Positions 1 through 64,000 of a stretch of DNA of 64,000 nucleotides are shown in pieces. A program made the position numbers and the translations under genes. The stretch is from an uncultured Eubacteriales bacterium (lineage in GTDB: Bacteria > Bacillota > Clostridia > Oscillospirales > Oscillospiraceae): positions 64,082-128,081 of the forward strand of contig URAM01000003.1 of assembly GCA_900545815.1 (NCBI GenBank). Direction: 5' to 3'. The notes under the pieces are model-generated. The model saw only the letters and a list, made by a program, of their open reading frames with translations. It was not told where the DNA came from and made no database searches. Positions within the stretch are counted from its first letter, which is position 1. Each line of letters starts with the position of its first letter.

Positions 1-1
1 C

Positions 2-1297
2 ATCCTCGGCTTCCTCGTGGTGATCATTTTGGTCTATCGCGATTGGTCGGTGTACCTTTCCACCTTTGCTGGGTTATGCGTTGTTGTTTTGCTTTCTGGC
101 AGCGATTTCATGACCGCTATGACGGAAACTTATACCAAAGGCGTCTTTACCGCCATTAACAGTTTCCTCTTTATGCTCATGTTTGGCTGCGTCCAATCCT
201 CCCTCTATCGGGAGAGCGGCGCCGCCTACTCCATCGCCTCCACCATCATGCACAAGCTCATCCGAGAAGATACCAGCAACACGGCGAAGAATATCATCGC
301 ATTGAGCATCATCATGGTCATTGGCACCCTGTTGAGCATGGGCGGCATCATTGCCGGTGTTGTGATCGTCCTCATGTATCCCATCGCCCTTGCCATTTTT
401 GAGCACTGCGACATCCCCAAGCGGTTCATCCTGGGCGTCCTGGGTGCTTCTGCCTACACCTTCACCCTGACCCTTCCCGGCAGTCCAGAAGTGACCAATG
501 TGGCTGCAATGAGCGTGCTGAAGACCAGCTCCACTGTGGCTGCAATCCCTGGCATTGTGGGTGCTGTCGTAGAGGTCGTGGTGATTCTGCTGGTGATGAA
601 CGCTCTGATCAATCATGCTCGGCATAACGGAGATCATTTCCAGCGCCATCCGGAAGACCCCTATATGGACGAAACATCAGAAAAGCCCCCTTTCTTCCTC
701 TCTCTCATCCCCCTTTTCGTCCTCTTTGTCCTTTTCAACTTCTTTAATCTGCACATTGTTCTCTGCTTGATTTTCAGCTGCCTGCTGTCCATCGTCCTAT
801 TTTGGAAATGGTTAAAGCCCAAAGACGTCAAGCATATTGTCTGCCAAGCTACGGTAGACTCTATCCCCATGACCCTGAATGTAGGCGCCATCTGCGGTTT
901 TGCCGCCATCATCACAAACTCTGACGCATTCCAAACCATTCTGGATACACTGACCAGCATGGAGGCCTCCCCCATCCTCATCTGCGCTGTCGTTGTGTCC
1001 ATCATGTGTATGCTCACCGGCGGTTCCTCTACCGGTCAGCTCATCGCCCTTCCCATCATCGCCCCTCGGCTCATGGAGATGGGGCTGAGTGTGGACATCA
1101 TCCACCGTGTTTCCGTTTTCGCCGCCACCACCCTTGACTCCATGCCCTACAGCGGCTCCATCCTGATGCTGCTGCCCATGTGTCATATGAAGCTGAAAGA
1201 AATCTATCCCGCCATGTTCATCACCACCGTCCTGGCCACCACCTGCGGCACCATTGCGGTCTGCCTCATGTGCGTCTTCTTCCCCGGTTTGACCTGA
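2..1297 (+). CDS. Polytopic membrane permease, 5'-truncated at window edge (ion-transporter superfamily, GntP/DcuC/NhaC-like two-repeat topology)
   Basis: Frame is open from nt 2 to a stop at 1295-1297. Almost entirely hydrophobic helices with two similar halves separated by a charged loop. A terminator lies immediately downstream. Confidence 0.55.
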   Translation: MLGFLVVIILVYRDWSVYLSTFAGLCVVVLLSGSDFMTAMTETYTKGVFTAINSFLFMLMFGCVQSSLYRESGAAYSIASTIMHKLIREDTSNTAKNIIALSIIMVIGTLLSMGGIIAGVVIVLMYPIALAIFEHCDIPKRFILGVLGASAYTFTLTLPGSPEVTNVAAMSVLKTSSTVAAIPGIVGAVVEVVVILLVMNALINHARHNGDHFQRHPEDPYMDETSEKPPFFLSLIPLFVLFVLFNFFNLHIVLCLIFSCLLSIVLFWKWLKPKDVKHIVCQATVDSIPMTLNVGAICGFAAIITNSDAFQTILDTLTSMEASPILICAVVVSIMCMLTGGSSTGQLIALPIIAPRLMEMGLSVDIIHRVSVFAATTLDSMPYSGSILMLLPMCHMKLKEIYPAMFITTVLATTCGTIAVCLMCVFFPGLT

Positions 1298-1340
1298 CCA
1301 GGACCCCCTGTGTTCTGTCTCTGACGCAGAGACAAAAATA

Positions 1341-1384
1341 AACGGAGCCGACCTTTCTCTGCAGGTCGGCTCCGTTGCTTTTTG
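1341..1384. terminator. Rho-independent terminator (bidirectional) between permease (+) and PucR regulator (-)
   Basis: Stem AACGGAGCCGACC / GGTCGGCTCCGTT with a 10-nt loop, followed by TTGCTTTTTG. An A-tract on the other side makes it usable from both strands. Confidence 0.7.
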
Positions 1385-1389
1385 TCCTG

Positions 1390-2946
1390 TTAGTCTTGCG
1401 CGATCATTCGGTTCTTGCGATACAAGAAAATCTTGAAGGATAACTGCAGGGTGAACACCAACTTGGCGTTCTTCTCACCAGACAGGTCAATGCTGCACAG
1501 CTGCTCGATCTGCTGGATGCGGTAGTTGATGGTGTTCCGGTGAATGAACAGCATCTGCGCTGCTTGCGCCTTGTTGAATCCCGTCTCGGTATACACACGC
1601 AGCGTCTCAAACAGTTCTCCGCCCTTCTTCCGGTCATAATCCGCCAGCTGCTTCAGAGCCGGATGATAGCAGTGATCCAAAAACTCTTCCTCTTTCACCT
1701 GATCCAAAATAACATAGAGGATATAGTCCAAGTAGAAGAAGAAGTGCCCCACCGAATCAGTGCGGGTGCTGAACTCCAGCACCTTATTTGCTTGGTTGAA
1801 GTGTTCGCCAAACTCGGAGATGTCCGAGAATACATTGCTCACGCCCACCAGCAGATTCTGCTTCTCCGCCAGCTCCTGAAGCTGTGCCCACTTATCCTCT
1901 GACAATTCCCCGTTGCTCTGGGTGCTGACCAGACAGACCAAGGACGAATGCCACGGGAAGCAGGGCTGATCCACCAAAATCTCACTGACCTCCGGCATAA
2001 TGATGTAGGAATAGTAATCCATATCCTTAGAGTACGGGGTGCGAAAGACCATGGTACGCATATACTTTTGAAATTTCAGACCACTGATCTTGGCACGGAG
2101 ATTTGTCTCCGCCGGCGTGGCGCCGGCCACAGCATCCAGAAGGATGTTGGTGCGCATAATAGAGCGATAGTCATTGATCCGATCCATGTCCTTCAGCCGC
2201 AGGATGCCCTCCTTCACCCGATGGGCGAACAAAGGCAGCATCTTTCGGGTGTAGCTATCAAAGGCCGGACGACTGTTCAAGGCGAACACATAGCCCAATG
2301 AGGCGTTATTATGCCACAGCGGTTCGACCATAATATACTTATCCATCTTTTGGCAGTACAGCTCCACCACATGGCTGTTTTTCGGCACATTCAGCTGCCG
2401 CCGCTGGAGGTTGATATAGTCCATCAGCGTTTCATCGCAGTAGCCCTGATAAATGCTGTTCATCCAAACAGGCACATCCACATAGAAGGGCTCCGAGTGC
2501 TCGATGATCTTGCCAGAAACATCAATGGCCACAAATAGGTTGCCGGTGTAGGTGGTAGCATCGGTGAAGATGGTGCGCAGATCTACGCCGGAGATCAGTT
2601 TTGTCACAATATCTCCGTACTGTGCCTGCAACTCCGGCGCTTCACTCAGCTGCAGCTTCACATACCGGAACACCTCTGCCAAAGAAACGCCTTCTCGAAT
2701 TTTGGCCCAGTTGAGCAAGTTCTTTTCCCGATACTCGGGCACTTCCCCCTGATAGATCAGGCAGGCGGGGAGCTTGGTCGTCGGGCCAATCTCCTCCGCT
2801 CGGATGAAGTACACCGTTTGGTTGTACATCTGCTGGCATTCGCGATCCATCAGGTTCAGATCCGCTACCTCGCAGTCCTCCTGGATCGCCACCTCTGTCA
2901 CCATGTCCGCTTTGTTCAAAATATCCATCAGCAGCGAAAATTTCAT
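1390..2946 (-). CDS. PucR/CdaR-family transcriptional regulator (C-terminal PucR-type HTH)
   Basis: 518-aa ORF. C-terminus ...GFNKAQAAQMLFIHRNTINYRIQQIEQL... is the PucR C-terminal HTH. The GAGGAG / GAGAGG SD precedes the ATG at 2946. Confidence 0.8.
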   Translation of the reverse strand: MKFSLLMDILNKADMVTEVAIQEDCEVADLNLMDRECQQMYNQTVYFIRAEEIGPTTKLPACLIYQGEVPEYREKNLLNWAKIREGVSLAEVFRYVKLQLSEAPELQAQYGDIVTKLISGVDLRTIFTDATTYTGNLFVAIDVSGKIIEHSEPFYVDVPVWMNSIYQGYCDETLMDYINLQRRQLNVPKNSHVVELYCQKMDKYIMVEPLWHNNASLGYVFALNSRPAFDSYTRKMLPLFAHRVKEGILRLKDMDRINDYRSIMRTNILLDAVAGATPAETNLRAKISGLKFQKYMRTMVFRTPYSKDMDYYSYIIMPEVSEILVDQPCFPWHSSLVCLVSTQSNGELSEDKWAQLQELAEKQNLLVGVSNVFSDISEFGEHFNQANKVLEFSTRTDSVGHFFFYLDYILYVILDQVKEEEFLDHCYHPALKQLADYDRKKGGELFETLRVYTETGFNKAQAAQMLFIHRNTINYRIQQIEQLCSIDLSGEKNAKLVFTLQLSFKIFLYRKNRMIAQD

Positions 2947-3405
2947 AGACCTCTCAGCTCCTCACAGTTCCGCGGTAATCCGCCTATGGTAAAGATTGCT
3001 TTTTCTTTGTTTGCCATAATTTTAGCATATTGTTAATATTGTAACATTTTAATTTCTCTGTCAATATCCGTTCTCTCATAATTATTTTTTCTATTTTGTG
3101 CATCCTGCACAAGCAATTTACAAAGGCACTCCAAATCATGACAGTTTTTAAAATATATATGAAATATCGCCCTTTTTCTCCGTTTCTTCGGAAAAATTGC
3201 TTTGTTTTGATTGAGAAAGTTTCCATTTCTTTTATACCTCTTTTTGCTGGAATTCCCATCCTTTTGCTCCATTGGTCGTATGGCACAAAAAGCGCCGCTT
3301 TTCCGGCACCGGCTAAAAAACACTTGACTTAACGTGGACTTTCCGTTATACCATAAGCAAAACCATCCATCCCCAGCCCCACGCTGGCGCAAGGAAAGGA
3401 GTCCT
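2947..3405. promoter_or_regulatory. AT-rich intergenic island (divergent promoter region for PucR regulator and esterase)
   Basis: ~0.45 kb with markedly lower GC than the flanking DNA, runs of A/T and many TATA-like hexamers. Only short Lys-rich spurious ORFs are present. Confidence 0.4.
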
Positions 3406-4443
3406 GTGAAAGCCGCTATGAAGAACCGAACCCGTACCCTCTATCTGACCTTCCTCGTTGTGCTGGTGCTGACCGTCGTGGCCGCCGTCCTCTGGCATCC
3501 CGCTGGACTGGCCGCTTCCACGCCACCCTCCTCCAGTCTGACCGAACCGGCCGCCTCTGTCTCCCAGCCCGACCCAGCGCCCCAACCCTCCAAGGCTCTA
3601 CGACAGGAGATCCAGCGGTACGCCCAAGCGGCCAACGCCGACGGCATCGTAACCGAGACGCCTGACCCCTATTTCATCGAAAAGCAGTCCGGCTACGACT
3701 ACCGAGCGCCGGAGACCATCTCCTATTTCTCCAGTCTGACGCATACCACCCGCCACGCCATGATTTTCCTGCCGGCGGACTACTCGGATGAAAAGACCTA
3801 CCCTGTGCTCTACCTGCTCCACGGCTACGGCGGAAGCCACCGCACCTGGCGGAACAAATCGGCTGACATCCTCCTCCAGAACCTGCACTACTTCGAAAAC
3901 GTGCCGGAGATGATCGTGGTCTGCCCCAACAGCAACGTGAACCAGGCGGAGAGCGTAGAGGGGCTGACCTTCTGGGAGAGCGTAGAACCCTTTGACCGGA
4001 CGCCGGACGAGGTAGTAGACTGCCTGATGCCCTATATCAACCGGCACTATCCGGTCAAGACCGGCCCTGAAAACACCGCCGTGGCGGGCAACTCTATGGG
4101 CGGCCGCAATGCCCTGGCGCTGGCCTACCGCCATCCGGAGCTGTTCGGTTATGTGGGCGCTTTCTCCTCCTCTGTTGCCGTGGCAGCCGCCAACGGCAAC
4201 ACCATGTCCACGCCGCTGCAAGACCTGTCTCTGCCGGACGGCGCACCGCCCTTCCAGCTGCTGTTTTTGGCGGTGGGGCGGTCGGACAACGTGTGCGGCA
4301 GCGTGACCTATGAGCTGGACAACTATATGACCCGACAAGGCATCAAACATCTATTCTACGACACCACCGGTGGCCATCAGAATGTGGTGTGGCAGAACGC
4401 CCTGTATAACTTCGGCAAAAAGCTGTTCCGGTCTAAATCGTGA
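3406..4443 (+). CDS. Membrane-anchored/secreted esterase of the putative-esterase (esterase D / CE1 feruloyl-esterase-like) alpha/beta-hydrolase family
   Basis: GTG start 5 nt after AAGGAG. N-terminal basic segment + TM helix, then a Pro/Ser-rich linker. Conserved motifs LLHGYGGSH and the nucleophile elbow GNSMGG. Confidence 0.75.
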   Translation: MKAAMKNRTRTLYLTFLVVLVLTVVAAVLWHPAGLAASTPPSSSLTEPAASVSQPDPAPQPSKALRQEIQRYAQAANADGIVTETPDPYFIEKQSGYDYRAPETISYFSSLTHTTRHAMIFLPADYSDEKTYPVLYLLHGYGGSHRTWRNKSADILLQNLHYFENVPEMIVVCPNSNVNQAESVEGLTFWESVEPFDRTPDEVVDCLMPYINRHYPVKTGPENTAVAGNSMGGRNALALAYRHPELFGYVGAFSSSVAVAAANGNTMSTPLQDLSLPDGAPPFQLLFLAVGRSDNVCGSVTYELDNYMTRQGIKHLFYDTTGGHQNVVWQNALYNFGKKLFRSKS

Positions 4444-4457
4444 CACTTGACCGCAGC

Positions 4458-4491
4458 AAAATCCCCTCACAAGAACTGTGAGGGGATTTTT
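4458..4491. terminator. Bidirectional rho-independent terminator between esterase (+) and OYE reductase (-)
   Basis: Stem AAATCCCCTCACA / TGTGAGGGGATTT, then TTTTT. A-tract on the opposite side. Confidence 0.75.
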
Positions 4492-4499
4492 GCGACACT

Positions 4500-6443
4500 T
4501 TACAGCTGGCTGGCAGCCAGGAAACCGCTTTCCACTGCATAAGCGATGTTCCCATACTGGACACAAGTGCCAATGGTGTGACAGTTGGGGAAGGCTGCGA
4601 ACTGCTGGGCAACATCCTGGTTAGGACGCATCCCCATCGCCAAGATGACGGCATCGCAGGGCGCCGTTTTCCGAGTCCCGTCCTCGGTTTCAAAGATACA
4701 GCTGTCCGGAGCGATCTCCACCAGCTTGTGGCTGGTGGACTGAGGCACATCTCCCAGGCGGTGCTCAATGTCGATGATGTTCTGAAAATGCTCTCCGTGC
4801 GCCACCTCCGGCAGCAGGTCGTAGACGGAAACCCGATTTCCCTTGCTTTTCAAATACTCTGCCGTCTCTAGGCCAGTCATACCGGCGCCGATGACCACCA
4901 CCGTCTGTCCCTCCAAGGTGACCTTGTCGGTAAGCAAGTCGGAGGCGGTGTACACCTGACTGCCGTGGATACCGGGGATACGGCTGGGGATCAGAGGGGA
5001 CGCACCAGCGGCCACCAGAACGGCATAGGGGTGCAGCTCCGCCACTGCTTCCGGCGCAGCCGCCTGTCCCAGACGAACGGTGACGCCCAGTTTGTCCAAC
5101 TGATGGGTCAGGTAGCGGACGAAAGCCAGAATCTTCTCCTTGTGGGGCGGTTTCGCCGCCTGGAGGAGGGCGCCGCCCAGCCGGTCATTCTGCTCCCACA
5201 GGGTGACCTGGAACCCCCGCAGAGCCAGCACCCGTGCCGCCTCCATGCCAGCGGGGCCGCCGCCAATGACAGCCACAGGACGCCCGTCCCCGTCCTGACG
5301 CAAGGTGCTGCGGGTACACTCGAAGGCCCCCTGGGCATTGACTGCGCAGTGCATTTCGCCGCAGGCCATGGTTTTCATACAGTTCAGGCAGGAGATACAG
5401 GGGCGGATGTCCTCATCCCGACCTTCCAGCGCTTTGTTCGTCCACTCCGGATCAGCCAGGTGGGCACGGGCGGAGCCAACGAAGTCACAGACGCCGTCCT
5501 TCAGCAGTCCTTCGGCGTAGTCCGGTTCCCGAATCATCGCAGTGCAGACCACAGGGATGTCCACCACCTGCTTCAGCTCGTGGGCCAGCTCCACCTTCCA
5601 GCCCTGGTCAAAGCCGGTGGGCTCCCAGGCGGTGTTCATGGTCTCATAGATGCCGGAACTGACGTCCAACAGGTCTGCTCCGGCGTCCTGGAACAGTTTG
5701 GCGTACTCCTTGGACAGTTCCAGGGTGATGCCAGCTTCACGAGGCAGGCCGATATAGTCCAGATATTCACAGGCAGAGATACGGATGGCAATGGGGAATT
5801 CCGGCCCGCAGGCATCCCGAATGCCGTGGATGATCTCCAGAGCGAAGCGGGCGCGATTGGCCACGGAGCCGCCATAGTAGTCGGTGCGGTGGTTGGTGTA
5901 GGGGCTCAAAAACTGGTTGATGAGGTAGCCGTGGGCGGCGTGGATGAGCACCCCATCCACGCCGGCTTTCTGACAGCGGATGGCGCCATTGATGAACTTC
6001 TGCACCATGCAGGCGATCTCCTCGGTAGTCATGGCAATGACCGGTTGGCGGGTCAGGCCGCACTGGATGGCGCTGGGGGCAAACATCCGGCGTCCGCCGT
6101 TGAGGGCACTGTCCCCCTGGCGGCCAGGGTGGTACAGCTCCACAAAGAAGGCACAGCCGTAGGGGTGCAGGACATCCATGAGCTGGCAGTAGCCAGGGAT
6201 AAGCTTATCATCGTCAATGCACAGGTTTCTGGGGTTGGCACGGCCGGAGTTGGAGGATACCGAGACGGCTTCGCTCATGATGAGTCCTGCGCCGCCTTTG
6301 GCACGGGCTTCATAGAAGGCGATGTCCTCTGCGCTCATGGAGCCATCCAGATTGGACAGGGCATTGCCCATGGCTTCCATGATGACACGGTTCTTCACAG
6401 TGAGGGCGCCGATTTTACCAGGGGAACTGAGGTATGGTCTCAT
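4500..6443 (-). CDS. Two-domain flavoenzyme: N-terminal Old-Yellow-Enzyme TIM barrel (NADH:flavin oxidoreductase) fused to C-terminal FAD/NAD(P)-binding pyridine-nucleotide-disulfide-oxidoreductase domain (2,4-dienoyl-CoA-reductase / enoate-reductase architecture)
   Basis: Start reassigned to the ATG at 6441-6443 (MRPYLSSPGKIGALTVKNRVIM...), preceded by AAAAGGAG. The upstream 92 codons of the longer ORF are Pro/Ala/Gly-rich and have no SD. OYE motifs are present (HAAHGYLINQFLSP...TNHRTD). C-terminal VAVIGGGPAGMEAA Rossmann motif. Confidence 0.8.
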   Translation of the reverse strand: MRPYLSSPGKIGALTVKNRVIMEAMGNALSNLDGSMSAEDIAFYEARAKGGAGLIMSEAVSVSSNSGRANPRNLCIDDDKLIPGYCQLMDVLHPYGCAFFVELYHPGRQGDSALNGGRRMFAPSAIQCGLTRQPVIAMTTEEIACMVQKFINGAIRCQKAGVDGVLIHAAHGYLINQFLSPYTNHRTDYYGGSVANRARFALEIIHGIRDACGPEFPIAIRISACEYLDYIGLPREAGITLELSKEYAKLFQDAGADLLDVSSGIYETMNTAWEPTGFDQGWKVELAHELKQVVDIPVVCTAMIREPDYAEGLLKDGVCDFVGSARAHLADPEWTNKALEGRDEDIRPCISCLNCMKTMACGEMHCAVNAQGAFECTRSTLRQDGDGRPVAVIGGGPAGMEAARVLALRGFQVTLWEQNDRLGGALLQAAKPPHKEKILAFVRYLTHQLDKLGVTVRLGQAAAPEAVAELHPYAVLVAAGASPLIPSRIPGIHGSQVYTASDLLTDKVTLEGQTVVVIGAGMTGLETAEYLKSKGNRVSVYDLLPEVAHGEHFQNIIDIEHRLGDVPQSTSHKLVEIAPDSCIFETEDGTRKTAPCDAVILAMGMRPNQDVAQQFAAFPNCHTIGTCVQYGNIAYAVESGFLAASQL

Positions 6444-6463
6444 AAGGGAGTGCTCCTTTTCAT

Positions 6464-7330
6464 TCAGATTTTGGCTTCCAGGCCAGCTGGAAGGATGCGG
6501 TGGGGCCAGTGCTGCTCCTGCGCCCACTGGGCGGCATAGGAATCCGGCTCCACCAGCAGAAGCGGCTGCTGGCCGCCGGATGGGCCGAAGGGCATCTGGC
6601 CAAGGGACTGGACAGCCGCTGGGATGCGCAGGGTCTTTAGACCGGTACAGCCCCAGAAGGCCATAGAACCGATGCGTTCCACGGTCTCCGGCAGAGTCAG
6701 GTCGGTCAGAGAACTGCAATTACACAGGGCGCTGTCCTGGACCACCTCCAGCCGGTCGGGCAGGCGGAGGTGGCAGAGGGATCTACAGTCGTAGAGGGTC
6801 AGGAGGGACAGGGTACGCAGGCCATGGGGCAAGGTAAGGGATTCCAGGTGGACGCAGCCGCTGAAGGCCGCTTCACCGATCTGGGTGACGCCGTCTGGAA
6901 CGTCCATGGACCGAAGGAAATGGCAATTGGTAAAGGCGTCGCTCTCGATGCGGCGCAGGGTCTGAGGCAAGGTGACTTGCTCCAAATGGATGCATTTGCA
7001 GAAGGCCATCCGACCGATCCCCTCCACCCCCTCTGGCAAATTCACTTGCCGGAGGGTCTTCTTGTGGTAGAAGCCCCCCTTCCCCAACTGGGTCACCGGC
7101 TTCCCGTCCAGTTGGGCAGGCACGTCCACCTGGGTGTCCTCCCCTCGATAGGCGGTGAGGGTGACGCCTTCCGGAGTGGTCTCGTAATCCCACTGAGCGT
7201 TTCGGTGCTGTTGGAGGAGGGCTTGGAGGGTTTCTTTGGTATAAGTGACGCCGCAGAGGGTACACTGGATTTGACCGGATGCTTCCACGGTCAGGGTACC
7301 GCCGCAGACTTGACAGGTGAGAACAGACAT
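6464..7330 (-). CDS. Cytoplasmic leucine-rich-repeat (BspA-type LRR) protein with N-terminal CxxC...CxxC zinc-ribbon
   Basis: N-terminus MSVLTCQVCGGTLTV...QCTLCG, then about nine ~23-aa repeats of the form LxxIGxxAFxxCxxLxxLxLP. No signal peptide. Start either ATG 7330 or 7390. Confidence 0.65.
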   Translation of the reverse strand: MSVLTCQVCGGTLTVEASGQIQCTLCGVTYTKETLQALLQQHRNAQWDYETTPEGVTLTAYRGEDTQVDVPAQLDGKPVTQLGKGGFYHKKTLRQVNLPEGVEGIGRMAFCKCIHLEQVTLPQTLRRIESDAFTNCHFLRSMDVPDGVTQIGEAAFSGCVHLESLTLPHGLRTLSLLTLYDCRSLCHLRLPDRLEVVQDSALCNCSSLTDLTLPETVERIGSMAFWGCTGLKTLRIPAAVQSLGQMPFGPSGGQQPLLLVEPDSYAAQWAQEQHWPHRILPAGLEAKI

Positions 7331-7725
7331 GGGAAAACAGCTCCAATCAATGTTTTTTTCGACACAGAAATGTTGTGCTCCGACTTTCATTTTACTGCAT
7401 CCGCCAGCCGTTGTCGTGGTCGTTTCTTTTCAAAATAACCGGTATAACTGAAAAGAACGGACAAAAATCCACTGGTGAATGGCTACGGTCGGCAGCAGGA
7501 AAAGTGCAAAAAAATGTGGCAAAATTGCGATAAAATCCGGATAGAAGCTGTGTTTTTTATGGAATTTCTCACGATGACAACAGGCGGTCTAAGTGCTATG
7601 ATATTACTCACAAAGCCCCGTGGGATTCAACAGGCACCCTCCCTTACTCTTTCCGCCTGCCCGCTATGGTGCGCTTTGTTCCTCTTTGATTTGAAGTATT
7701 AGACCCCAAACTGAAAATAACAGAG

Positions 7726-7770
7726 GAAAAAACACCTTCCCGTTCTTAATCTGCGGGAAGGTGTTTTTCT
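7726..7770. terminator. Rho-independent terminator (both strands) of an orphan unit
   Basis: A-tract, stem ACACCTTCCCG / CGGGAAGGTGT, then TTTTT. Confidence 0.65.
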
Positions 7771-7785
7771 ATGCTCCCAGCACGC

Positions 7786-7825
7786 AAAAACACGGCAGCG
7801 TTTTCCAGACACTGCCGTGTTTTTG
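7786..7825 (-). terminator. Rho-independent terminator downstream of the second PucR regulator
   Basis: Stem ACACGGCAG / CTGCCGTGT flanked by an A-tract and a T-tract, ~25 nt after the stop of the minus-strand gene ending at 7849. Confidence 0.7.
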
Positions 7826-7848
7826 CATTCATGGGTATTACTCAGGCT

Positions 7849-9450
7849 TTACTCGTGTTCTTTCTCCTCTTCCTCCCCATCGGCGGCTTTGCCGGCGTTT
7901 TCATAGGCCATCAGGTTCATGATCTTCTCCGACAGCATGACCCAGAAGCAATCCCTGCTGTCCTCTCCCGTAAAGCCGGTCAAAGACTCGATGCGATTGA
8001 TGCGGTTTTTCAGGGTGTTGTAGTGGAGATACATGGTCTTGGCAGTGTTGGGGATGGAGCAGTGGTTTTTAGTGTAGACAAAGAGGGTGTTGAGCAGATC
8101 GGCGCTGGAGGGTGCGGCCTGGAGCTTCTTCACAGCCGGATGGAGCAGATCCCACAGGTTCACCTCTTTGCCCAGGGACAGGATCATATGGTACTCAAAG
8201 ATGTCCCGATAGCAGAGGATCTGCTGCTGCTCGTGCTCCTTGGAGATGGTGCGGAACTCGGTGCAGAACAAGGTCTGCTGGTAATAATTGCGCACCTGGT
8301 ACAGCTCGTGGAAATGAGTGGAGATGTTGGCGGTGCAGTTGAGCTTTTCCAGGACGGAGGAGAGCTGGCTGAGCCACTTCTCGTCTTGGGTGATGTTCTC
8401 CTCATTGGAGTCATAGAGCACCAAAAAACAGCCGTTAACCCAGATGACCAGATTGTTATGGAAGTAGGAACGGATACGCTGCAAGGTGAAGGAGATAATA
8501 TCGTTGGTGGTCTGGGAACCGATGAAGTTGATGCCGATGACGTAGAGGTATTTGTAGAATTTCAGGTTGTATAGCTCCTGACGGGAGAGGATCTCATATT
8601 TGTTGGTGAACTTCCCCTCCAGCAGCGAGTGCAGAAAGTCCTCCGTCAAAGAGACCACATCTGGGATGCGTCCCCGAGTGCTGCTGCGGACGAAGGGGAC
8701 ATAGTGGCTGAAGAGCTGGAACACCTGCAAGTCAAAATTGCTGACTGGATGGTTGGCCTCCAACAGTTTCAGGTAGCCCAGGACGATGTTGTTCTGATTG
8801 ACCCGCGTGGAATACTGCTTCACAGAGGTGACCTCGTTGGGCAGCTCCACCCGAATGTCTCCTAAAATCAAGTGATCCTCATCGGCAAAGGCGGAGCGGT
8901 TCATGATATAGCCGATGTACTTAGAGGAGAACATCTGGTTGTCCAGGGCGTAGCGCCAGGCATCCTCATTCCGGAGGACAGAGGTGCCGGCGTGGGCAAT
9001 GAGGTTAAAGGAGATGTCCACCAACATGAGGGGGTTGTTGAGGATGCTGTAGGCGTACTCCATGAGCTTGTGGATGTCCCCGCCGCCGTGGATGATGGAG
9101 ATGAGGGTGCGGGAGATATTGTCCAGCTTGGATTCTTCGGAGAGCAGTCCGGAGATCTGTTCGATGAGGGTAACGTATGCAGCTACAGAATGCACTACCA
9201 TCAGGTTCCCCTGCGCCGCCAGCGTATCCGGCGGCACCTCCTGTTCCGTGCAGAGCAGGAAATTTCCCTGGGGCGGGAGGGTCTGTTCCGTCAGATCTGG
9301 CGCTTTACTAATATAAAGGTAGTCTGGGCTGTAGGCGGTGTCCAGCTCACGGAGCTGTTTCAGACCGATGATCTTGGCTGTGGGACGCCGGCAGAGGATC
9401 TGTGCATCGGACGGCAGCAGATCCAGGATGCGTTCAACAGATATTTCCAT
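7849..9450 (-). CDS. PucR/CdaR-family transcriptional regulator, divergent from the ADH/ALDH operon
   Basis: Start at the ATG 9448-9450 (MEISVERILDLL...), preceded by GGAGGAA. C-terminal PucR HTH (...KTMYLHYNTLKNRINRIESLTGF...). Confidence 0.8.
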   Translation of the reverse strand: MEISVERILDLLPSDAQILCRRPTAKIIGLKQLRELDTAYSPDYLYISKAPDLTEQTLPPQGNFLLCTEQEVPPDTLAAQGNLMVVHSVAAYVTLIEQISGLLSEESKLDNISRTLISIIHGGGDIHKLMEYAYSILNNPLMLVDISFNLIAHAGTSVLRNEDAWRYALDNQMFSSKYIGYIMNRSAFADEDHLILGDIRVELPNEVTSVKQYSTRVNQNNIVLGYLKLLEANHPVSNFDLQVFQLFSHYVPFVRSSTRGRIPDVVSLTEDFLHSLLEGKFTNKYEILSRQELYNLKFYKYLYVIGINFIGSQTTNDIISFTLQRIRSYFHNNLVIWVNGCFLVLYDSNEENITQDEKWLSQLSSVLEKLNCTANISTHFHELYQVRNYYQQTLFCTEFRTISKEHEQQQILCYRDIFEYHMILSLGKEVNLWDLLHPAVKKLQAAPSSADLLNTLFVYTKNHCSIPNTAKTMYLHYNTLKNRINRIESLTGFTGEDSRDCFWVMLSEKIMNLMAYENAGKAADGEEEEKEHE

Positions 9451-9842
9451 AGGTTCCTCCTTTTCATGTATCGCTCGGAACAATTTGTCAGGTTTACAAA
9501 ATGTAACTTTGTGCAAACATTCCATTCTCTAACATATCGGTATTATCCCCAAATGACGTTGCTTTTAGAGTACCCTAATTCGGCGAAAAAAACAATCCTT
9601 AAAAAGGAAAACTCAAATTTCCACCACGGTTCCATGAAAAATTTCAACAAAATACTCCAATTCTGTTAGCATATTTTTTCAACTTCACGCTGAAAAAACC
9701 CGGTTTCATTCATCGGAACAAACAGAAGAATTGACGTTTCAGAAAGGCTTTTTGTGCATTATACTAAAGCCAGTGAGTGAATGAACGTGTCTGCGCAGGC
9801 AGAAGAACCTGTATATGAAAATTTTTGAGGAGGTTTTTCGGA

Positions 9843-11024
9843 ATGAATCGAGCCTATGAAAAGCTCTGCAACTACACACAGCAGTGCCCCGTCACCTTCG
9901 GCGTTGGCAGTATCGCCACCGTCAAGGACGCAATGGGTATGCTGGGCGCAAAGAAACTGTTCGTGGTCTACGACCAGGGCGTGAAGATGTCCGGTCTGGC
10001 CGAGAAGGTCACCAAGTCCCTGGATGAACAGGGCGTAGACTATATCACTTATGATGACATCACCGCTGAACCCGTGGAAGACGTGGTGGACAAGGCTTAC
10101 GAAGTGGCCAAGGAAGCCGGCTGTGACGGCGTTCTGGGTCTGGGCGGCGGCTCCCCCATGGATACTGCCAAAATCATCTCCGTCCTGCTGAAAAAGGGCG
10201 GCAAGACCAGCGATTATTTCCTGAGTAAGCTGGGCCCCATCTTCCACGATCATGTTCCCTCTCTGATGGTTCCCACCTCCAGCGGCACCGGCTCCGAAGT
10301 CACCTGCGTTGCGGTAGTCTCCGACATCAACCATGCCAAGGACGGCGTTCTGGCTGGCCCCTCCATGGCCATCGTTGACCCTGAGATGACCCTCACCTGC
10401 CCCCCGCTGAACACCGTCACCAGCGCACTGGACGCCTTCGCCCATGCTGCCGAAGCCTTCACCGCAGCAGATGTGGACCCCGTCAGCGACCAGTTGGCTC
10501 TGGAAGCCATCCGCTTGATCATGGCCAACCTGGACAAGGTCTATCACAACGGCGCTGACATCGAAGCTCGCACCCGTATGTCCATGGCCGCCAACATGGC
10601 TGGCATCGCCTTCAGCAACACCGGCGTCTCCTTCGGCCACGCTGCCGGTCACGAATTCGGCACCAAGTTCCACATCGGCCACGGCCTGGCTTGCTGCTAC
10701 AGCGTGCCCGTCACTCTGAAGTGGAACGCCATCAACAACACCGAACGCGCCAGAAAGATTGCCGAAGCCATGGGCATCGAAGGCTTTGACACCCTGGCTC
10801 CCGAAGAACTGGGCAAGGTCATGGCCGACATCATCGTGAAGATGATGAAGGACTACAAGGTTCCCACTATGGCAGAAAAGGGCGCCACCAGACAGGCTTG
10901 CATCGACCTGGCGGAGGACTCCATCGCCCACAACCAGATGCAGTATGCCGATGTGGTGCGTCCCATCCCCATCGAAGAATACCGCGAAATGCTGGCTGAG
11001 ATGTACGACCTGTCTGTTCAGTAA
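9843..11024 (+). CDS. Iron-containing (group III) alcohol dehydrogenase
   Basis: Start MNRAYEKL after GAGGAGG. Fe-ADH motifs GLGGGSPMDTAKI and the His-rich metal site (AHAAEAF...GHAAGHEFGTKFHIGHG). Confidence 0.85.
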   Translation: MNRAYEKLCNYTQQCPVTFGVGSIATVKDAMGMLGAKKLFVVYDQGVKMSGLAEKVTKSLDEQGVDYITYDDITAEPVEDVVDKAYEVAKEAGCDGVLGLGGGSPMDTAKIISVLLKKGGKTSDYFLSKLGPIFHDHVPSLMVPTSSGTGSEVTCVAVVSDINHAKDGVLAGPSMAIVDPEMTLTCPPLNTVTSALDAFAHAAEAFTAADVDPVSDQLALEAIRLIMANLDKVYHNGADIEARTRMSMAANMAGIAFSNTGVSFGHAAGHEFGTKFHIGHGLACCYSVPVTLKWNAINNTERARKIAEAMGIEGFDTLAPEELGKVMADIIVKMMKDYKVPTMAEKGATRQACIDLAEDSIAHNQMQYADVVRPIPIEEYREMLAEMYDLSVQ

Positions 11025-11120
11025 TCTCCGCTCCAACGCTCCCATTTTAATCAAGCAAACGTGAAAGAAACAGAATAACCAACATCTAATTTTAGCTATT
11101 TCCCATAGGAGGAACCTATT

Positions 11121-12467
11121 ATGTATAAAGAAATGCACGGTGTATTTGAAGTGATCGAAGACGCAATCGACGCAGCATACGAAGCACAGCGTATCCTGGA
11201 AGCCAACTACACCACTGAAGACCGTCAGAAGTTCATCGACGCTGTCAAGGCAGAAGCGCTGAAGGTGGTCAACGAAGAAACCATCAAGGAATTTGAAGAA
11301 ACCGGCTACGGCCGTCTGGATCAGAAGCTGGTCAAGAACTATGGCTCCATCGCAGAAAACCCCGGCGTAGAATCCCTGAAGCATGAAGTCCTGGCCTCCG
11401 GCAAGGGCGTCACCATCGACTTCGCCGCTCCCTACGGCACCGTTGGCGCTCTGACTCCTGTCACCAACGGTCTGGTCACCGTGGTCTGCAACACCCTGAG
11501 TATGCTGGCCGCTGGCAACACCATCGTTTTCAACGCCCATCCCGCTGGCAAGGAATCCGCTTGCAAGGCTTGCGACCTGGTCAACCGTGCCATCGTCGAA
11601 GCAGGCGGCCCCGACAACGTCTGCACCATGATCGCTGATCCTACTTATGAAACTCTGGATGTCATCATGGCTTCCGACAAGATCAAGATGCTCATCGGCA
11701 CCGGCGGCGAAGGCATGGTGGCCAAGCTCATGAGCTCCAACAAGAAGGTCATCGCAGCCGGCCCGGGCAACCCTCCTGCCGTCATTGATGAGACTGCCAA
11801 CGTCAAGCAGGCCGCCCAGGTTCTGTACGAAATGGTTCCCTTTGAAAACAATATGCTCTGCATCACCGAGAAGGAAGCCTTCGTTGTGGAGAGCGTCTAT
11901 GACGAATTCGTGGAAGCCATGAAGGAATGCGGCGCTCGCGTCCTGACCGAGGAAGAAGCACAGAAGGTCATTGACCTGTGCATCGCGCCCAACGCAGAAG
12001 GCAAGCTGATGCCCAACAAGAAGTTCGTCGGCAAGAACGCCAATGTCATCCTGAAGGCCGCCGGCCTGGAAGTGGACGAGAGCGTGGATCTGCAGCTGGC
12101 TGTCATCCTGACCGACAGTGTGGATCATCCCTATGTTATGTGCGAACAGCTCATGCCCATCTTCCCCATCTGCAAGGTCAAGGATTGGGACGCAGCTATG
12201 GCCGCAGCCATCAAGGCAGAAGCGGGCTGCCACCACTCCGCCTGCGTCTGGACTGCTTCTCTGGAACGGGCTACCGCTCTGGGCAAGGCACTGGGCTGCA
12301 CCTGCTTCGCCATGAACGGCCCCACCGTTGGCGGCACCGGCATGATGGGCACCGGCTACGGCTCCCCCACCATCGCTGTCTCCACCGGCGAAGGCTTCAC
12401 CACCCCCAACACCTTCACCAGATTCCGCCGCTTCGCTATGTGCCAGGGCGCTGCCTACATGGGCTAA
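11121..12467 (+). CDS. CoA-acylating aldehyde dehydrogenase of the PduP/EutE family
   Basis: Blocks typical of PduP/EutE: GALTPVTNG...VCNTLSMLAAGN, GTGGEGMV, IAAGPGNPPAVIDETANVKQAA, FENNMLCITEKE (catalytic Cys). AGGAGGAA SD. Confidence 0.85.
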   Translation: MYKEMHGVFEVIEDAIDAAYEAQRILEANYTTEDRQKFIDAVKAEALKVVNEETIKEFEETGYGRLDQKLVKNYGSIAENPGVESLKHEVLASGKGVTIDFAAPYGTVGALTPVTNGLVTVVCNTLSMLAAGNTIVFNAHPAGKESACKACDLVNRAIVEAGGPDNVCTMIADPTYETLDVIMASDKIKMLIGTGGEGMVAKLMSSNKKVIAAGPGNPPAVIDETANVKQAAQVLYEMVPFENNMLCITEKEAFVVESVYDEFVEAMKECGARVLTEEEAQKVIDLCIAPNAEGKLMPNKKFVGKNANVILKAAGLEVDESVDLQLAVILTDSVDHPYVMCEQLMPIFPICKVKDWDAAMAAAIKAEAGCHHSACVWTASLERATALGKALGCTCFAMNGPTVGGTGMMGTGYGSPTIAVSTGEGFTTPNTFTRFRRFAMCQGAAYMG

Positions 12468-12650
12468 GGATAGCGAGCATCCCCTTTTTGCACACAACCA
12501 CTGTCTAATTTGTCCCTTATGAGGCAGTGACATCCGTCCCCGGGTACCACTGGATTACGGGAATCCGCCAAGATCCATGCGTATCCGGGGACAAGCTGTC
12601 AGAGAGAAGGCTCGTTGCTGTCTCTGAAAAGTCAAAAGAGGAGGTTCTTT

Positions 12651-13895
12651 ATGGAAATCAAAAAACTGAACTACGGTTGGGGTGTCAAACTGGCCGTCCT
12701 GCTCATCATCTGTGTGCAGTACACTGTCACCATCACCTCCCCCATCCTGGGCACCATCATGGAAGCGTTCCCGGAACACGCCAGCATGGTCAAGCTGCTG
12801 GAGACTATCCCCACCTTTGCAGCCGTGATCATCTCCATCCTGCTGGGACCGCTGATGAAGGTCTTTTATAAGAAGCAGCTGCTGCTGTTCGGCATCGCCC
12901 TGTCCTTCTTCCAGTTCATCCCCGCCATCGTCCCCGGCTTCTGGCCCCTGTTCATCTGCCGTACAGTCGCCGGCTTCGGCATCGGCTTCATGTACTCCTT
13001 CGCCGCTTCCTTCGCCGTCGATATGTTCGACGAAAAGGGCGCTGCGGATATGCTGGGTCTGAGAAGCACCCTGGGCGCTGTCATGGGCATCGTCTATCAG
13101 CAGCTGTCCGCCCGCTTCGCCGTGGCCTCCGGCAGCTATCAGCGCTCCTTCATGGTCGCTCTGATTCTGGTTCCCATCTTCCTGTACATCCTGTTCATGA
13201 TGCCCAAGAGCTGCCCAGTGGAGGACTACAATCGGGAACAGGCAAAGCTGCCCCATGAAGAAAAGGCCAAGGAAAAGATCTACTACCCCCTGACCATCGC
13301 TCTGCTGGCCGTCCAGTTCCTGACCCTGCTGTTCTCCTACGCATTCATGACCAACGTCTCCATCGTCACCAGCACCGCTGTGGAAGCTGGCGGCATGGGC
13401 ATGACCGCGGCCACCGCAGCAAACGTGCTGTCCGTCTTTACCGTGGCCATCGCCGTGGGCGGCCTGCTCTACGCCAGAGTGTGGTGCCGTATCTTCAAGA
13501 ACTTCACCACCGGCGCCGGCATCCTGTTCCTCTGCGTAGGCATGATCATCAACTTCACTGCCGCCAAAAGCTGTAGCCTGCCCCTGCTGATGGTGGGTAC
13601 TGTGCTGTATGGTTTCGGCTTCGAAATGAACAACTCTCACCTCTGCCAGCTCCTCCCCCTGACCTCCGTCCCCTCCGCTGCCGCTTCCCTGCTGGGCGTC
13701 ATGTACGCCTGCATCAACCTGGGCAGCTTCGCCGCCGGCTTTATCACTCCTGTCATCTCCAAGGCCATCTTCGGCGAAGGCATCCTGGCTGACTGGAACC
13801 TGTGCATCTTCGGTCTGGCCATCAGCACCGTCCTGATGCTCGTCTGCTGCGGCGCGGTCAACAAGCAGGTCAAAGCAAAATCCACTCAGCAGTAA
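12651..13895 (+). CDS. MFS transporter
   Basis: Start MEIKKLNYGW after GAGGAGG. 12 predicted TM helices with the typical MFS loop pattern. Confidence 0.75.
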   Translation: MEIKKLNYGWGVKLAVLLIICVQYTVTITSPILGTIMEAFPEHASMVKLLETIPTFAAVIISILLGPLMKVFYKKQLLLFGIALSFFQFIPAIVPGFWPLFICRTVAGFGIGFMYSFAASFAVDMFDEKGAADMLGLRSTLGAVMGIVYQQLSARFAVASGSYQRSFMVALILVPIFLYILFMMPKSCPVEDYNREQAKLPHEEKAKEKIYYPLTIALLAVQFLTLLFSYAFMTNVSIVTSTAVEAGGMGMTAATAANVLSVFTVAIAVGGLLYARVWCRIFKNFTTGAGILFLCVGMIINFTAAKSCSLPLLMVGTVLYGFGFEMNNSHLCQLLPLTSVPSAAASLLGVMYACINLGSFAAGFITPVISKAIFGEGILADWNLCIFGLAISTVLMLVCCGAVNKQVKAKSTQQ

Positions 13896-14083
13896 GTCTG
13901 CCACACAACGAAACACAACTGAATGGATGTGCCGTACAGAAGTGGGCCACAATGCCTGAAGTGACCTCTGTACGGAAGCGGACAGGATTCCCCCTGTCCC
14001 AAGGGAAAACCGGAGAGGGCAACCTCTCCGGTTTTTCCCCCACCTTATCATCCTCTACTCCGATACGAGAAGGAACAAAACCT

Positions 14084-15382
14084 ATGAAAGAACAAGTACG
14101 CTCCTCTCAATTCCAGACGACTCGGAGCAATTTCGGCGCCTGGGGCTGGTTCACCATCCTCTTCGCATTCTTCTCCTTCATGTTCGCCGGCAACCTGATC
14201 GTAGACGGCATGAACATCACCGTCTCCGCCTTCGCCCAGCTGCGTGGCTGGCAGAGCGGGGTACTGCTGAGTTACTCCACCGTGGCAGGGCTGATCTCCA
14301 TCGTTGGCTGCGTTGTCCTCAGCAACAGTGTGTGCAGATACGGGGTCAAGATCGTTTACTGCATCAGTCTGGCCATTGTGGCTCTGTGCTGTATGGTCTG
14401 GGGTGCAGTGACCCAGCTGTGGCAGTACGTCCTCATCCTCATCCTGGTCAATATCTTCGGCAACGGCTTCGGTTTCGTGGGCGGCACCGCCATTCTCTCC
14501 AACTGGTTTCCTCGGAAAAAGGGTCTGGCCATGGGCTGGGCCACCATCGGCTTCCAAGCCTCTCCCGTCCTCATGCTCCCCACCTTCTCCTGGGTCATGC
14601 ATCGGTTCAACCTGCGCATCGCCTATCAGACGGTGGGTGCGTGCCTGCTGGTCATGCTACTGGTGTGCATCTTCTTGGTCAAGAGTGATCCGGAAGAGCA
14701 TGGCTGTGCGCCGGACAACGACTGGACCCACACCTTGGAGGAATTCAAGGCGCTGCATGAAAAGGCAGTGGCATACGAAAAGAGCCACCACCTGACCACC
14801 GCCCAGCTGCTCAAGACCAAGCAGATGTGGCAGATCGGGGTGGTCAACGGACTGCTACAGATGGCCATCACCGTCCTCATCGTCCAGTTCATCCCCAATA
14901 TGATCGCCTGCGGCTTCTCCGCCTCTACCTCCACCGCCATCTATTCTGTCGCTTCTATCCTGGGCGGTGTGGGCAGCTACCTGTGGGGATTGCTGGATCA
15001 GAAGGTGGGTGTGAAAAAGGCCACCGTTTGGATGTGCCTCATGCACGCCATCGCCGGCGCCGCCTTCGCCGTGGCTGCGGGACATCTGATCGAGGGGCCG
15101 GCGGTGCCCCTGTTCGGCGCCTTTATCGTTGGCTCCATCCTAGGCGTCTCCTCCAACTACGTTGGCTCCTTCACCGCCACCGTCTTTGGCCGCTACGGCT
15201 ACGCCCGTGCCTTCGGGCTGGTCTACATGGTGGTCTGCGCCCTGCGCTCTGCCGGTTATGCCCTCATCGGTGTGATCCAGACCGCCACCGGCAGTTACAC
15301 ACTCTCTTACTGGATCGCAGGCATCCTGAGTCTGCTGGCGCTGGCGCTGACCTTCCGCATTGATGACCGCTGCATCGGCTGA
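14084..15382 (+). CDS. MFS transporter (oxalate/formate-antiporter-like OFA-type features)
   Basis: Start MKEQVRSSQF after GAGAAGGAA. The upstream part of the long ORF overlaps the previous gene and is non-hydrophobic. Motif ...LSNWFPRKKGLAMGW... and 12 TM segments. Confidence 0.7.
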   Translation: MKEQVRSSQFQTTRSNFGAWGWFTILFAFFSFMFAGNLIVDGMNITVSAFAQLRGWQSGVLLSYSTVAGLISIVGCVVLSNSVCRYGVKIVYCISLAIVALCCMVWGAVTQLWQYVLILILVNIFGNGFGFVGGTAILSNWFPRKKGLAMGWATIGFQASPVLMLPTFSWVMHRFNLRIAYQTVGACLLVMLLVCIFLVKSDPEEHGCAPDNDWTHTLEEFKALHEKAVAYEKSHHLTTAQLLKTKQMWQIGVVNGLLQMAITVLIVQFIPNMIACGFSASTSTAIYSVASILGGVGSYLWGLLDQKVGVKKATVWMCLMHAIAGAAFAVAAGHLIEGPAVPLFGAFIVGSILGVSSNYVGSFTATVFGRYGYARAFGLVYMVVCALRSAGYALIGVIQTATGSYTLSYWIAGILSLLALALTFRIDDRCIG

Positions 15383-15404
15383 CCACAGGGAAAGGAGAAC
15401 GACC

Positions 15405-16244
15405 ATGGGGGATTGGAACCATGTGAACGGCTACCTCATCCGGCCGGAGCTGCAATACGCCGTGGAAGCAGCGCTGACCCTGAACAAGCCTCTCCTCCTC
15501 CGAGGCGAACCGGGCACGGGAAAGACCGGTCTGGCGCAGGCTGCTGCTCAAGCGCTCCAACGGCCGCTGCTGGTGTGGAACCTGAAATCGGACGCCAAGG
15601 CCAACCAAGGTCTATACCAATATGACGGGGTACGGCGGCTGTACGACAGTCAACTGCTGCGTGCGGCCGTCCCTGGCCGTCCCCGTCCCAAGGATCTGAC
15701 CGCCTATCTGCACCTGGGGCAGCTGGGACAGGCGTTTGTGTCCCACGAACCGGTGGTGCTGCTCATCGACGGCATCGACAAGGCGGATTTGGACTTCCCC
15801 GGCGACTTACTGTGGGAGTTGGAACGGGGACAATTCCAGATTGCCGAGACGGGAGCGGTCATCCAGGCTCGGCATCCCCCCTTGGTGCTCCTGACCTCCA
15901 ACGGAGAAAAGGAACTGCCCGTCGCCTTTCTCCGGCGCTGTCTGTTCTATGTCATCCCCTTTCCGGAGAAAGACGAAATGCGTGCCATCCTCTCCGTCCA
16001 CACCGGACTGGATGCGCTGCCGCCGGAACGGTTCGACCGAGCGTTGGAGGTATTCTACTGGATCCGCTCCCTGACCACACTGCAAAAGAAGCCCGGTACC
16101 TCCGAGCTGCTGGATTGGCTCCACGCCCTGGCTCTGACTGGGGCAGAGCCGGATGGGCTGCCTTATCTGGGGACGCTGCTGAAGCTGGAGGGGGACTGGG
16201 CAAAGGTACAGCAATACTGGAAGGGGCGACAGAATGTTCACTGA
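15405..16244 (+). CDS. MoxR-class AAA+ ATPase (CoxD/CbbQ/NorQ-like, ~280 aa)
   Basis: Start MGDWNHV after AAAGGAGAA. Walker A GEPGTGKT, Walker B VLLIDGIDKAD, sensor/Arg finger region. Confidence 0.8.
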   Translation: MGDWNHVNGYLIRPELQYAVEAALTLNKPLLLRGEPGTGKTGLAQAAAQALQRPLLVWNLKSDAKANQGLYQYDGVRRLYDSQLLRAAVPGRPRPKDLTAYLHLGQLGQAFVSHEPVVLLIDGIDKADLDFPGDLLWELERGQFQIAETGAVIQARHPPLVLLTSNGEKELPVAFLRRCLFYVIPFPEKDEMRAILSVHTGLDALPPERFDRALEVFYWIRSLTTLQKKPGTSELLDWLHALALTGAEPDGLPYLGTLLKLEGDWAKVQQYWKGRQNVH

Positions 16245-17442
16245 ATTCTTCTATTTGCTGCGGCAGGCGTATGGCCTGAACCTCTCCCTGCCTGAATGGC
16301 AGACCCTGCTCCGAGGGCTGGAGGCGGGTCTGCACCGGAACAGCCTGCTGGGCTTTTACGAGCTGTGCCGCCTGACCTTGGCCAAGAGCGAGAGCGACCT
16401 GGACAAGCTGGATCGGGGCTTTCTGGACTACTTCGGAGACATCGACCTGTTGGAATCGGTGCCGGAGGCGTTCATGGAGTGGCTGGCGCATCCGGAAGTG
16501 CAGGACAACGGCGTTTACAACTTCAAATTGGCGGAAGCAAACGATGCCTACTCCAACAACGAAGTCTCCCAGATGTTCCGAGAACGGCTGCGCACCCAGA
16601 AGGAGGAGCACAACCGAGGCAATTTCTATGTGGGCACCAGCGGCGTCTCCCCCTTCGGACGCAATGGGTACAGTCCCAAAGGCGTGCGGGTGGGGGGAGA
16701 AGGCCGGTTCCGCCGTGCCTTCTCCGTGGCTCAGCGACGGGAATTCCGAGATTTCCGAGAGGATCAGGTGCTGGACTTGCGGCAGATGCAGGTCGCCTTC
16801 CGGCGCCTGCGGCAGTACTCTGGTCGAGAGGATGTGCCGGAAACGGAATTCGCCCTGGACAAGACCATCCACGCCACCTGCCAGAACGGCGGCTGTCTGC
16901 GGGTGGTCTACGAAAAGCCCCGAAAAAACACCATCAAGCTGGCTCTGCTCATGGACAGCGGCGGCTCCATGTACCACTACGGCCGTCTCTGCTCCACTCT
17001 GTTCCATGCGGCCAATCAGGCCAACCACTGGAAGGATTTCAAACTTTTCTACTTCCACAACTGTGTCTATGACCAGCTCTACACCGACCCTCGCTGTCAG
17101 GATCAAAGCGCCATCGCCACCGAACAGGTCTTGCGTCAGCTGACATCAGACTACCGGCTCATGTTCGTAGGTGACGCCCAGATGAACCCAGATGAACTGT
17201 TACGCACCTCCTACTTCTCATTCAGCCGTTACGGCGTCAACAAGACGCCAGGGATTCAGTGGCTGAAGCGGTTCAAGGATCGCTATCCCCATCTGGTCTG
17301 GGTCAATCCGGAAGGGCGTCCCTCCGGCGGCAAGTTCTGGACGACCAGCTATGACGCCATCTCCGACCTGTTCGGCGGGATGTATCAGCTGACCCTGGAG
17401 GGGCTCAACGAAGCATTCAAAACACTGCTGGCCAAGGCATAG
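16234..17442 (+). CDS. VWA-domain protein of the CoxE family (partner of MoxR ATPase)
   Basis: ATG overlaps the stop region of the ATPase gene by 11 nt (translational coupling). CoxE-like N-terminus. C-terminal VWA/MIDAS region (ALLMDSGGSMY). Confidence 0.75.
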   Translation: MFTEFFYLLRQAYGLNLSLPEWQTLLRGLEAGLHRNSLLGFYELCRLTLAKSESDLDKLDRGFLDYFGDIDLLESVPEAFMEWLAHPEVQDNGVYNFKLAEANDAYSNNEVSQMFRERLRTQKEEHNRGNFYVGTSGVSPFGRNGYSPKGVRVGGEGRFRRAFSVAQRREFRDFREDQVLDLRQMQVAFRRLRQYSGREDVPETEFALDKTIHATCQNGGCLRVVYEKPRKNTIKLALLMDSGGSMYHYGRLCSTLFHAANQANHWKDFKLFYFHNCVYDQLYTDPRCQDQSAIATEQVLRQLTSDYRLMFVGDAQMNPDELLRTSYFSFSRYGVNKTPGIQWLKRFKDRYPHLVWVNPEGRPSGGKFWTTSYDAISDLFGGMYQLTLEGLNEAFKTLLAKA

Positions 17443-17445
17443 TGG

Positions 17446-17485
17446 AAACAGGCGTTCGATTGTTTATCGAACGCCTGTTTTGTGT
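17446..17485 (+). terminator. Rho-independent terminator after the VWA gene
   Basis: Stem AAACAGGCGTTCGAT / ATCGAACGCCTGTTT with loop TGTTT, then TTTGTGTATTTT. Confidence 0.8.
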
Positions 17486-17820
17486 ATTTTAGTCATTTTC
17501 TACGATGTCACTGGTGAAAAATGCAGCATTTCACAGGAGCGATGTGGGGGAAGGTTGCCAGATGGAATCGCAAGGAGTGTGAATATTTTTGCGGAAAACT
17601 TGGATGATTTTCAGTTTATTTTCGATATTTAAGTATTTTGTTCCGATGACACTCCCCCCTTCCAATGCTATCATGAAAGCAGATCAAGGCCCGCTCAGGG
17701 GTTACATCCTTCCACCCCATGGTCATTCACTCACTTGTGCCCCCTGGGCGGCCCCTATGTCAAGGAAACTTGTCCCTCTATAAATGAGATAAAATCCAAA
17801 CCAATACAAAGGAGAACAAT

Positions 17821-19035
17821 ATGGACGCACCTCTGAAAGGAATTAAAGTGCTGGAACTGGGCACTCATGTAGCGGTTCCCTCTGCCTGCCGGCTGATGGC
17901 AGAGTATGGCGCGGACGTGATCAAGATTGAGACTGCCGGTGGCGACCCCTGGCGTTACTCTGGGTTGAACGTCAACCTGACCATTGATGATTTCTCCTGC
18001 CCCGTCTTTACCATCCAGAACAACGGCAAGCGCCTGATCAGCCTGGATCTGAAAACCGAAGGCGGCAGAGCAGTGTTTATGAAGCTGCTGGAGAACACCG
18101 ATGTGTTCTGCACCAGCGTGCGCATGAAGGGTCTGGCCAAGATGGGGCTGGACTACGACACCCTGAAAAAAAAGTTCCCCAAGCTCATCTACTTCCACTT
18201 CACCGGCTACGGTCACCGCGGCCCCGACGCCGAAGCCCCCGGCTTCGACATCGCCTCCTTCTGGTCTCGGGTCGGCGCCCGTGTGGGTTGGGTGGAGGAA
18301 GGTACCTTCCCCGTCCGTGCCTCCGGCGGCTATGGCGACATGGTCACCGGTCTGCTCATCTTCGCTGGTATGGTCACCGCCCTGCGGGGTCGTGACGTCA
18401 CCGGCAAGGGCACCCTGGTCACCAACTCTCTCTTTGGCACCAGTATGTGGGTCAACGCACAGTCCATCATGTGCGCACAGCCCCCTTACAACCACCACTT
18501 CCCCGAGGACGTAGACCGTCCCGGCAGCCCCATGGTCTATGACTATGTGTGCAAGGACGGCGAATGGCTGGCGTTGGTGGGCATCGGCTATGAGAAGAAC
18601 TTCTCCCGCTACTGCAAAGCCCTGGGCATGGAAGAAGAAATCGACGACCCCCGCTGTCAGAATGAAAAAACCCTGGCGGACAGCGACTACATCTATGACC
18701 TGACCATGAAGGTGCGTGCCAAGATGAAGGAAAAGACCTCTTACGAATGGGAGGACATCTTCCGCAAGGCCGACCTGGTCTACTCCCGCCTGAACCACTT
18801 TGAGGACGTGCCCAAGGACGAACAAGCCTGGGCCAACGACTACCTCCAGGAAGTCACCTGGGGCAATGGCGTCACCAACGCCGTCGTTCGTCCTCCCCTC
18901 CACTTCAAGAGCTACGAACAGCGTGAGACTGTCTCCCTGGGCGGCATCGGCCAGCACACCGATGAAGTCCTGAAGGAATACGGCTTCACCCAGGAAATCA
19001 TTGACACCATGCGTACCAACAAAGAGATCATCTGA
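17821..19035 (+). CDS. Family III CoA-transferase (CaiB/BaiF/Frc family)
   Basis: Family-III N-terminal motif LKGIKVLELGTHVAVPSACRLMAEYGADVIKIE. AAAGGAGAA SD. Confidence 0.85.
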   Translation: MDAPLKGIKVLELGTHVAVPSACRLMAEYGADVIKIETAGGDPWRYSGLNVNLTIDDFSCPVFTIQNNGKRLISLDLKTEGGRAVFMKLLENTDVFCTSVRMKGLAKMGLDYDTLKKKFPKLIYFHFTGYGHRGPDAEAPGFDIASFWSRVGARVGWVEEGTFPVRASGGYGDMVTGLLIFAGMVTALRGRDVTGKGTLVTNSLFGTSMWVNAQSIMCAQPPYNHHFPEDVDRPGSPMVYDYVCKDGEWLALVGIGYEKNFSRYCKALGMEEEIDDPRCQNEKTLADSDYIYDLTMKVRAKMKEKTSYEWEDIFRKADLVYSRLNHFEDVPKDEQAWANDYLQEVTWGNGVTNAVVRPPLHFKSYEQRETVSLGGIGQHTDEVLKEYGFTQEIIDTMRTNKEII

Positions 19036-19103
19036 TCGCATCCCTCTCTGGTGAATTGGATTGTTTTATCTTTTCCATTTTCACCCGCCTATCATTCATG
19101 GGG

Positions 19104-19150
19104 ACACCCCTCCGCCGCACCCGACGGAGGGGTGTTTCTCCCTTTTCCTC
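19104..19150 (+). terminator. Rho-independent terminator after CoA-transferase
   Basis: Stem ACACCCCTCCG / CGGAGGGGTGT, then a T-rich tail. Confidence 0.7.
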
Positions 19151-19286
19151 AGACTGGGGGAAAATTTCCCTGTACAAACTCCGGCGAATCGTTATAATAG
19201 AGTTACTATCCTTCTCTCCACGCTTTCTAACTGTGCTGGAACAGAAGATACCATTCTATTATATCAAGGTAAGGAACGTGAACGCT

Positions 19287-20678
19287 ATGGAACAAGGAAC
19301 CGCCAAGCTGGATATGCTCCACGGCTCTATTTGGGACAAACTCCTCCGGTTTGCCCTGCCAGTCGCCGCCACAGCGGCGTTAGGGCAGCTGTTTAATGCT
19401 GCGGACGTAGCCGTAGTGGGCAACTTTGCCAGCGGCAGCCGCACCGCCGCCGTAGCCGCCGTAGGCGCCAACGGGCCGATTATCAACCTGATCTTGGGGC
19501 TTTTCATCGGCATCGCTCTGGGCGCCACCGTAGTCATCGCCAACGCCATTGGCAACAACGACAGAAAAAGCGCACAAAACGCCGTTCACACCTCCATGGT
19601 CATGGCGGTGATAGGAGGGGTCATCGTAGCCATCATCGGCGAGCTGATCGCCGGCAGCCTGCTGAACCTGCTTCAGGTGCCAGAGGACGTCTACCCCCTC
19701 TCCCTGCTCTACCTGCGCATCTATTTCTTGGGTATGCCCGCCATCTTGCTCTACAACTTTGAAGCCGCTATCTTCCGCAGCATCGGCGAGACTAAGGTAC
19801 CGCTCATCGCCCTGGCCGCCTCCGGTGTCCTGAATGTGCTGCTGAACCTGCTGTTCGTCATTGGGTTCCATATGACTGTCAATGGCGTAGCCATCGCCAC
19901 GGTGCTATCTAATGTAGTCAGCTCCATCCTTTTATACCGGAAACTGCGGAAAAGCGACCAGTACATCCATGTGGAACCGCAGCTGCTGACCATTCACTGG
20001 GGCAGCTTCCGCCAGATCATGCGCATTGGCTTGCCCGCCGGCATCCAGAGCGCAGTCTTTGCCATCTCCAACATCGTCATCCAGTCCGCCATCAACAGCT
20101 TGGGCACCATCGTCATGGCCGCTTCCAGCGCTGCGCTGAACATCGAGATTATCGCCTATTACGTCATGAACTCCTTCAGCCAGGCTTGCGCCACCTTTGT
20201 GGGACAGAATTATGGTGCAGGGCAGGTCAAGCGCTGCCGAAAAATTCTCGGCCTGTGCATCTTAGAGGATGCCATTGCCACTGCGTCCGCCATTTTTATC
20301 ATTCTCTTTGCCGGAAAATTCGTTCTGGCGCTGTTCAACCCAGACCCCCAGGTCATCGACATCGGCTATTCTCGACTGCTCATCGTCTTTACTGCCTACG
20401 TCTTTAGTATGCTCTACGAGGTTATGTCTGGCTACCTTCGCGGATTTGGCATTTCCTTGGCGCCCGCCTTGCTGGTCATCTTCGGCGTTTGCGGAATACG
20501 CATCCTCTGGATTTCCTTCGTGTTCCCCGTCAAGCGCACCTTTTCCACCATCCTGTACGTCTATCCGATTAGTCTAGCCACAACCGCCTTGCTCATCGGC
20601 ATCGCTCTGTTGGTTTTCCGACCGTCCAAACGGCTGGCAGGACAGGCACAGAACGCCGATTCCGCCTCAGCAACTTGA
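19287..20678 (+). CDS. MATE-family efflux transporter
   Basis: Start MEQGTAKLDML. CGTTATAAT -10 element ~90 nt upstream. 12 TM helices with MATE-like repeat. Confidence 0.75.
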   Translation: MEQGTAKLDMLHGSIWDKLLRFALPVAATAALGQLFNAADVAVVGNFASGSRTAAVAAVGANGPIINLILGLFIGIALGATVVIANAIGNNDRKSAQNAVHTSMVMAVIGGVIVAIIGELIAGSLLNLLQVPEDVYPLSLLYLRIYFLGMPAILLYNFEAAIFRSIGETKVPLIALAASGVLNVLLNLLFVIGFHMTVNGVAIATVLSNVVSSILLYRKLRKSDQYIHVEPQLLTIHWGSFRQIMRIGLPAGIQSAVFAISNIVIQSAINSLGTIVMAASSAALNIEIIAYYVMNSFSQACATFVGQNYGAGQVKRCRKILGLCILEDAIATASAIFIILFAGKFVLALFNPDPQVIDIGYSRLLIVFTAYVFSMLYEVMSGYLRGFGISLAPALLVIFGVCGIRILWISFVFPVKRTFSTILYVYPISLATTALLIGIALLVFRPSKRLAGQAQNADSASAT

Positions 20679-20714
20679 CAGAAGGGCAAAATCCCCCCCA
20701 AATCCGCCCAAACA

Positions 20715-20757
20715 CCCAAAAAACAGGCACAAGTACCCAACTTGTGCCTGTTTTTTA
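20715..20757. terminator. Bidirectional terminator between MATE (+) and LysR (-)
   Basis: A-tract, stem ACAGGCACAAGT / ACTTGTGCCTGT, then TTTTTT. Confidence 0.8.
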
Positions 20758-20849
20758 TGCAAGGACGCCTGAAAATCCGATTGTTTTTTTCGATAGATTG
20801 ATTGGTTTTGTCTATCTGTTCCAATTTCGATGCCGAAATTTGTGCAATT

Positions 20850-21731
20850 TCACAGTGTCCCTCCGTTGAGTACAAACTGCCGGAATTTCTGCACCGCCGG
20901 CGGCTGATAGGCTCGGTCATCACTGACCAGGTAGAAGCTGCGCTCCCACAACGGATGGGCGATCTGGATGATCTTCACATCCAACCGCAGCAGCATATCC
21001 ATATAGGGTACCACGGCGATACCAAATCCGGCAGCAACCAAACCGGCCACCACCTGATCTTCCTCCGTCTCGTAGGCGATGACGGGTTTGCCGTCAATTT
21101 TAGAGAACAATTCCTCCACCACGCCCCGCATTCCGGAGCCTTCTGAGAAGTAGACCTGGGGATAAGGCAGGGTTTCCGTCAGATCCACCGAGTGGTTCTT
21201 TGCCAAAGGATGGTTTTTGGGCACGATGAGCACCAGATCCTGCTGCTCTACTGCAATGGCAGTTAAGCCCATTTCCACTGGCGGTTTGGATGAAAAAACC
21301 AAATCAACCTTTTTCTCTGCCAGTTCATCCAAAAGATGGCTGGTCACACCGGTGTGAAAGGCGAATCGAATGTCCTTTCCCGGGTTCTCTGCCAGGAATC
21401 GAGCTGCCAATTTGGGCACATAATCTACCCCCAACGTCCGCAGCAATCCCAGCCGGATCAGCCCCTCCCCACGGCTGACCCGCTGGAGGGATTCCACCCC
21501 CTCATCCAAAATGGACAGGGTTTCCTGGGCACAGGCTAGGAACTGTTCTCCATACTGGGTCAGGGAGATACTCCGCCCGTTCTTCTCAAACAGCGGCACC
21601 CCCAGTTCCCCCTCCAGCTGGGAGATGGCGTGGCTGAGGCTGGGCTGAGTGATGCATAGCCGCTCGGCAGTGCGGGTGTAATGCTGGACGTGAGCCAGCT
21701 CTACGAAGTAACGCAGGTGTGATAAATTCAC
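20850..21731 (-). CDS. LysR-family transcriptional regulator
   Basis: N-terminal HTH MNLSHLRYFVELAHVQHYTRTAERLCITQPSLSHAISQLE. Divergent from the hydroaromatic operon. Confidence 0.85.
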   Translation of the reverse strand: MNLSHLRYFVELAHVQHYTRTAERLCITQPSLSHAISQLEGELGVPLFEKNGRSISLTQYGEQFLACAQETLSILDEGVESLQRVSRGEGLIRLGLLRTLGVDYVPKLAARFLAENPGKDIRFAFHTGVTSHLLDELAEKKVDLVFSSKPPVEMGLTAIAVEQQDLVLIVPKNHPLAKNHSVDLTETLPYPQVYFSEGSGMRGVVEELFSKIDGKPVIAYETEEDQVVAGLVAAGFGIAVVPYMDMLLRLDVKIIQIAHPLWERSFYLVSDDRAYQPPAVQKFRQFVLNGGTL

Positions 21732-21772
21732 GCAAAATACGCCCCCTTTCTTTGGTATGATTATACTATAAC

Positions 21773-21791
21773 TGATAGAAAAAAACTATCA
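21773..21791. promoter_or_regulatory. Candidate LysR-type binding site (T-N11-A palindrome)
   Basis: TGATAG-AAAAAAA-CTATCA, a perfect inverted repeat in the divergent intergenic region. Confidence 0.45.
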
Positions 21792-21950
21792 TTTTATCAA
21801 ATTTTATTGATTTGTTATTTTCCTCACAATGGGGTACAGTAGGGTCAGCCGAGGGCGGCAGCCGCCAGGCAAGCAGCACGGACGCCTGTACCGCCGCCCC
21901 AACCAATACGAAAAAATGCCGCCGCTGGACGGCAAGAGGAGGAAACGCAT

Positions 21951-22817
21951 ATGCAGCTGTCAGGAACCACCACCCTGCTGGGACTGATTGGATCGCCGGT
22001 CGCACACTCCAAGTCCCCTGCCATGTATAACTACTGTTTTCGGAAGTTCCATATGGACTGCGCCTATCTGGCCTTTGATGTGGCCGCCGATCAGGTGGAG
22101 CAGTCCGTAAAAGCCATCCGCACCCTGCATATGCGGGGCGCCAACGTGACGATGCCCTTTAAGACCACGGTCGTCCCTTACTTAGATCGCCTGACCCCGG
22201 CGGCAGAGACCATTCAGGCCGTGAACACCATCGTCAATGAGGACGGCGTCTTGGTGGGATACAACACCGACGGCTGCGGCTACACCCAGAACCTCCGCCG
22301 GAACGGCATCGAAGTGGCCGGCAAGAAGATCACCTTGATCGGCTGTGGCGGCGTTGGTTCCTCCATCGCCGTACAGGTGGCGCTGGAAGGTGCGGCGGAG
22401 CTGGCCATCTTCAATCGGAAGGATAAGTTCTGGCCCAGCATTGAAGAACGGATGGAGGCCATCCACAAGGTCGCCCCCAACTGTGTCCTCTCCCTCCACG
22501 ACCTGGCCGACCAGGACGCCCTGCATGAGGCAGTGGATCACTGCGACATCCTCTCCAACGCCAACATGGTGGGGATGCCCCCCATGGAGGACATGAGCAA
22601 CATCAAAGACCCCAGCTGGTTCCGGCCTGATCTGATCGTCACCGATGTGGTCTACTCCCCCACCGAAACGAAAATGCTCCGAGAAGCCAAAGCCGCTGGC
22701 TGCAAGACCTGCGGCGGGCTGGGGATGCTGCTGTGCCAGGGTGCGGAAGCGTTCCGGCTGTACAGCAAGGATCTGGAGATGCCCATTGATGAGATTCAAG
22801 CACTGCTTTACGATTAA
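21951..22817 (+). CDS. Shikimate/quinate 5-dehydrogenase family (AroE-like) paralogue 1
   Basis: LIGSPVAHSKSPAMYN...NVTMPFK...NTDG...GCGGVGSSIA motifs. Confidence 0.8.
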   Translation: MQLSGTTTLLGLIGSPVAHSKSPAMYNYCFRKFHMDCAYLAFDVAADQVEQSVKAIRTLHMRGANVTMPFKTTVVPYLDRLTPAAETIQAVNTIVNEDGVLVGYNTDGCGYTQNLRRNGIEVAGKKITLIGCGGVGSSIAVQVALEGAAELAIFNRKDKFWPSIEERMEAIHKVAPNCVLSLHDLADQDALHEAVDHCDILSNANMVGMPPMEDMSNIKDPSWFRPDLIVTDVVYSPTETKMLREAKAAGCKTCGGLGMLLCQGAEAFRLYSKDLEMPIDEIQALLYD

Positions 22818-22850
22818 CCACCAACGAAAGAGAGAAAGGATGAACAAGAC

Positions 22851-24077
22851 ATGACAAAGACAGATTCCAGAAGATACTATCCCACTGCCTTAGCCCTGTA
22901 CATCACCTACTTTGTCCTGGGCATCGCAGCAACCATCATGGGGCAGTACAAGCAGGACTTCGCCGCCCTGTGGGGCGCCAGCAAGCTGGCAGACGGCAGC
23001 TTTGACGTATCCAGCGTCGTGGCCGTCATCGCCGCCATCGGCCTGGGCCGTCTGGTGGCCTTCCCCATCGCAGGTCCTCTGTCCGACCGTCTCGGCCGCC
23101 GCCTGTCCGCTCTGATCGGCTGCGTCCTCTACGCCATCTTCCTGCTGGCCATCACTTTTGCACCGAATATGTATATCGGTTACGTCCTGGCCGTCATCAG
23201 CGGTATGGCAAACTCCTTCCTGGACACTAGCATCACCCCCTCCTGCATGGAGATCTTCAAGGAAAAGGGCACCATCGCCAACATCTTCACCAAGCTGGCC
23301 ATCTCCATCGCACAGTTCCTGCTCCCCTTTGCCATCGGCTTTGTGGCCGCACGGAACCTGCCCTTCCACACCATCTTCATCGCCACTGCGATCATCATCA
23401 TCGTAGACGGCATCTTCCTCTGCTTCCTGCCCTTCCCGCCTTTTGAACGAGTGGTCAAGAGCGCCGACAAGCCCAAGGAAAAGATGCACTTCACCGCCCC
23501 CGCTATCATCCTGATCTGCCTGGGCTTCACCACCTCCACCACCTTCATGCTGTGGATGAACTGCAACCAGGAGCTGGGCAAGCTGTACGGCTTACAGGAT
23601 CCTGCTATGATTCAGTCCTTCTACTCCGTGGGCATCGTCTGCGCCCTGTTCGTCAGCGCTGCACTGCTCAGCCGCAAGGTAGAACCGGCTAAGATCCTCA
23701 TCGTCTATCCCTGCATCGCCTTTATCACCCTGGGCGTCATCTACTTCGTACAGACCCCGTTCATCTGCCTGGCCGGCGGCTTCCTCCTGGGCTTCTTCGC
23801 AGCAGGCGGCGTGCTCCAGCTGGTCGCCGCAGTCGCCAACGAGATGTTCCCCAAGAACCGCGGCGTCATCACCTCCATCGTCATGATCGCCTCCAGCGTG
23901 GCCAACTACCTGGTCATCAGCGTGGCCGGCGTCCTGACCCGTGTGGGCGGCACCAACGGCCCCCGTCTGGTTCTGCTGTTCAATATGGCAGTCACCCTGG
24001 TGGGCATCCTGCTGGCTCTGTACCTGAACGTCTGCCAGAAGCGGGAGCGGGCAGCTGCTGAAAGAGCGGAGGCATAA
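22851..24077 (+). CDS. MFS transporter
   Basis: 12 TM helices with the MFS loop motif (GPLSDRLGRR). Confidence 0.75.
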   Translation: MTKTDSRRYYPTALALYITYFVLGIAATIMGQYKQDFAALWGASKLADGSFDVSSVVAVIAAIGLGRLVAFPIAGPLSDRLGRRLSALIGCVLYAIFLLAITFAPNMYIGYVLAVISGMANSFLDTSITPSCMEIFKEKGTIANIFTKLAISIAQFLLPFAIGFVAARNLPFHTIFIATAIIIIVDGIFLCFLPFPPFERVVKSADKPKEKMHFTAPAIILICLGFTTSTTFMLWMNCNQELGKLYGLQDPAMIQSFYSVGIVCALFVSAALLSRKVEPAKILIVYPCIAFITLGVIYFVQTPFICLAGGFLLGFFAAGGVLQLVAAVANEMFPKNRGVITSIVMIASSVANYLVISVAGVLTRVGGTNGPRLVLLFNMAVTLVGILLALYLNVCQKRERAAAERAEA

Positions 24078-24080
24078 CGG

Positions 24081-24596
24081 ATGAAAACAACGAACAACCT
24101 CTTTCTCATTGGCTTCATGGGTGCGGGCAAATCCTCTGTCTCCGCCGCCCTGGGACAGAAGCTCGGCCGTGCGGTCGTTGAAATGGATCAGTGCATCTCG
24201 GAAAACGAGGGCATGACCATCCCCGAAATTTTCGCCCAGAAGGGCGAGCCCTACTTCCGTACCTGTGAAACAGCCCTGCTCCAGGGCTGTGCCCAGGGGG
24301 AACCCCGTATCATCTCCTGCGGCGGCGGCGTGCCCATGCGGGAGGAAAACGTAGCGGCTATGAGAGCCTGCGGCACCATCGTCCTGCTCACCGCCCGTCC
24401 CGAAGTCATCCTGGAGCGAGTCAAGGACAGCGATGACCGCCCTCTGCTCCAGAACCGCAAAAGCGTAGAAGGCATCTCCGAACTGATGGAGCAGCGCCGA
24501 CCCAAATACGAGGCTGCGGCCGATGTGACCGTGGACACCTCGGACTTGAACATCGAAGAAGTCTGCGAAGCAGTATTGCAGCAGGTCAACCATTGA
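24081..24596 (+). CDS. aroK: Shikimate kinase-like P-loop kinase
   Basis: LIGFMGAGKSSV Walker A, 171 aa, shikimate-kinase length and motif layout. Confidence 0.75.
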   Translation: MKTTNNLFLIGFMGAGKSSVSAALGQKLGRAVVEMDQCISENEGMTIPEIFAQKGEPYFRTCETALLQGCAQGEPRIISCGGGVPMREENVAAMRACGTIVLLTARPEVILERVKDSDDRPLLQNRKSVEGISELMEQRRPKYEAAADVTVDTSDLNIEEVCEAVLQQVNH

Positions 24597-24620
24597 TAGA
24601 AACACAAGGAGGAAACTACT

Positions 24621-25466
24621 ATGTCTCAGAAATATCCCATCACCGTCAGCTCCTGGACCCTGGGCGATCAGTGCACCTTTGAAGAACGTGTTGCAGCAGC
24701 AAAGGCCGCCGGTTTTGAAGGCATCGGTCTCCGTGCGGAAACCTATGTGGACGCCCTGAACGAAGGTCTGTTCGATGCGGACATCCTGGCCATCCTGGAA
24801 AAGTACGATATGAAGGTCACCGAAGTGGAATACATCGTCCAGTGGGCAGATGACCACCGCTCCTACGAGCAGAAGTACAAGGAACAGATGTGCTTCCATA
24901 TGTGCCATCTGTTCGGCGTCAACCACATCAACTGCGGCCTGATGGAGAACTACTCTGTCGAACACACCGCTCAGAAGCTGCGTGAACTGTGCCACCGTGC
25001 AGGCAAGTACACCATCGGCGTGGAACCCATGCCCTACAGCGGTCTGCCCGATGTGAAGAAGGCTTGGGCTGTGGTCAAGGAATCCGGCTGCGACAACGCA
25101 AAGCTCATCCTGGACTCCTGGCACTGGATCCGTGCCAACCAGAGCTATGACCCCTCCGTTCTGGCTGACGTCCCCGCTGATAAGGTAGTCGCCGTCCAGA
25201 TCAACGATGTTCAGGCACACCCCTATGCCGCTCCCGTCCTCCGGGACGAGTCCATGCATGACCGCATGATGCCCGGCACCGGCCACGGCGACACCGCCGG
25301 CTTTGTGAAGATGATCCGCGAAAAGGGCATCGAACCCGCTGTCATGGGCGTGGAAGTCATCAGCGATGAGATCCTGAGCGCCGGCGTGGCAGAAGCCGCC
25401 AAGGCAAACTTCAACGCAACCCGCGCTGTTCTGGAACAGGCTTGGCCTGAAGTAGTGGAACAGTAA
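24621..25466 (+). CDS. Xylose-isomerase-like TIM-barrel (sugar-phosphate isomerase/epimerase) protein; 3-dehydroshikimate-dehydratase-like in this context
   Basis: ~280 aa with (beta/alpha)8 pattern and conserved His/Glu/Asp positions (HLFGVNHINCG...GVEPMP...DSWHW). AGGAGG SD. Confidence 0.55.
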   Translation: MSQKYPITVSSWTLGDQCTFEERVAAAKAAGFEGIGLRAETYVDALNEGLFDADILAILEKYDMKVTEVEYIVQWADDHRSYEQKYKEQMCFHMCHLFGVNHINCGLMENYSVEHTAQKLRELCHRAGKYTIGVEPMPYSGLPDVKKAWAVVKESGCDNAKLILDSWHWIRANQSYDPSVLADVPADKVVAVQINDVQAHPYAAPVLRDESMHDRMMPGTGHGDTAGFVKMIREKGIEPAVMGVEVISDEILSAGVAEAAKANFNATRAVLEQAWPEVVEQ

Positions 25467-25522
25467 GCGCCACACACCGAACCCTTAAATTTGATCTACG
25501 ACTTTTTTGGAGGTATTACAAT

Positions 25523-26398
25523 ATGGAAAGCAGAATCTCTGGACACACGAAGCTCTTTTGCCTGATCGGCTCCCCCGTTGGCCACTCCGGCTCCCCCGCT
25601 ATGTACAACTACACCTTCGAACGCCTGGGCATTGACGCCGCTTACCTGGCCTTTGACATTCCCCTGGAGCAGGTGGAAGCAGGCGTAGAAGCCCTCAAGA
25701 CCCTGGGCGTAGGCGGCTTCAACGTGACCATGCCGGACAAGACCGCTGTCTCCCACCTGGTGGACGAGCTGTCCCCCGCAGCCAAACTCATCGGCGCCTG
25801 CAACACCGTCACCGTGGACGAGAACGGCAAGCTGACCGGCCACAACACCGATGGTATGGGCTTCGTCCGCAACCTGCATGAGCATGGCGTGGAAGTCAAG
25901 GGCAAGAAACTGGTGGTCATGGGCGCAGGCGGCGCAGCAACCGCCATCTGTATGCAGACCGCTCTGGACGGCGCCGCTGAGATCGCCATCTTCAACCGTA
26001 CCGGCTATGACTTCTACTCCAACGGCGAACTGACCGTCCAGAAGCTGGCAGAAGCGGTGCCCAACTGCAAAGTCACCATCCAGCCCCTCCAGGACAAGGA
26101 AGCCCTGGCAGAAGCGGTCAACCATTGTGACATCCTGGTCAACGCCACCAAGGTGGGCATGAAGCCCCTGGAAGACCAGAGCCTCATCGACCCCTCCCTG
26201 TTCCGTCCTGACCTGGTGGTTGCCGACACCGTCTACAACCCCAGAGAGACCCGCATGATCCAGGAAGCCAAGGCAGCCGGCTGCAAGATCGCCGTAGGCG
26301 GCATCGGTATGCTGCTGTGGCAGGGTGTGGCAGCGTTCAAGCTGTACACCGGCAAGGATATGCCTGCGCAGGAAGTCCTGGAGAAGTTCTTCTCCTGA
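25523..26398 (+). CDS. Shikimate/quinate 5-dehydrogenase family (AroE-like) paralogue 2
   Basis: LIGSPVGHSGSPAMYN...NVTMPDK...NTDGMG...GAGGAATAI motifs. Confidence 0.8.
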   Translation: MESRISGHTKLFCLIGSPVGHSGSPAMYNYTFERLGIDAAYLAFDIPLEQVEAGVEALKTLGVGGFNVTMPDKTAVSHLVDELSPAAKLIGACNTVTVDENGKLTGHNTDGMGFVRNLHEHGVEVKGKKLVVMGAGGAATAICMQTALDGAAEIAIFNRTGYDFYSNGELTVQKLAEAVPNCKVTIQPLQDKEALAEAVNHCDILVNATKVGMKPLEDQSLIDPSLFRPDLVVADTVYNPRETRMIQEAKAAGCKIAVGGIGMLLWQGVAAFKLYTGKDMPAQEVLEKFFS

Positions 26399-26454
26399 GT
26401 TCCCGCCTGTAACGTCTGAAATTACCGAAGATACCAAAGAGGAGGAGTTAAGAT

Positions 26455-28383
26455 ATGAAGTTTCCGACTATGTTTTCCCCGGTGCAGATCGGCACTGTGA
26501 CCGTCCCCAACCGTTTCGTCGTGCCTCCCATGGGCAACAACTTCGCCAACACCGATGGCACCCTCAGCGACCGTTCTCTGTCCTACTACCAGGCACGTGC
26601 CAAGGGCGGTTTCGGCCTGATCACCATCGAATCCACCGTCGTCTACAAGGAAGCCAAGGGCGGCCCCCGCAAGCCCTGCCTGTTCTCTGACGACACCGTT
26701 GACAGCTTCCGCCGAGTGGCAGACGCATGTCACGCCTACGGCGCCAAGGTCTCCATCCAGCTCCAGCACGCTGGCCCCGAGGGCAACTCCGCCCTCACCG
26801 GCTACCCCCTGAAGGCAGCCAGCGCCATGCCCGCTGCGGTCGGTCGTGAGATCCCCGTGGCCATGCCTACCGAGGAAGTGTACCGCCTGATCGAGTGCTA
26901 CGGCGACGCCGCTCGCCGTGCCCAGCAGGCTGGCATCGACATGGTTGAAGTCCACTGCGCCCACGGTTACCTGGTGAGCACCTTCATCTCCCAGCGTACC
27001 AACAACCGCACCGATGAGTTCGGCGGCTGCTTTGAAAACCGGATGCGTCTGCCCCGCCTCATCATCGAAAACATCCGTCGGAAGACTGGCGGCAACCTGC
27101 CCATCCTCTGTCGTATCAACGCCAGCGATGAAGTGGAAGGCGGCCAGACCGTTCAGGACGCAGCTGCTGTGGCCGCTTACCTGGAACAGGAATGCGGCGT
27201 AGACGCCCTCCATGTGACCCGTGCTGTCCACCTCCATGACGAGTTTATGTGGGCGCCTGGCATCACCCACGGCGGCTTCAACGCCAACCTGGTCACTGAG
27301 ATCAAGCAGGCTGTCTCCGTCCCCGTCATTGCTGTGGGTCGTTTTACCGAACCTCAGTACGCAGAACTGCTGGTCAAGCAGGGTCGTGCCGACCTGATCG
27401 CCTTCGGCCGTCAGAGCATCGCTGACCCCGAACTGCCCGCCAAGGCAAGAACCGGCAACCTGGAGACTCTGGCTCCCTGCATCGGCTGCCTGCTGGGCTG
27501 CGTGCCTAATATGTTCGCCGGCCGTCCCATCTCCTGCGCCGTAAACCCCTGCGTTGGCCGTGAATCTGACCTGACGCCCGCCGAAGTGTCCAAGAATGTG
27601 GTCGTGGTCGGCGGTGGCCCCGGCGGTCTGTACGCCGCTTGGATCTGCGCCCTGCGTGGGCACCAGGTCACCCTGCTGGAGAAGCACCCGGAACTGGGCG
27701 GCAACTTCCGCATCGCCGCTTACCCCACCGGCAAGGGTCAGATCACCGAAGTCATCCGCTCCTTCATCGTCAAATGCGAGAAGGCCGGCGTGGATCTGCG
27801 CTGCAACGTGGAAGCAGATGAAGCCCTCCTCACTTCCCTGCATCCCGATGCCATCATCCTGGCCACCGGCTCCACCCCCCTCATCCTGCCCATCCCCGGC
27901 CTGGATACCTGCGGCTACATCACCGCTCAGGATATGCTGGAAGGCAAGGCGCCCATGGGACAGAAGGTTCTGGTGGTCGGCGGCGGCATGGTGGGCTGCG
28001 AAGCTGCCGAATACCTGGCAGAACGGGGCCACGAGGCTGCTGTGATTGAGATGAAGGACGTTATCGCCGCTGACGTCACCCCTGAAAACCGTCGTTATAT
28101 GTTCGCGAACTTTGAAGAACACCATGTCCTCCTGCGGCCCAGCGCCAAGGTCAGCCAGTTCTATCCCGATGGCGTGGACTACACCCTGGCTGATGGCACT
28201 GCCGGTTCCCTCCGTGGGTATGACAATGTGGTTCTGGCCATGGGTTCCCGTTCCAACGCCGTGCTGAAGGAAACCGCCGAGAAGGTCGCTCCCCAGGTCT
28301 TTGTCATTGGCGAAGCTGCCAAGGCGCCCGGCAACGCCGTCCTGGCCACCCATGACGCCCTGGAAGCTGCCCTTCAGATCTGA
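26455..28383 (+). CDS. Second OYE TIM-barrel + FAD/NAD(P)-binding two-domain reductase (enoate-reductase architecture)
   Basis: GAGGAGG SD. OYE motifs (HCAHGYLVSTFISQRTNNRTDE). C-terminal VVVVGGGPGGLYAA and VLVVGGGMVGCEAAEYL Rossmann motifs. Paralogue of 4500-6443. Confidence 0.85.
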   Translation: MKFPTMFSPVQIGTVTVPNRFVVPPMGNNFANTDGTLSDRSLSYYQARAKGGFGLITIESTVVYKEAKGGPRKPCLFSDDTVDSFRRVADACHAYGAKVSIQLQHAGPEGNSALTGYPLKAASAMPAAVGREIPVAMPTEEVYRLIECYGDAARRAQQAGIDMVEVHCAHGYLVSTFISQRTNNRTDEFGGCFENRMRLPRLIIENIRRKTGGNLPILCRINASDEVEGGQTVQDAAAVAAYLEQECGVDALHVTRAVHLHDEFMWAPGITHGGFNANLVTEIKQAVSVPVIAVGRFTEPQYAELLVKQGRADLIAFGRQSIADPELPAKARTGNLETLAPCIGCLLGCVPNMFAGRPISCAVNPCVGRESDLTPAEVSKNVVVVGGGPGGLYAAWICALRGHQVTLLEKHPELGGNFRIAAYPTGKGQITEVIRSFIVKCEKAGVDLRCNVEADEALLTSLHPDAIILATGSTPLILPIPGLDTCGYITAQDMLEGKAPMGQKVLVVGGGMVGCEAAEYLAERGHEAAVIEMKDVIAADVTPENRRYMFANFEEHHVLLRPSAKVSQFYPDGVDYTLADGTAGSLRGYDNVVLAMGSRSNAVLKETAEKVAPQVFVIGEAAKAPGNAVLATHDALEAALQI

Positions 28384-28507
28384 TCCAAGCCTCACACAAA
28401 CCATTGCCAACCCATTTTGATTCTCCTCATAAAAACAACTCCTACTTTTTCAAACATCTCTCCTAGATAGATCGAACAAACTCCTTAACACGTTGACAAG
28501 CAAAAGG

Positions 28508-28545
28508 CAAGCGGACATTTCTTTCGAAATGTCCGCTTGTCTTTG
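28508..28545 (+). terminator. Rho-independent terminator of the hydroaromatic operon
   Basis: Stem CAAGCGGACATTTC / GAAATGTCCGCTTG, then TCTTT. Confidence 0.7.
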
Positions 28546-28559
28546 CATGAAAATACAGA

Positions 28560-28776
28560 TCAGCGCTGTTGTTTCTCTTGATACAGGGCAATGGCCTTCA
28601 AAAACGCTTCCCCATATTTCTCCGCTTTTACCTCACCCACGCCGGACACGCCCAAAAACTCCGGCATGGTGCAGGGCACTTTGACCGCCATATCAGTAAT
28701 GATACACGGAAGTGGTAAAAAACGCAAGTATCCCCTTCCAAACGGCGAAAAACGGGTCAGAATCCTAAGATTCTGA
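28560..28776 (-). pseudogene. Remnant of a RecQ-family helicase C-terminus (HRDC domain only; upstream frame closed by an in-frame stop)
   Basis: Minus-strand frame encodes ...LRFLPLPCIITDMAVKVPCTMPEFLGVSGVGEVKAEKYGEAFLKAIALYQEKQQR*. This matches the HRDC consensus (pPyxIf.D.tL.emA...P.t..eL..i.GvG..K..kyG..fl..I). No SD before the internal ATG. The rest of a helicase gene is absent, and ftsZ starts 38 nt upstream. Confidence 0.4.
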
Positions 28777-28790
28777 CCCGTTGCTTTTCA
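28744..28790 (-). terminator. Rho-independent terminator of ftsZ
   Basis: Stem AACGGGTCAGAATC / GATTCTGACCCGTT, then TTTTTCG on the minus strand. Confidence 0.75.
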
Positions 28791-28813
28791 TAGGCTATGT
28801 AGCTTGAACAACC

Positions 28814-30034
28814 TTACTTTCTGCGGTTGAACATTTCCATCAGATCGTCAAAGGGATCCTTTTTGGCCGGTGCTGCCTTGGGCTGCTCAGGCGCAGGAGC
28901 AGCCTTCTGCTGGGTGGCAGTGCTGAACGGATCAAACTCTACCGCCTGAAAGAAGCTCTCCTGGGGCGTCTGAGGGGCAGGTGCAGGGGTGGGTTCGGGC
29001 ACAGGTGCGGGAGCCGGTTCCTGCTGAGTGACCTGGCTGCTGATCTGGGAGAAGGAGGGCACTTCCGGTTCCTCGTCCGCATCGTCAAAGCCGGTGGCAA
29101 TGACGGTGACCCGCATCTCGTCCTCCATGTTCTCATCGAAGATGCTGCCGAAGATGATGTTGGCTTCGGGATGAGCAGCCTGCTGCACCAGGGTGACAGC
29201 GGTATCCACCTCGTCCAGGCCGATGTCCTTGCCGCTGGTGATGTTGATGAGCACGCCCTTGGCGCCATTGATGGAAGTCTCCAGCAACGGGGAGGAGACG
29301 GCCAGCTTGGCCGCTTCCTTGGCCTTGTTCTCGCCTGCGGCACGGCCTACGCCCATGTGGGCAAGACCGGCATCCTTCATGACGGAGGTCACATCAGCGA
29401 AGTCCAGGTTGATGACGCCCACCTTTTGAATCAGGTCGGAGATAGACTCCACCGCCTGACGGAGCACGTCATCTGCGATCTCGAAGGCGTTGGCCAGGGT
29501 GATCTTCTGGTCGGTGGCCATCTTTAACCGTTCGTTGGGGATGATGACCAGGGCATCCACCTTGTTCTTCAGCTCCGTGATGCCTTCCTCGGCCTGGCGC
29601 ATACGCACCTTGCCTTCAAAGGCGAAGGGCTTGGTAACCACGCCCACGGTGAGGATGCCCAGCTCCCGAGCCACGTCTGCCACGATGGGGCTGCCGCCGG
29701 TACCGGTGCCGCCGCCCATACCACAGGTGACAAAGACCATATCGGTGTTTTCCAGCGCCTTAGACAGCTGACTGCGGTTTTCCTCGGCTGCCTTCCGGCC
29801 TACATCGGGCTTTGCGCCTGCGCCCTTGCCGTGGGTCAGCTTCTCGCCGATCTGGAGCTTAAAGGTGGCGTTGGAGGCATCCAGTGCCTGCTTGTCCGTG
29901 TTGACCGCCACAAAATCCACACCCTTGGTGCCGGAGAGCACCATGCGGTTGACTACGTTGTTGCCGCCGCCGCCGACGCCGACGACTTTGATGTTTACTG
30001 CGCTGTTGGGCTCAGTTTCGAATCCAAAGGACAT
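28814..30034 (-). CDS. ftsZ: Cell division GTPase FtsZ
   Basis: GGGGNN tubulin signature (VGVGGGGNNVVNRM), T7 loop, Pro/Ala-rich C-terminal linker and conserved C-terminal peptide. GGGGGAA SD. Confidence 0.95.
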   Translation of the reverse strand: MSFGFETEPNSAVNIKVVGVGGGGNNVVNRMVLSGTKGVDFVAVNTDKQALDASNATFKLQIGEKLTHGKGAGAKPDVGRKAAEENRSQLSKALENTDMVFVTCGMGGGTGTGGSPIVADVARELGILTVGVVTKPFAFEGKVRMRQAEEGITELKNKVDALVIIPNERLKMATDQKITLANAFEIADDVLRQAVESISDLIQKVGVINLDFADVTSVMKDAGLAHMGVGRAAGENKAKEAAKLAVSSPLLETSINGAKGVLINITSGKDIGLDEVDTAVTLVQQAAHPEANIIFGSIFDENMEDEMRVTVIATGFDDADEEPEVPSFSQISSQVTQQEPAPAPVPEPTPAPAPQTPQESFFQAVEFDPFSTATQQKAAPAPEQPKAAPAKKDPFDDLMEMFNRRK

Positions 30035-30177
30035 ATTTGTTTCCCCCTATATTTTCTTCGCATACGAAGTAATCACGCAAAATGAATGTACCTTATTATT
30101 GTAAACTGAAACAGGGAACAGGTCAATAGGTTCCGGAGTATTTCCTGTTCAATTTTTCCCACATTTCCTTCCTGTTG

Positions 30178-30963
30178 TCAGGATTTTTTATTTTTCGTCA
30201 GATGCGGGTGTCCGTCAGCGTAGGTCATATCCAACGTCCCCTTGTCGTCCTTGCTCCAGTTGACATCTACATACTTTTCCAGCACGGCTTCCAGCATCTT
30301 CACCTGGTAGTCAAAGTCGGCATCTGCCAGTATTTTCACCGTCAGCTGTCCCCGATAATCCATCACCAGCAGCTTGCTGTCTGTGCAGTCCACACTACGC
30401 ACATCCTCCAGCAATTCCCGCCCCTTCATGGCCTTGAGCAGCCGGAGCAAGCTGTCCCGCATGGGTTTATCCTCGCTCTTGACCTTCATGCTCTGTCCCG
30501 CCTCTGGGGACACCAGCTCCAGGCCGGTGATTTGGATAAATTCCTTTGGTTTTTTGGTGGTGTCCAGCACCTTGCCCTCCTCGTTGACCAGCCACCACTC
30601 CTTTCCGGATTGGATGGCGGCGGCGGCGTTCGTCTCGGCCACAGTGATCACCAGGGTGTCCGGCAGCTTGCGCTTGATGTTCACCGAGCGCACATAGGCC
30701 AGCTCATCCAGCAGCTTCCGAGCCGTCTCGGTCTTGTTCACTAAAAACAGGTTATCTCCCTTGCTCACTCCAGAGGCTTTGGCGATCTCCTCGGTGGAGT
30801 ACCGTTGGTTGCCCTCCACCTCAAACTGGTTCACCTTGAAAAAGACAATGCAGCCAGCACCGATTACCACGGCGGTCACCACCACTGCCAGCACCAAATA
30901 CAGGCTCAGAAAGCGTCCGCCGCCTCGACTGCGGCGCCTTCTGCGCTTGCGTGGTCTTGCCAT
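30178..30963 (-). CDS. ftsQ: Cell division protein FtsQ/DivIB (POTRA domain)
   Basis: Arg-rich N-terminus, single TM helix, POTRA-like region (FEVEGNQRYSTEEI...LFLVN). Position in dcw cluster. Confidence 0.75.
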   Translation of the reverse strand: MARPRKRRRRRSRGGGRFLSLYLVLAVVVTAVVIGAGCIVFFKVNQFEVEGNQRYSTEEIAKASGVSKGDNLFLVNKTETARKLLDELAYVRSVNIKRKLPDTLVITVAETNAAAAIQSGKEWWLVNEEGKVLDTTKKPKEFIQITGLELVSPEAGQSMKVKSEDKPMRDSLLRLLKAMKGRELLEDVRSVDCTDSKLLVMDYRGQLTVKILADADFDYQVKMLEAVLEKYVDVNWSKDDKGTLDMTYADGHPHLTKNKKS

Positions 30964-30983
30964 CCTATCCCTCCTATCTGTTT

Positions 30984-32246
30984 CTATGGTTGTTGCGGGA
31001 TTCGCTGCAAATGAGCCCCCAAACAGGTCAGATCTCCGGCCAGATCGGCATAACCCCGATCGATATGACGCAGACCGGTGATCACGCTCTCCCCTTCCGC
31101 TCCCAGGGCGGCCACCACCAAAGCGGCGCCTCCCCGCAGGTCAGGGGCATGGACGGGCGCTCCTTTCAGCTGGGAGACTCCGGTGACCACCGCCACTCGG
31201 CCTTCCACCCGCACATCCGCTCCCATCCGCAGCAGCTCGCCGCAGTGCCGGAAGCGATTTTCAAAAATAGTCTCTACAAACACGCTGGTTCCCTGGGCAC
31301 GGCACAAGGCTGCCAGTACCGGCGGTTGGGCATCGGTGGGAAACCCCGGATAGGGCGCCGTGCGCACGGGGCGGACGGCTTTCAGCCGTTGGGGACAGGT
31401 CATGGTGATGCTGTCCGGCCGAGTATGCACCTCGCATCCCGCCATCCGGTACACTTCCAGCACCGGCAGCAGCGCCCGCCGGTCTACCCCAGTCAGGGTT
31501 GCTTCTCCCCCAGCCGCCGCCACGGCAGACAGGTAGGTAGCTGCCACGATGCGGTCTGCGATGATGGTGTGTTCGGTATCGTGCAGGGAACGTTTTCCTT
31601 GGACGATCACAGTGGAGCTGCCCGCTCCAGAGACGTCCGCTCCGGCGCTGCACAGGAACGCTTCCAAGTCCACAATCTCCGGCTCCCGGGCGGCGTTGGA
31701 GATCACCGTCACGCCATCGGCGCAGCAGGCCGCCAGCATGGCATTCTCGGTGGCTCCTACGCTGGGGATAGACAGGACGATCTCCCGTCCTCGAAGGTGG
31801 TGTCCACGGCAGTGGAGACTGCCGCCCTGACATTTTACCTGTCCGCCCATGGCGGTCAATGCCGCCAGGTGCAGATCGATGGGTCTGGGGCCTAGCTCAC
31901 AGCCCCCAGGCATGGATAGCTCCGCCTGCCCCATGCGTCCCAGAATGGCCCCCAGGAACACCACGGAAGACCGCATCTCCCGCATGAGCTGATCGGGCAC
32001 ATCCCAGCGGTGCATGGTGCTGGAATCCACCGTGATGGTTTCCCCGTCCTGCACGACCACGCAGCCCAGGTGGCGCAGAATGGCCACGGAAGCGTCTACA
32101 TCGGTTAGTTGGGGGCAGTTATGTAGGACACTGACGGCGCCGGTCAGGATGGTGGCCGCCAGAATGGGGAGGACGCTGTTTTTTGCGCCCTGGACGGTCA
32201 CTTCCCCGAACAGGGGGCTGCCGCCTTGAATGAGATAAGCACTCAC
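30984..32246 (-). CDS. murA: UDP-N-acetylglucosamine 1-carboxyvinyltransferase MurA
   Basis: GTG start after GGAGGAA. MSAYLIQGGSPLFGEVTVQGAKNSVLPILAA N-terminus is typical of MurA. 420 aa. Confidence 0.9.
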   Translation of the reverse strand: MSAYLIQGGSPLFGEVTVQGAKNSVLPILAATILTGAVSVLHNCPQLTDVDASVAILRHLGCVVVQDGETITVDSSTMHRWDVPDQLMREMRSSVVFLGAILGRMGQAELSMPGGCELGPRPIDLHLAALTAMGGQVKCQGGSLHCRGHHLRGREIVLSIPSVGATENAMLAACCADGVTVISNAAREPEIVDLEAFLCSAGADVSGAGSSTVIVQGKRSLHDTEHTIIADRIVAATYLSAVAAAGGEATLTGVDRRALLPVLEVYRMAGCEVHTRPDSITMTCPQRLKAVRPVRTAPYPGFPTDAQPPVLAALCRAQGTSVFVETIFENRFRHCGELLRMGADVRVEGRVAVVTGVSQLKGAPVHAPDLRGGAALVVAALGAEGESVITGLRHIDRGYADLAGDLTCLGAHLQRIPQQP

Positions 32247-32315
32247 GTTCCATTCCTCCGCTTCGTCTGGATTCTCAGGCCATCCTATGCGAAGGAAGGG
32301 GACGTTGTGTGAAAG

Positions 32316-33443
32316 TTACGCTTTTTTCATCAGACCACAGAGGGTCTCATAGATGCGCTCGTTGGCATCCACATGAGCCATGGCTTTCAGCTCCTGGCTC
32401 ATCTTGGCCCTGCCTGCCTGATCGGCCAACATTGCCTGAACCTGCTCATAGAGCTTATCTCCGGTGCAGTCCGGCTCCAGCATGAGCACTGCCGCCCCTC
32501 GGTCAGAGAGGACACGGGCGTTCTTCTCCTGATGGTTGGCGGTCACGTTGGGAGAGGGCACCAGGATGCTGGGGCAGGCGATGGCGGTGATTTCGGAGAT
32601 GGTGGAAGCGCCCGCTCGGCTGAGCATCACGTCCGCCCCGTCCATGACCACGGGCATATCATAGATATACTCCCGCACATCCACATCGGGATAGTCCGCC
32701 AGGTCAATGCCCCGCTCCTTCAGTGCTTCCAGCACCCGACTGTAATAGCGCTGTCCCACGCCGTAGATGTGGTGGAAGGGTTGTCCCTCCCGACACTCCC
32801 GTGCCACGAAGTCCACCATGTGCTGGTTCATCACCAAGGCGCCCAAGGAGCCCCAGCTGGTGACCACCACCGGCTTGTCATCGGTGAATCCCAGTTTTTG
32901 GCGTGCTTCCACCTTGGTCTGGAGGAAGAAATCTCCTCGAACAGGGGTGCCGGTGACCACCACCCGTTCTGGGTGGGGATAGTGCTTCCGGCTCTCCTCA
33001 AAGCCCACCATGACAATATCCACATACTTGGACAGCATCTTGGTGGTCAGACCAGGCTCGGCGTTGGACTCGTGGACGGCGGTGGGAATGCCCCGCCGTG
33101 CCGCCTCCCGCACCACAGGGAAGGAGGCGTAGCCGCCGGTACCCACCACCAGGTCGGGCTGGAACTGATCCAGAATGTCCTTGGCCTGGCGCTTGGAGCG
33201 GCTCAGGTTGCGCAAAGTCTTGAGGTTATGCTTAATGCCCGCCCCGTTGAGCTTCCGCAGGAAGCTGGTGATGGTGACGGTGCGGATGGGGTAGCCCTCT
33301 CTGGGCACCAGCTGCCGTTCCATGCCGCCATCTGCCCCTACAAAGAGGATGTCTGCCCGGTTCCGTTCCCGAAACATACCGGCCAGCGCCACGGCTGGGT
33401 TGATGTGTCCGGCGGTGCCGCCGCAGGTAAACAGGATTTTCAT
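32316..33443 (-). CDS. murG: Lipid II synthase MurG (UDP-GlcNAc:undecaprenyl-PP-MurNAc-pentapeptide GlcNAc transferase)
   Basis: MKILFTCGGTAGHINPAVALA N-terminal motif. 375 aa. Confidence 0.9.
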   Translation of the reverse strand: MKILFTCGGTAGHINPAVALAGMFRERNRADILFVGADGGMERQLVPREGYPIRTVTITSFLRKLNGAGIKHNLKTLRNLSRSKRQAKDILDQFQPDLVVGTGGYASFPVVREAARRGIPTAVHESNAEPGLTTKMLSKYVDIVMVGFEESRKHYPHPERVVVTGTPVRGDFFLQTKVEARQKLGFTDDKPVVVTSWGSLGALVMNQHMVDFVARECREGQPFHHIYGVGQRYYSRVLEALKERGIDLADYPDVDVREYIYDMPVVMDGADVMLSRAGASTISEITAIACPSILVPSPNVTANHQEKNARVLSDRGAAVLMLEPDCTGDKLYEQVQAMLADQAGRAKMSQELKAMAHVDANERIYETLCGLMKKA

Positions 33444-33485
33444 AGGAAAACACCTCGTTCTGATTTGTCTCTTTTTCTCCCCCGC

Positions 33486-34736
33486 TCACCCTTTTTTCGG
33501 TGCGGGGATCTGTCGGGATACTGATAATATGATCCCGATCTCTGCCAGCTGGATGAGCAAGGCAGTGCCGCCGTAGCTGAAGAAGGGCAGTGCAATCCCC
33601 GTAGCCGGAATGACATTGAGCACCACAGCCATATTCAGAAAGACCTGGACGGCCAGCAGGGTGGTGATCCCCACGATGAGCAGGGAGCCGAACCGATCTC
33701 TGGCGTGGAGCGCCAGCCAATAGCCCCGAATGATGAGCAGGGCAAAGAGGATGATGATGAGCGCTGCGCCGATGAACCCCAGCTCCTCACAGATGATGGC
33801 GAAGATGAAGTCGTTCTGTTCTTCCGGTAAGTACAGATATTTCTGCCGGCTCTGGCCAAAGCCCAGGCCGGTGAGGCCACCGGAGGCCACAGCATAGAGG
33901 GACTGGACGATCTGATAGCCCTTATCACCAGGATCCCACCATGGGTTCAGCCAGGTCTTGATGCGGTCGCTGTTGTAGCCGCCCACAAAGACGATGAGCG
34001 CCATAACGACCCCCATCAGCCCGCCGCCCAAAGCGAACCAGCCCCACCGGATACCGGCGGTGAACAGGATGGCAGCGGCAGCAGCCAGCACCAGGATGGT
34101 GCCGGACATATGCGGCTCCTTCAGCATGAGCAGGGCAATGACGATCAGGATGCCCACATAGGGGAGCAATTCTCCCAGGTCGCTCCAATAGAGGAAGCTG
34201 CGCAGCTGATTCTTCCAGATCGGATCCTTCCGACGGAGCCGCGGAGGCTGGTTTTTCCGCTTAGACATACCGGCGGCAAAGACCAGCACGATCCCCAGCT
34301 TGGCGATCTCAGAGGGCTGATAGGTGGGTCCCACCACCAGCAGCAGCTTGAGCCAGCGGGTGGCGCCGTTGACGTTGACGCCAAAGGGAGTGAGCACCAA
34401 GATTAGGAACACCACTGCCGCACACAGGATGGGCACCGCCCAGGCACGCCAGCGCTGGTAGTCCAATCGCGACACCAGCCAGAGAACGAGCACACCCAGG
34501 ACGGCGTAAATGAGCTGGTGCTTGAAATAGTACAGGGCATCCCCCATCTGCACCACGCCATCCTCCACCTGATATCCGGCGGCTGGGTCGTACAGAGCCG
34601 CATAGGAGGAGGCGGAGAGGAGCATGAGCAGGCCAATGGCCAGCAGCAGCAGGGTGAGCATCAAAAAGGGCAAGTCGATAGGACCCCGTGCCAGCTGCTG
34701 TGCCCGGGTCAAGTCTCGGAAGGATTTTCTTGCCAT
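33486..34736 (-). CDS. ftsW: SEDS-family peptidoglycan polymerase FtsW/RodA/SpoVE
   Basis: 10-TM SEDS topology, conserved GGYNSDRIKTWLNPW and C-terminal motif. dcw position. Confidence 0.85.
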   Translation of the reverse strand: MARKSFRDLTRAQQLARGPIDLPFLMLTLLLLAIGLLMLLSASSYAALYDPAAGYQVEDGVVQMGDALYYFKHQLIYAVLGVLVLWLVSRLDYQRWRAWAVPILCAAVVFLILVLTPFGVNVNGATRWLKLLLVVGPTYQPSEIAKLGIVLVFAAGMSKRKNQPPRLRRKDPIWKNQLRSFLYWSDLGELLPYVGILIVIALLMLKEPHMSGTILVLAAAAAILFTAGIRWGWFALGGGLMGVVMALIVFVGGYNSDRIKTWLNPWWDPGDKGYQIVQSLYAVASGGLTGLGFGQSRQKYLYLPEEQNDFIFAIICEELGFIGAALIIILFALLIIRGYWLALHARDRFGSLLIVGITTLLAVQVFLNMAVVLNVIPATGIALPFFSYGGTALLIQLAEIGIILSVSRQIPAPKKG

Positions 34737-34783
34737 TTGGATGCGCCTTCTTTCCTAGTCAGGATGGGTAACGCAGGTTCCGC

Positions 34784-35761
34784 TCACTTGCCCATAACGC
34801 CAAAGTAGGCCAGGACACAGCAGACCAAGGTCACCAAGGTGAACACGGTAAAGAGCTTCTCCTCGCTCCAGCCCCCCATCTCAAAATGGTGATGGAGGGG
34901 CGCCATGCGGAAGATGCGCTTGCCGTGGGTCAGTTTGAAATAAGTCACTTGGATGATGTCGGACAGAGTCTCCAGCAGGTAGATGATCCCCACCAGGACG
35001 ATGATAAGGGGGATATCCAAGGCAAAGGCCAAGCCGCACACGGTACCTCCCAGAAAGAGGGAGCCGGTATCGCCCATAAAGACCTTGGCTGGGTGGAAGT
35101 TGTAGATCAAAAAGGCGCACAGGCCGCCCACCAGGGCGGCGGCGAAAATGCTCAGGTCGGTGATCTTCCACATGAGAGAGACCGCCAAGAAAAACAGTGC
35201 CACAGGCAGGGTCACGCCAGTAGCCAGGCCATCCACACCATCGGTCAGGTTCACCGCATTGACGGTGGCCACGATGACAAAGGCCGCAAAAACCATGTAT
35301 ACCGCCCAAGGCAGCTGGAAGCTGACGTTGAAGAAGGGGATATACAGGTCGGGGGTCAGGTAGCCGGTGTAGCGCAGGAGGACGGTGAACACGATAGCTG
35401 CCGCCAGCTGGAGGAGGAACTTCTGGGGCGCAGTAAGACCCTCATTCTTGTGGTACTTGACCTTCATAAAGTCGTCCAAAAAACCGATGACGCCAAAGAC
35501 CAGGGCAAACAGGAACACAAACAGGGCGCCGAACCGTCCCTGGGAAAAGTCCTGCCAGCCGGTGACCAGGATGGCGATAAAAATACCGGCGATGAACATG
35601 ATGCCCCCCATGGTGGGCGTCCCCTGCTTGGCCATGTGCCAGACTGGGCCGATCTCTTTGATGGACTGCCCCGCCTTCAGGGCGTGCAGCCAGGGGATCA
35701 GGAATCTCCCGATCAGGGCGGAGGCGGCAAAAGCCACCAGGAAACTAATCAAATACCTCAT
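34784..35761 (-). CDS. mraY: Phospho-N-acetylmuramoyl-pentapeptide transferase MraY
   Basis: MraY motifs (KQGTPTMGG, DDFMKV, NAVNLTDGVDGLA, HHHFE). Confidence 0.9.
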   Translation of the reverse strand: MRYLISFLVAFAASALIGRFLIPWLHALKAGQSIKEIGPVWHMAKQGTPTMGGIMFIAGIFIAILVTGWQDFSQGRFGALFVFLFALVFGVIGFLDDFMKVKYHKNEGLTAPQKFLLQLAAAIVFTVLLRYTGYLTPDLYIPFFNVSFQLPWAVYMVFAAFVIVATVNAVNLTDGVDGLATGVTLPVALFFLAVSLMWKITDLSIFAAALVGGLCAFLIYNFHPAKVFMGDTGSLFLGGTVCGLAFALDIPLIIVLVGIIYLLETLSDIIQVTYFKLTHGKRIFRMAPLHHHFEMGGWSEEKLFTVFTLVTLVCCVLAYFGVMGK

Positions 35762-36956
35762 CTTTTGCTCCTTCGGACGTCTCTAGGCGTCCTTTCTCTC
35801 TTTTTTCTTTCTCACTCCCCATCTGGGAAGCATATTTCAGCACAATTTCCCGCTCCTGGAAGGGAATGACCCCGTATTGGGTACACATAGTTTGTTTATC
35901 CCCTCGACCGCTGAGGATCACCAAATCTCCCGGCTGCGCCAGATCCAGCGCCTGGAGGATAGCCGCCTTGCGGTCGGGCTGGAAGTGCGCGTGCTTGGAC
36001 ATTCCCGCCCGAATCTGGGCGCAGATGTCCTTCACCGGCTCGGTGCGGGGGTCGTCTGCGGTCAAGATGACCACGTCCGCCCGAGACGCCGCCTCGCCCA
36101 GCTGGGGACGGCGGCTGCGATCTCGGTCGCCGGGAGCGCCTAAGACCAGAATCTTCCGCTTCTCCCCCAGCCCATTGGCCGCCAGCAGCAGGTTATCCAC
36201 CTGCTCCGGCGTGGCGGCGCTGTCGATGAGCACCCCCACGTCATTGGGCAGGCGCAGCAGCTCCATCCGGCCGGCGACGCCAACCGTGTGGGGCAAAATG
36301 TCCGCCATAGTGTGCAAGGTAAGCCCTGCGCTCAAGCCGCAGGCCAACGCCGCCAAGGCGTTGTACAGGCCGAACCCGCCGGGGATGGGCAGGCGCATCC
36401 GACAGATGTCCTGATCGGTGAGGGCTTCAAATTCGATCCGATCGGCGCACAGGCGCAGGTTCCTGGCGTTCAAATCCGCCTCCCCACGCCGCTCGGCATA
36501 GGTCATCCGGACGCCGCCGCAGGTCTTGACCGCCTGGCGCAGGACGGGGTCATCTATGTTGCAGATACAGCGGTCGCCCCAGCGAATCAAGGATCGGTGC
36601 AGCTCTTTTTCCCGCATCCGTCCCACGCCGCCGGTAAAGACCACGCATTGGAGTTCCAGACCGTCCATCATGGCGCTGTTCAGCGCCTCTGGCAGCAGGG
36701 TCAGAATGACCCCATCACAATGACTCTCCGTCATTTCCGCCAAAGTCTCCTTCAGCTGTTCCCGCCAGTGGAGCCAGGACAGGGGCGGCCGAATCTGTCC
36801 GTTCAGATAGACGTGTCGGGTGGTGATCAACCCGTATTGTCTCCCTAACCCTGCTTCCAGCACGCTGCGCATCAAATGCGCCGCACAGGTTTTGCCTGCG
36901 CCGCCGGTCACCACGGTCAATGGGATGGGTTTACCGTTGGAGCGCGCCACGGTCAT
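35745..36956 (-). CDS. Mur-ligase-family protein lacking the N-terminal UDP-binding domain (MurE/MurF position in dcw cluster)
   Basis: Begins directly at the P-loop (VTGGAGKTCAAH). Central and C-terminal Mur-ligase domains are present (DSAATPEQ...ILVLGAPGDRD). Its ORF overlaps the 3' end of the PBP gene, so there is no room for an N-terminal domain. Confidence 0.65.
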   Translation of the reverse strand: MTVARSNGKPIPLTVVTGGAGKTCAAHLMRSVLEAGLGRQYGLITTRHVYLNGQIRPPLSWLHWREQLKETLAEMTESHCDGVILTLLPEALNSAMMDGLELQCVVFTGGVGRMREKELHRSLIRWGDRCICNIDDPVLRQAVKTCGGVRMTYAERRGEADLNARNLRLCADRIEFEALTDQDICRMRLPIPGGFGLYNALAALACGLSAGLTLHTMADILPHTVGVAGRMELLRLPNDVGVLIDSAATPEQVDNLLLAANGLGEKRKILVLGAPGDRDRSRRPQLGEAASRADVVILTADDPRTEPVKDICAQIRAGMSKHAHFQPDRKAAILQALDLAQPGDLVILSGRGDKQTMCTQYGVIPFQEREIVLKYASQMGSEKEKREKGRLETSEGAKDEVFD

Positions 36957-39315
36957 TATCAGCCTCCGTTTTGTTGGTAAAGGATACGGTCACCACAGTG
37001 CCCCGCGCCACTTTCTTGCCCCGTTTCACACTCTGCTTGTAGGCCACGGTGCTGCTGGTATAGTTGCCAGACGTGCCGGTGGCCATCATATAGAGATTCA
37101 GGTTGTTCAAAGCAGCCTTGGCCTGGTCTGGGGTCATACCCGTCAGGTCGGGCATGGTGATGCTGTCTTTGGGGGGTGTCTCGCCCAGGTAGAGGATGAC
37201 CTTGCTGCCGCTGGGGATGGTGGTTCCCGCCGCGGGGATCTGAGCGGTGACGGTGTCGCCGCCGCCCACGGTGCGATAGGTCAGATCCTTGTTGTTCAAT
37301 GCCTCCTGAGCCTGCTTGGAGCTATAGCCGGTCAACGATGGGACGCTGACGCTGGCGCCAGTCAGGTCGTTGGCGGTGTACTCCTTCTCGAAGCCCAGGT
37401 AATCCAGCACGTCAGCGATCAATTCGCCGGCGATGGGCGCAGCCAAGCTGCCGCCGGAGATATAGTAGCCGGTGGTGGTGTAGTCGCTGCCCTTGTTCTT
37501 CACCTTGGGCGCCTGGAAGCCCACCAGGGCGATGACTTGGGGATCATTGGCCGGAGCGAAACCGATGAAGGAGGTGATGTACTCATCCTTCACCAATGTC
37601 TCCGAGGTGCCGGTCTTGCCGCCAATGCGGTAACCGGCCTGATAGGCGTTGGAGCCGCCGTACTTACTGACGACCCCCTCTAAGATCTCGGCACAGGTGG
37701 CAGAGGTTTTCTCGCTGATCACCTGCCGCACTGGGGTATTGTCCGCCTCATACACGGTGTTTCCCTCCTTGTTGGTGATGGACTGCACCACATGAGGGGT
37801 ATATAGGTATCCACCGTTGACAACGGCGTTGACAGCGGTGATGAGCTGCACCGGAGTGACGGTAAAGCGCTGGCCAAACGAAGCGGTGGCCAGGTTGACG
37901 GTGTTGAAGTTCCCTTCGTCCCAGATCACGCTGTTCCCCTCCCCCGGCAGGTCGATGCCGGTGCTGTCGGTGAAGCCGAAGGCATTCAGGTAGGAGTAGA
38001 ACTTCTCCGTGCCCAGGGACTGGCCGATCTTGATGAAGGCTGGGTTACAGGAGTGTCCCACCGCCTCCGCCAAGGTCTGCTGGCCGTGGCCGGCACGGTT
38101 GGAGCATTTGATGGTCCACTTGCCCATCTTCACTGAGCCGCTGCAATAAAAGGTGTCCTTCGTACTGATCGTCCCCGCCTCCAGGGCGGAGGCCAGCACG
38201 ACCGATTTGAAGGTGGAACCAGGTTCGTAGGTGTCGTTGAGGGCTTTGTTCCGCCACATCTCGTTGAGGGCTTCGCTCTCCTTCAGTTCGCCCCCCTTAA
38301 CCTTGTTCAGAAGGGTCTTGTCAATGATGGTGCTGTAGTCGTTCAGGTCATAGTCCGGAGAGCTGGCCATGCCCAAGATGCCGCCGGTCTTGCAGTCCAT
38401 GACGATGATAAATCCGCCCTTTCGGACGTCATAGGACTGGATGCCCTCCTTTAAATACTTCTCACAGTAAGATTGAATGGTGGCATCCAGGGTCAGTTTC
38501 ACGCTGTCCCCGTTCTTGGCGTCATAGTAATCCTGGAAGAAGTTCATCAGGTCGGTGCCGCGGGCGTTGGTGGCGGTGACCACCAGGCCATTGGTGCCGG
38601 CCAGCTCTGTATTATACTGGGCTTCCACCCCGTAAGCGCCCCCGTTGTCATTGGTAAAGCCAATGACCTGGGCAGCCAGGTTGGAGTAGGGATAGTAACG
38701 CTTGGTATTGGGCGTCAGGTAGACACAGCGAGCCAGCTCATGCTTAGAGATGAACTTACGCACGGCGGCTTCCGTCTCTGTGTCGATCTTGGTGGCGATC
38801 TTTTTGTACTGGCTCTTTTTGTCCGTACACTTCTTCGCCACATCCTCCTCCGTGACCCCATCCAACAGGTTTGCCAGGTTTTTGGCAATCAATTCCTGCA
38901 CGTTCACATCATACTCCTTGGTGCTCTTGCCCGCCTTTTTGGCCGATGCCAGCGCCTCGTCCAGCTCCTCCTGCTTTTCCACGATGGCTTTGGGGGAGAG
39001 AATGACATCATAGACGGTGGAGCTGATGGCCAACACATTGCCCTGGCTGTCGTAGATAGTGCCACGCTGGGCGTTGATGGACAGCTCACTGGTCTGCTGC
39101 TCGATGGCCTCCTGCTCTAAGGTGTCGTGCTGGATGACCTGTAGATCCCACAGCTTCCAGCCGATGGGCAAGAATACGACAACGCCGAACATGACCAACA
39201 GAACGAGGATCCGCTTGAGTATTTTGTAATTTCTATCTTTCCCATGCTTTCTTCTCTTTTCGCCGTTACTCATTTTCTCACCTGCTTTCATGGCACAAGG
39301 GCGTAAGAAATCCAC
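36931..39315 (-). CDS. Class B penicillin-binding protein (FtsI/SpoVD-type transpeptidase with two C-terminal PASTA domains)
   Basis: N-terminal TM anchor, dimerisation and transpeptidase domains (STFK, SSN, KTGT motifs), two PASTA repeats at the C-terminus. Alternative start at ATG 39273 (MSNGEK..., AGGTGAG SD). Confidence 0.85.
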   Translation of the reverse strand: MDFLRPCAMKAGEKMSNGEKRRKHGKDRNYKILKRILVLLVMFGVVVFLPIGWKLWDLQVIQHDTLEQEAIEQQTSELSINAQRGTIYDSQGNVLAISSTVYDVILSPKAIVEKQEELDEALASAKKAGKSTKEYDVNVQELIAKNLANLLDGVTEEDVAKKCTDKKSQYKKIATKIDTETEAAVRKFISKHELARCVYLTPNTKRYYPYSNLAAQVIGFTNDNGGAYGVEAQYNTELAGTNGLVVTATNARGTDLMNFFQDYYDAKNGDSVKLTLDATIQSYCEKYLKEGIQSYDVRKGGFIIVMDCKTGGILGMASSPDYDLNDYSTIIDKTLLNKVKGGELKESEALNEMWRNKALNDTYEPGSTFKSVVLASALEAGTISTKDTFYCSGSVKMGKWTIKCSNRAGHGQQTLAEAVGHSCNPAFIKIGQSLGTEKFYSYLNAFGFTDSTGIDLPGEGNSVIWDEGNFNTVNLATASFGQRFTVTPVQLITAVNAVVNGGYLYTPHVVQSITNKEGNTVYEADNTPVRQVISEKTSATCAEILEGVVSKYGGSNAYQAGYRIGGKTGTSETLVKDEYITSFIGFAPANDPQVIALVGFQAPKVKNKGSDYTTTGYYISGGSLAAPIAGELIADVLDYLGFEKEYTANDLTGASVSVPSLTGYSSKQAQEALNNKDLTYRTVGGGDTVTAQIPAAGTTIPSGSKVILYLGETPPKDSITMPDLTGMTPDQAKAALNNLNLYMMATGTSGNYTSSTVAYKQSVKRGKKVARGTVVTVSFTNKTEADNDRGALQR

Positions 39316-39383
39316 TGGTTTTCCTTACGCCCTGTTTCTCTCTTATGGCACTGCTACAAAACCGTATGCCCATGGACATTTGA

Positions 39384-39950
39384 TTATGATTTCCCCAAAT
39401 CAAAAAAGTCCCGCACACTCTGGAAGAACGCCGCGATGCCGCCGCTCTTTTCTTCCTGTTCGTAGACAACGATATTATCCGGGTCGGACAGCTCCACATA
39501 GACGATCTGATCACTGGTGACCGGCTTCAGGTTCCCAGCCTTTTTGACCGCCTTGCTGAGCACGTCTTGATTGAACACTTCTTCATATTCCGCTTTCAGG
39601 GTATTTTCCTCCGTCTGAAGGGTGGTGAGCTGATTTTGAAGGGCAACGGTACTTGCATACACGTTGTTGAGTTTGACATAGCTGAACAGCACCAGCACGG
39701 CCATCACAGCAGCCAAGGCAAAGCCCACCACCGCCGTGGGAGTGACCGCCTCTCTGGGGCGGAGCTTCACCTTGGGACGGGTCATCACGCGGCGGCGCTG
39801 ACGGGTTCCGGTTCGGGTATGCTTTCGGGGCTGGGGCTGTCTGGAGGGCTCGCCGCCATCGGGGACAGGAACCACATTGCGCTGATAGTTCAAGTCATAG
39901 GCCACGTTGCCATAGGTTGTTTGCTGATACCGTTTTTTCTCATTGGCCAT
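39384..39950 (-). CDS. ftsL: FtsL-like septum-formation initiator protein
   Basis: Basic N-terminus, single TM helix, then a coiled coil (LQNQLTTLQTEENTLKAEYEE). AAAAGGAG SD. dcw position between rsmH and PBP. Confidence 0.7.
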   Translation of the reverse strand: MANEKKRYQQTTYGNVAYDLNYQRNVVPVPDGGEPSRQPQPRKHTRTGTRQRRRVMTRPKVKLRPREAVTPTAVVGFALAAVMAVLVLFSYVKLNNVYASTVALQNQLTTLQTEENTLKAEYEEVFNQDVLSKAVKKAGNLKPVTSDQIVYVELSDPDNIVVYEQEEKSGGIAAFFQSVRDFFDLGKS

Positions 39951-39980
39951 AATGACTCGCTCCTTTTCAAAATTCTCAGG

Positions 39981-40925
39981 CTAGTTTGGTACCTTTTCCG
40001 CCACACGCAGCTTGGCGCTGCGGGCGCGGGGATTGCGTTCCAGCTCCTCCTGACTGGGCAGGATGGGCTTCCTGGGTTTCAGGATAATCTGCGGCTTCTT
40101 GCCGCAGATGCACACGGGGAACTCCGGCGGGCAGGTGCAGCCCTTGGCCGCCTTGGCCAGCTGCTGCTTAACGATGCGATCCTCCAGGGAGTGGAAGGAG
40201 ATGACACACAGCCGTCCGCCCGGCTTGAGCAGGGGGATGGCGCCGGCCACCACATCGGACACGGCGGCAAGCTCGTCATTGACGGCAATGCGGATGCCCT
40301 GGAAGGTGCGCTTTGCCGGATGCTGCTTTTCCCGCAGGGCAGCGGCCGGCATGGCGCTGCGGATCACGTCCACCAGCTGACCGGTAGTCTCAATGGGCGT
40401 CTCCTGGCGTCTGCGGACAATTGCGCCGGCGATAGAGCCGGCGTAGCGTTCTTCTCCGTATTTGCGCAGCACGTCTTTGAGCTGACCCTCCGACCATGTA
40501 TTGACCACCACTGCCGCCGTCAGCGGCTGGGTCTGATCCATGCGCATATCCAAGGGGGCATCGTGCTGATAGGAAAACCCCCGTTTCGGGTCATCCAGTT
40601 GGGGGGAGGACACGCCCAAGTCCAACAGGATCCCGTCCACCTCAGAGAGATCCAGCCCCTGGAGCAGCTCCGGCATATCCCGAAAGTTGCCATGCACCAG
40701 GGTCACCCGTTCCATCCAGGGCGCCAGCCGCTCTTGGGCGGCGTCCAGCGCCGCCTGATCTCGGTCGATGGCGATGAGCCGTCCGGTGGTCAGGCGTTTA
40801 GCGATCGCTCGGCTGTGGCCGGCGCGGCCTAAGGTGCCGTCTACATAGACGCCATCCGGCCGGATGTGTAAGCCCTGGATACATTCCTCCAACAGGACTG
40901 GGCAATGGGTCAATTCACTCATCAT
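39981..40925 (-). CDS. rsmH: 16S rRNA (cytosine1402-N4)-methyltransferase RsmH (MraW)
   Basis: Start ATG overlaps the mraZ stop (ATGA). HCPVLLEE...DGTLGRAGHS...SFHSLEDRIVK motifs. Confidence 0.9.
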   Translation of the reverse strand: MMSELTHCPVLLEECIQGLHIRPDGVYVDGTLGRAGHSRAIAKRLTTGRLIAIDRDQAALDAAQERLAPWMERVTLVHGNFRDMPELLQGLDLSEVDGILLDLGVSSPQLDDPKRGFSYQHDAPLDMRMDQTQPLTAAVVVNTWSEGQLKDVLRKYGEERYAGSIAGAIVRRRQETPIETTGQLVDVIRSAMPAAALREKQHPAKRTFQGIRIAVNDELAAVSDVVAGAIPLLKPGGRLCVISFHSLEDRIVKQQLAKAAKGCTCPPEFPVCICGKKPQIILKPRKPILPSQEELERNPRARSAKLRVAEKVPN

Positions 40926-41365
40926 CAGAACCCCAACAAATCCATCATATCGGCCACGCGATCGCCGCTGAGGGCGGCTTCGTCCTTGGCCTTCCACACT
41001 TCTGCGTTCCAAATCTTCGCTTTTTTGTTGTTGCCCACAATGGCAACCTCCTTCTCCAAGCCAGCGTAATCCCGGAGCTTCTTGGGGATCATAAAGCGAT
41101 TCTGGCTGTCCGGCTCACACTTGGCCGCATTGGCGAAAAAGGTGTCCGAGATGGCAGCCTTACTGCTGGGCAGAGCGGCCAGCTTCTCACAGAGCCTGTC
41201 CCATTCGGGCATGGGATAGACGTTGAGGTACTGATACAAGGTTCCATCCGGTTCTCGGTTGGCACCTACGGCCACATAGAAGCAGGTGCCCAATTCCTCC
41301 CGAAAGTTGGCGGGGACAAAGAGACGACCTTTGCCATCCAGATTATGCAGATAGGTACCGGTCAT
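40925..41365 (-). CDS. mraZ: Transcriptional regulator MraZ
   Basis: 146 aa with duplicated MraZ/SpoVT-AbrB halves (GKGRLFVPANFREEL; NRFMIPKKLRDYAGL). Confidence 0.9.
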   Translation of the reverse strand: MTGTYLHNLDGKGRLFVPANFREELGTCFYVAVGANREPDGTLYQYLNVYPMPEWDRLCEKLAALPSSKAAISDTFFANAAKCEPDSQNRFMIPKKLRDYAGLEKEVAIVGNNKKAKIWNAEVWKAKDEAALSGDRVADMMDLLGF

Positions 41366-41397
41366 CTACTCACTCCCTCCACCAACGAGGCTGTGCG

Positions 41398-41423
41398 CTC
41401 CCATTTGCTCCACTTTGCTCCAC
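41398..41423 (-). promoter_or_regulatory. MraZ operator: three direct repeats (GTGGAGCAAA, GTGGAGCAAA, TGGGAGCGCA on the mraZ strand) spaced 10 bp
   Basis: Plus-strand CTCCCA / CTCCAC / CTCCAC hexamers at 41398, 41408 and 41418, 30-60 nt upstream of the mraZ start and immediately downstream of the putative promoter. Confidence 0.6.
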
Positions 41424-41434
41424 AGTATAGGTCT

Positions 41435-41463
41435 AGTATACGTCTTTTCCTGGAAAAAGGCAA
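41435..41463 (-). promoter_or_regulatory. Putative sigma-A promoter of the dcw cluster (-35 TTGCCT, 17-nt spacer, -10 TATACT on the minus strand)
   Basis: Hexamers read on the mraZ strand. Correct spacing. Sits just upstream of the MraZ boxes. Confidence 0.45.
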
Positions 41464-41714
41464 GTAGTATTCCACCGCTTTTTGCTCTTTTTATCTCGGT
41501 TTTTCCTGAGAATTTAGGGCGCTTTCGTAACAAAACATTTGTTCCATCCTTTCCAGCGCTTCCAGTCCCGCCCCATCCCTTCTACCCTTTCCCAGCCCCA
41601 CAAGAATCCGCCTTTTCGTTCCAAAATCCCCCTTTCCCTTGCACTTTGTGAAAATTTATGCTAGGATACGGGTGCAATCTTACTACTTCGAATCCAATCG
41701 AGGCGATCTACAAT

Positions 41715-41993
41715 ATGAACCCAAAGGGGAAAAACTGTTCCATTGCCGCCCTCATCCTAGGCATTGTATCCATCGTCCTATGCTTTCCATATGTCCTCAG
41801 CGCTCTGGCCATGGCCTGCGGCATCGTGGGGATCATCTGCGCCACCAACGGCCAGAAATACTGCCTGGAAGCAGGCCAGCCCACCGGCCTGGCCACTGCC
41901 GGTCTGGTGCTGTCCATCATTGGCCTGACCCTCTCTGCCATCTCCTTCTTCACCTGTACCCTCTGCGTCACCTGCGTGGGGTTCGTGCTGTGA
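41715..41993 (+). CDS. Small membrane protein (DUF4190-like, two hydrophobic hairpins)
   Basis: MNPKGKNCSIAALILGIVSIVLCF... Stop is 1 nt before the lgt ATG (coupled). Confidence 0.5.
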   Translation: MNPKGKNCSIAALILGIVSIVLCFPYVLSALAMACGIVGIICATNGQKYCLEAGQPTGLATAGLVLSIIGLTLSAISFFTCTLCVTCVGFVL

Positions 41994-41994
41994 T

Positions 41995-42750
41995 ATGGCA
42001 CCGTTTTTCACCCTCTTTGGACGCACCGTCGGCAGTTACGGCCTCTGCTCCGTTTTCGGACTGCTGGTCAGCAGCTTTGTCGCCATCCGGCTGGGACGGC
42101 GGCAGGGCTTTCCCATCTACCCCGTCATCCAGGCGGCTGTCGCCGCCCTAGTGGGGCTGTTGGCAGGCGGACATTTGCTCTACGGCCTGCTCCACCTGCC
42201 AAGGCTGCTGGCACAGCCTGCCCCGATCATGTTTCTGCGTTGTTTCAGCGGCTCTGTCTACTACGGCGGCTTTTTGGGCGCCTGGTTCTGTGTCCACTGG
42301 TACGCCCATCGCTTTGCGCCCAACCAATGCGAACCGCTCACCGATCTATTTGCCTGCTCTGTCCCCCTATTCCACGCCTTTGGCCGGATCGGATGTTTTC
42401 TGGGTGGCTGCTGCTATGGCATCCCCTGCCGATGGGGCTTTACCGCTGAGGGAAATCCGCTGGTGCCGGAGGTGAACGGCGTCTGTCGGTTCCCAGTGCA
42501 GCTGTTGGAGGCTGGGTGCGAGCTAGGGCTGCTTCTTCTGCTGCTGCGGCTCTTTCGCAAGGGGAAGTACTCCGGACGGCTGGTGGCCTGCTACCTGCTG
42601 GGCTATGCGCCTCTGCGGTTTGGGCTGGAGTTTTTGCGCGGGGACGCCGCGCGTGGGGTGGTTTTCCGCCTGTCCGCCAGTCAATGGCTCAGTGTCCTGT
42701 TGTTTTGCACAGCCCTGTGGATATTTCGCCGCGCTCCACAAAACGAATAA
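41995..42750 (+). CDS. lgt: Prolipoprotein diacylglyceryl transferase Lgt
   Basis: Lgt signature GRIGCFLGGCCYG and the N-terminal Y-G-L motif region. Confidence 0.85.
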   Translation: MAPFFTLFGRTVGSYGLCSVFGLLVSSFVAIRLGRRQGFPIYPVIQAAVAALVGLLAGGHLLYGLLHLPRLLAQPAPIMFLRCFSGSVYYGGFLGAWFCVHWYAHRFAPNQCEPLTDLFACSVPLFHAFGRIGCFLGGCCYGIPCRWGFTAEGNPLVPEVNGVCRFPVQLLEAGCELGLLLLLLRLFRKGKYSGRLVACYLLGYAPLRFGLEFLRGDAARGVVFRLSASQWLSVLLFCTALWIFRRAPQNE

Positions 42751-42797
42751 AAAAACTGTCTCGGTGGGGATGTGACCCCACCGAGGCAGTTTTTTCG

Positions 42798-43028
42798 TTA
42801 TTCGACCGCCGGTTCCCCCGGCTTTTTGTAGATCTTGTCCAGCTTCTCGTCGATCTCCCGCTGGCAGAAGGCATCCCATTCCGCCTCCGGCACCTCTTCA
42901 TAGGCTACCGAGACATATTCCGTGTCCATTTTGAACAGGTCGGCCACGTCCAAGGCGATGCGGTTGGCCAAGGCGCGTTTTTCCTCGTCGCTCCGTCCCG
43001 GCCACACGTTGACTACGATATGGGGCAT
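42798..43028 (-). CDS. Tautomerase-superfamily protein (4-oxalocrotonate-tautomerase-like, catalytic Pro1)
   Basis: MPHIVVNVWPGRSDEEKRALANRIALDVADLF: beta-alpha-beta fold with Pro immediately after the initiator Met (second ATG of the ORF). Confidence 0.65.
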   Translation of the reverse strand: MPHIVVNVWPGRSDEEKRALANRIALDVADLFKMDTEYVSVAYEEVPEAEWDAFCQREIDEKLDKIYKKPGEPAVE

Positions 43029-43072
43029 CTCCATCCCTCCTTCTGGTTTTTCTCATTATACCATGCCGAAGG

Positions 43073-43972
43073 TCAGGGTTCCACCGTTTCCTCCAACTTC
43101 TTTGCCATCCGGTGATGCTGTACCAGGTTGTCCCCCACAAAGAGGAGCACTGCCACCCAGACAAATGCGAAAACGATCTGATTGGTGCGGGTAAATTCCT
43201 CGCCGTACAGGAAAACCCCCAGCAAGAGCACCATGGTGGGGTTGATATACATTAAAATGCCGGAGAGGGTGATGGAAGTCCCTTTGATGCCCTGGGCAAA
43301 GAGCATCAGGGGCACCGATGTGACCACACCGGTCAGGGGCAGCAGGACAAACTGCCAGCCGTGCAAAAGACCCATGGCGCCGCTGCCATGCAGCTCTGCA
43401 AAGATCAGAAAAGCCAAGGCAAAGGGCGCCATAAAGAGCGTTTCCAGAAAGATCGAAGTCTCTCCATCTGCGTTCACCTTCTTTTTCAGCGCTCCATAAA
43501 CGGCAAAGGAACCGCCAATGGTCAGCGCCAGCCAGGGCACACTGCCGTACATGACCACGGCAATGAGCACTCCCACAGCGGCGATGGTGATGGCCAGCCA
43601 CTGGACAAGCCCGTGCTTTTCCCGAAAAAAGAGTGCGCCAATGAGCACGGAGATGATGGGACTCATGTAGTAGGCCAAACTGCTCTCCAGCACCTTGCCG
43701 ATAGCGATGGAGAAGATGTACAGCCCCCAGTTGATGCTGATGAGGATAGCACAGAGGAAGATGAGCCCTACCTCCCCCTTGTCCGCCAGGGCAATTTTCA
43801 CTCTGTTCCACCGCCGGCGGAGCAGGAGCAGCGAGCCGCAGAAGATGGCCGACCAGATGATACGGGAGGCCAGGACATAGGCGGAATTGACCATGCTCAG
43901 TTGCTTCCAAAAAAGGGGCAGCAAACCCCAGATAAGGTAGCTTGCAAACACCAGACCGTTCTCTCGTTTCAT
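43073..43972 (-). CDS. rarD: RarD/EamA-family (DMT superfamily) permease
   Basis: Start MKRENGLVFASYLIWGLLPLFWK after AAGGAGAAAGAGA. The upstream part of the long ORF is Gly/Arg/His-rich with no SD. 10 TM helices. Confidence 0.75.
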   Translation of the reverse strand: MKRENGLVFASYLIWGLLPLFWKQLSMVNSAYVLASRIIWSAIFCGSLLLLRRRWNRVKIALADKGEVGLIFLCAILISINWGLYIFSIAIGKVLESSLAYYMSPIISVLIGALFFREKHGLVQWLAITIAAVGVLIAVVMYGSVPWLALTIGGSFAVYGALKKKVNADGETSIFLETLFMAPFALAFLIFAELHGSGAMGLLHGWQFVLLPLTGVVTSVPLMLFAQGIKGTSITLSGILMYINPTMVLLLGVFLYGEEFTRTNQIVFAFVWVAVLLFVGDNLVQHHRMAKKLEETVEP

Positions 43973-44097
43973 TCTCTTTCTCCTTTTTTCGTGATGGTCT
44001 TTAGGATAGCACCCTTCTCCACCAGCGTCAACCGTAGAGGAGCCGAAAAGCAGCAGCCCCGCACACAGGACTGCTGCTTTTATGCATTTGACCGATT

Positions 44098-44820
44098 TTA
44101 TCCCATTTTCAGCATTTCCCTGCGCAGACGGGAGACGATGCGCTTCTCCAAGCGGGAGATGTAGGACTGGGAGATGCCCATGCAGTCGGCCACCTCCTTC
44201 TGGGTGGCGGTCTTGCGTCCCTCCAGTCCGAAGCGCATGGAGATGATGAGGTGTTCCCGCTCGTTCAAGTGGCTCATGGCTTCCCGAAGCATCTGCCGGT
44301 CCACGTCCGCCTCGATGGGCTTCACCACCAAGTCGCTGTCCGTGCCCAGCACATCGGACAGGAGCAGCTCGTTGCCGTCCCAATCCGTGTTCAACGGCTC
44401 GTCCAAAGAGATCTCCCCCTTCTGGTTGGCGGTCTTTCGCAGGTGCATCAAAATTTCATTCTCGATACATCGGGAAGCATAGGTGGCCAGCTTGATGTTT
44501 TTGTCCACCTTAAACGTATTCACCGCCTTGATCAGCCCGATGGTACCGATGGAGATCAAGTCCTCGATGTTGATGCCCGTGTTCTCAAAGCGGCGGGCAA
44601 TGTAGACCACCAGGCGAAGGTTGTGCTCGATGAGGGTGCTTTTGGCCCCCAAGTCCCCGTTCTTCATGGCCTCCAGCACCTCCCGTTCCTTGGCACGGGG
44701 CAGGGGCTGGGGCAGGACATCGCTGCCGCCGATGTACCAGATGGGGTCTGGCTCCCGCAGACCCAGCCGGATGAGCAGTTGGTTCACTTTCATCTTCCAA
44801 AGCAGTTTATTGTACTTCAT
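44098..44820 (-). CDS. sigE: Sporulation sigma factor E (pro-sigma-E with N-terminal pro-sequence)
   Basis: Near-identical blocks to known SigE: [79 protein letters not shown]. Hydrophobic pro-peptide [21 protein letters not shown]. Confidence 0.9.
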
Positions 44821-44835
44821 CTTCCTCTTTCCTCC

Positions 44836-45696
44836 CTATCCATCTGCCCCGACCAGGGCAGTATAGTTGCCATTGACGCTCAATTTTCCCGGGCACAACG
44901 CCACCAGCAGGCGGTTTTCCACCCGACTGCCGATGACCGCTCCATCCACCCGCACTGCCAGCAGCATCCCGCTGGACACCCCCACGGAACGGTATGGGAT
45001 CATCCGCACCCGCTGTGCTCCCAGCACCGCAGCCAGCTTTGCCGCTCCCCCCACTGGATCACAAAGCGCCTGTTCTGTCAACAGATCAGCGGCAAACAGT
45101 CCCCGCACCGCCTCCCACTCCGCCACCAGTACCTTGGCATCACTGAGGGGGTCAGCCAGGGTGTTGCCCGTGTCCACCAGGGCATCCAGACGGACGGTAC
45201 GACCCTCCATGGTCAATGTCACTGGCAAGATCTCCTTGGACACCTTGGAGTACCGCCCCAGACAGCGCATTCCCACCGACAGCACCAGGTAACTCCCTGC
45301 CGCTGACAGGCACAGGATCTTGAAATCCAGCCCCGTGGCTGGGATACCGTTGGCGTAGGTCAGGCCACCGCTGCCCAGCAGGGACAGCATCAGCACCCCG
45401 CCCCCCAAGGCACAGGCACAGGCGAAGAACACCAGCGTCAGCCGCAGCAGCCGCTGCCGTCCGCCGAAGGCGGTCAGCGCCAGGGCGACCCCCACTGCCA
45501 CCTTCACCGGCGGGTAGGTCAAAAAGTGCCCCTGGGGCAGGAAGGCGCACAGGGCGTACACCGCCCCCATCAGCGCCCCCAGCGCCAGACGCAGGGTGGG
45601 CACATACTGCCCGCAGATGCGGGCGGAGAGACGGAGCAATAAGTAGTCGATGGTCAGGTTGAGCAGAAACAAGGTGTCCACGTACACCACCGTCAT
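44836..45696 (-). CDS. spoIIGA: Sigma-E processing aspartic peptidase SpoIIGA
   Basis: Start MTVVYVDTLFLLNLTIDYLLL after GAAGGGAGG. Five TM helices then a protease domain with DTGN motif (LVDTGNTLADPLS). Immediately upstream of sigE. Confidence 0.85.
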   Translation of the reverse strand: MTVVYVDTLFLLNLTIDYLLLRLSARICGQYVPTLRLALGALMGAVYALCAFLPQGHFLTYPPVKVAVGVALALTAFGGRQRLLRLTLVFFACACALGGGVLMLSLLGSGGLTYANGIPATGLDFKILCLSAAGSYLVLSVGMRCLGRYSKVSKEILPVTLTMEGRTVRLDALVDTGNTLADPLSDAKVLVAEWEAVRGLFAADLLTEQALCDPVGGAAKLAAVLGAQRVRMIPYRSVGVSSGMLLAVRVDGAVIGSRVENRLLVALCPGKLSVNGNYTALVGADG

Positions 45697-45770
45697 AGGC
45701 GTCCTCCCTTCTGTGGGTTCCAGTATAGCCCACTGGGATGGAAAATTTCGTCTAAGTGGGGACAAGGCGC

Positions 45771-45805
45771 AAAAAATCCCTCCTGCCGAAGCAGGAGGGA
45801 TTTGG
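45771..45805 (-). terminator. Rho-independent terminator of the MATE gene
   Basis: Stem ATCCCTCCTGC / GCAGGAGGGAT with loop TTCG, then TTTTTT (minus strand). Confidence 0.8.
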
Positions 45806-45807
45806 GA

Positions 45808-47124
45808 TCATAGCGGCGACCGGAGGAAGTTCCGCAAACACTTCTGGGACAGCGCCAGACAGAGCAGCTCCGAGATGAGCGGTGCAAACCAGATGCTGCT
45901 GTCGCCCACCGTATAGGCCAAGACCATCAGTGCCCCCGCCTGGAGCACTAGGCCACGGCCGACGGAGATGCAGATGGCAGGACGCGGCCGTTCCACCGCA
46001 GTGAGGAACCCGCCGATGAGGATGTTGACCCCTAGGATGAGGTAGCACAGACTGTACCGCCGGAGGGCGTGGACGGAGGTCAGGTTCAGCTCCGGGTTAG
46101 TGTTGGACAGGAACGCCTGCACCAGCTGGGGGGCAAGCAGGAAGATGCCCAAAAAGACCACGGCGGTGACGATAGCCACGGCGGTGAACCCGTACCGCAA
46201 CAGCTTCCGGCAGCCGGCGGCGTCCTCCTTGCCGTAGTGGAAGCTGACCAGGGGCTGACTGCCCTGAGAGATGCCCATCATCATGTTGATGACCAGGGTG
46301 TTGGTGTAGGCGATGATGGTGTAGCTGACCAAGCCCTCCTGGCCGATGCACCGGAGGATCATGTGGTTGAAGAGCAGGATCATGAGCCCGTTGCACAGCT
46401 CATTGACCCCATCGGAGATGCCAATAGGGATGAGACGGCGGTAGATGCGCCAATCCATCCGGAAGCGGACAAAGTGGAAGGTGGTCTTGCCCCGAATAAA
46501 GTGGCGCAGATAGATCACACAGGTGAGCATCTGAGACAGGCCGGTAGCCACAGCGGCACCCCAAACCCCCAAATCCAGGTGGAAGATGGCCATATAGTCC
46601 AGGACACAGTTGGTCAGGCAGCCGATGATCACCGTCCGAATGGCCAGCTGGGGATACCCATCGGTCTTGATCAAAATTTCCATATTGTAGGAAATGATAA
46701 AGCAAACAGCAAAGGGGGCAAGGCCGGCCAAGTAGTCCTTGGTATAGGGCAGCGTGACCCCTTCCGCCCCCAGCAGCTTGGCCACTGGCTCCAGGAACAG
46801 AAAGACCAAGACGGTGATGACAACACCGGCCACGGTGAGGAGGGTGACATTTTGGCTGAACAGACTGTTGGCCCGCTCCCGTTTGCCCTGTCCCAGGAAG
46901 ATGGAGAGGATGGTACTGGTACCCACGGCGAAGATGACTGCGATGGAAAAGAGCAGGTTCAGGAAGGGCGCGGACAGGTTGACCGCGCTCATGGCGTACT
47001 CGCCTACTCCACGAGCCACGAACAATCCATCCACGATGGAGTACAAGGAAAAGACCATCAAGGAGGCTACTGTAGCGGTGGAGAAGCGGACGAACTGAGA
47101 GAGTAAGCTGCGCTCATCGAGCAT
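45808..47124 (-). CDS. MATE-family efflux transporter
   Basis: Start MLDERSLLSQFVRF. 12 TM helices. Confidence 0.75.
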   Translation of the reverse strand: MLDERSLLSQFVRFSTATVASLMVFSLYSIVDGLFVARGVGEYAMSAVNLSAPFLNLLFSIAVIFAVGTSTILSIFLGQGKRERANSLFSQNVTLLTVAGVVITVLVFLFLEPVAKLLGAEGVTLPYTKDYLAGLAPFAVCFIISYNMEILIKTDGYPQLAIRTVIIGCLTNCVLDYMAIFHLDLGVWGAAVATGLSQMLTCVIYLRHFIRGKTTFHFVRFRMDWRIYRRLIPIGISDGVNELCNGLMILLFNHMILRCIGQEGLVSYTIIAYTNTLVINMMMGISQGSQPLVSFHYGKEDAAGCRKLLRYGFTAVAIVTAVVFLGIFLLAPQLVQAFLSNTNPELNLTSVHALRRYSLCYLILGVNILIGGFLTAVERPRPAICISVGRGLVLQAGALMVLAYTVGDSSIWFAPLISELLCLALSQKCLRNFLRSPL

Positions 47125-47221
47125 TTTGGATTGAAATTCCTTTCTGTTTTGAATTTTCCGCTGGGGAATCTTACCGGATATTATACCGGAACCCTGACAA
47201 ACTGTCAACACACCTCCCGAT

Positions 47222-48091
47222 TCAGGGCAGCTGGTCGATGTGCTGGAACAAAAACTCGATGAAATATTTGCTGGCGATGGGCATGGTGTTCTTGTCCTTC
47301 ATGACCAGGCCGATCTTGCGCATGACCACCGGTCTTGTGGGCAAAATAGCCACCTGATAATTGGTCTTGCGTAGCACCAGCTCTGGCAGGATACTGATGC
47401 CCAGCCCCGCCTCGATCATGGACAAAATGGAGTAGTCATCGTGGACACGGAGCCGGACGGAAGGCTCCAGCCCCTGCTGATGGAAGGCCTCCAACGGCTC
47501 GCTGAGCAGTCCTTCCTCCAACAACAAAAAGGGTTCGTTTACCAAATCCTCCAAGGTCACATAAGGCGCTTGCGCCAAGGGATGGTTTAACGGCAGCACC
47601 GCACGGTGCTCACCGGCCTTGACGAAGCGGGTCTTGATATTGGGGATGGCGTCCGGATTCACAAACCCGAAATCCGCCTCCCCAGTGCGCACCCGTTCTG
47701 GAATACTGGTGTAATCCCCCTGGTGCAGGACGAACTCCACATTGGGGTAGCGCTCCTGGAACTGCTTGATGAGGGTGGGCAGCCAGTGGCAGGAGACGCT
47801 GGAGATGGTGCCGATGCGGATGGTTCCGGTGTCCAGGCCGCGAATTTCTTTGGCGATCTCCTGCATGGCCTGATACTGGGCGACGGTCTTTTGGATGGAG
47901 GGGAAAAGGCGTTCCCCCTCGATGGTCAGTCGGCTGCCGTAGCGGGAGCGGTAGAGGAGCTTGATGGACAGTTCTCGTTCCAGGGAGGTGATCATCTGGC
48001 TCATGGCAGGCTGGGTATACCCCAACACCTCCGCCGCTTTGGTCAAACTACCCAGTTCGACCGCCTTTTGCAGGGCAATATATCGGTTCAT
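47222..48091 (-). CDS. LysR-family transcriptional regulator
   Basis: HTH MNRYIALQKAVELGSLTKAAEVLGYTQPAMSQMITSLE. Divergent from the EamA transporter. Confidence 0.85.
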   Translation of the reverse strand: MNRYIALQKAVELGSLTKAAEVLGYTQPAMSQMITSLERELSIKLLYRSRYGSRLTIEGERLFPSIQKTVAQYQAMQEIAKEIRGLDTGTIRIGTISSVSCHWLPTLIKQFQERYPNVEFVLHQGDYTSIPERVRTGEADFGFVNPDAIPNIKTRFVKAGEHRAVLPLNHPLAQAPYVTLEDLVNEPFLLLEEGLLSEPLEAFHQQGLEPSVRLRVHDDYSILSMIEAGLGISILPELVLRKTNYQVAILPTRPVVMRKIGLVMKDKNTMPIASKYFIEFLFQHIDQLP

Positions 48092-48227
48092 TTCCACATA
48101 ACCTTTCTGCATATTTACATTCCAAACATTTATTTTACTTATGCTAAATTTCAGTATATACTAGAGCCACGGAAAACGCAAGGAGCGAACCGCTCTACGC
48201 AATCAAATCTCAAAGGAGGTTCTTTTC

Positions 48228-49133
48228 ATGAGCAGCAAACGAGCAGAATTATTGATGGTTAGCGTCACCCTAGCTTGGGGTTCCTCTTACCTGCTGATGA
48301 AAGTGGGCCTCAACGGCATCGGGCCATTCAACCTCATCGCCCTGCGCTTCGGCATCGCCTTTGTCTTTATGACCCTGGCTTTTTTGCCCAAGTTCCGCAA
48401 GCTGACCCGCGCCACCCTCCTGAAGGGACTTTTGGCCGGCGTCATCCTGTTCCTGCTCTTTACCGGCATGGTCTGCGGCGTCAACTACACCACCGCCTCC
48501 ACCGCCGGTTTTCTGACCAGCACCACTGTTGTGCTGGTGCCCATTTTGGAGAGCTTCCTGAAACGGAAGCTGCCGGAAAAGTCCATGGTCGCCAGCATTT
48601 GCATCGCCATCTGCGGCCTGTTCCTGCTGACCGCCACAGACGGACTGGCTCTGGATAAGGGTGCGCTGCTCTGTCTCATGGGCGCACTGTTTTACGCCAT
48701 CTACATCATCGTGCTGGACAAGATCGCCAAAAAGGAGGACGCCTTCCTCATCAGCATCATCCAGCTGGGGGTCGCCTCCGCCCTGGGCGCCGTGGCTATG
48801 TGCCTGTTCGAGACTCCCTCCCTGCCCACCAGACCGGTGGAATGGGGTGCCGTCATTGGCCTGGGGCTGGTGTGCAGTGCCTACGGGTTCGTGGTACAGC
48901 CCATTGCCCAGAAGTACGCCGCGCCGGAAAAGATCGGTTTGATTTTTGCCCTGGAGCCGGTCTTTTCCGCCATCCTCTCCTTCCTGTTCCTTCATGAAGT
49001 GCTGGACGTCCGTGGCTACCTGGGCGCTGCCCTCATCCTGCTGTCTGTGGTCTTTTCCGAACTTATGACCTCTGGTCGGAACGTCACCGTCAGCGAAACG
49101 CTCCCGATGGACGTCCACACGGCTTGTCGCTGA
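48228..49133 (+). CDS. EamA/DMT-family transporter
   Basis: Two EamA repeats, 10 TM helices. AAAGGAGG SD. Confidence 0.8.
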   Translation: MSSKRAELLMVSVTLAWGSSYLLMKVGLNGIGPFNLIALRFGIAFVFMTLAFLPKFRKLTRATLLKGLLAGVILFLLFTGMVCGVNYTTASTAGFLTSTTVVLVPILESFLKRKLPEKSMVASICIAICGLFLLTATDGLALDKGALLCLMGALFYAIYIIVLDKIAKKEDAFLISIIQLGVASALGAVAMCLFETPSLPTRPVEWGAVIGLGLVCSAYGFVVQPIAQKYAAPEKIGLIFALEPVFSAILSFLFLHEVLDVRGYLGAALILLSVVFSELMTSGRNVTVSETLPMDVHTACR

Positions 49134-49257
49134 GTCAAGCACCTTTCCTCACGCTAATATCCATTTCTTAATACCTACTCTCTAAACGGAAAGCGGAGAC
49201 TACCATGTAGTCTCCGCTTTCTACTTTTTCGCATAAATGCAAGTATTTTTCTAAACC

Positions 49258-50133
49258 TTACAAGCCGCGGCTCCACTCCGGCCGCATCTGGCTCTTGCCG
49301 GCCAGCACGCTGTCGATCTTGGCCAGCATCTCCGGCGTCTTGTCCGGGATGGTGTCGTTGAACGCCAGATAGTTGGATGCGTGGTTGCTGGTGAAGTGGA
49401 TGGGGCCTTCGTGGATATTGGCCAGCAGCAGCCGTGTTTCCTCCAACACCTGGCGGGGGGTCAGCATCTTGAACTTGCCCTGCTGGACGTCCTGATACAT
49501 GGGAGTGCCCGGCTCACACATATAGGTCAGGGCGGACAGGTGCTGGGGCACCATCTTGTTCATCAGTTCAGCAGTCGCCAGGGCGTGCCGCTTGGAGGGC
49601 TCGCCGGGGCCAGCCAGACCCAAGATGATCATGGTCCACAGGTCAAACCCGCAGTCCTTCAGCAGCAGTGCAGCGTCCAAGATCTCCTGGGCGGTGGCAC
49701 CCTTCTTGACCTTTTTCAACAGCTCATCATCCCCAGTCTCCACCCCCAGGTAGGCACGCTTCAGACCAGCTTCGTTCAGCTCCTTGAGCTGGGCAGGGGT
49801 CTTGGACATGGTGGACTTGGGGCCTGCGTAGGTGGTGACCTTTTCCAAGTAGGGAAAGGTCTTATAGAGTCGATCCAGGATGGTCAGCAGTTCCTCCTGC
49901 TTCATGATGATGGCATCGCCATCGCACAGGAACACCCGACGCACGCCGTTGCCATAGGCTTTGCGTGCCATTTCAATGTCATCCAAAATATCCTTCAACG
50001 GGCGGATGCGGAACCGCTTGTCCTTATACATACTGCAAAAGGTGCAGCTGTTATTGGAACAGCCGATGGTACACTGGAGCAGGTAGCTTTTCCACTCTCC
50101 GGGGGGACGGTAAATCATGCCTTCATATCTCAT
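49258..50133 (-). CDS. Radical-SAM-like protein with non-canonical Cys cluster (C-x3-C-x4-C-x2-C)
   Basis: CTIGCSNNSCTFC near the N-terminus, then a TIM-barrel-like G-rich pattern. ATGA overlap with the hisC stop. Confidence 0.55.
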   Translation of the reverse strand: MRYEGMIYRPPGEWKSYLLQCTIGCSNNSCTFCSMYKDKRFRIRPLKDILDDIEMARKAYGNGVRRVFLCDGDAIIMKQEELLTILDRLYKTFPYLEKVTTYAGPKSTMSKTPAQLKELNEAGLKRAYLGVETGDDELLKKVKKGATAQEILDAALLLKDCGFDLWTMIILGLAGPGEPSKRHALATAELMNKMVPQHLSALTYMCEPGTPMYQDVQQGKFKMLTPRQVLEETRLLLANIHEGPIHFTSNHASNYLAFNDTIPDKTPEMLAKIDSVLAGKSQMRPEWSRGL

Positions 50134-51197
50134 AATACATTCTCCACAAATCGTTTCATTGTCGCACAGAATTTCTCCATTTCTTCCTCGCTGCCGATAG
50201 TCACCCGGAGGAAGTTGTCGATTCTGGGCAGGTCAAAATAGCGAACCAGAATGCCCGCCTCACGCAAATCCGCAAAGAGCTTGCGGGCAGGTCGTTCCGG
50301 ATGGGTGATAAAAATAAAGTTGCTCTTGGAGGGCAGGACGGTAAAGCCCAGCTCCCGCAGGGTCTCCGACGTCCGGTCTCTGGTGGCCGCCACCTGGGCA
50401 CAGCGCTGGGCAAAGTAGTCCCCATCCTCCACCGCTGCCACACCGGCCAAAATGGCCAGCTGGTCGATGGTATAGGAGTTGATGGAATTTTTGACACAGT
50501 TCAGCCCCTGGATGAGGTTCTCACTGCCAAAGGCGAAGCCCACCCGCATCCCTGCCAGGGCACGGGACTTGGACATGGTCTGCACTACCAGCAGGTTGGG
50601 GTACTCGTCCAGCAGGGGCAGGGCAGAGGTGCCGCCGAAGTCGATATAGGCTTCGTCCACGATGACCACCACATCTGGATTTCCCTCCAAAATGCGCCGC
50701 AGGGACGCCTGATCCAGCTCGATGCCGGTGGGGGCATTGGGGTTGGTGATGACCACGCCATCATTATCCCCCAGCATCTTCTCCACCGGAATGGTGAAGT
50801 CGTCCTGCAAGGGGACGGTGCGGTAGTGGATGCCGAACATATTGCAGTAGACCGGATAGAAGGAGTAGGTGATGTCCGGAAACAGGACGGTACCCCCTTC
50901 CTCAAAGAACGCCTGGAAGGCAAAGGCCAGCACCTCGTCCGAACCGTTGCCCACGAACACCTGGCTCTCCTTGACGCCGTAGGACTGCGCCAGCGCAGAC
51001 ACCAGCTTGCTGGCGTCCGGATCGGGATAGAGCTTGAGCCGCTCGTCCACCCCCTTCTGTACCGCTTCCACCACCTTGGGGGAGGGTGGGTAGGGGTTCT
51101 CGTTGGTGTTTAACTTGATGAATTTCCGCTCCTTGGGCTGCTCCCCAGGGGTGTAGGGGGTCAGACTGCGGATACGGCCGCTCCAAAATTCTTTCAT
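50130..51197 (-). CDS. hisC: Histidinol-phosphate/aromatic aminotransferase (class II PLP aminotransferase, HisC-like)
   Basis: NTNENPYPPSP, GNGSDE, YPNLLVVQTMSKSRALAGMRVG (PLP-Lys) motifs. Confidence 0.85.
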   Translation of the reverse strand: MKEFWSGRIRSLTPYTPGEQPKERKFIKLNTNENPYPPSPKVVEAVQKGVDERLKLYPDPDASKLVSALAQSYGVKESQVFVGNGSDEVLAFAFQAFFEEGGTVLFPDITYSFYPVYCNMFGIHYRTVPLQDDFTIPVEKMLGDNDGVVITNPNAPTGIELDQASLRRILEGNPDVVVIVDEAYIDFGGTSALPLLDEYPNLLVVQTMSKSRALAGMRVGFAFGSENLIQGLNCVKNSINSYTIDQLAILAGVAAVEDGDYFAQRCAQVAATRDRTSETLRELGFTVLPSKSNFIFITHPERPARKLFADLREAGILVRYFDLPRIDNFLRVTIGSEEEMEKFCATMKRFVENVL

Positions 51198-51223
51198 AGC
51201 TCGTGCGCTCCCTTATGCTTTTA

Positions 51224-51418
51224 TCATTGTGGCTCCTGCCCCTGGGGCAGGACTTTTTTCACACTTTTTTCCGCCTTGCTGCGCAAGATCATCACTTCTC
51301 GCCCGCAGGTTTGGCAGCGGAGACGAAAGTCCATACCCACCCGCAGCACCAGCCATTCTCTCCCCCCGCAGGGGTGCGTTTTTTTCATCTGCAAGACATC
51401 GCCTACTTGAATGTTCAT
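51224..51418 (-). CDS. DUF951-family small protein (CxxC...CxxC)
   Basis: 64 aa, VGDVLQMKKTHPCGGREW...RCQTCGREVMI, the pattern of the DUF951 family. Confidence 0.6.
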   Translation of the reverse strand: MNIQVGDVLQMKKTHPCGGREWLVLRVGMDFRLRCQTCGREVMILRSKAEKSVKKVLPQGQEPQ

Positions 51419-51586
51419 GGGGTTCGCCTCCTATATTACTTTAGCACACTGATACGCTATCATATTATATCTTCCCTGTCAATAGCACTCCTGCACAAAT
51501 CCAGCCGCCGGACGGTGCAAGAACAAACCCCCTCCCTGCGGCATAGGATACACCATCCATACAACTGAAAAAGAGGAGGAAGGATT

Positions 51587-52501
51587 ATGCATGATTTCTG
51601 GCCGGAAGGCCGCCGATACGCCACCCAGGAAAATCAGCACTTTTTATCCAGCCGAGCCGGTCTAGAGGCCGCCTGGCGGCAGCAGATCATCTTGGAAGGG
51701 CTTGCCCTCCGCTGTGACCCCACTCACGCTCTGACGGTGCAGCTGGGGGACACGGTGGGAGTCATCCCACGGGAGGAGTGCGCCCTGGGCATCCGAGAGG
51801 GCAGTACACGGGACATCGCCATCCTCACCTGCGTGGGCAAGGCGGTGAGCTTTGTGGTCACCGGCTTTGCAAACGGCGTCCCCCAACTCTCCCGGCGCTT
51901 GGCGCAGGAACGGGCGCTGGCACAGCTGCTGCAATGTCAGCCGGGGGACATCTTGCCCGCCACCGTCACCCACCTGGAACCCTACGGCGCCTTTGTGGAC
52001 ATCGGCTGCGGCGTCCCCTCCCTGCTGCCCTTGAAAACCCTCTCCATCTCCCGCATCCCCCATCCCAACTGTCGTTTCCGATCGGGGCAGGAGATTTTTT
52101 GCGTGGTGCGGCAGGTGATGCCGGAGCTGGGACGGGTGCAGCTGTCCCACAAGGAGCTGCTAGGCACCTGGTCGGAGAACGCCAGCCACTTTGAAGCAGG
52201 GGAGACGGTGACCGGCATCATCCGCAGCGTCATGGACTACGGCATCTTCGTGGAGCTGGCCCCCAACCTGACCGGCCTGGCAGAACCGCTGGAAGGCTTT
52301 CAGACTGGGGATTCCGTGTCGGTCTACATCAAATCCATCTTACCCGACCGGCAGAAGATCAAGCTGGCCATCATCGGCGCCGTGGCGCCTCAGCCCCCTG
52401 CTCCTCTGGCCTACCACGCCACCGCCGGTCGGGTGGTGGACTGGAACTATCACGGAGTCACCCACATCCTCCCGCCGGAAGAACTTATCCCTTCCCCTTG
52501 A
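51587..52501 (+). CDS. S1 RNA-binding-domain protein (tandem S1 repeats)
   Basis: GGAGGAAGG SD. Repeated G-x-V-x-G...GAFVDIG / GIFVEL S1 signatures. Confidence 0.65.
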   Translation: MHDFWPEGRRYATQENQHFLSSRAGLEAAWRQQIILEGLALRCDPTHALTVQLGDTVGVIPREECALGIREGSTRDIAILTCVGKAVSFVVTGFANGVPQLSRRLAQERALAQLLQCQPGDILPATVTHLEPYGAFVDIGCGVPSLLPLKTLSISRIPHPNCRFRSGQEIFCVVRQVMPELGRVQLSHKELLGTWSENASHFEAGETVTGIIRSVMDYGIFVELAPNLTGLAEPLEGFQTGDSVSVYIKSILPDRQKIKLAIIGAVAPQPPAPLAYHATAGRVVDWNYHGVTHILPPEELIPSP

Positions 52502-53756
52502 TGCGCGCCCAATAGGCTTTGGCCGCTTGTTCGGTCTTGTTCTCGCCGTATTGATAATAGGCGGCGTCCTTGAGCCGGTCGGGCAGGTACTGCTGGGGAA
52601 CATAGTGGTTGGGGAAGCTGTGGGGATACTGGTAGGTCAGCCCACGACCCAGCTTTTTGGCACCGGTGTAATGGCTGTCCATGAGATAGGCGGGGATGTC
52701 CCCATAGTTTCCCTTGCGGATGTCGCTGAGGGCGGCGTCAATGCCCATAATGGCGGAGTTGGATTTGGGCGCCGTGGCCATCAAGATGACCGCTTCCGCC
52801 AATGGGATACGGGCCTCCGGCAGCCCCAACATATTGGCCGCGTCAATGCAGGATTTCACAATGGACACCGCTTGAGGATAGGCCAACCCCACATCCTCGG
52901 ATGCAATGACCATGAGCCGCCGGCAGGCGGACACCAAATCCCCCGCCTCCAGCAGCCGTGCCAGATAGTGCAGCCCTGCGTCTGGGTCACTGCCTCGGAT
53001 GGACTTTTGCAAAGCGGACAGGATGTCATAGTGGTTGTCTCCGTCCCGATCATAGCGGAAGGCAGACTTCTGTCCCACCAGCTCCGCATCCTCCAAGGTC
53101 ACCGTCACCACGCCGTCCACCTGCTGGCCAGCGGCACAGAGCAGCTCCGCCCCGTTGATGGCCTTGCGCACATCGCCGCCGCAGGCGGTGGCCAGGTAAT
53201 CCCGCACATCGTCCGATGCCTGGATGGTCACGCCGTTGCGCTCCTCCAACAGCCGGAAGGCACGGTCTACCGCCGGTCGAACCTCCTGGGGCGTGACCGG
53301 TTTGAACTCAAAGACGGTGGAGCGGGAGAGGACGGCATTGAAAATGGTGAAGTAGGGGTTCTCCGTGGTGGAAGCGATGACGGTGATCTTGCCGTTCTCC
53401 ATGAACTCCAACAGGGACTGCTGCTGCTTTTTATTGAAATACTGGATCTCATCCAGGTAGAGCAGCACCCCGTTGGGCGCCAGCAAGGTGTCAACATCAG
53501 CGATGACCTCCCGAATGTCCGCAATGGAGGCGGTGGTGGCGTTGAGCCGGTGCAGGGTGCGGTGGGTCTGATTGGCGATGATGTTGGCCACTGTGGTCTT
53601 GCCGGTGCCGGACGGGCCGAAAAAGACCATGTTGGGCACCTGACCGCTCTCGATGATGCGGCGCAAAACCCCGTTCTTGCCCAGGATGTGGCTCTGCCCC
53701 ACCACGTCCTCCAAGGTCTGCGGCCGAATTTCATCGGCCAACGGACGGTACTGCAT
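52485..53756 (-). CDS. rarA: Replication-associated recombination protein A (RarA/MgsA AAA+ ATPase)
   Basis: MQYRPLADEIRPQTLEDVVGQSHILG...FGPSGTGKTT, very typical RarA. 17-nt convergent overlap with the S1 gene. Confidence 0.9.
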   Translation of the reverse strand: MQYRPLADEIRPQTLEDVVGQSHILGKNGVLRRIIESGQVPNMVFFGPSGTGKTTVANIIANQTHRTLHRLNATTASIADIREVIADVDTLLAPNGVLLYLDEIQYFNKKQQQSLLEFMENGKITVIASTTENPYFTIFNAVLSRSTVFEFKPVTPQEVRPAVDRAFRLLEERNGVTIQASDDVRDYLATACGGDVRKAINGAELLCAAGQQVDGVVTVTLEDAELVGQKSAFRYDRDGDNHYDILSALQKSIRGSDPDAGLHYLARLLEAGDLVSACRRLMVIASEDVGLAYPQAVSIVKSCIDAANMLGLPEARIPLAEAVILMATAPKSNSAIMGIDAALSDIRKGNYGDIPAYLMDSHYTGAKKLGRGLTYQYPHSFPNHYVPQQYLPDRLKDAAYYQYGENKTEQAAKAYWARIKGKG

Positions 53757-53758
53757 CT

Positions 53759-53995
53759 GTGCCGCCTCCTTTCCTTCGTACTTGCGTCTATTTTACCACA
53801 TTTTATGACGTGGGAAAAGGGATGAGCATTGTGGAATATTCCGTTTTTTCTCATGCAATGTACCAAAAAAGTCTGGGAGTTCATCCCAGACTTTTTCTCG
53901 TGCTGCTTGCACTGCTTTTTATCATTTTTGTGTATACGATGCTTCTGATCGGCCTTGTCGGCCTGTTCATCGCTGCATGGAACATAAAGAAGTAA
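53759..53995 (+). CDS. Hypothetical small membrane protein (real start probably internal, MSIVEYS...)
   Basis: One strongly hydrophobic helix (LFLVLLALLFIIFVYTMLLIGLVGLFIAAW). Weak SD. Confidence 0.25.
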   Translation: MPPPFLRTCVYFTTFYDVGKGMSIVEYSVFSHAMYQKSLGVHPRLFLVLLALLFIIFVYTMLLIGLVGLFIAAWNIKK

Positions 53996-54201
53996 CCACT
54001 CAGCCTTCACCTTGAGCGGTTATTTCTTATAAAGTAACTTTTCAGGGGGGCTAACCGTTTTGCCGGTAGCGCCCTTGCTCTATTCTCAGTATAGTGCATC
54101 CCACCAAACTTGTCAACCATTTCAAATTCAGAAACACGGGTTTCCCCGCCCCCTGTTTTATGCTACAATCAATGGTGACTTTATCACAGGAGGAACACGC
54201 C

Positions 54202-54864
54202 ATGAAGACCAAAGAGGAGGCACGCGCCATCGTCAACGGGCTGAAAGCACTGTACCCGGATGGCATCTGTTCCCTGCAATACCAAAAAGATTATGAACTG
54301 CTGTTCTCCGTCCGCCTGTCCGCCCAGTGTACCGATGCCCGAGTGAACAAGGTCACCCCCGCCCTGTTCCAGCGCTTCCCCACCCTGGAAGCCTTTGCAG
54401 AGGCCACTCCGGAGGAGGTGGCCGAATACATCCACTCCTGCGGCTTCTACAACGGCAAGAGCCGAGATTTGGTGGGCTGCGCTCAAATGCTGCTGCGGGA
54501 CTTCGGAGGCAAAGTTCCCCGTGCCATGGACGATCTGTTAAAACTCCCCGGCATCGGCCGCAAGACCGCCAACCTCATTCGGGGCGACATCTTCCATGAA
54601 CCAGGCTGTGTGGTAGCAGACACCCACTGCATCCGCATCTCCGGCCGCCTGGGCCTGACCGACGGGACAAAAGACCCGATAAAGGTGGAAAAGCAGCTGC
54701 GGGAAGTGCTGCCACCGGAGGAATCCAACGACTTCTGTCACCGATTGGTGCTCCACGGACGGGCGGTGTGTACCGCTCGGACGGCCAAGTGTGAGCTCTG
54801 TCCCCTGTGCGAGTGGTGCGATCACTTCTTGAGCCAGGGGAAGTCGTCGGAGGGGAAAAAGTAA
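54202..54864 (+). CDS. nth: Endonuclease III (Nth, HhH-GPD DNA glycosylase with 4Fe-4S cluster)
   Basis: Start MKTKEEAR after AGGAGGAA. An extended -10 TGCTACAAT lies upstream. HhH motif LPGIGRKTAN. C-terminal Cys cluster C-x6-C-x2-C-x5-C. Confidence 0.9.
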   Translation: MKTKEEARAIVNGLKALYPDGICSLQYQKDYELLFSVRLSAQCTDARVNKVTPALFQRFPTLEAFAEATPEEVAEYIHSCGFYNGKSRDLVGCAQMLLRDFGGKVPRAMDDLLKLPGIGRKTANLIRGDIFHEPGCVVADTHCIRISGRLGLTDGTKDPIKVEKQLREVLPPEESNDFCHRLVLHGRAVCTARTAKCELCPLCEWCDHFLSQGKSSEGKK

Positions 54865-54920
54865 CCCATTTCAAAGAGGAACCACGCAACGTCCTATCCA
54901 GATGTTGCGTGGTTCTTTTT

Positions 54921-56867
54921 TCAACCTTTTCGCTTCTTCCCGCCAGCCTTTTTCTCCACACGCCCTGTGGATTTCTTACCTTTTCCAACTTCGGGCTTCC
55001 CTTTCGGACGCTTCTCGCCGCCCTTTTCCCCGACCTTTTTCGCCCTCGGCGGATACGGCCGGATCAAGCACCTGGCGTCAAACCCGATCAGATCCTCTCG
55101 CCCTGCCTTTTGCAGCGCTTCCCGCACCAGCTTCCAGTTTTCCGGCACCTTCCACTGAAGCAAGGCTCGCTGGAGGGCTTTCTCGTGGGGATCGGTGGCT
55201 ACATACACCGGTTTCATGGTGCGCGGGTCGATGCCCGTGTGGTACATACAGGTGGACAGGCAGCCGGGCACCGGATAGAAGTCCTGCACCTGCTCCGGCA
55301 GCCGGTGGCTGGCGTTCAGGTACTCCGCCAGCGCCACTGCATCCTGCAAGGTGCTGCCCGGGTGGGAGGACATCAAATAAGGTACCAAAAACTGCTTTTT
55401 CCCAGCGTTTTTGTTCAGCGCATTGTACTTCTGCTGGAACCGCTCATAGACCTCGATATGGGGCTTGCCCATATAGTCCAGCACCGAATTGATGCAGTGC
55501 TCCGGCGCCACCTTCAGCTGGCCGGACACATGGTACTGTACCAGCTCCCGAAAGAAGGTGTCCCGTTTGTCACAGAGCATATAGTCATAGCGGATGCCGG
55601 AGCGGATGAAGATCTTTTTGATGCCAGGAATCTTTCGCAGCTTCCGCAGCAGCGCCACATAATCGGACTCATCCGCATCCAGGTTGGGACAGGGCTTGGG
55701 CGCCAGACACACCCGTTTGGCACAGACTCCCTCCTTCAACTGCTTCTTACAGCTTGGGTGGCGCAGGTTGGCCGTAGGGCCGCCTACATCGTGGATGTAG
55801 CCCTTAAATCCAGGGTGATGGGTCAGCGCTGTGACCTCTCGGATAACGCTCTCGTGACTGCGGCAGGTCATCATCCGCCCCTGGTGAAAGGCCAGGGCAC
55901 AGAAGTTACAGCCGCCGATGCACCCACGGTTATGAGTGACCGAAAAACGCACCTCCTCAATGGCCGGCACGCCGCCCATGGCGTCGTACATAGGGTGCGG
56001 TTCTCGCACATAGGGCAGCTCTGCGATGCGATCCAGCTCCTTGGTGGACAGGGGCATCTGGGGCGGGTTGGTCACCAGCCACCGGTTCCCGTGCTTCTGC
56101 AAGATGGCCTTGCCCCGCACCGGGTCGTGCTCCTCGTACTCCACCTGGTTGGCTCTGGCGTAAGCCATCTTGTCCGCCTTCACTTCTTCATAAGAGGGCA
56201 CCTCCACCCAGGGATACACACAGGCTTCCCGCTCCCTTGCGGCGAAGCTGGTGCCTCGGACGGCGGTGATGTCACTGACCGGCACACCGGCGTTGAGCTG
56301 TGCGGCAATCTCCAACGTGGCCGCCTCCCCCATGCCGTAAATGAGCAGATCTGCTCTGGCATCAAACAAGATCGCTCGGCGCACCTGGCCGCTCCAGTAA
56401 TCATAGTGAGCAAATCGCCGCAGAGAGGCTTCCAGACCACCAATGATGAGGGGTATGTCCGAAAAGGCTTCCCGCACCCGATTGGCATAGACGATCACCG
56501 CCCGATCTGGCCGCAAGCCAGTCTGATGACCGGGGGAATAGGCATCCTGGCGGCGGCGCTTTTTTGCTGCGGTGTAATGGGCTACCATGGAGTCTAGGTT
56601 GCCGGAGGAGAGCATGACCGCCAGTCGGGGTTTCCCCATGGCACGAAATGCATCCGCACTGTGCCAGTCCGGCTGGGGCAACAGTGCCACCCGATACCCC
56701 TCCGCCTCCAAGGTGCGCGCGATGACCACCCCGCCGAAGGAAGGGTGGTCTACATAGGCGTCGCCGTTGATGATCAAGAAGTCGTACCAATCCCAACCAC
56801 GGGCCTCCATATCCGCCTTGGACACGGGCAGGAAGGGATTTTGATCGACCTGTTTCTTCCCGCTCAT
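54921..56867 (-). CDS. ygiQ: YgiQ-family (UPF0313) radical SAM protein with Lys-rich C-terminal tail
   Basis: N-terminal ARGWDWYDFLIINGDAYVDHPSFG. CIGGCNFC radical-SAM cluster. Basic K/G-rich tail. Confidence 0.85.
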   Translation of the reverse strand: MSGKKQVDQNPFLPVSKADMEARGWDWYDFLIINGDAYVDHPSFGGVVIARTLEAEGYRVALLPQPDWHSADAFRAMGKPRLAVMLSSGNLDSMVAHYTAAKKRRRQDAYSPGHQTGLRPDRAVIVYANRVREAFSDIPLIIGGLEASLRRFAHYDYWSGQVRRAILFDARADLLIYGMGEAATLEIAAQLNAGVPVSDITAVRGTSFAAREREACVYPWVEVPSYEEVKADKMAYARANQVEYEEHDPVRGKAILQKHGNRWLVTNPPQMPLSTKELDRIAELPYVREPHPMYDAMGGVPAIEEVRFSVTHNRGCIGGCNFCALAFHQGRMMTCRSHESVIREVTALTHHPGFKGYIHDVGGPTANLRHPSCKKQLKEGVCAKRVCLAPKPCPNLDADESDYVALLRKLRKIPGIKKIFIRSGIRYDYMLCDKRDTFFRELVQYHVSGQLKVAPEHCINSVLDYMGKPHIEVYERFQQKYNALNKNAGKKQFLVPYLMSSHPGSTLQDAVALAEYLNASHRLPEQVQDFYPVPGCLSTCMYHTGIDPRTMKPVYVATDPHEKALQRALLQWKVPENWKLVREALQKAGREDLIGFDARCLIRPYPPRAKKVGEKGGEKRPKGKPEVGKGKKSTGRVEKKAGGKKRKG

Positions 56868-58021
56868 ACCGGATACCCGATCTCTTTCTCCATCAGCCGC
56901 AGCGGAACTGCGCTGTCCGCAGCTGGCCCGATGTCGGTGAACCCGTTGCGCAGATAAAACCGCTGGGCTAGGTCATTGTCCGGACTGCACCGCAGGCGGA
57001 GCTTGGTGCGTCCCATGGGACGGAAGGTGGACACAGCCTGGCCAATGAGCTGGATACCCAAGCCGTGATGGCGGAATTTTTGGTTCATATAGTAAAAGGG
57101 AATGTATCCGGCGTTGGCTTCTGCGTATCGTTCCAAGTCCATTTGCAGCAGCCCTGCGATCTCCTCCCCATTCATGGCCACCATGACCGCTTTGGCGTCC
57201 GCTTCACTGGACGCCTTCGCCGCCTGATAGAACTGCTCCATGGGGCAAGGCTCGTCACCGTGGACGCCGATCCAAGCCTCCCGACGGTAGTGCTCATACA
57301 ACTCCCGCTCCGCCGTCGGTTCCCAAGGACGATACCAGATATTCTGGTTCTCAATGGCTGCCTTCTCCTTGGGTTCCCGCCACCAGGTCTGTTTGCCCAG
57401 GGTGGACAGTTCCGGTGTCAGGTGCGCGCCGTCCCCGTAGAAGATCACCTTGGCCTGTTCCCCCTCGATCTCCACACAGCTAACCGCTGTGTTATCGCTG
57501 GGGATCATGTTGTGCATCTCCTCCAAAGGGCGGCCATAGAAGGCGTTCACCGCCGTCCGGATGGCCTCCCCGTGGCTGACGCAGGCGATGGTCTTACCAT
57601 CGTTGGCTGCCGCCAGCCGGTAATAGGTGGCCACCACCCGCTCTCGCAGCTCTTGAAAGCTCTCACCGCCCATGGAGGTGTAGTGGGTGTTTCCGCCGGA
57701 GAAATAGGCCATCTGCTCCGGATATTTCCGTGCCGCACCGCCCCAGGTGTCGTCCTCCCAATCCCCCATGGAGATCTCTCGCAGCCCCGGTTCCAGCTGC
57801 AAGGGCAGCCCCTTGGGCAGATAGAGGGCTTTGGCAGTGGTCTGGGTGCGGAACAGGTCGCTGGAATAGACCGCATCCAAGTGGATGTCCTGGAACCGTT
57901 TCTCCAGCGCTTGAATCTGCCGGTACCCTAAGGGGGTGACCAAGCTATCATATTGACCATGGATGCGCCGGTATAGATTTCCCTCCGCCTCCGCATGGCG
58001 GATGATGTAAATTCTGGTCAT
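56864..58021 (-). CDS. Fusion protein: histidine-phosphatase (phosphoglycerate-mutase superfamily) domain + C-terminal GNAT N-acetyltransferase domain
   Basis: RHAEAEGN...H catalytic motif at the N-terminus. C-terminal GNAT motif A (QKFRHHGLGIQLIGQAV). ATGA overlap with ygiQ. Confidence 0.7.
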   Translation of the reverse strand: MTRIYIIRHAEAEGNLYRRIHGQYDSLVTPLGYRQIQALEKRFQDIHLDAVYSSDLFRTQTTAKALYLPKGLPLQLEPGLREISMGDWEDDTWGGAARKYPEQMAYFSGGNTHYTSMGGESFQELRERVVATYYRLAAANDGKTIACVSHGEAIRTAVNAFYGRPLEEMHNMIPSDNTAVSCVEIEGEQAKVIFYGDGAHLTPELSTLGKQTWWREPKEKAAIENQNIWYRPWEPTAERELYEHYRREAWIGVHGDEPCPMEQFYQAAKASSEADAKAVMVAMNGEEIAGLLQMDLERYAEANAGYIPFYYMNQKFRHHGLGIQLIGQAVSTFRPMGRTKLRLRCSPDNDLAQRFYLRNGFTDIGPAADSAVPLRLMEKEIGYPV

Positions 58022-58072
58022 AAAAACACTTCTTTTCTATCTCTGCTTCATTGACATAATGACAACGCTATT

Positions 58073-58990
58073 TTACCAAGGCAAGACGCCTCCGGTCAGC
58101 TCTGTGACCGATCTCAGCCCCTGCCGTTGGGCAATAGCCGCCAGCTCATCCCGCACCTGCAAGGGGGCGTAGGGATCAACAAAGTTCGCCGTCCCCACCG
58201 CCACAGCGGAAGCGCCGGCCAGCATCATCTCAGCGGCGTCTGCGCCGGTGGCAATGCCGCCCATTCCCAGCACAGGGATGCTGACCGTATTGGCCACCTC
58301 CCACACCATCCGCACGGCGATGGGCAGGACAGCAGGGCCGGACAGGCCGCCGGTATTCATCTTCAAAATGGGACGGCGGGTGTTCACGTCAATCCGCATC
58401 CCACGGACAGTGTTGATAAGGGACACTGCATCCGCACCGGCAGATTCCACCGCCTTTGCAATGGCGGTGATGTCGGTGACATTGGGGGAGAGCTTGACCA
58501 TGACCGGCACGGCGGAATGTTTCTTCGCCACCTCGGTCACTTCCGCGGTCATCTCCGGCACCACGCCGTACTGCAAGCCGCCGCATTTGACGTTGGGACA
58601 GGAGACGTTGACCTCGATCATGTCCACCCCAGCATCGCTGAGCTTCTGGCACAGGATGCCGTACTCCTCCGGAGTGTTGCCAGAGATGTTGGCGATGATC
58701 TTCACGTCATGTTTCCGTAGTTCCGGCAGCTCTTGGGCGATAAATTCGTCCACGCCAGGGTTCTGAAGCCCCACGGAGTTCAGGATTCCCATGGGGGTTT
58801 CGGCCACACGAGGGGGTGGGTTACCCTCCCTTGGGGCAAGTGTAAGTCCTTTACAGCAAATGCCCCCAAGTTCACTCAGGTCGTAGAACTGACCGTATTC
58901 CCGACCAAACCCGTAGGTGCCAGAGGCCACTACAACGGGATTTTTCATTGATATACCAGCAAAATTCACCTGTTGGCGCACCTTATTCAT
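58073..58990 (-). CDS. pyrD: Dihydroorotate dehydrogenase catalytic subunit (class 1B PyrD)
   Basis: NPVVVASGTYGFG, CPNV, flavin-binding GGI motifs. Overlaps pyrK. Confidence 0.9.
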   Translation of the reverse strand: MNKVRQQVNFAGISMKNPVVVASGTYGFGREYGQFYDLSELGGICCKGLTLAPREGNPPPRVAETPMGILNSVGLQNPGVDEFIAQELPELRKHDVKIIANISGNTPEEYGILCQKLSDAGVDMIEVNVSCPNVKCGGLQYGVVPEMTAEVTEVAKKHSAVPVMVKLSPNVTDITAIAKAVESAGADAVSLINTVRGMRIDVNTRRPILKMNTGGLSGPAVLPIAVRMVWEVANTVSIPVLGMGGIATGADAAEMMLAGASAVAVGTANFVDPYAPLQVRDELAAIAQRQGLRSVTELTGGVLPW

Positions 58991-59738
58991 CCCACTCTAC
59001 CTCCTCACTTCGGAACACAGGGCCGTCCTTGCAAACCCGTCTGTAATGTCCTTTTACTTTACAGGAACAGGTCAAACAGGCGCCCAAGCCACAGGCCATC
59101 CGTTCCTCCAAAGAGACTTGACAACCACTCCCCTCCCCCGCCGTCACGGCGGAGATCGCCTTCAGCATAGGAGTGGGGCCACAGGCCAGCACAGTCAGGT
59201 TGGGATTTTCCCGCAGCAGCCGCTGCACCACCTGATCCACCCGACCGATTTCGCCGCAGGAGCCGTCCTCAGTGGTCACAGTGACGGGCACGCCTGCCGC
59301 CGCCAGCTCATCCGCCAGGATGACGCCATCCTGGGAACGGAAGCCAAAGGCTGCCTGGCACCGGTTGCCCAGCAGGCGGGCTGCAAAGCACATAGGTGCG
59401 GTGCCGATGCCGCCGCCCACCAGCAGAATGGGCTTGTCGCCGGACAGATCGAAGCCGTTGCCCAAGGGGCCCAGGACATCCAAGCGCTCTCCAACAGTTC
59501 GCTTTGCCAGCCAATCCGTCCCCGTCCCACGGACTTGAAAGACGATGCGCAGGTTGTCCTTCCAGGCATCGCAGATGGAGATGGGACGGCGAAGCAGGTG
59601 TCCTTCGCCGCAGCGGATGTGGACGAACTGTCCGGGCTGGGCAGCGCTTGCCATCTCTCCGGCATCCAATACCATAGAGAAGATATCCGCCGTCAGCGGT
59701 TTCATTTCTCGAATTTCACACTGTTTTTGAATGGGCAT
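58983..59738 (-). CDS. pyrK: Dihydroorotate dehydrogenase electron-transfer subunit PyrK (FAD + 2Fe-2S)
   Basis: Start MPIQKQ after AAAGGGGAG. RPISI FAD motif. C-terminal C-x4-C-x2-C...C cluster. Confidence 0.85.
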   Translation of the reverse strand: MPIQKQCEIREMKPLTADIFSMVLDAGEMASAAQPGQFVHIRCGEGHLLRRPISICDAWKDNLRIVFQVRGTGTDWLAKRTVGERLDVLGPLGNGFDLSGDKPILLVGGGIGTAPMCFAARLLGNRCQAAFGFRSQDGVILADELAAAGVPVTVTTEDGSCGEIGRVDQVVQRLLRENPNLTVLACGPTPMLKAISAVTAGEGSGCQVSLEERMACGLGACLTCSCKVKGHYRRVCKDGPVFRSEEVEWDE

Positions 59739-59752
59739 TTTACTCCCCTTTC

Positions 59753-60682
59753 TCAATCACCGATGGTGGTATAAGCGCAGATGTCCTCCCGCATATCCAG
59801 CGCCGCCTGACGGGCGGCTTCCTGGTAGTCCAGACCGTTCTGACCGGTCTTTTTCCAAGCACACATAATCCCGCGGGAAGAATTTATGATGGCACCCTTG
59901 CCCCCTGCATGGAAGGCGTTGGCCACGTCCGCTGCCGTGCCGCCCTGGGCGCCGTAGCCAGGCACCAGGAAAAAGGTGTGGGGCATCTGCTGGCGCAGCT
60001 TGCGCAGATCCTCCGGATAGGTGGCGCCGGTGACGGCACCTACCCGACTGAAGCCGTACTGGGCACTGCGGCTCCCTTCGCCCCACTGCTCTACCAGGTC
60101 GCCCATGACCGTGTATACCTTCCGGCCATTGATCTCCCGATCCTGCAAATCCACAGCGGAGGGGTTAGAGGTGCGCACCAGCACGAACAAGCTCTTGTCC
60201 TCCGCTTCCGCCACGGTCAAGAAGGGTTTTACCGCATCGCTGCCCATGTAGCCGTTGACAGTCACGCAGTCGGCGTCAAACCCAGGCAAGGTCACATCTC
60301 CCACCACAGTCTTGCCCAGCCAGCCCTCGGCATAGGCGGTGGCGGTACTGCCGATGTCCCCTCGCTTGATGTCGGCGATGACGTAGAAGCCCTTTCCTTG
60401 GGCGTAACGGATGGTGCGTTCCAGCATCTCCATCCCCTCCCAGCCCAGGTTTTCGTAGTAGGCGGACTGGGGTTTCACGGCGGGGACGATGTCGCAGAGG
60501 GCATCCATGAGTCCACAGTTGAAGGTATAGATGGCTTCTGCCGCCGCCTTGCGGGTCTGCCCATATTGGGCGATTTTCTCCGCCTGAATGTGGGGCGGTA
60601 CATAATCCCACCGGGCGTCCAAACCAGCCACGGTGGGGTTTTTCAGGTTCAAAATTCTATCTTGCAGTTTGTCAAAGGACAT
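59753..60682 (-). CDS. pyrF: Orotidine-5'-phosphate decarboxylase (type 2, long form)
   Basis: Start MSFDKLQDRIL. ADIKRGDIGST active-site motif. Confidence 0.85.
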   Translation of the reverse strand: MSFDKLQDRILNLKNPTVAGLDARWDYVPPHIQAEKIAQYGQTRKAAAEAIYTFNCGLMDALCDIVPAVKPQSAYYENLGWEGMEMLERTIRYAQGKGFYVIADIKRGDIGSTATAYAEGWLGKTVVGDVTLPGFDADCVTVNGYMGSDAVKPFLTVAEAEDKSLFVLVRTSNPSAVDLQDREINGRKVYTVMGDLVEQWGEGSRSAQYGFSRVGAVTGATYPEDLRKLRQQMPHTFFLVPGYGAQGGTAADVANAFHAGGKGAIINSSRGIMCAWKKTGQNGLDYQEAARQAALDMREDICAYTTIGD

Positions 60683-61988
60683 CGTTGTTCCCATCCTTTC
60701 TATCCTCATCTCGCCGATAAATGATCTTGCCTCCGGCGATGGTATAAGCGTTTCTCCCCTGCACTTCCATCCCGCCGAAGGGGGTGTTGCGCCCCTTGGA
60801 ACGGAAGGTTTCCGGTTGAATCGTCCATGTTTCGTCTAGCTGAAAGAGCACCAAATCTGCCCGTCCGCCAGGGGTGAGACCAGACCACTTCTGACCCAAA
60901 ACCTTGGCCGGATTCATGCTCATTTTGGCAGCAATCTCCTCCAAGGTCAGGTATCCTCCATGGTACAGCTTGGTCAGCGTCAGCGCCAGCGCCGTCTCCA
61001 AACCCACCATGCCGCTGGGCGCTTCGGTCAGCCCCTTGGCCTTTTCCGCCGCTGTGTGGGGCGCATGGTCGGTGGCGATACAATCCAATGTGCCGTCCTG
61101 AAGGCCGGCCAAGATGGCCTCCACATCCGCCTGGGTGCGCAGGGGCGGATTGACCCGTGCCAGGGAGCCTTTTTTCAAAATGGCGTCCTGGGTCAGGGTG
61201 AAATACTGAGGGCAGGTTTCCGCCGTGACCGGTGCACCGTGAGCCTTCAGCTGGCGGATGATCTCCACGCTGCCAGCGGTGGAAATGTGGCAGAAGTGCA
61301 GGGGCACGCCGGTCTCCAACGCCAGCATCCCATCCCGCATGACCATCAGTTCTTCCGCAATGGCGGGACGGCCGGGGATGCCCAGTTGCTTGGAGATTTT
61401 GCCCTCGTTGACGGCATAGTTCTGCACCATCTCCTTGTCCTCCTCGTGACAGAGGATGGTCATGCCCCAGGCGCTGGCTTGTTTCAGGGCTTCCCGCATA
61501 AGAGTTGCGCTCATGATGGGCACGCCATCGTCGGAGAGCGCCGCCGCACCGGCGGTTTTCAAGGCGGCAAAGTCATTTAACGTTTCCCCTTTTTGTCCCG
61601 CCGTCACCGCCGCAACGGGCAGGACGCGGACACCAGAACCCACTGTTTCCGCTCGCTCCAGCACATACTGCACCAGCTCCGGCGTGTCCACCACCGGTTT
61701 GGTGTTGGGCATACAGGCGATGGCAGTAAAGCCGCCGGCGGCGGCGGCGGCAGTGCCGGTCTGGATATCCTCCTTCTCGGTCTGACCCGGGTCACGGAGG
61801 TGAACATGAGGGTCGATGAGCCCCGGCGCCACGCAAAGACCGGCGGCATCTACGCAGATGCAGTCCTCAGTCGGAGTGATGTGAGGAGCGATTTTTGCAA
61901 TCGTTTCGTTTTCAATTAAAATGTCATACTGACCGGCATATGTCCGGCTAGGGTCGATGAGTTGACCCTGTTGGATGAGCAGCTTCAT
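60672..61988 (-). CDS. pyrC: Dihydroorotase (amidohydrolase)
   Basis: GLIDPHVHLRDPG metal-binding motif. GGGAGGAAGC SD. Confidence 0.9.
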   Translation of the reverse strand: MKLLIQQGQLIDPSRTYAGQYDILIENETIAKIAPHITPTEDCICVDAAGLCVAPGLIDPHVHLRDPGQTEKEDIQTGTAAAAAGGFTAIACMPNTKPVVDTPELVQYVLERAETVGSGVRVLPVAAVTAGQKGETLNDFAALKTAGAAALSDDGVPIMSATLMREALKQASAWGMTILCHEEDKEMVQNYAVNEGKISKQLGIPGRPAIAEELMVMRDGMLALETGVPLHFCHISTAGSVEIIRQLKAHGAPVTAETCPQYFTLTQDAILKKGSLARVNPPLRTQADVEAILAGLQDGTLDCIATDHAPHTAAEKAKGLTEAPSGMVGLETALALTLTKLYHGGYLTLEEIAAKMSMNPAKVLGQKWSGLTPGGRADLVLFQLDETWTIQPETFRSKGRNTPFGGMEVQGRNAYTIAGGKIIYRRDEDRKDGNNDVL

Positions 61989-62149
61989 GCTTCCTCCCTA
62001 TTCTGTCAACTGAATGGTGCTTATAAGTATACTAAGTTACATGATACCGCAAGGGGGCGCAAAACGCAAGAAATACCAGAAACTTCATCGTAATTTTCCG
62101 CAAAACCAGCCATACTAACGGTGACAACCAAAAAAGGAGGCGGATTGGA

Positions 62150-62323
62150 ATGAAACAGATTCCCTTTGCAAGAGGCGTTGGCCTGGGCATCAGCGTGGGC
62201 GTTGCTCTGGGCATGGCCATGCACGGCAAGCGAAAGCACGTCTTGGCTAAGAGTAAGGTGGGCAAGACCATCAAGGCAGTGTCCGACGTGATGGAAGACC
62301 TGACGGACGCCATCGGGCTGTAA
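62150..62323 (+). CDS. Un-called 57-aa small protein (Gly-zipper hydrophobic N-terminus, basic middle, acidic C-terminus)
   Basis: MKQIPFARGVGLGISVGVALGMAMHGKRKHVLAKSKVGKTIKAVSDVMEDLTDAIGL. Perfect AAAAAGGAGG SD 9 nt upstream. Followed directly by a strong terminator. Below the 60-aa cutoff of the ORF track. Confidence 0.55.
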   Translation: MKQIPFARGVGLGISVGVALGMAMHGKRKHVLAKSKVGKTIKAVSDVMEDLTDAIGL

Positions 62324-62342
62324 CCGGCAGGGTGCGCATAGC

Positions 62343-62376
62343 AAAGGGAGAACCCTGAGTGGGTTCTCCCTTTTGT
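62343..62376. terminator. Bidirectional rho-independent terminator (small ORF on + / glmS on -)
   Basis: Stem GGGAGAACCC / GGGTTCTCCC with loop TGAGT, T-tract after it and an A-containing tract before it. Confidence 0.85.
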
Positions 62377-62398
62377 ATTCCTTATGATAGGTCGGCTC

Positions 62399-64000
62399 TC
62401 ACTCCACCGTGACCGACTTGGCCAGATTCCTGGGCTTGTCAATATCGCACCCACGCGCCAGCGCCACATAATAGGCGAACAGCTGCATGGGCACCACAGC
62501 CAAGGAGGGCATCAGCAGCGGATGGGTTTCCGGCACGGTGATGATGGCGTTGGCGTGCTTGCCCAACGCTTCCTCGTGGGTGGTGTCAGTCAGACCCAGC
62601 ACCGTTGCGCCGCGGCTCTGCACCTCGATCATGTTGCTCACTGCCTTGTCGAATAGCTGCCCGTAGGTAGCCAGAGCGATGACCAGGGTGCCCTGCTCGA
62701 TGAGGGAGATGGTGCCGTGCTTCAGCTCACCGGCTGCGTAGGCTTCGGAGTGGATGTAGGAGATCTCCTTCAGCTTCAGAGACGCTTCCAGGCCAATGGC
62801 ATAGTCCAGGTTGCGGCCGATGAAGAAGATGGAGTCGTGGTTGAAGAACTGGGAGGCATACTGCTGAATGCGTTCCTTCTGCTCCAGGACTTCCTTCAGT
62901 TTGTCCGGAATTCGAGTCAATTCCGTCAAAATCTCCGTGTATTCCTCCGGCGCAATGCTCCCCAGCAGGTCAGCCAGGTACAGGCAGAGCAGATCCAGCA
63001 CCGCCAACTGGGTGGAATAAGCCTTGGTGGTGGCCACGGCGATCTCGGGACCCGCCCAGGTGTAGATGACATCATCCGCTTCTTTGGCGATGGAGCTGCC
63101 CACCACGTTGACGATGGCCAGGGTACGCCCGCCCAGCCGCTTGGCTTCTCGGAGGGCTTCCATGGTGTCTAACGTCTCGCCAGACTGGCTGATGACGATG
63201 ACCAAAGTGTTTTTGTCCACAATGGGGGAGCAATAGCGGAACTCGGAGGCCAGCGCCACCTCTACCGGCTTGCGGAGCATTTTTTCCAGGACATACTTGC
63301 CCACCATACCCACATGATACGAGGAGCCGCAGGCGATGATGTAGAATTTGGAGATGTTCTTCACATAGTCCGCACTCAGGTCGATGTCATCCAGCACCAC
63401 CCGACCGTCCTTGATGCGGGGGGTGATGGTCTTACGGATGGCTTCGGGCTGCTCCATGATCTCTTTGAACATAAAGTGCTCATAACCACCCTTTTCGGCG
63501 TCGGAAATGTCCCAATCCACCGTGGAATGTTCCTTTTCCACCGGTTCCAGCAGGAGGTTATAGACCTGGATGCCCTGGCGGGTAAGGACAGCGATCTCGC
63601 CGTTTTCCATGTAGGACACGTCCCGAGTGTACTTAATGAGGGCGGTCACGTCGCTGGCCATCATGTTAAACCCATCGCCGTAGCCCAGCACCAGAGGACT
63701 GTCCTTTCGGGCGGCAATGAGCTGCTCTGGGTGCTCAGAGCAGATGATGCCCAGGCCGTAGGAGCCTTCGATGCGGTGGAGCACCTTCTGGACGGCGTCC
63801 AGGATGTCTCCCCGATAGTAGTAGTCCAGCAGCTGCGCCACCACTTCGGTATCCGTATCCGAGTGGAACACGACACCCTTCTCCTGTAGGAACTCTTTGA
63901 TCTCCATATAATTTTCAATGATGCCGTTGTGCACCACTGCAATGCGGCCGGAATCGCTGAGCAAAGGGTGAGAGTTTGCATCAGACGGCTCCCCGTGAGT
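62399..64000 (-). CDS. glmS: Glutamine--fructose-6-phosphate aminotransferase GlmS, 3' portion (N-terminus beyond window)
   Basis: Two SIS domains and the conserved C-terminus ...CDIDKPRNLAKSVTVE. The open frame continues through the window end into the glutaminase-domain region. Confidence 0.9.
   Translation of the reverse strand, partial: THGEPSDANSHPLLSDSGRIAVVHNGIIENYMEIKEFLQEKGVVFHSDTDTEVVAQLLDYYYRGDILDAVQKVLHRIEGSYGLGIICSEHPEQLIAARKDSPLVLGYGDGFNMMASDVTALIKYTRDVSYMENGEIAVLTRQGIQVYNLLLEPVEKEHSTVDWDISDAEKGGYEHFMFKEIMEQPEAIRKTITPRIKDGRVVLDDIDLSADYVKNISKFYIIACGSSYHVGMVGKYVLEKMLRKPVEVALASEFRYCSPIVDKNTLVIVISQSGETLDTMEALREAKRLGGRTLAIVNVVGSSIAKEADDVIYTWAGPEIAVATTKAYSTQLAVLDLLCLYLADLLGSIAPEEYTEILTELTRIPDKLKEVLEQKERIQQYASQFFNHDSIFFIGRNLDYAIGLEASLKLKEISYIHSEAYAAGELKHGTISLIEQGTLVIALATYGQLFDKAVSNMIEVQSRGATVLGLTDTTHEEALGKHANAIITVPETHPLLMPSLAVVPMQLFAYYVALARGCDIDKPRNLAKSVTVE

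Follow-up and report, generated by a model that had tools for sequence, protein, structure and literature searches.

Genes for a ferulic-acid-esterase-like hydrolase, an enoate-reductase-type flavoenzyme, and a shikimate-type operon side by side in an uncultured gut Oscillospiraceae

Results

Layout of the locus

The window (the whole analyzed stretch of DNA, 64,000 nucleotides) derives from an uncultured member of the Oscillospiraceae that is prevalent in the human gut. Three gene groups lie in its first 28 kb, in a region prone to rearrangement a short way upstream of the dcw/ftsZ cluster: module A (2–4443; permease, PucR1, and esterase), module B (4500–19035; OYE1 and partner genes controlled by PucR2), and module C (20850–28383; LysR and a shikimate-type operon); each has a regulator of its own (PucR1, PucR2, and LysR, respectively). 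A sequence-only reading of this DNA had grouped a permease, a PucR regulator, a CE1 esterase, and an OYE+FAD reductase into one island, which might form a chlorogenate utilization system with a quinate/shikimate locus further on. All four genes are found where it placed them; their grouping does not stand. Because the strands alternate (+ − + −) and strong hairpins split both convergent pairs, the segment 2–6443 is not an operon and not a single unit; its parts are also separately conserved (see below). The permease/PucR1 gap holds a bidirectional terminator-like hairpin (1341–1376) with a 14-bp stem and T-runs on both strands [fold of 1298–1389, −44.9 kcal/mol, z −7.4]; in the convergent esterase/OYE1 gap, an 11-bp GC-rich hairpin (4461–4487) with the look of a bidirectional terminator folds at −27.4 and −28.5 kcal/mol on the two strands (z −6.7 and −6.6).

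Permease, PucR1, and esterase

The permease gene (2–1297, + strand) is its own transcription unit. It is open at the 5′ edge of the window, with the first ~5 residues beyond it (437 aa on the full contigs L001 and L113), and its product is a distant GntP/ion-transporter-type permease with a weak match to GntP_permease (Pfam, 37 bits; TIGR00791, 32 bits). The PucR/CdaR-family regulator PucR1 (1390–2946, − strand; HTH_30, E 1.6e-16, and GGDEF_2) is divergent from the esterase gene, from which it is separated by an AT-rich region (2947–3405; 39.5 % GC) with promoter-like hexamers, and is likely to be the regulator of the esterase.

The esterase gene (+ strand, ending at 4443) may start at GTG 3406, preceded by an SD-like AAAGGAG (345 aa), or at ATG 3418 (341 aa); it encodes a CE1 ferulic-acid-esterase-like alpha/beta hydrolase (PF00756, E 3e-22). 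A hydrophobic N-terminal helix (residues 2–25 of the model) is followed by a Pro/Ser-rich disordered linker, and the protein is predicted to be exported or membrane-anchored and extracytoplasmic. The nucleophile elbow reads GNSMGG; Ser226, Asp290, and His320 are invariant, and the N-terminal anchor is present, in 26/26 aligned homologues. Best PDB sequence matches are 5cxu (E 2.7e-31) and 1jjf (E 1.8e-30), and 5cxu is also the top Foldseek match (TM 0.85) of the AF2 model (pLDDT 88). Ferulic acid esterases make up the first five fold matches and all of the best sequence matches, and two of these structures contain bound ferulate; the alignment to AmCE1/Fae1A spans nearly the entire catalytic domain with short gaps only, before the nucleophile. 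The earlier description of a membrane-anchored, extracellular, feruloyl-esterase-like CE1 protein is thus borne out by the N-terminal helix and by the sequence and fold matches. A Bacteroides acetyl-xylan esterase (6ne9) also matches well in both sequence and fold; CE1 comprises acetyl-xylan, feruloyl, and cinnamoyl esterases that are inseparable by sequence alone (PMC8040265). The ORFs scanned in 1–30 kb of the window include neither a glycoside hydrolase nor a CBM.

OYE1 and its partner genes

OYE1 (4500–6443, − strand; 647 aa; Oxidored_FMN and Pyr_redox_2) is an Fe–S flavoenzyme of the enoate-reductase type, with a Cys cluster (CISCLNC...C) between the OYE FMN domain and the FAD/NAD(P)H domain; its start codon is exactly the right-hand boundary of the proposed island (6443). 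The protein shares 48 % identity and a CxxCxxC motif with the predicted enoate reductase P0044 of C. kluyveri, lies nearer the clostridial enoate-reductase clade, and scores below every NCBIfam equivalog cut-off. OYE1 is the terminal gene of an LRR–OYE1 unit: 20 bp upstream and on the same strand lies the gene of a BspA-type leucine-rich-repeat protein (6464–7390; LRR_5, E 2.8e-55) with an N-terminal Cys4 zinc-ribbon-like motif. The second PucR-family regulator, PucR2 (7849–9525, − strand; HTH_30, E 8.8e-15), is divergent from the Fe-ADH operon. The partner genes (9825–19035, + strand) encode Fe-ADH, a CoA-acylating aldehyde dehydrogenase of the EutE/PduP type (AldDH; 466 bits vs. the EutE-type acylating subfamily cut-off of 403), two carboxylate-type MFS proteins resembling monocarboxylate and oxalate:formate-type carriers, a MoxR-like AAA ATPase, a VWA protein, and a family-III CoA-transferase (CoAT).

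OYE1 orthologues (65–86 % identity) occur in three other lineages, in all of which PucR2 is kept and none of which has the esterase beside OYE1. The gene order is AAA-MFS-MFS-AldDH-FeADH-PucR2-LRR-OYE1, followed by a TraG/HSP70 cassette, in L006/L007 (OYE1 86 %); CoAT-LRR-OYE1-MFS-MFS-AldDH-FeADH-PucR in L010/L011 (65 %; a MAG labelled Christensenellaceae); and PucR-OYE1-like-MFS-VWA-thioesterase in L008/L009 (69 %). LRR, Fe-ADH, AldDH, and MFS genes are thus kept beside OYE1 in both L006 and L010, and the CoA-transferase is seen in L010; LRR homologues lie directly upstream of OYE1 in L006 (70 %) and L010 (41 %), and partner identities in these two are 85 % (CoAT), 83–95 % (AldDH), and 72–82 % (FeADH).

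Shikimate-type operon and OYE2

The second locus does carry quinate/shikimate-type enzymes, as had been read from the sequence: an operon under LysR control encodes two quinate/shikimate dehydrogenases of the YdiB type. The LysR-type regulator (20850–21731, − strand) is divergent from the operon, which runs on the + strand through SDH1 (SDH-like; 21951–22817), an MFS carrier (22851–24077), shikimate kinase (24081–24596), a xylose-isomerase-like TIM barrel with Lmo2234 as nearest match (24621–25466), SDH2 (SDH-like, YdiB-type; 25523–26398; nearest match L. monocytogenes SDH, 3tnl, with E. coli YdiB next), and OYE2, a second Fe–S flavoenzyme (26455–28383; FadH-like CxxCxxxCx11C motif). No dehydroquinase was found in this locus (20.8–28.4 kb). 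A reductase is present here as had been claimed, though not as a close paralogue: OYE1 and OYE2 share only 36 % identity and are distant members of one superfamily.

The operon is conserved across many gut Clostridia. Of 59 metagenome loci that have an OYE2 orthologue and 3 kb or more of upstream sequence, 54 contain SDH2 and 53 the TIM barrel; LysR is kept upstream in most, and the esterase is found in none (0/59). OYE2 is an integral part of this conserved TIM–SDH–OYE2 operon.

Strain types and conservation

Two strain types were found within the species. All 10 A-type contigs examined share one gene order (permease, PucR1, esterase, OYE1), with PucR1 beside the esterase in every one, and a variant with only 87 % esterase identity has it too. 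The genes are thus stably juxtaposed rather than brought together by an assembly error, perhaps through selection for co-function. In conspecific B-type strains, homology to the window is confined to 3317–4427 (the esterase gene), whose two flanks are a TraG/HSP70 cassette and 103aa-LysR′-AKR-MatE; no PucR1, permease, or OYE1 lies near the esterase. In B-type strains, the esterase and the shikimate operon are about 5 kb apart, and over both types the distance is 5–17 kb; this nearness lends the chlorogenate reading little weight, since synteny beside the dcw/ftsZ backbone may be all that it reflects.

Esterase relatives (28–66 % identity) in at least 80 genomes, among the matches listed, have no homologue of OYE, permease, PucR, or SDH within 10 kb; closer relatives, the representative genome of the species itself among them, may lie outside this set. 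A 68 % homologue sits in a PadR-DUF3887-SdpI context with no reductase, permease, PucR, or SDH neighbor, and the closest homologues of other genera among the matches listed are in unrelated contexts. Outside the species, esterase, OYE1, and shikimate operon are not linked within 10 kb in the loci compared.

Discussion

We lean towards reading the first 28 kb as three autonomous, separately regulated modules that lie side by side; by their gene neighborhoods, the esterase, the OYE1 module, and the quinate/shikimate operon appear to be separately inherited units. The comparison establishes the gene identities, the limits of the transcription units, and the independent conservation of the modules; every substrate and reaction step is an inference. 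Outside the cell, the esterase would split dietary esters, e.g., feruloylated arabinoxylan fragments and possibly also chlorogenates, to release hydroxycinnamic acids, and the stand-alone, GntP-like anion permease may take up an acid product. Module B would take up a carboxylate with a C=C bond, or the corresponding aldehyde or alcohol, process it partly as a CoA thioester, and reduce the double bond; a hydroxycinnamate is one candidate. Since OYE2 lies inside the conserved TIM–SDH–OYE2 operon, its substrate is more likely a quinate/shikimate derivative than caffeate. In module C, the YdiB-type dehydrogenases would oxidize quinate or shikimate to a 3-keto compound, the TIM-barrel enzyme would catalyze beta-elimination of water, OYE2 would reduce the enone or enoate so formed, and the second dehydrogenase would re-reduce the ketone. 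Overall, the pathway would serve as a reductive (dehydroxylating) electron sink and would resemble bile-acid 7-dehydroxylation in its logic. The shikimate kinase is out of place in a purely reductive pathway.

The alternative proposed earlier is a supra-operonic chlorogenate system, in which the surface esterase yields caffeate and quinate, OYE1 (and/or OYE2) reduces imported caffeate, and MFS carrier and shikimate-type operon handle quinate. Its parts and families were correctly named, and the chemistry it proposes makes sense: the FAE-like esterase is extracytoplasmic and in both strain types has the shikimate operon nearby, quinate/shikimate dehydrogenases with a transporter are 17 kb away, and in Acinetobacter baylyi ADP1 the chlorogenate esterase gene hcaG is linked to hca and qui genes. 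OYE1 shares 48 % identity with a predicted enoate reductase of a clostridium, and its two-domain architecture is that of FldZ (bioRxiv 10.1101/2025.11.25.690607). Orthologue co-occurrence, a check suggested with the earlier reading itself, nevertheless does not favor a dedicated system, the three parts not being co-conserved beyond this species and the B-type esterase lacking PucR1, permease, and OYE1 nearby; moreover, OYE1 sits in a CoA-thioester/aldehyde/alcohol module needless for a simple caffeate reductase, OYE2 belongs to the core of the shikimate operon, the three regulators are unrelated, and the quinate locus is without dehydroquinase. We regard this reading as quite unlikely; a dedicated system for chlorogenic acid (a coffee polyphenol) is possible but unsupported, while use of the three modules in series on chlorogenate in this species is chemically plausible but would rest on a species-specific juxtaposition.

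Unlikely, too, is a hydroxycinnamate electron-sink island with no link to quinate and the shikimate operon as a mere neighbor. Here, ferulate, p-coumarate, or caffeate would be released from any dietary ester by the esterase, taken up through the permease or MFS carriers, activated by the CoA-transferase, and reduced by OYE1 as the hydroxycinnamoyl-CoA or the free acid. The stable adjacency of esterase and OYE1 in A-type strains, even across 87–96 % allelic divergence, argues for it, as does the combination of family-III CoA-transferase, Fe–S flavoenzyme, and MFS, which resembles the logic of bai (BaiF, BaiCD/BaiH, and BaiG). The cinnamate reductase genes known so far are too scarce in gut metagenomes to account for phenylpropionate levels, so that reducers yet to be identified are expected (bioRxiv 10.1101/2025.11.25.690607). 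Against this stand the OYE1 modules without esterase in three lineages and the B-type esterase without the module, the convergent orientation of the two genes with a terminator-like hairpin between, and Fe-ADH and acylating AldDH, which have no obvious part in hydroxycinnamate reduction. That the esterase is instead an acetyl-xylan or general carboxyl-esterase or another surface hydrolase, its place beside OYE1 functionally meaningless, fits the inseparability of CE1 activities (PMC8040265), the match to 6ne9, and the unrelated contexts of its closest listed homologues in other genera; we hold this to be very improbable in view of the ferulic acid esterases that lead both match lists, two with ferulate bound, the nearly full-length alignment to AmCE1/Fae1A, and the scanned ORFs (1–30 kb), which hold no glycoside hydrolase or CBM to point to xylan use. 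Within the favored three-module reading, the conserved TIM–dehydrogenase–OYE2 operon is a more interesting lead than the chlorogenate idea.

Comparison with known systems

The esterase shares with AmCE1/Fae1A (Anaeromyces mucronatus, 5cxu/5cxx) and the XynZ feruloyl esterase domain (Clostridium thermocellum, 1jjf/1jt2) the alpha/beta-hydrolase fold, a Ser-Asp-His triad on a GxSxG elbow, and a full-length domain alignment (TM 0.81–0.85 relative to the target), with only about 28 % identity in the structural alignment. It has a membrane helix and Pro/Ser linker where those systems have dockerin, CBM, or xylanase modules and, unlike them, an Oscillospiraceae host and no xylan-degrading genes nearby.

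OYE1 has the three-part Fe–S flavoenzyme architecture (PF00724 and PF07992) of clostridial 2-enoate reductases and of FldZ, a characterized cinnamate reductase (bioRxiv 10.1101/2025.11.25.690607). Bona fide fldZ genes reportedly adjoin a MerR regulator (bioRxiv 10.1101/2025.11.25.690607), whereas the neighbors of OYE1 are PucR, LRR, Fe-ADH, AldDH, and CoA-transferase. The reaction class proposed for OYE2 is known from Eggerthella lenta and Sutterella wadsworthensis, whose respiratory flavin reductases reduce the shikimate enoate, which shows that gut anaerobes convert shikimate to hydroshikimate and draw on this as an electron sink (Little et al., bioRxiv 10.1101/2022.12.26.521950). Those enzymes are respiratory-like and not reported within a dehydrogenase/TIM-barrel operon (Little et al., bioRxiv 10.1101/2022.12.26.521950), whereas OYE2 is a cytoplasmic OYE-type Fe–S flavoenzyme of a different class.

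Module B is like bai in its Fe–S flavoenzyme, family-III CoA-transferase, and MFS carriers, and module C in its dehydrogenase, dehydratase-like TIM barrel, and Fe–S flavoenzyme. The bai operon comprises the Fe–S flavoenzymes BaiCD/BaiH, the family-III CoA-transferase BaiF, the MFS carrier BaiG, the dehydrogenase BaiA, and the dehydratase BaiE. The modules lack BaiB, BaiE, and BaiI homologues, their dehydrogenases are of the shikimate-dehydrogenase family where those of bai are SDR, and OYE1 and OYE2, though they score high with the BaiCD model (425 and 475 bits), stay far under its cut-off of 825. In E. coli ydiN-ydiB-aroD-ydiF-ydiO, a quinate/shikimate dehydrogenase is found with a transporter, a CoA-transferase, and an acyl-CoA dehydrogenase (YdiO can work as an enoyl-CoA reductase); as there, a YdiB-type NAD-dependent quinate/shikimate dehydrogenase adjoins an MFS carrier and a flavoenzyme in module C. 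The E. coli cluster differs in its AroD dehydroquinase and acyl-CoA dehydrogenase/ETF system, and module C in its Lmo2234-like TIM barrel, OYE-type Fe–S flavoenzyme, second dehydrogenase, and, in some lineages, shikimate kinase.

Gene organization of the region

The sequence-only reading had named and placed the genes of the first part of the window correctly, as profile assignments over 1-28.4 kb confirmed. The window is chromosomal DNA with a GC content of 57.5 % and includes the dcw/ftsZ cluster, spoIIGA and glmS. Module A (2-4443) comprises a GntP-like permease (2-1297, + strand; running off the window edge, complete contigs giving 437 aa), the PucR-family regulator PucR1 (1390-2946, - strand) and a PF00756 esterase (3406/3418-4443, + strand). 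Module B (4500-19035) comprises OYE1, a two-domain OYE plus FAD/NAD(P)H Fe-S flavoenzyme (4500-6443, - strand), a BspA-type LRR protein (6464-7390, - strand), a second PucR regulator, PucR2 (7849-9525, - strand), and a set of genes on the + strand (9825-19035) for an iron-dependent alcohol dehydrogenase (Fe-ADH), an acylating aldehyde dehydrogenase, two MFS carriers, a MoxR-type AAA ATPase, a VWA protein and a family-III CoA-transferase. A MatE gene follows (19056-20678, + strand; ORF as listed, 463 aa in most conspecific gene calls). Module C (20850-28383) is a shikimate-type operon: a LysR regulator (20850-21731, - strand) and, on the + strand (21951-28383), a shikimate-dehydrogenase-like protein (SDH1, 21951-22817), an MFS carrier, a shikimate kinase, a xylose-isomerase-like TIM barrel (TIM, 24621-25466), a second shikimate-dehydrogenase-like protein (SDH2, 25523-26398) and the flavoenzyme OYE2 (26455-28383).

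Gene orientation alternates along permease, PucR1, esterase and OYE1. The spacer between permease and PucR1 holds a hairpin (1341-1376) with a 14-bp stem and T-runs on each strand (spacer fold z = -7.4); the esterase and OYE1 genes converge on a 56-bp gap with an 11-bp GC-rich hairpin (4461-4487) that folds at -27 to -28 kcal/mol (z ~ -6.6, either strand). Given this alternation and the hairpin between convergent genes, esterase and OYE1 are not co-transcribed. The divergent PucR1 and esterase genes are separated by a 459-bp spacer of 39.5 % GC, and the LRR gene precedes OYE1 on the same strand with a gap of 20 bp. No riboswitch or other RNA family was found in the window with Rfam. GC content was considered as a sign of foreign origin and set aside as uninformative: permease and PucR1 have 52-53 % versus 61 % for esterase and OYE1, and PucR2 also has 54 %.

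The esterase

The esterase begins with MKNRTRTLYLTFLVVLVLTVVAAVLW, followed by a Pro/Ser-rich stretch; an N-terminal hydrophobic segment is present in 26/26 aligned homologues. In its AlphaFold model (mean pLDDT 88.3), a disordered linker (27-50) joins a helix at residues 2-25 to a compact alpha/beta domain. The nucleophile elbow GxSxG reads GNSMGG, and Ser226, Asp290 and His320 are unchanged across the 26 homologues. Of the solved sequences, the CE1 ferulic acid esterase AmCE1/Fae1A comes closest (E 2.7e-31), with the XynZ esterase domain next at E 1.8e-30; Foldseek places 5cxu on top (TM 0.85 to target, E 1.2e-22), with 1jt2/1jjf, so that fold and sequence give the same ranking. Among PF00756 classes, feruloyl esterases match at E 1e-31 to 1e-12, as against 1e-10 for enterochelin esterase, 5e-07 for S-formylglutathione hydrolase and 0.008 for antigen 85. 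Fold, Ser-Asp-His triad and nearest solved relatives all agree with the CE1/feruloyl-esterase-like family first proposed for this protein. From sequence and model, it is best read as a new member of the CE1/PF00756 feruloyl-type family, closer to the characterised feruloyl esterases than to these other PF00756 classes; "feruloyl-type" is a best reading short of proof because acetyl-xylan and cinnamoyl esterases share CE1 with the feruloyl esterases (PMC8040265) and the acetyl-xylan esterase 6ne9 is also among the good matches in both sequence and fold.

Relatives of the esterase elsewhere keep other company. The genome scan with the esterase alignment listed mostly distant CE1 genes of Bacteroidota and Planctomycetota, the species' own representative not being included, and two of the matches listed exceed 50 % identity. 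The sequence-only reading had joined the esterase, OYE1 and the quinate/shikimate locus into one chlorogenate utilisation system; seen from the esterase, this linkage fails, with OYE, permease, PucR or SDH homologues within 10 kb at 0/80 loci (28-66 % identity; matches listed), and B-type strains (the conspecific alternative layout described below) keep the esterase alone. A 68 % homologue has PadR-DUF3887-SdpI surroundings next to genes of fatty-acid synthesis, the Bacteroidota relatives are tandem CE1 genes, and the neighbours in Mogibacterium kristiansenii (L033; L-numbers denote compared contigs or loci) and Lachnospiraceae 48-33 (L034) include nothing relevant in Pfam. Module A thus groups PucR1 and, more loosely, the permease with the esterase, whose gene alone is the conserved element.

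Strain types within the species

The FtsZ sequence of the window species occurs on 693 contigs, and most of the sample and contig names listed with it are from human-gut metagenomes. In the layout of the window's strain (A-type) the order ECH-AldDH-CoAT-FeADH-MFS, permease, PucR1, esterase, OYE1-LRR, PucR2, FeADH-AldDH-MFS... is constant on ten contigs, and in the window, as on every A-type contig, a stretch of 28 kb takes in the esterase and the proposed hydroxycinnamate and quinate genes. A variant strain (window 2-9086 versus L208/L209) retains this order, its DNA being 89 % identical from permease to LRR and 98 % identical in the flank; of the proteins, the esterase has diverged most (87 %), OYE1 being 96 % and Fe-ADH and aldehyde dehydrogenase 100 % identical. 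This divergent allele suggests recombination, or diversifying selection on a surface enzyme.

The B-type layout runs TraG/HSP70 cassette, esterase (86 %), a 103-aa ORF, a LysR fragment, an aldo-keto reductase, MatE, LysR and the shikimate operon, whose proteins are mostly 97-99 % identical to those of the window (shikimate kinase 86 %). Neither PucR1 nor the permease nor the OYE1 module occurs within 10 kb, and DNA homology to the window is confined to 3317-4427, that is, the esterase gene and ~90 bp upstream. In both strain types the esterase lies 5-17 kb from the shikimate operon.

A cassette of ~10 kb (L006 12060-21942; L123-L127 1-9838) replaces permease and PucR1 in B-type strains, or the esterase side in L006. 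It carries two HSP70-like genes, an HTH regulator, a TraG/TrwB-like coupling-protein homologue and several ORFs of unknown kind, and resembles a mobile or defence-type element, one that would mark a hot spot of recombination. At the other end of the region, most conspecific contigs (L018-L025) have a gene for a 617-aa RecQ helicase between OYE2 and ftsZ; the window (28384-28813), L021 and L023 have just a ~430-bp gap at this site, which in L021 and L023 holds a 43-aa HRDC-domain remnant, and the window's site is a recQ deletion allele. Split genes occur in conspecific contigs for the permease (L116), PucR1 (L120), the LRR protein (L117, L119), OYE1 (L209) and, in B-type contigs (L123-L126), the shikimate-operon MFS; they may be real pseudogenes or assembly indel errors.

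The reductases OYE1 and OYE2

The two-domain OYE plus FAD architecture ascribed to the reductases of both loci was confirmed: OYE1 and OYE2 alike combine an OYE FMN barrel, HxxHGY, a 4-Cys cluster and Pyr_redox_2 (FAD/NAD(P)H) in a single chain. The Cys cluster is CISCLNCMKTMACGEMHC (CxxCxxC...C) in OYE1 and CIGCLLGCx11C (FadH-like CxxCxxxCx11C) in OYE2, and the two proteins are only 36 % identical. A C. kluyveri protein, an enoate reductase by prediction only, is 48 % identical to OYE1 and 32 % to OYE2. Neither reaches any NCBIfam equivalog cut-off; the BaiCD model gives 425 bits for OYE1 and 475 for OYE2 (cut-off 825), and the model for long-form bilirubin reductase 421 and 468 bits (cut-off 750). 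OYE1 is a new member of a known family.

The OYE1 module and its partners

The aldehyde dehydrogenase of the OYE1 module belongs to the EutE-type acylating subfamily (466 bits versus a cut-off of 403), and by sequence similarity the MFS carriers are of the carboxylate type. The nearest families are GbsB-type choline dehydrogenase for the Fe-ADH and succinate-glutarate and formyl-CoA transferases for the CoA-transferase, all with scores far below cut-off. A 65 % OYE1 orthologue in a Christensenellaceae-labelled MAG is accompanied by CoA-transferase (85 %), LRR protein (41 %), two MFS carriers, aldehyde dehydrogenase (83 %), Fe-ADH (72 %) and PucR (48 %), and the esterase is absent from this locus. 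The esterase is likewise absent from the C-type arrangement (L006/L007; OYE1 86 %), in which the whole OYE1 module is followed directly by a TraG/HSP70 cassette of the B-type kind. Module B has the look of a pathway in which an unsaturated acid, aldehyde or alcohol is processed as its CoA thioester.

The LRR protein has an N-terminal CxxC...CxxC zinc-ribbon-like motif without a signal peptide; its position upstream of OYE1 is kept in L006 (70 %) and L010 (41 %), and it is a conserved partner of the Fe-S flavoenzyme. Within the partner operon, 15360-17442 encodes the MoxR-like AAA ATPase (a weak MadB-family match) and the VWA/CoxE-like protein, which may be a cofactor-insertion or maturation pair.

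Related modules occur on either side. Left of the permease, beyond the window edge (L113-L117, L208 1-5914), there is a second, distantly paralogous module of crotonase, acylating aldehyde dehydrogenase (468 aa), family-III CoA-transferase, Fe-ADH and lactate/oxalate-type MFS, whose proteins are 26-29 % identical to their counterparts in the window; CoA-dependent acid-handling modules thus lie on both flanks of the esterase. The upstream crotonase was considered as a hydroxycinnamoyl-CoA hydratase-lyase and rejected, its similarity being that of a generic enoyl-CoA hydratase. In strains with a recQ-positive or B-type layout, a further OYE1-like gene (69 %) stands with PucR, MFS, VWA and 4HBT thioesterase genes ~5 kb downstream of OYE2 (L008 8231-15504, L132), a VWA gene thus being present with this homologue as well. 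The surroundings of the shikimate operon therefore show Fe-S flavoenzyme modules again and again.

The shikimate-type operon

SDH2 matches L. monocytogenes shikimate dehydrogenase (3tnl, E 4e-82) and then E. coli YdiB (1npd, 9.6e-75), and is a YdiB/QsuD-type NAD-dependent quinate/shikimate dehydrogenase (NF009200, 441 versus a cut-off of 432). The quinate/shikimate-type enzymes originally assigned to this locus include this YdiB-type dehydrogenase; no ORF at the locus matched a dehydroquinase (AroD/AroQ/QuiB/QsuC). TIM matches QuiC, the 3-dehydroshikimate dehydratase, weakly and partially (E 4e-13, 49 bits versus a cut-off of 1200) and is close to Lmo2234 (2g0w, E 3e-94), a PDB entry whose name gives no function.

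A homologue search with OYE2 was dominated by sequences 89-90 % identical. A separate metagenome scan gave 80 loci (61-100 % identity), and neighbours were counted at the 59 loci with at least 3 kb upstream. SDH2 was present at 54/59 and TIM at 53/59, and LysR, SDH1 and MFS at most; the shikimate kinase was present at all 18 loci of at least 85 % identity and at 2 of the 41 below 85 %. TIM-SDH2-OYE2 is the core of module C, and the shikimate kinase is variable. The arrangement LysR - SDH1-MFS-(SK)-TIM-SDH2-OYE2, with SK the shikimate kinase (20850-28383; L128-L207), is common to many human-gut metagenome lineages.

Since OYE2 is a core member of the module, its substrate would most simply be a quinate- or shikimate-derived enone or enoate. 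One dehydrogenase would oxidise quinate or shikimate to the 3-ketone, the TIM-barrel enzyme would eliminate water (beta-elimination), OYE2 would carry out an ene-reduction and the second dehydrogenase would re-reduce the ketone, the net outcome being a reductive electron sink. The shikimate kinase has no place in this scheme and may divert shikimate to aromatic amino-acid synthesis. No paper in the searched literature described a TIM-SDH-OYE2 operon, placed an OYE-type enzyme within a shikimate operon or reported a dihydroshikimate-forming Fe-S flavoenzyme, and a study of Fe-S flavoenzyme clusters (PMC7371122) mentions neither shikimate, esterase nor CoA-transferase. As a candidate anaerobic quinate/shikimate reductive pathway, the conserved operon is the most promising lead of the region.

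Discussion

On balance we lean, with some reserve, towards esterase, OYE1 and OYE2 being three independently inherited modules. In this species the esterase may nevertheless cleave chlorogenate and supply its products to modules B and C: the proposed reactions are chemically compatible, the A-type order does not vary within the species, and in both layouts the esterase is near the shikimate operon. If true, the chlorogenate reading would name genes for the breakdown of both halves of chlorogenic acid in a prevalent, uncultured member of the gut Oscillospiraceae. Even so, we consider a dedicated chlorogenate or hydroxycinnamoyl-quinate system improbable, because co-occurrence of esterase, OYE1 and shikimate operon (10-kb linkage), the check suggested with the sequence-only reading, fails outside the species, where OYE1 orthologues occur without the esterase and the esterase is found at 0/59 OYE2-orthologue loci, and because conspecific strains can have the esterase apart from PucR1, permease and OYE1. 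The modules also have different regulators (PucR1, PucR2 and LysR) and form several transcription units, and the conserved partners of OYE1 are not those that a simple caffeate reductase needs. If the three modules are independently inherited, lying side by side is no ground for annotating them as a pathway.

It is similarly doubtful that module C is an undescribed anaerobic quinate/shikimate reductive dehydroxylation of gut Clostridia that, in this one Oscillospiraceae, is fed by a chlorogenate-splitting surface esterase, with the CoA-dependent OYE1 module reducing the hydroxycinnamate; were it so, prevalent uncultured gut Clostridia would have a genetic basis for using coffee polyphenols. 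Coffee intake is strongly linked to gut Clostridia that are poorly characterised and to quinic-acid derivatives in plasma, a mechanism being lacking (PMC11602726), and the cinnamate-reductase genes known so far occur too seldom in gut metagenomes to account for phenylpropionate levels in the gut (bioRxiv 10.1101/2025.11.25.690607). For the proposed chlorogenate system the useful outcome is negative; the positive by-product is a well-conserved operon that unites a TIM-barrel protein, a YdiB-type dehydrogenase and an Fe-S flavoenzyme and can be tested as a candidate for reducing quinate or shikimate anaerobically.

Among known systems, the characterised cinnamate reductase FldZ shares its architecture with OYE1 and OYE2; however, a flanking MerR regulator is the reported hallmark of bona fide fldZ (bioRxiv 10.1101/2025.11.25.690607), and it is absent beside OYE1 and OYE2, whose neighbours are of the PucR and LysR families, respectively. 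The reductive scheme suggested for SDH, TIM and OYE2 is plausible, since gut anaerobes reduce the enoate of shikimate, via another enzyme class (bioRxiv 10.1101/2022.12.26.521950), and since ydiB of E. coli adjoins genes for a transporter, a CoA-transferase and an acyl-CoA dehydrogenase.

Follow-up and report, generated by a model that had tools for sequence, protein, structure and literature searches.

The aldehyde branch of the Pdu and Eut systems consists of the iron-type alcohol dehydrogenase (Fe-ADH) PduQ, the acylating aldehyde dehydrogenase (ALDH) PduP/EutE, PduL/Pta and PduW/Ack, and splits at the aldehyde, with one arm ending in an alcohol and the other leading through acyl-CoA to an acid. 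Clostridium kluyveri converts succinyl-CoA to succinate semialdehyde and on to 4-hydroxybutyrate via SucD and 4HbD; its cat1-sucD-4hbD genes handle an anionic C4 compound without shells, by means of a CoA-transferase, a CoA-dependent semialdehyde dehydrogenase and an Fe-ADH. In Enterococcus gilvus, the PF00465 Fe-ADH HpfD reduces the anionic 3-sulfopropionaldehyde, and the CoA-acylating PF00171 enzyme HpfX oxidizes it together with HpfYZ with a gain of ATP, likewise without shells (PMC11489063).

The locus described here lies in a 64-kb stretch of DNA (the window) from an uncultured member of the Clostridia (Eubacteriales) that is abundant and has relatives from the human gut. Compared by family, it resembles Hpf in combining an Fe-ADH with a CoA-acylating ALDH around one presumably charged aldehyde, in the probable subsequent conversion of acyl-CoA to acid, in its dedicated transporters and in having no microcompartment; moreover, relatives of its enzyme pair adjoin HpfG-like glycyl-radical enzymes. 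It differs from Hpf in that the HpfG/HpfH radical enzyme and the HpfYZ ligase are absent from the window, the exit is a family-III CoA-transferase, and the set is extended by a flavoenzyme of the enoate-reductase type and by an LRR_5 protein. With Pdu and Eut it shares the ALDH subfamily, the proposed aldehyde fork and, in its relatives, a phosphotransacylase and kinase, but in the window it has no shell proteins, encapsulation peptide, B12 or radical dehydratase/lyase, uses a CoA-transferase or Ptb/Buk-type enzymes rather than PduL/PduW, and is associated with a PucR regulator. The C. kluyveri genes are the nearest precedent for the reductive direction. However, Cat1 is a family-I transferase, the window ALDH scores 122 bits against the acetylating succinate-semialdehyde dehydrogenase 8cei and 288 against ALDHs of bacterial microcompartments (BMC), and the window Fe-ADH reaches 198 bits on the 4-hydroxybutyrate dehydrogenase model, whose cut-off is 500.

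Pfam and NCBIfam profiles together with metagenome gene calls placed nine elements at or near the positions given by a first-pass annotation. The metagenome gene calls have an offset of +1120. The features are as follows.

4500..6443, minus strand: 2-enoate-reductase-type FMN/FAD/[4Fe-4S] flavoenzyme, 647 aa (Oxidored_FMN 220 bits, Pyr_redox_2 92 bits)
6464..7330, minus strand: cytoplasmic zinc-ribbon/LRR_5 protein, 288 aa (Pfam LRR_5 186 bits)
7849..9450, minus strand: PucR-family transcription regulator, 533 aa in the metagenome call (HTH_30 54.7 bits)
9710..9722, plus strand: 13-nt motif TCATCGGAACAAA, candidate shared operator, a short way before the promoter-like site of the Fe-ADH gene (9738-9765)
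9843..11024, plus strand: iron-type (group III) alcohol dehydrogenase, 393 aa (PF00465 144.7 bits, ADH_Fe_C 115 bits)
11121..12467, plus strand: CoA-acylating ALDH, PduP/EutE subfamily, 448 aa (NF011927/PRK15398 466 bits, above the cut-off of 403)
12651..13895, plus strand: MFS transporter 1, 414 aa (MFS_1 80.9 bits)
14084..15382, plus strand: MFS transporter 2, 432 aa, organic-anion (monocarboxylate-transporter-like) type (MFS_1 111 bits)
15405..16244, plus strand: MoxR-like AAA+ ATPase, 279 aa (AAA_5 48 bits)
16234..17442, plus strand: CoxE-like VWA protein, 402 aa (VWA_CoxE PF05762 32.2 bits, cut-off 26.4)
17445..17481, plus strand: intrinsic terminator closing the Fe-ADH to VWA unit (16-bp stem and T-run)
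17637..17674, plus strand: 13-nt motif again, in inverted orientation (17637-17649), and CoA-transferase promoter-like site (ATGACA-17-TATCAT, TG-extended)
17821..19035, plus strand: family-III CoA-transferase of an uncharacterized clade, 404 aa (PF02515 264 bits)
19287..20678, plus strand: MATE efflux transporter (MatE 157 bits; TIGR00797 198 bits, above the cut-off of 147)

The gene order proposed by the first-pass annotation was found again in a different species (L174), where the ALDH is 95%, the VWA protein 81% and the MoxR protein 69% identical. The core is found again in L092, L093, L087/88 and L089-91, with ALDH identities of 56-89%. Flavoenzyme, LRR_5 protein, PucR, Fe-ADH, ALDH and both MFS proteins recur in L174, L092, L093 and L087/88, with PucR divergent from the Fe-ADH operon in all of these as in the window; L089-91, L100, L104 and L011 hold a partial core. 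Flanking genes vary by species (thiI/maf and lepA in L092, dxs and mutS in L087, rloB/MATE in L093). Judged by sequence comparison, the arrangement is not due to chance, and the idea that the genes make up one functional, conserved module placed under a divergently oriented PucR gene gained support. The range first assigned to it, 7849-19035, does contain the listed genes but leaves outside two conserved upstream partners at 4500-7330, the flavoenzyme and the LRR_5 protein, both of which were missing from the original gene list.

The ALDH passes its subfamily model, has an invariant Cys247 within the motif NNMLCITEKE, and is closest among solved structures to the BMC aldehyde dehydrogenases 4c3s and 5jfl (about 285 bits). 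No microcompartment shell gene was found across the whole 64-kb window, so a PduP/EutE-type enzyme without shell genes had been described correctly. A microcompartment-targeting peptide was looked for by comparing the N-terminus with those of eight shell-linked homologues, and none was found: the conserved GVF motif comes after only 6 residues, as opposed to about 25-40 in seven of the eight. The absence of shells, initially called unusual for the family, is the rule among near relatives. A shell gene occurs in only 1 of 42 loci where ALDH identity is at least 44%, and in 110 of 131 where it is 43% or less. By sequence, the window ALDH belongs to a whole shell-free clade.

The Fe-ADH, whose ATG at 9843 is preceded by the ribosome-binding site GAGGAGG, stays far below the cut-offs of all its best NCBIfam equivalogs (GbsB, 241 against 550; FucO, 215 against 523; SarD, 214 against 700; the 4-hydroxybutyrate dehydrogenase model cited above). 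Every characterized subfamily model of the CoA-transferase is likewise far under its cut-off: succinate-glutarate 147 against 750, Frc (NF003809) 145 against 442, YfdE 118 against 522 and CaiB 94 against 413. The Asp of GYGD is present, and the GGGGQ loop was not found in the sequence.

These scores bear on the suggestion that oxalate is converted via oxalyl-CoA and glyoxylate to glycolate by an Frc-like transferase and an OxlT-like antiporter. The similarity behind it is weak, with 129-145 bits on the Frc models and 36-44 bits on the OFA and OxlT models, although the Frc structure 3ubm does top the PDB matches of the transferase, if only over residues 3-204. The respective cut-offs (442-504 and 335-375) are missed by a factor of at least three, so neither the Frc-like label of the transferase nor the OFA-like label of the permease at 14084-15382 is well founded. 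The succinate-glutarate model scores equal to Frc, and the transferase is without the GGGGQ loop. The replacement of the transferase in relatives by phosphate butyryltransferase and butyrate kinase (see below), the butyrate-kinase equivalogs themselves and the conserved enoate reductase do not suit a C2 dicarboxylate or oxalyl-CoA. We therefore regard the oxalate route as exceedingly improbable.

The ALDH and the CoA-transferase are the two best-conserved proteins of the cluster (95% and 95.5% identity in L174, 89% and 87% in L092). In L092, the transferase gene directly follows MFS 2, at a gap of 138 bp. In L093, L087/88 and L089-91, where the ALDH is 56-68% identical, the CoA-transferase is absent and genes for phosphate butyryltransferase (Ptb) and butyrate kinase (Buk) directly follow the ALDH gene; the butyrate kinase passes NCBIfam cut-offs (399 against 222), and Ptb scores 283 against 399. 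Transferase orthologues of 69-80% identity lie near ALDHs of 59-64% identity in six of six other contexts examined (L094, L098/99, L176-178). In five of the six, the pair is found beside an MFS gene, a Zn-ADH, and a glycyl-radical enzyme with its activase. On the DHPS-dehydratase HpfG model, whose cut-off is 1000, those glycyl-radical enzymes reach 891-908 bits, and the L105 enzyme passes with 1022 bits; from these scores, they are most likely aldehyde generators. The CoA-transferase belongs to the module and is its probable acyl-CoA exit step. Its functional tie to the ALDH, as originally proposed, held up despite the preceding terminator and its own promoter.

Because Ptb-Buk replaces the transferase in relatives and orthologues of the ALDH/transferase pair adjoin glycyl-radical dehydratase-type enzymes, flux most likely runs from the aldehyde through acyl-CoA to the acid, and the Fe-ADH would either supply the aldehyde or drain it off. 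The four enzyme steps are all reversible, and gene context alone does not fix their direction. The first-pass annotation had proposed the opposite: the CoA-transferase would activate an acid, which the ALDH in reverse and then the Fe-ADH would reduce through the aldehyde to an alcohol. With an imported acid, such a route would serve as an electron sink. The enzyme families permit this, C. kluyveri provides a precedent with the homologous SucD and 4HbD, and the best subfamily matches of the transferase act on succinate or dicarboxylates. However, Ptb-Buk would cost the relatives ATP for each acid reduced, the orthologous pairs lie downstream of glycyl-radical enzymes that most likely form aldehydes, and the enoate reductase would be superfluous; we also infer that nothing would be gained energetically over ethanol formation. 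On balance, the reductive route appears unlikely.

The terminator has a predicted stability of -25.5 kcal/mol (z = -6.6; none of 200 shuffles was as stable) and is kept in L174 by a compensatory C-G to T-A change. Since this strong terminator precedes the CoA-transferase gene, which has its own promoter, co-transcription with the Fe-ADH operon is unlikely in this genome. One could read the locus as three independent units of a metabolic island: the operon running from Fe-ADH to VWA, the CoA-transferase gene, perhaps joined by the MATE gene, and the flavoenzyme/LRR_5 pair. The separate promoter and the terminator would fit this, as would the 460-bp gap between the PucR and LRR_5 genes and the patchwork of catabolic genes that makes up the region from 1 to 28.4 kb, among them another PucR, another flavoenzyme and several transporters. 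Against it, the same partners stay together across species despite differing flanking genes, the transferase clade is found near a related ALDH in all the other contexts examined, and the Fe-ADH and CoA-transferase promoters have the 13-nt motif in common. Independence of these units is thus quite improbable.

The 13-nt motif has exactly two exact copies in 64 kb, and the second overlaps the -35 element of the CoA-transferase promoter-like site. Degenerate copies are seen at the corresponding place in L174, which also retains the CoA-transferase promoter with its motif, and between the PucR and Fe-ADH genes in L093; in L092, the block is conserved in the alignment only. With up to 2 mismatches, at least 2 matches were obtained in 34 of 100 shuffles, and the motif statistics are only suggestive. 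The motif may be a shared operator through which PucR controls both units. The MATE gene follows the CoA-transferase in L174, adjoins the flavoenzyme in L093 and is absent from L092, and its product is a possible, unproven accessory of the module.

The flavoenzyme resembles clostridial 2-enoate reductases and YqjM-type OYEs in its FMN domain with the H-x-x-H-x-Y site, its [4Fe-4S] Cys cluster (CISCLNC...C..HC) and its FAD and NAD(P)H Rossmann domains, two motifs of which are seen in the sequence. The His-His-Tyr site of classical ene-reductases is present. Among solved structures, the CoA-ester reductases NCR (250 bits) and FadH (237 bits) match it best over the full length, but their active-site residues differ: the FMN domain is nearest to YqjM-type OYEs, with which it shares the motif IHAAHGYLI, whereas this site reads SEGY in FadH and IVGY in NCR. 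The LRR_5 gene is separated from the flavoenzyme gene by only 20 bp. In its product, a zinc-ribbon-like motif (CxxC...CxxC) lies in the N-terminal part, ahead of BspA-type LRR_5 repeats, and no signal peptide was found in its sequence. Flavoenzyme homologues of 29-70% identity adjoin ADH/ALDH genes in L092, L093, L087/88, L089-91 and L011, and LRR_5 homologues adjoin PucR or the flavoenzyme in L092 (48% identity), L093 (35%) and L087/88 (31%). In every relative with enough flanking sequence, both are found together with the PucR, Fe-ADH, ALDH and two MFS genes. Flavoenzymes that adjoin the more distant relatives share just 29-47% identity and might not be orthologues.

The MoxR gene begins 22 bp past MFS 2 and overlaps the VWA gene by 11 bp. 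MoxR/VWA pairs such as CoxD/E, NorQ/D and CbbQ/O mature metalloenzymes, and this pair might be an integral maturation or repair chaperone for the iron of the Fe-ADH or the [4Fe-4S] cluster of the flavoenzyme. Its placement between MFS 2 and the operon terminator is kept in two species, and the VWA protein is well conserved in L174, with the family motif LLMDSGGSM intact. The pair is, however, missing from L092 and from all Ptb-Buk relatives, which have the same Fe-ADH and flavoenzyme. The ATPase has a Walker A motif (GEPGTGKT) but a degenerate Walker B (LLIDGID) in which glycine replaces glutamate (DG in the window and L174, DE in a stand-alone Anaerotignum copy), and at 69% identity in L174, against 95% for the ALDH, it is the fastest-evolving protein of the cluster. 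Among 3128 VWA homologues, the named ones are from Firmicutes, such as Anaerotignum, in which the pair lies by itself amid housekeeping genes. A chaperone role is therefore rather unlikely. The pair, at first counted as a core part, is a lineage-specific insert and most likely a later passenger or accessory rather than a core step.

MFS 1 is near the cut-off of no NCBIfam family and is conserved at 92% in L174, 66% in L092, 51% in L093 and 49% in L087; the corresponding values for MFS 2 are 87%, 66%, 62% and 63%. The best NCBIfam match of MFS 2 is the SfMCT L-lactate transporter (93 against 320), ahead of OFA TIGR00890 (44 against 375) and OxlT (36 against 335).

We favor, with somewhat better than even confidence, a microcompartment-free, PucR-controlled catabolic module around one aldehyde intermediate, which most likely converts an imported charged alcohol or aldehyde to an acid via a CoA thioester. 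One MFS protein would import an organic anion, and the other would probably export the product. The Fe-ADH and ALDH would share one aldehyde in sequence, from alcohol to aldehyde to acyl-CoA, or alternatively in a redox-balancing fork, with the Fe-ADH leading to alcohol and the ALDH to acyl-CoA. The CoA-transferase would free the acid from acyl-CoA and hand the CoA to another acid, a step that Ptb and Buk would perform in more distant relatives with a yield of ATP. The flavoenzyme, with its LRR_5 companion, would saturate a C=C bond, be it in the substrate, the product or a co-substrate, and would reoxidize NAD(P)H.

Since no enzyme reaches an equivalog cut-off, we did not assign a substrate, in agreement with the earlier view that it could not be named from sequence. 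By analogy and from the transporter families, our best guess is a charged C3-C5 aldehyde or alcohol. Candidates would be compounds like 4-hydroxybutyrate/succinate semialdehyde or 3-hydroxypropanesulfonate/3-sulfopropionaldehyde, or an unsaturated alcohol or aldehyde. The entry compound, be it alcohol, aldehyde or enal, is a guess because no obvious aldehyde-generator gene was found in the window or in the close relatives L174, L092, L093 and L087/88. The gene set is conserved and uncharacterized, and it combines familiar enzymes in a new way without being a new type of system.

The neighborhoods of ALDH relatives were fetched and scored against the window's proteins. At L174, a locus from a related genome (ALDH 95% identical), the complete arrangement was present, with the MoxR/VWA pair included. 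A second such locus, L092 (89%), contained the flavoenzyme, an LRR_5-like gene, PucR, the Fe-ADH, the ALDH, and both MFS transporters, immediately followed by the CoA-transferase (87%), with MoxR/VWA absent. The same set was found at L093 and L087/88 (ALDH 64 to 68%), where genes for phosphate butyryltransferase (Ptb) and butyrate kinase (Buk) lay directly after ALDH and no CoA-transferase was present. Coriobacteriales relatives (56 to 59%) carried Fe-ADH, ALDH, Ptb, Buk, and one MFS transporter, as well as one or two flavoenzymes of this type. The Buk of relatives exceeded its NCBIfam cut-offs. Thus, the conserved core reaches upstream of the range proposed in the first-pass annotation and takes in two further genes:

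4500-6443, Oxidored_FMN/Pyr_redox_2 flavoenzyme of 647 aa, the conserved upstream partner
6464-7330, minus strand, zinc-ribbon/LRR_5 protein of 288 aa with a CxxC...CxxC N-terminus and BspA-type LRR_5 repeats

The module is a real, conserved catabolic unit. All of its proteins come from known families, and precedents for its pathway logic are found in the literature; the system is not of a new type. The gene list of the first-pass annotation (a minus-strand PucR-type regulator, Fe-ADH, ALDH, two MFS transporters, MoxR, VWA, a terminator, and the CoA-transferase) was borne out by the ORF listing and profile searches, with gene starts adjusted using metagenome gene calls on identical sequence; the genes for the AAA_5/MoxR-like ATPase and the CoxE-type VWA protein overlap in the ORF listing. 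Its interpretation was partly supported: the view of the genes as a module was upheld, whereas the upstream limit of its range and its placing of MoxR/VWA were not supported, nor were its proposals about flux direction, oxalate, and the oddity of missing shells. Among the reported genes, only that for ALDH exceeded a curated subfamily cut-off.

The whole ALDH protein scored 466.2 bits on the PduP/EutE-type CoA-acylating model NF011927 (cut-off 403). Cys247, within NNMLCITEKE, was invariant across alignments A1 and A2 and lies in the NN(L/M)xC(I/V)xEK motif, known as the catalytic-cysteine motif. No N-terminal, amphipathic encapsulation peptide was found: the stretch ahead of the conserved GVF motif is only 6 residues long, and the NF011927 profile was matched only from its position 30 onward. 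About 25 to 40 extra residues stood ahead of the GVF motif in seven of the eight shell-linked homologs examined.

The lack of shell genes beside ALDH, reported in the first-pass annotation, extended to the entire 64-kb window, which contained no PduA-like match or other shell gene; the targeting peptide that the annotation had named as counterevidence was likewise not found. This lack had been called unusual. However, where ALDH was at least 44% identical, just 1 of 42 loci had a shell gene, as opposed to 110 of 131 loci with identity of 43% or less, so that the shell-free state is normal at the higher identities. The matches listed in a contig scan with ALDH were mostly distant, shell-linked homologs, and the source species was not among them.

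The CoA-transferase belonged to family III (PF02515, 264 bits; cut-off 23.3). By analogy, the Asp found within SGGYGDMVTG would be its catalytic residue. The equivalog comparison covered Frc, CaiB, YfdE, and succinate-glutarate transferases, with no BaiF model among the results. Scores fell below the cut-offs for Frc (given as score/cut-off in bits, TIGR03253 129/504 and NF003809 145/442, with the alignment limited to residues 1 to 204), CaiB (94/413), YfdE-type (118/522), and succinate-glutarate (147/750) enzymes. The glycine-rich GGGGQ sequence, the active-site loop of Frc, did not occur in the translated protein. The permease that had been described as OFA-like also scored below the OFA cut-offs (TIGR00890, 44/375; TIGR04259, 36/335), and lower than on the SfMCT lactate-transporter model (93/320). 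We rejected the oxalate route suggested in the first-pass annotation because the Frc and OFA cut-offs were missed, the Frc glycine loop was absent, and the conserved partners were incompatible.

The CoA-transferase fell in a tight, uncharacterized clade with 65 to 100% identity, the next step down being 51% and below. In all six other readable contexts of this clade, an ALDH 59 to 64% identical to that of the window was found within 10 kb. Five of them (loci L098/99 and L176 to L178 of related genomes) contained MFS, a 93-aa gene, Zn-ADH, a glycyl-radical enzyme, its activase, and ALDH, with TPR, DUF4125, (DUF4037), and CoA-transferase on the opposite, divergent arm. Against the HpfG model for DHPS dehydratases (cut-off 1000), the radical enzymes gave 891 to 908 bits. 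The divergent cluster recurred in other Clostridia, for example, at 902-11221 of L176. A limonene-degradation operon (PMC12583861) likewise combines a CoA-transferase with DUF4125 and DUF4037. The sixth context, L094 (7984-16555), had no radical enzyme; it contained Zn-ADH, ALDH, small aconitase-like subunits, a TctCBA tricarboxylate transporter, and an HpcH/HpaI-family aldolase or lyase. There, the aldehyde probably comes from a different, carboxylated source.

In the glycyl-radical-enzyme clusters, the aldehyde is most likely made next door, and therefore the ALDH and the transferase there would run from aldehyde to acid. The first-pass annotation had run the module the other way, from acid through acyl-CoA and aldehyde to alcohol. 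That direction is chemically possible, but two findings favor the reverse and make it less likely than aldehyde to acyl-CoA to acid: the CoA-transferase alternates with Ptb-Buk, and the pair of ALDH and transferase occurs beside aldehyde-forming enzymes. In the favored direction, ALDH would convert the aldehyde to acyl-CoA, and the CoA-transferase (or Ptb-Buk in relatives) would release the acid. The ADH would either supply the aldehyde from an alcohol or remove part of it for redox balance. We infer that a charged aldehyde, which does not leak through membranes, would account for the transporters as well as for the absent compartment.

More distant clusters with ALDH (46 to 47%), Ptb, and Buk were seen at 1479-15595 of L103 and 12-17444 of L105, two further loci in related genomes. 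Both also carried Fe-ADH and an Oxidored_FMN flavoenzyme 32 to 33% related to that of the window, again without shell genes. L103 contained three ORFs of about 805 to 815 aa, the size of glycyl-radical enzymes, one of which was profiled. L105 contained two of about 845 aa, also of that size, and the profiled one exceeded the HpfG cut-off (1022 versus 1000 bits).

The closest full-length solved matches of the flavoenzyme were the CoA-ester reductases NCR and FadH. Its Cys cluster and both dinucleotide-binding (Rossmann) motifs were present, and its His-His-Tyr site, IHAAHGYLI, aligned with the same motif of the ene-reductase YqjM and its type, a motif absent from NCR and FadH. A dienoyl- or aryl-CoA reductase of the FadH/NCR type was disfavored because the active-site residues of these two enzymes were not shared. 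An amine dehydrogenase of the TMADH or histamine-dehydrogenase type was disfavored because reductases were nearer, both Rossmann motifs were kept, and the His-His-Tyr site was present. Judging from its sequence, the protein is best described as a putative clostridial 2-enoate-reductase-type enzyme. A bai-like, bile-acid reading was considered since a family-III transferase, an MFS transporter, and an Oxidored_FMN enzyme co-occur; it was dropped, as no other bai gene was present and the bile-salt MFS model gave 59/400. Both domains of the Fe-ADH were over the gathering score of PF00465 (144.7 and 115.1 bits), and the protein was under the cut-off of every equivalog scored (GbsB, FucO, SarD, 4HbD, and EutG). 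The LRR_5 protein is small and cytoplasmic; four or more species kept it together with the cluster of PucR, flavoenzyme, ADH, and ALDH.

In just two related species, the MoxR/VWA pair was wedged between the second MFS gene and the terminator. Homologous pairs occurred in other Firmicutes, sometimes alone among housekeeping genes. The ATPase (AAA_5, 48 bits; Walker A GEPGTGKT) was the fastest-evolving gene of the cluster, and the VWA motif was intact. Walker B motifs were compared among 15405-16244 of the window, 7169-8011 of L174, and 7176-7988 of L175: operon-embedded copies read LLIDGIDKAD, whereas a stand-alone Anaerotignum homolog read LLIDEIDKAD, a Glu-to-Gly replacement in the embedded copies. 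The embedded ATPase may thus bind ATP without hydrolyzing it. MadB, its best NCBIfam match, was rejected as an identity, with a score far under the cut-off (106/475), and a literature search on the MadB AAA ATPase returned nothing relevant. PADLOC placed the MoxR, VWA, and LRR_5 proteins in no defense family. The pair may help to mature the Fe-ADH or the iron-sulfur flavoenzyme; we rated it a lineage-specific accessory or passenger.

Three elements separate the VWA gene from the CoA-transferase:

17445-17481, predicted strong intrinsic terminator (z = -6.6)
17646-17674, predicted separate promoter of the CoA-transferase
17678-17820, CoA-transferase leader of about 145 nt between promoter and start codon (about 9440-9580 in L174)

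The terminator stem was kept in L174 (about 9212-9246) through a compensatory change, CAGGCG...CGCCTG in the window versus CAGGTG...CACCTG. An exact 13-nt motif, TCATCGGAACAAA, was common to the promoter-like site of the CoA-transferase and the Fe-ADH promoter; these were its only two copies in 64 kb, and degenerate copies occurred at the same two places in L174. This sharing is suggestive of co-regulation of the two promoters. Between the window and L174, the leader was better conserved than the sequence 5' of the promoter. Its fold was no better than shuffles (z = -0.65), and it had no Rfam match. Nor did Rfam return a ligand-naming riboswitch or leader in the whole window at gathering thresholds or in 7300-19200 at E values up to 1.

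A GntP-family permease lies upstream of the module, within 17-4443, together with two other genes:

1390-2946, minus strand, second PucR-type regulator with a GGDEF_2 domain
3334-4443, PF00756 "putative esterase"

Downstream, a second catabolic cluster at 20850-28383 looks like a quinate/shikimate-type utilization unit:

within 20850-28383, minus strand, LysR regulator
21951-22817, shikimate/quinate-dehydrogenase-like gene
22851-24077, MFS transporter
24081-24590, shikimate-kinase-like ORF
24621-25466, AP_endonuc_2 TIM-barrel gene with a dehydroshikimate-dehydratase-like fold
25523-26398, second shikimate-dehydrogenase-like gene
26455-28383, second Oxidored_FMN/Pyr_redox_2 flavoenzyme, 36% identical to the first

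Given the GntP permease, the second PucR, the esterase, and the two flavoenzymes, the first 28.4 kb resembles an island for acids or esters derived from plants. The remainder, 28 to 64 kb, contains housekeeping genes for cell division and sporulation, among them:

28814-39315, dcw (division/cell-wall) cluster with FtsZ, FtsQ-like, MurA-like, MurG, FtsW, MraY, Mur ligase, and PASTA-domain PBP genes
44836-45765, SpoIIGA

The dcw cluster and SpoIIGA indicate that the host is a spore-forming Firmicute. The source is a MAG of an uncultured "Eubacteriales bacterium." The exact ALDH sequence was indexed in 1504 blocks of a public assembly collection, and some ALDH relatives came from assemblies labeled human gut metagenome. 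Thus, the organism is common, yet uncultured.

No literature description of a PucR, enoate reductase, and ALDH cluster was found. The logic proposed for the module is that of the Pdu and Eut systems. A closer match is the shell-free, "bifurcated" route of Enterococcus gilvus, in which HpfD (Fe-ADH), HpfX (acylating ALDH), and HpfYZ handle the anionic 3-sulfopropionaldehyde (PMC11489063). The Hpf pathway differs in having a glycyl-radical DHPS dehydratase and its activase. The 64-kb window contained no glycyl-radical enzyme, Ptb, or Buk, and HpfG-like radical enzymes were present only in paralogous clusters elsewhere. A cross-feeding role, which we regard as rather unlikely in this specific form, would begin with the import of a charged omega-hydroxy compound that other fermenters excrete (3-hydroxypropanesulfonate or 4-hydroxybutyrate, for example). 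Its oxidation would pass through the charged aldehyde and its CoA thioester and end in 3-sulfopropionate or succinate. The flavoenzyme would act as a built-in electron sink, and CoA transfer would keep the energy of the thioester.

That a family-III CoA-transferase and Ptb-Buk alternate at a single step of the pathway is a clear case in nature of exchangeable acyl-CoA exits, a pattern usable for annotating similar clusters. Automatic annotation names the shell-free PduP-like clade "propionaldehyde dehydrogenase"; a defined substrate would give this clade a function and would supply a step missing from maps of carbon or organosulfur flow in the gut. In the cross-feeding reading, with 3-sulfopropionate as the product, the organism would be linked to sulfide production by Bilophila.

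Follow-up and report, generated by a model that had tools for sequence, protein, structure and literature searches.

A CoxD/CoxE-like AAA+/VWA gene pair with an altered Walker B motif, embedded in a putative alcohol-to-acyl-CoA operon of gut-type Clostridia

The window, by which we mean the whole 64-kb stretch of DNA analysed (64,000 nucleotides from an uncultured Eubacteriales bacterium), carries a six-gene operon in the order iron-containing alcohol dehydrogenase (Fe-ADH), CoA-acylating aldehyde dehydrogenase (ALDH), two MFS transporters (MFS1 and MFS2), an AAA+ ATPase, and a VWA protein, the last two cistrons being the pair under study. The enzymes of the operon would plausibly run a pathway from alcohol through aldehyde to acyl-CoA. 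NCBIfam equivalog cutoffs were unreached for the Fe-ADH, the CoA-transferase, and the MFS genes, and an Rfam search of all 64 kb gave neither a riboswitch nor a leader that would name the operon's substrate. The features of the locus are as follows.

7849..9525, minus strand: divergent PucR/CdaR-type regulator (Pfam HTH_30 on orthologues; NCBIfam CdaR/AdeR weak)
9738..9765, plus strand: weak sigma-70-like site 5' of the Fe-ADH gene, candidate operon promoter (9/12 consensus matches; called on consensus alone)
9843..11024, plus strand: group III iron-containing alcohol dehydrogenase, operon gene 1 (Pfam Fe-ADH and ADH_Fe_C)
11121..12467, plus strand: CoA-acylating aldehyde dehydrogenase, PduP/EutE type (NCBIfam PRK15398, 466 bits, cutoff 403)
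12651..13895, plus strand: MFS transporter 1 (Pfam MFS_1)
14084..15382, plus strand: MFS transporter 2, monocarboxylate/oxalate-formate-like (Pfam MFS_1; weak NCBIfam SfMCT and OFA)
15405..16244, plus strand: MoxR-class, CoxD-like AAA+ protein, 279 aa (Pfam AAA_5, hhalign, AF2/Foldseek)
15504-15527, plus strand: Walker A motif of the ATPase, GEPGTGKT, residues 34-41
15756-15773, plus strand: Walker B motif of the ATPase, VLLIDG, in which Gly123 replaces the catalytic Glu
16234..17442, plus strand: CoxE-like VWA adaptor, 402 aa (Pfam VWA_CoxE, hhalign)
16954-16968, plus strand: MIDAS-like motif of the VWA protein, D241-S-G-G-S245
17445..17481, plus strand: intrinsic terminator hairpin directly 3' of the VWA stop, operon end (16-bp stem, T-rich tail)
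17646..17674, plus strand: promoter-like site for the CoA-transferase gene (ATGACA, 17-nt spacer, TATCAT after TG)
17821..19035, plus strand: family III CoA-transferase (CoAT3), separate transcription unit (Pfam CoA_transf_3, 264 bits)

The PucR-type regulator adjoins the operon in every variant, and its true start may be internal because its relatives are 532-539 aa long. At the other end, the terminator hairpin (-27.8 kcal/mol, z = -6.7) is kept in the related loci L001 and L004; in L004 a C:G pair is replaced by T:A, a compensatory change. The promoter-like site behind the hairpin has identical hexamers in L004 and L095 and lies in a block also conserved in L001. Between MFS2 and the ATPase gene there is neither terminator nor promoter, and in the subclade described below the two genes overlap by 8 nt at one extreme (called genes, L098) and stand 39 nt apart at the other. 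Co-transcription of the pair with the MFS genes is thus predicted from sequence, supported by this spacing, by the 11-nt overlap within the pair, and by the terminator after the VWA gene. The initial annotation had set the pair between the MFS genes and the CoA-transferase; the first of these associations stands as an operon, whereas CoAT3 probably lies outside the pair's transcript because the terminator and the conserved promoter-like site come between them.

The ATPase gene opens at the ATG at 15405, immediately preceded by the ribosome-binding site GGAAAGGAGAA, and closes with the TGA at 16244; the VWA gene starts at the ATG at 16234, and the two reading frames overlap by 11 nt (ATGTTCACTGA). 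Both the coordinates and the overlap of the translationally coupled pair described initially were reproduced. The ATPase scores 48.2 bits against Pfam AAA_5 (cutoff 22) and the VWA partner 32.2 bits against VWA_CoxE (cutoff 26.4). The AlphaFold (AF2) model of the ATPase (pLDDT 82) is a single AAA+ module nearest in structure to NorQ and CbbQ (Foldseek TM 0.70-0.78; NorQ E 2.7e-13 and TM 0.71-0.78, CbbQ2 TM 0.70). The AAA_5 score, the fold, the Walker A, the sensor-1/Arg finger, and the adjoining VWA gene place the ATPase in the MoxR class, from which it departs in the Walker B, where the class has hhhhDE with a catalytic Glu. The VWA protein comprises an N-terminal helical domain (residues ~1-85), a low-confidence linker (87-228), and a VWA domain (~230-400) in which D241, S245, T296, and D314 are conserved and the first MIDAS Ser is Gly family-wide (D-x-G-G-S-M). 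Its AF2 model is poor (pLDDT 60) and gave no Foldseek match at E <= 0.001, the weak VWA-type matches (integrin, the MDN1 MIDAS domain, NorD) all having E > 0.01; neither the protein nor its profile had a match in sequence searches of solved structures. An anti-phage or conflict MoxR-VWA system was considered and rejected, as the PADLOC defence models gave only P-loop-local matches for the ATPase and none for the VWA protein, and the surrounding genes serve core metabolism or housekeeping.

CoxD and CoxE of Afipia (Oligotropha) carboxidovorans mature the CuSMoO2 cluster of aerobic CO dehydrogenase. Like them, the window pair is encoded by two genes (295 + 399 aa for CoxD/CoxE and 279 + 402 aa here); the ATPase is a full-length homologue of CoxD (33% identity, E 6e-31, hhalign probability 99.9%), and the VWA profile is collinear with CoxE over 291 columns (hhalign probability 84%, E 8e-6), with a shared N-terminal helical domain, VWA domain, and WLNP motif. 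Judged on these alignments, the relationship is distant. CoxD keeps the Walker B DE whereas the window ATPase has DG, CoxE has the canonical MIDAS DASGSM whereas the window family has D-[S/V]-G-G-S-M, and, unlike CoxD/CoxE, the window pair has no coxMSL, XdhC, or CODH/XDH-family molybdoenzyme within 64 kb. In tblastn searches of the 64 kb, no CoxL/M/S, XdhC, RbcL, or match to two XDH-family proteins was found, nor a second AAA/VWA copy, which bears out the earlier statement that the locus lacks any Mo/Cu/Rubisco client. A hidden XDH/CODH client was likewise rejected; across the family, XDH-family enzymes occur within 10 kb in 3/84 loci and are never directly adjacent. When a plasmid collection including pHCG3 was searched with the VWA protein (tblastn), 18 records matched, none of them from Afipia/Oligotropha, and a literature search on CoxD-like or CoxE-like proteins found nothing useful.

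NorQ/NorD and CbbQ/CbbO each combine a MoxR-class AAA+ protein with a VWA protein and activate cNOR and Rubisco, respectively; the partner proteins (NorD, CbbO) are 600-770 aa long. Although the model of the window ATPase matches these ATPases best in structure (TM as above), their sequence identity to it is only ~20%, and they differ from the window pair in that their clients are encoded next door and the ATPases are catalytically competent. The VWA partner shares the logic of NorD (70 kDa) and CbbO, in which a disordered linker joins an N-terminal domain to a VWA domain (PMC9976466). The closest curated NCBIfam model of the ATPase is MadB (AAA ATPase, NF047784), at 105-135 bits family-wide and 105.8 bits for the window ATPase against an equivalog cutoff of 475; the window VWA protein has no match to MadC (VWA, NF047783; cutoff 600), and one relative matches it weakly. 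As these scores are far under the equivalog cutoffs, the family ranks as a sister group of MadB/MadC, not as a member. Literature searches on MadB/MadC as an AAA/VWA pair returned only unrelated MadB proteins, and the meaning of 'Mad' was not found. Among solved structures, the best sequence match (E 6e-26, family profile) is Midasin/Rea1, which has a dynein-related AAA_5 ring and a MIDAS/VWA domain; there, too, the VWA domain docks on the AAA ring (PMC13036017). Midasin differs in being a giant six-module eukaryotic protein of ribosome assembly. A precedent for an inactive AAA+ module together with a VWA domain is provided by the chelatase subunits BchD and CobT, in which a single polypeptide carries both the degenerate AAA+ module and the VWA domain and works with a separate, active ATPase (BchI/CobS); no such separate active partner is seen at the window locus.

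The family to which the pair belongs is very widespread (at least 582 species matched, in many phyla) and is normally a free-standing CoxD/CoxE-like module. Neighbour counts were made over 84 species-level loci. The AAA and VWA genes lie side by side in 61/83 loci, with a median gap of 7 nt, and the VWA gene lacks an adjacent AAA gene in 11 of 83, including L050, where it sits in an acyl-CoA operon. The commonest neighbour family is found in 9/84 loci, so that the absence of an adjacent client is the rule for the family, and the premise of the initial annotation, that MoxR + VWA pairs adjoin their client, therefore fails here. Neither the Fe-ADH (2/84) nor the family III CoA-transferase (4/84), the two associations that had been proposed for examination, is common near the pair, and no other client, such as an XDH-family enzyme, consistently takes their place. 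The copy in Acinetobacter baumannii has housekeeping neighbours. A general enrichment of acyl-CoA genes near the family (ECH 8-9, ACAD 3, thiolase 5 of 84) was judged no more than chance on a rough estimate of how common these families usually are.

Within this family, the window pair falls in a monophyletic subclade of gut-type Clostridia (100% NJ bootstrap), which in the NJ tree is sister to free-standing pairs of Oscillospiraceae/Lachnospiraceae. The operon position of the pair is kept in at least six lineages (VWA identities 96, 81, 67, 66, 63, and 61%), and the embedding in a metabolic operon noted at first sight is thus confirmed and evolutionarily conserved in the subclade. MFS2 is the direct upstream neighbour of the pair in every member with a visible upstream gene (the L098 orthologue is 68% identical), and the Fe-ADH is present in all four pair-bearing contigs that are long enough (L001-L003, L004/L005, L092/L093, L108). 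The outer neighbours vary; in L092, where the ALDH orthologue is 91% identical, CoAT3 has moved to the other side of the cluster, and L095 has different downstream genes. Orthologous operons without the pair are also found. L102 and L104/L105 have the PucR regulator, the Fe-ADH (47-49% identical), the ALDH, and both MFS genes (MFS2 62% identical), no AAA/VWA within 10 kb, and a phosphotransacylase (Pta) plus kinase without a CoA-transferase. In an independent clade (L039, L050), CoAT3 directly precedes either the pair or an orphan VWA gene. A metagenome scan with the CoA-transferase gave 13 loci, of which L111 is the one informative counter-example: its CoAT3, 85% identical to that of the window, lies beside MFS1-MFS2 on a 9.9-kb contig devoid of AAA/VWA genes, and the transferase is therefore not dependent on the pair in cis.

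The loss of the Walker B glutamate is confined to the clade of the window. The motif is Asp-Gly in 9/9 members of this clade and Asp-Glu in all 179 other homologues (69/69 genomic and 110/110 database) as well as in CoxD. The codon for Gly123 in the window is GGC (15771-15773), and the clade uses GGC or GGA; the glycine is kept across synonymous change and is thus maintained. In NorQ, the equivalent Walker B change E109Q left ~2% of the ATPase activity and abolished cNOR maturation (PMC9976466), and it could be that another residue stands in for the missing glutamate in the window ATPase. Sensor 1 (TSN, residues 164-166) and the Arg finger (R177) are invariant in the alignment and match the CoxD motifs ILTSNG and RRRC. 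Altered conserved columns number 16/112 in the window ATPase vs 5/72 in the VWA protein, and the identity of the ATPase to all relatives is only 45-53%, as against 55-85% among the relatives themselves. Despite this rapid divergence, the ATPase stays under purifying selection (dN/dS 0.12-0.15), and the VWA partner (dN/dS 0.06) is intact and strongly conserved.

Tentatively, and giving it somewhat less than an even chance, we interpret the pair as a lineage-specific, operon-embedded CoxD/CoxE-like derivative whose ATPase is nearly or fully hydrolysis-dead and whose likeliest client is CoAT3. In one monophyletic group of Clostridia the module became the last two cistrons of the putative alcohol-to-acyl-CoA operon, after which the ATPase diverged and, in the window clade, lost its Walker B glutamate while the VWA adaptor was conserved. 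By analogy to NorQ/NorD and CbbQ/CbbO, the VWA protein would dock on the AAA+ hexamer, and its VWA face and N-terminal domain would hold the client protein; in canonical relatives, ATP hydrolysis would then twist or stretch the linker and remodel the client. The ring of the window clade most likely still binds ATP, because Walker A, sensor 1, and the Arg finger are intact, and would hydrolyse it very slowly or not at all. In that state the module would provide the VWA adaptor with a scaffold or holdase locked by nucleotide, or would rely on a canonical paralogue elsewhere in the genome. The most likely candidate client would be the family III CoA-transferase encoded nearby. Orthologues of the Fe-ADH, ALDH, and MFS proteins work in sister operons without the pair, which makes these proteins less probable clients. 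The initial annotation had also suggested remodelling of the ALDH or the transferase; the transferase remains the best current candidate, the ALDH being less likely given the pair-less operons. Nevertheless, the case for CoAT3, which is drawn from gene neighbourhoods and has the counter-example L111, is still weak, and the co-variation of pair and CoAT3 has almost no statistical weight because their joint gain may be a single evolutionary event.

It is less probable, though a serious contender, that the pair is a general trans-acting housekeeping module that came to lie downstream of MFS2 as a hitch-hiker, with no functional tie to the operon. The family has no conserved neighbours and sits amid unrelated core genes, the subclade branches as the species tree would place it, beside the Oscillospiraceae pairs, and related operons do without the pair. 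Against this, the tight spacing to MFS2 with no terminator or promoter between them is kept while the flanking neighbours reshuffle, and a housekeeping copy would be expected to retain the glutamate found in every other homologue and not to diverge so rapidly within its locus.

A more specific form of the preferred reading, the operon-embedded derivative with CoAT3 as client, is that the hydrolysis-dead MoxR ring and its VWA adaptor form a dedicated ATP-locked assembly factor or holdase for this non-metalloenzyme, an interlocked dimer. We regard this as doubtful; if true, both the non-metalloenzyme client class and the hydrolysis-independent mode would be new for MoxR/VWA systems.

The proposal favoured at first, that the pair is a metallochaperone inserting or repairing the iron of the group III ADH, appears improbable. 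The Fe-ADH is the sole metalloenzyme of the operon and accompanies the pair wherever the contig is long enough, and MoxR/VWA pairs such as NorQD are known for metal insertion (PMC13036017). However, the pair-less operons L102 and L104/L105 keep the Fe-ADH together with its regulator, ALDH, and MFS genes, which disfavours it as the client, and it is near the pair in just two of the family loci. ATP-driven metal insertion is also hard to reconcile with the Asp-Gly Walker B, which lacks the glutamate for ATP-driven remodelling, in view of the NorQ E109Q precedent (PMC9976466), and the family MIDAS is without its first serine. As the family normally stands alone and the ATPase has lost its catalytic glutamate, an iron-loading role of the pair for the alcohol dehydrogenase is unlikely.

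We attach similarly little credence to the possibility that the ATPase gene is decaying towards a pseudogene, with the VWA protein alone functional. The ATPase has diverged faster than every neighbour except a MATE gene (dN; 14 syntenic genes), several of its otherwise invariant residues are lost, and VWA genes without an adjacent AAA gene do occur, as in L050. Nevertheless, its dN/dS is far under 1, and every lineage has an intact ORF that keeps the Walker A, sensor-1, and Arg-finger residues; the glycine codon persists through synonymous change, the 11-nt overlap is preserved, and 812 sequences belong to the 90%-identity cluster that includes the AAA and VWA sequences of the window. Least probable is a role of the pair in the assembly or gating of MFS2 or in regulating the operon, for although MFS2 is its one invariant direct neighbour in the subclade, MFS2 orthologues 62-64% identical occur without the pair and the searches made turned up no precedent for such a role.

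As AAA+ systems, MoxR/VWA pairs rank with the least understood, and to our knowledge their known clients are a handful (Rubisco, cNOR, CODH, methanol dehydrogenase, and RavA targets). The CoxD/CoxE-like family is very large and has no cis-encoded client; its species number in the hundreds at least, with Acinetobacter baumannii, Paracoccus, and Ralstonia among its carriers. Guilt by association is not naively applicable to it. A rare branch captured by a specific catabolic operon offers a tractable entry to the client of the family, and a natural Walker B-null ATPase under selection could tell whether an AAA+ ring acts beyond hydrolysis. Contigs 1.6-2.2 Mb long share the ATPase and ALDH alleles of the window. 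One allele of the window ATPase is present on 249 contigs, the organism being common in metagenomes.

The AAA+ ATPase and VWA genes of the window, whose reading frames overlap by 11 nt, close a run of forward-strand genes that begins downstream of a divergent PucR-type regulator and is laid out as follows.

9843-11024, + strand, Fe-ADH, first gene of the run
11121-12467, + strand, CoA-acylating ALDH (NCBIfam PRK15398, 466 bits)
12651-13895, + strand, first MFS carrier (MFS1)
14084-15382, + strand, second MFS carrier (MFS2)
15405-16244, + strand, AAA+ gene, 279 aa, with ATG start at 15405 and GGAAAGGAGAA ribosome-binding site ahead of it
16234-17442, + strand, VWA gene, 402 aa
17445-17481, hairpin with 16-bp stem and T-rich tail, starting 3 bases past the VWA stop
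17646-17674, promoter-like site, ATGACA, 17-nt spacer and TATCAT preceded by TG
17821-19035, + strand, family III CoA-transferase (CoAT3), followed by a MATE exporter gene

The hairpin (folding energy -27.8 kcal/mol, z = -6.7) is kept in relatives, with a compensatory change in locus L004, and the two hexamers of the promoter-like site are identical in L004 and L095, the block being kept in L001 as well. Therefore, the operon runs from Fe-ADH through VWA, and CoAT3 is most likely a transcription unit of its own. The initial annotation's view that the pair is embedded in a metabolic operon thus holds for the Fe-ADH-VWA run and most likely does not extend to the CoA-transferase. The leader of ∼150 nt between the promoter-like site and the CoAT3 start codon (17675-17820) is highly conserved among the window, L001, and L004, holds a complementary C-rich/G-rich pair (CAGGGG...CCCCTG), matches no Rfam family, and may be a regulatory leader.

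The ATPase matches Pfam AAA_5, the closest structures to its AlphaFold model (pLDDT 82) are NorQ and CbbQ (TM 0.70-0.78), and midasin AAA modules are the top sequence matches of the family profile among solved structures. With the authentic genes of plasmid pHCG3 as reference, CoxD is a full-length homologue of the window ATPase (33% identity, E 6e-31, hhalign probability 99.9%), and the VWA profile is collinear with CoxE over the helical N-terminal domain, VWA domain, and WLNP motif (hhalign probability 84%, E 8e-6). The predicted VWA model, of a quality too poor for fold search, has the layout of NorD, with a long linker of low confidence joining an N-terminal helical domain to the VWA domain. 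MadB/MadC, the nearest NCBIfam models to the whole family, score far under their cutoffs. On architectural grounds, the pair can thus be called “MoxR-class, CoxD/CoxE-like”, with the status of a distant sister family, and the translationally coupled MoxR-AAA/VWA pair of the initial annotation is borne out. Defence-system models gave no match for the pair.

Scanning one genome per species with the VWA alignment confirmed relatives in at least 582 species, and those listed include Bacillota, Actinomycetota, Chloroflexota, Myxococcota, Beta-/Gammaproteobacteria, Planctomycetota, and one Asgard archaeon. Among 83 non-redundant loci, the window clade (the nearest relatives, with a Walker B Asp-Gly) being left out, AAA immediately precedes VWA in 61 (median gap 7 nt), a single small gene separates them in eight, they are >1.1 kb apart in three, and AAA is absent from the locus in 11. 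We then clustered all ORFs within 10 kb at 84 loci without prior assumptions; the commonest neighbour family, excluding AAA, VWA, and their antisense shadows, occurred at only nine. Targeted searches found Fe-ADH at 2/84 loci, ALDH at 3/84, CoA-transferase III at 4/84, and enoyl-CoA hydratase at 8/84; nor was there consistent adjacency to another client such as an XDH-family enzyme (3/84). Annotated family members sit amid housekeeping genes (e.g., in A. baumannii the pair is followed by trpB, prmB, and aroC). These neighbour counts mean that the premise of a client encoded next door is inapplicable to the family; that the family as a whole lacks a client encoded in cis is new here. The window itself has no CODH/XDH, XdhC, or Rubisco gene in its 64 kb, in agreement with the earlier statement that a Mo, Cu, or Rubisco client is lacking, and the pair occurs in it once only.

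Several loci depart from the simple arrangement. In Comamonadaceae and relatives (L066, L074, L075, L080, L081, L085, and L086), a conserved gene of ∼200 aa, GNAT-type acetyltransferase-like by eye, is inserted between AAA and VWA at about 9300-9990 in locus coordinates, and neighbours of these loci look cytochrome c- and TamA/TamB-type, again by eye. The VWA proteins of two Oscillospiraceae genomes (L018, 8800-9920; L014, 9103-9996) are 90% identical; AAA lies upstream in L014, whereas the L018 gene stands ∼1.1 kb after an RNase H gene with no AAA ORF. An ATPase of the family from a JGI metagenome (P0012, 352 aa) shows in alignment an internal duplication of ∼70 residues, from pre-sensor-1 to sensor-1.

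The relatives of the window VWA in the protein database (81, 70, 68, 66, 63, and 61% identity) connect it with the general family (≤54%), and their contigs carry the same cluster as the window. Synteny is identical in L004; L098 has MFS2 (68% identical), AAA, and VWA in order; and in L095, AAA and VWA share the 11-nt overlap and precede CoAT3, with unrelated genes beyond. In L092/L093, the order is CoAT3, PucR (opposite strand), Fe-ADH, ALDH, MFS, MFS, AAA, VWA, and DUF1622, so that CoAT3 is at the other side of the operon than in the window; L099/L100 carry AAA, VWA, and DUF1622. The small DUF1622 gene, 10-40 nt past VWA (11216-11560 in L092, 1695-2063 in L099), occupies in this basal branch of the embedded subclade the place of the window's terminator and CoA-transferase. 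Identities between the window and L092 range widely (ALDH 91%, CoAT3 83%, Fe-ADH 69%, VWA 63%, MFS2 55%, AAA 54%, PucR 45%, and MFS1 38%). The seven embedded loci group as one clade of the VWA tree (100% NJ bootstrap), sister to free-standing Oscillospiraceae/Lachnospiraceae pairs. This conserved operon-embedded branch of the family is new here. The pair has kept its place in the operon through reshuffling of the flanking genes, as is typical of functional operon members, with some contribution from phylogenetic inertia possible because the embedded lineages are related.

The initial annotation had proposed an undescribed client such as the Fe-ADH. ALDH homologues of 64-68% identity sit in clearly orthologous operons (L102 and L104/L105) comprising PucR (opposite strand), Fe-ADH, ALDH, phosphotransacylase, an acetate/butyrate-type kinase, MFS1, and MFS2 (identity to the window: MFS2 62%, MFS1 49-51%, Fe-ADH 47-49%), with no AAA, VWA, or CoA-transferase III within 10 kb. 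Therefore, Fe-ADH, ALDH, and both carriers generally do not need the pair, which provides new arguments against Fe-ADH as client; for the initial annotation as a whole, the observation is confirmed and the interpretation partly supported. The operon variant with the pair is the one having CoAT3 in place of the phosphotransacylase and kinase. Moreover, in a separate VWA clade (L039 and L050, 100% bootstrap), a family III transferase lies immediately upstream, followed in L039 by the full pair and in L050 by an orphan VWA gene without adjoining AAA, inside an ACAD-ETF operon. The L050 segment (4656-12084, uncultured Oscillospiraceae) reads ACAD, ETF-beta, ETF-alpha, CoA-transferase III, a 281-aa unknown, VWA, and MerR. 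A canonical pair is present at another site of that genome (L022), so the VWA adaptor there may act in trans. Against a strict link counts L111, in which a CoAT3 85% identical to that of the window stands beside MFS1-MFS2 (MFS2 64% identical) with no pair anywhere on the 9.9-kb contig. CoAT3 may tentatively be taken as the best candidate partner, on support that is not phylogenetically independent.

Bacillota ATPase orthologues outside the window clade are 60-85% identical mutually and 55-59% to proteobacterial ones, whereas window-clade ATPases are only 45-53% identical to all other orthologues; the divergence of their VWA partner is not unusual. Walker B reads VVLLIDEIDKAD in 69/69 genomic and 110/110 database homologues outside the window clade, its Glu being present in CoxD too, and VVLLIDGIDKA in all nine window-clade members, to which the Glu loss is confined; the substituted Gly is encoded by GGC (window, L001) or GGA (L004). 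Near-invariant T63, N133, M142, R158, and H182 are also substituted, and six residues are inserted after residue 84. Changes affect 16/112 ATPase and 5/72 VWA columns of ≥90% conservation, and 6/65 and 0/18 near-invariant columns, respectively. The L092 ATPase is canonical, that of L098 retains DE and FLRRC with N133 and R158 gone, and that of L095 (P0011) retains DE and has N133G and R158P in common with the window; the degeneration thus looks stepwise from these sequences. With dN/dS among three genomes of 0.12-0.15 for the ATPase and 0.06 for VWA, and an ATPase dN that is the highest of 14 syntenic genes, both genes are under purifying selection, which is weaker on the ATPase. An ATPase naturally devoid of the Walker B Glu and yet maintained by selection is new here.

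Mutation of the equivalent residue in NorQ (E109Q) left ∼2% ATPase activity, stabilised the hexamer, and abolished client maturation (PMC9976466). In NorQD, a finger of the VWA domain reaches into the pore of the ring, and the client is opened by a twist of the adaptor linker that ATP hydrolysis drives (PMC13036017). If the present pair works likewise, the VWA protein would bind the AAA+ hexamer as an adaptor and use its N-terminal domain and VWA face to grip a client. With Walker A, sensor 1, and the Arg finger all preserved, nucleotide binding by the window-clade ring is probably retained, and efficient ATP hydrolysis is probably lost; such a module could be a nucleotide-locked scaffold or holdase, or could draw activity from a canonical paralogue. 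As family III CoA-transferases are interlocked dimers, an assembly factor for CoAT3 is conceivable.

The window derives from an uncultured Eubacteriales MAG, frequent in metagenomes, and outside this locus it is ordinary chromosome with a shikimate/quinate-type cluster, a dcw cell-division cluster, and spoIIGA/sigE. The LysR-controlled cluster at 20850-28383 has two shikimate/quinate dehydrogenase paralogues, an MFS carrier, shikimate kinase, AP_endonuc_2 (sugar-phosphate isomerase/dehydratase-like), and an OYE/Pyr_redox_2 enoate-reductase-like enzyme; the orthologous ADH/ALDH operons L102, L104, and L111 have OYE-like reductase and LRR_5 genes beside them too. The minus-strand region 28800-50000 (mraZ, rsmH, PBP, murF, mraY, ftsW, murG, murA, ftsQ, ftsZ, and spoIIGA/sigE) marks the ordinary chromosome of a spore-forming member of Clostridia.
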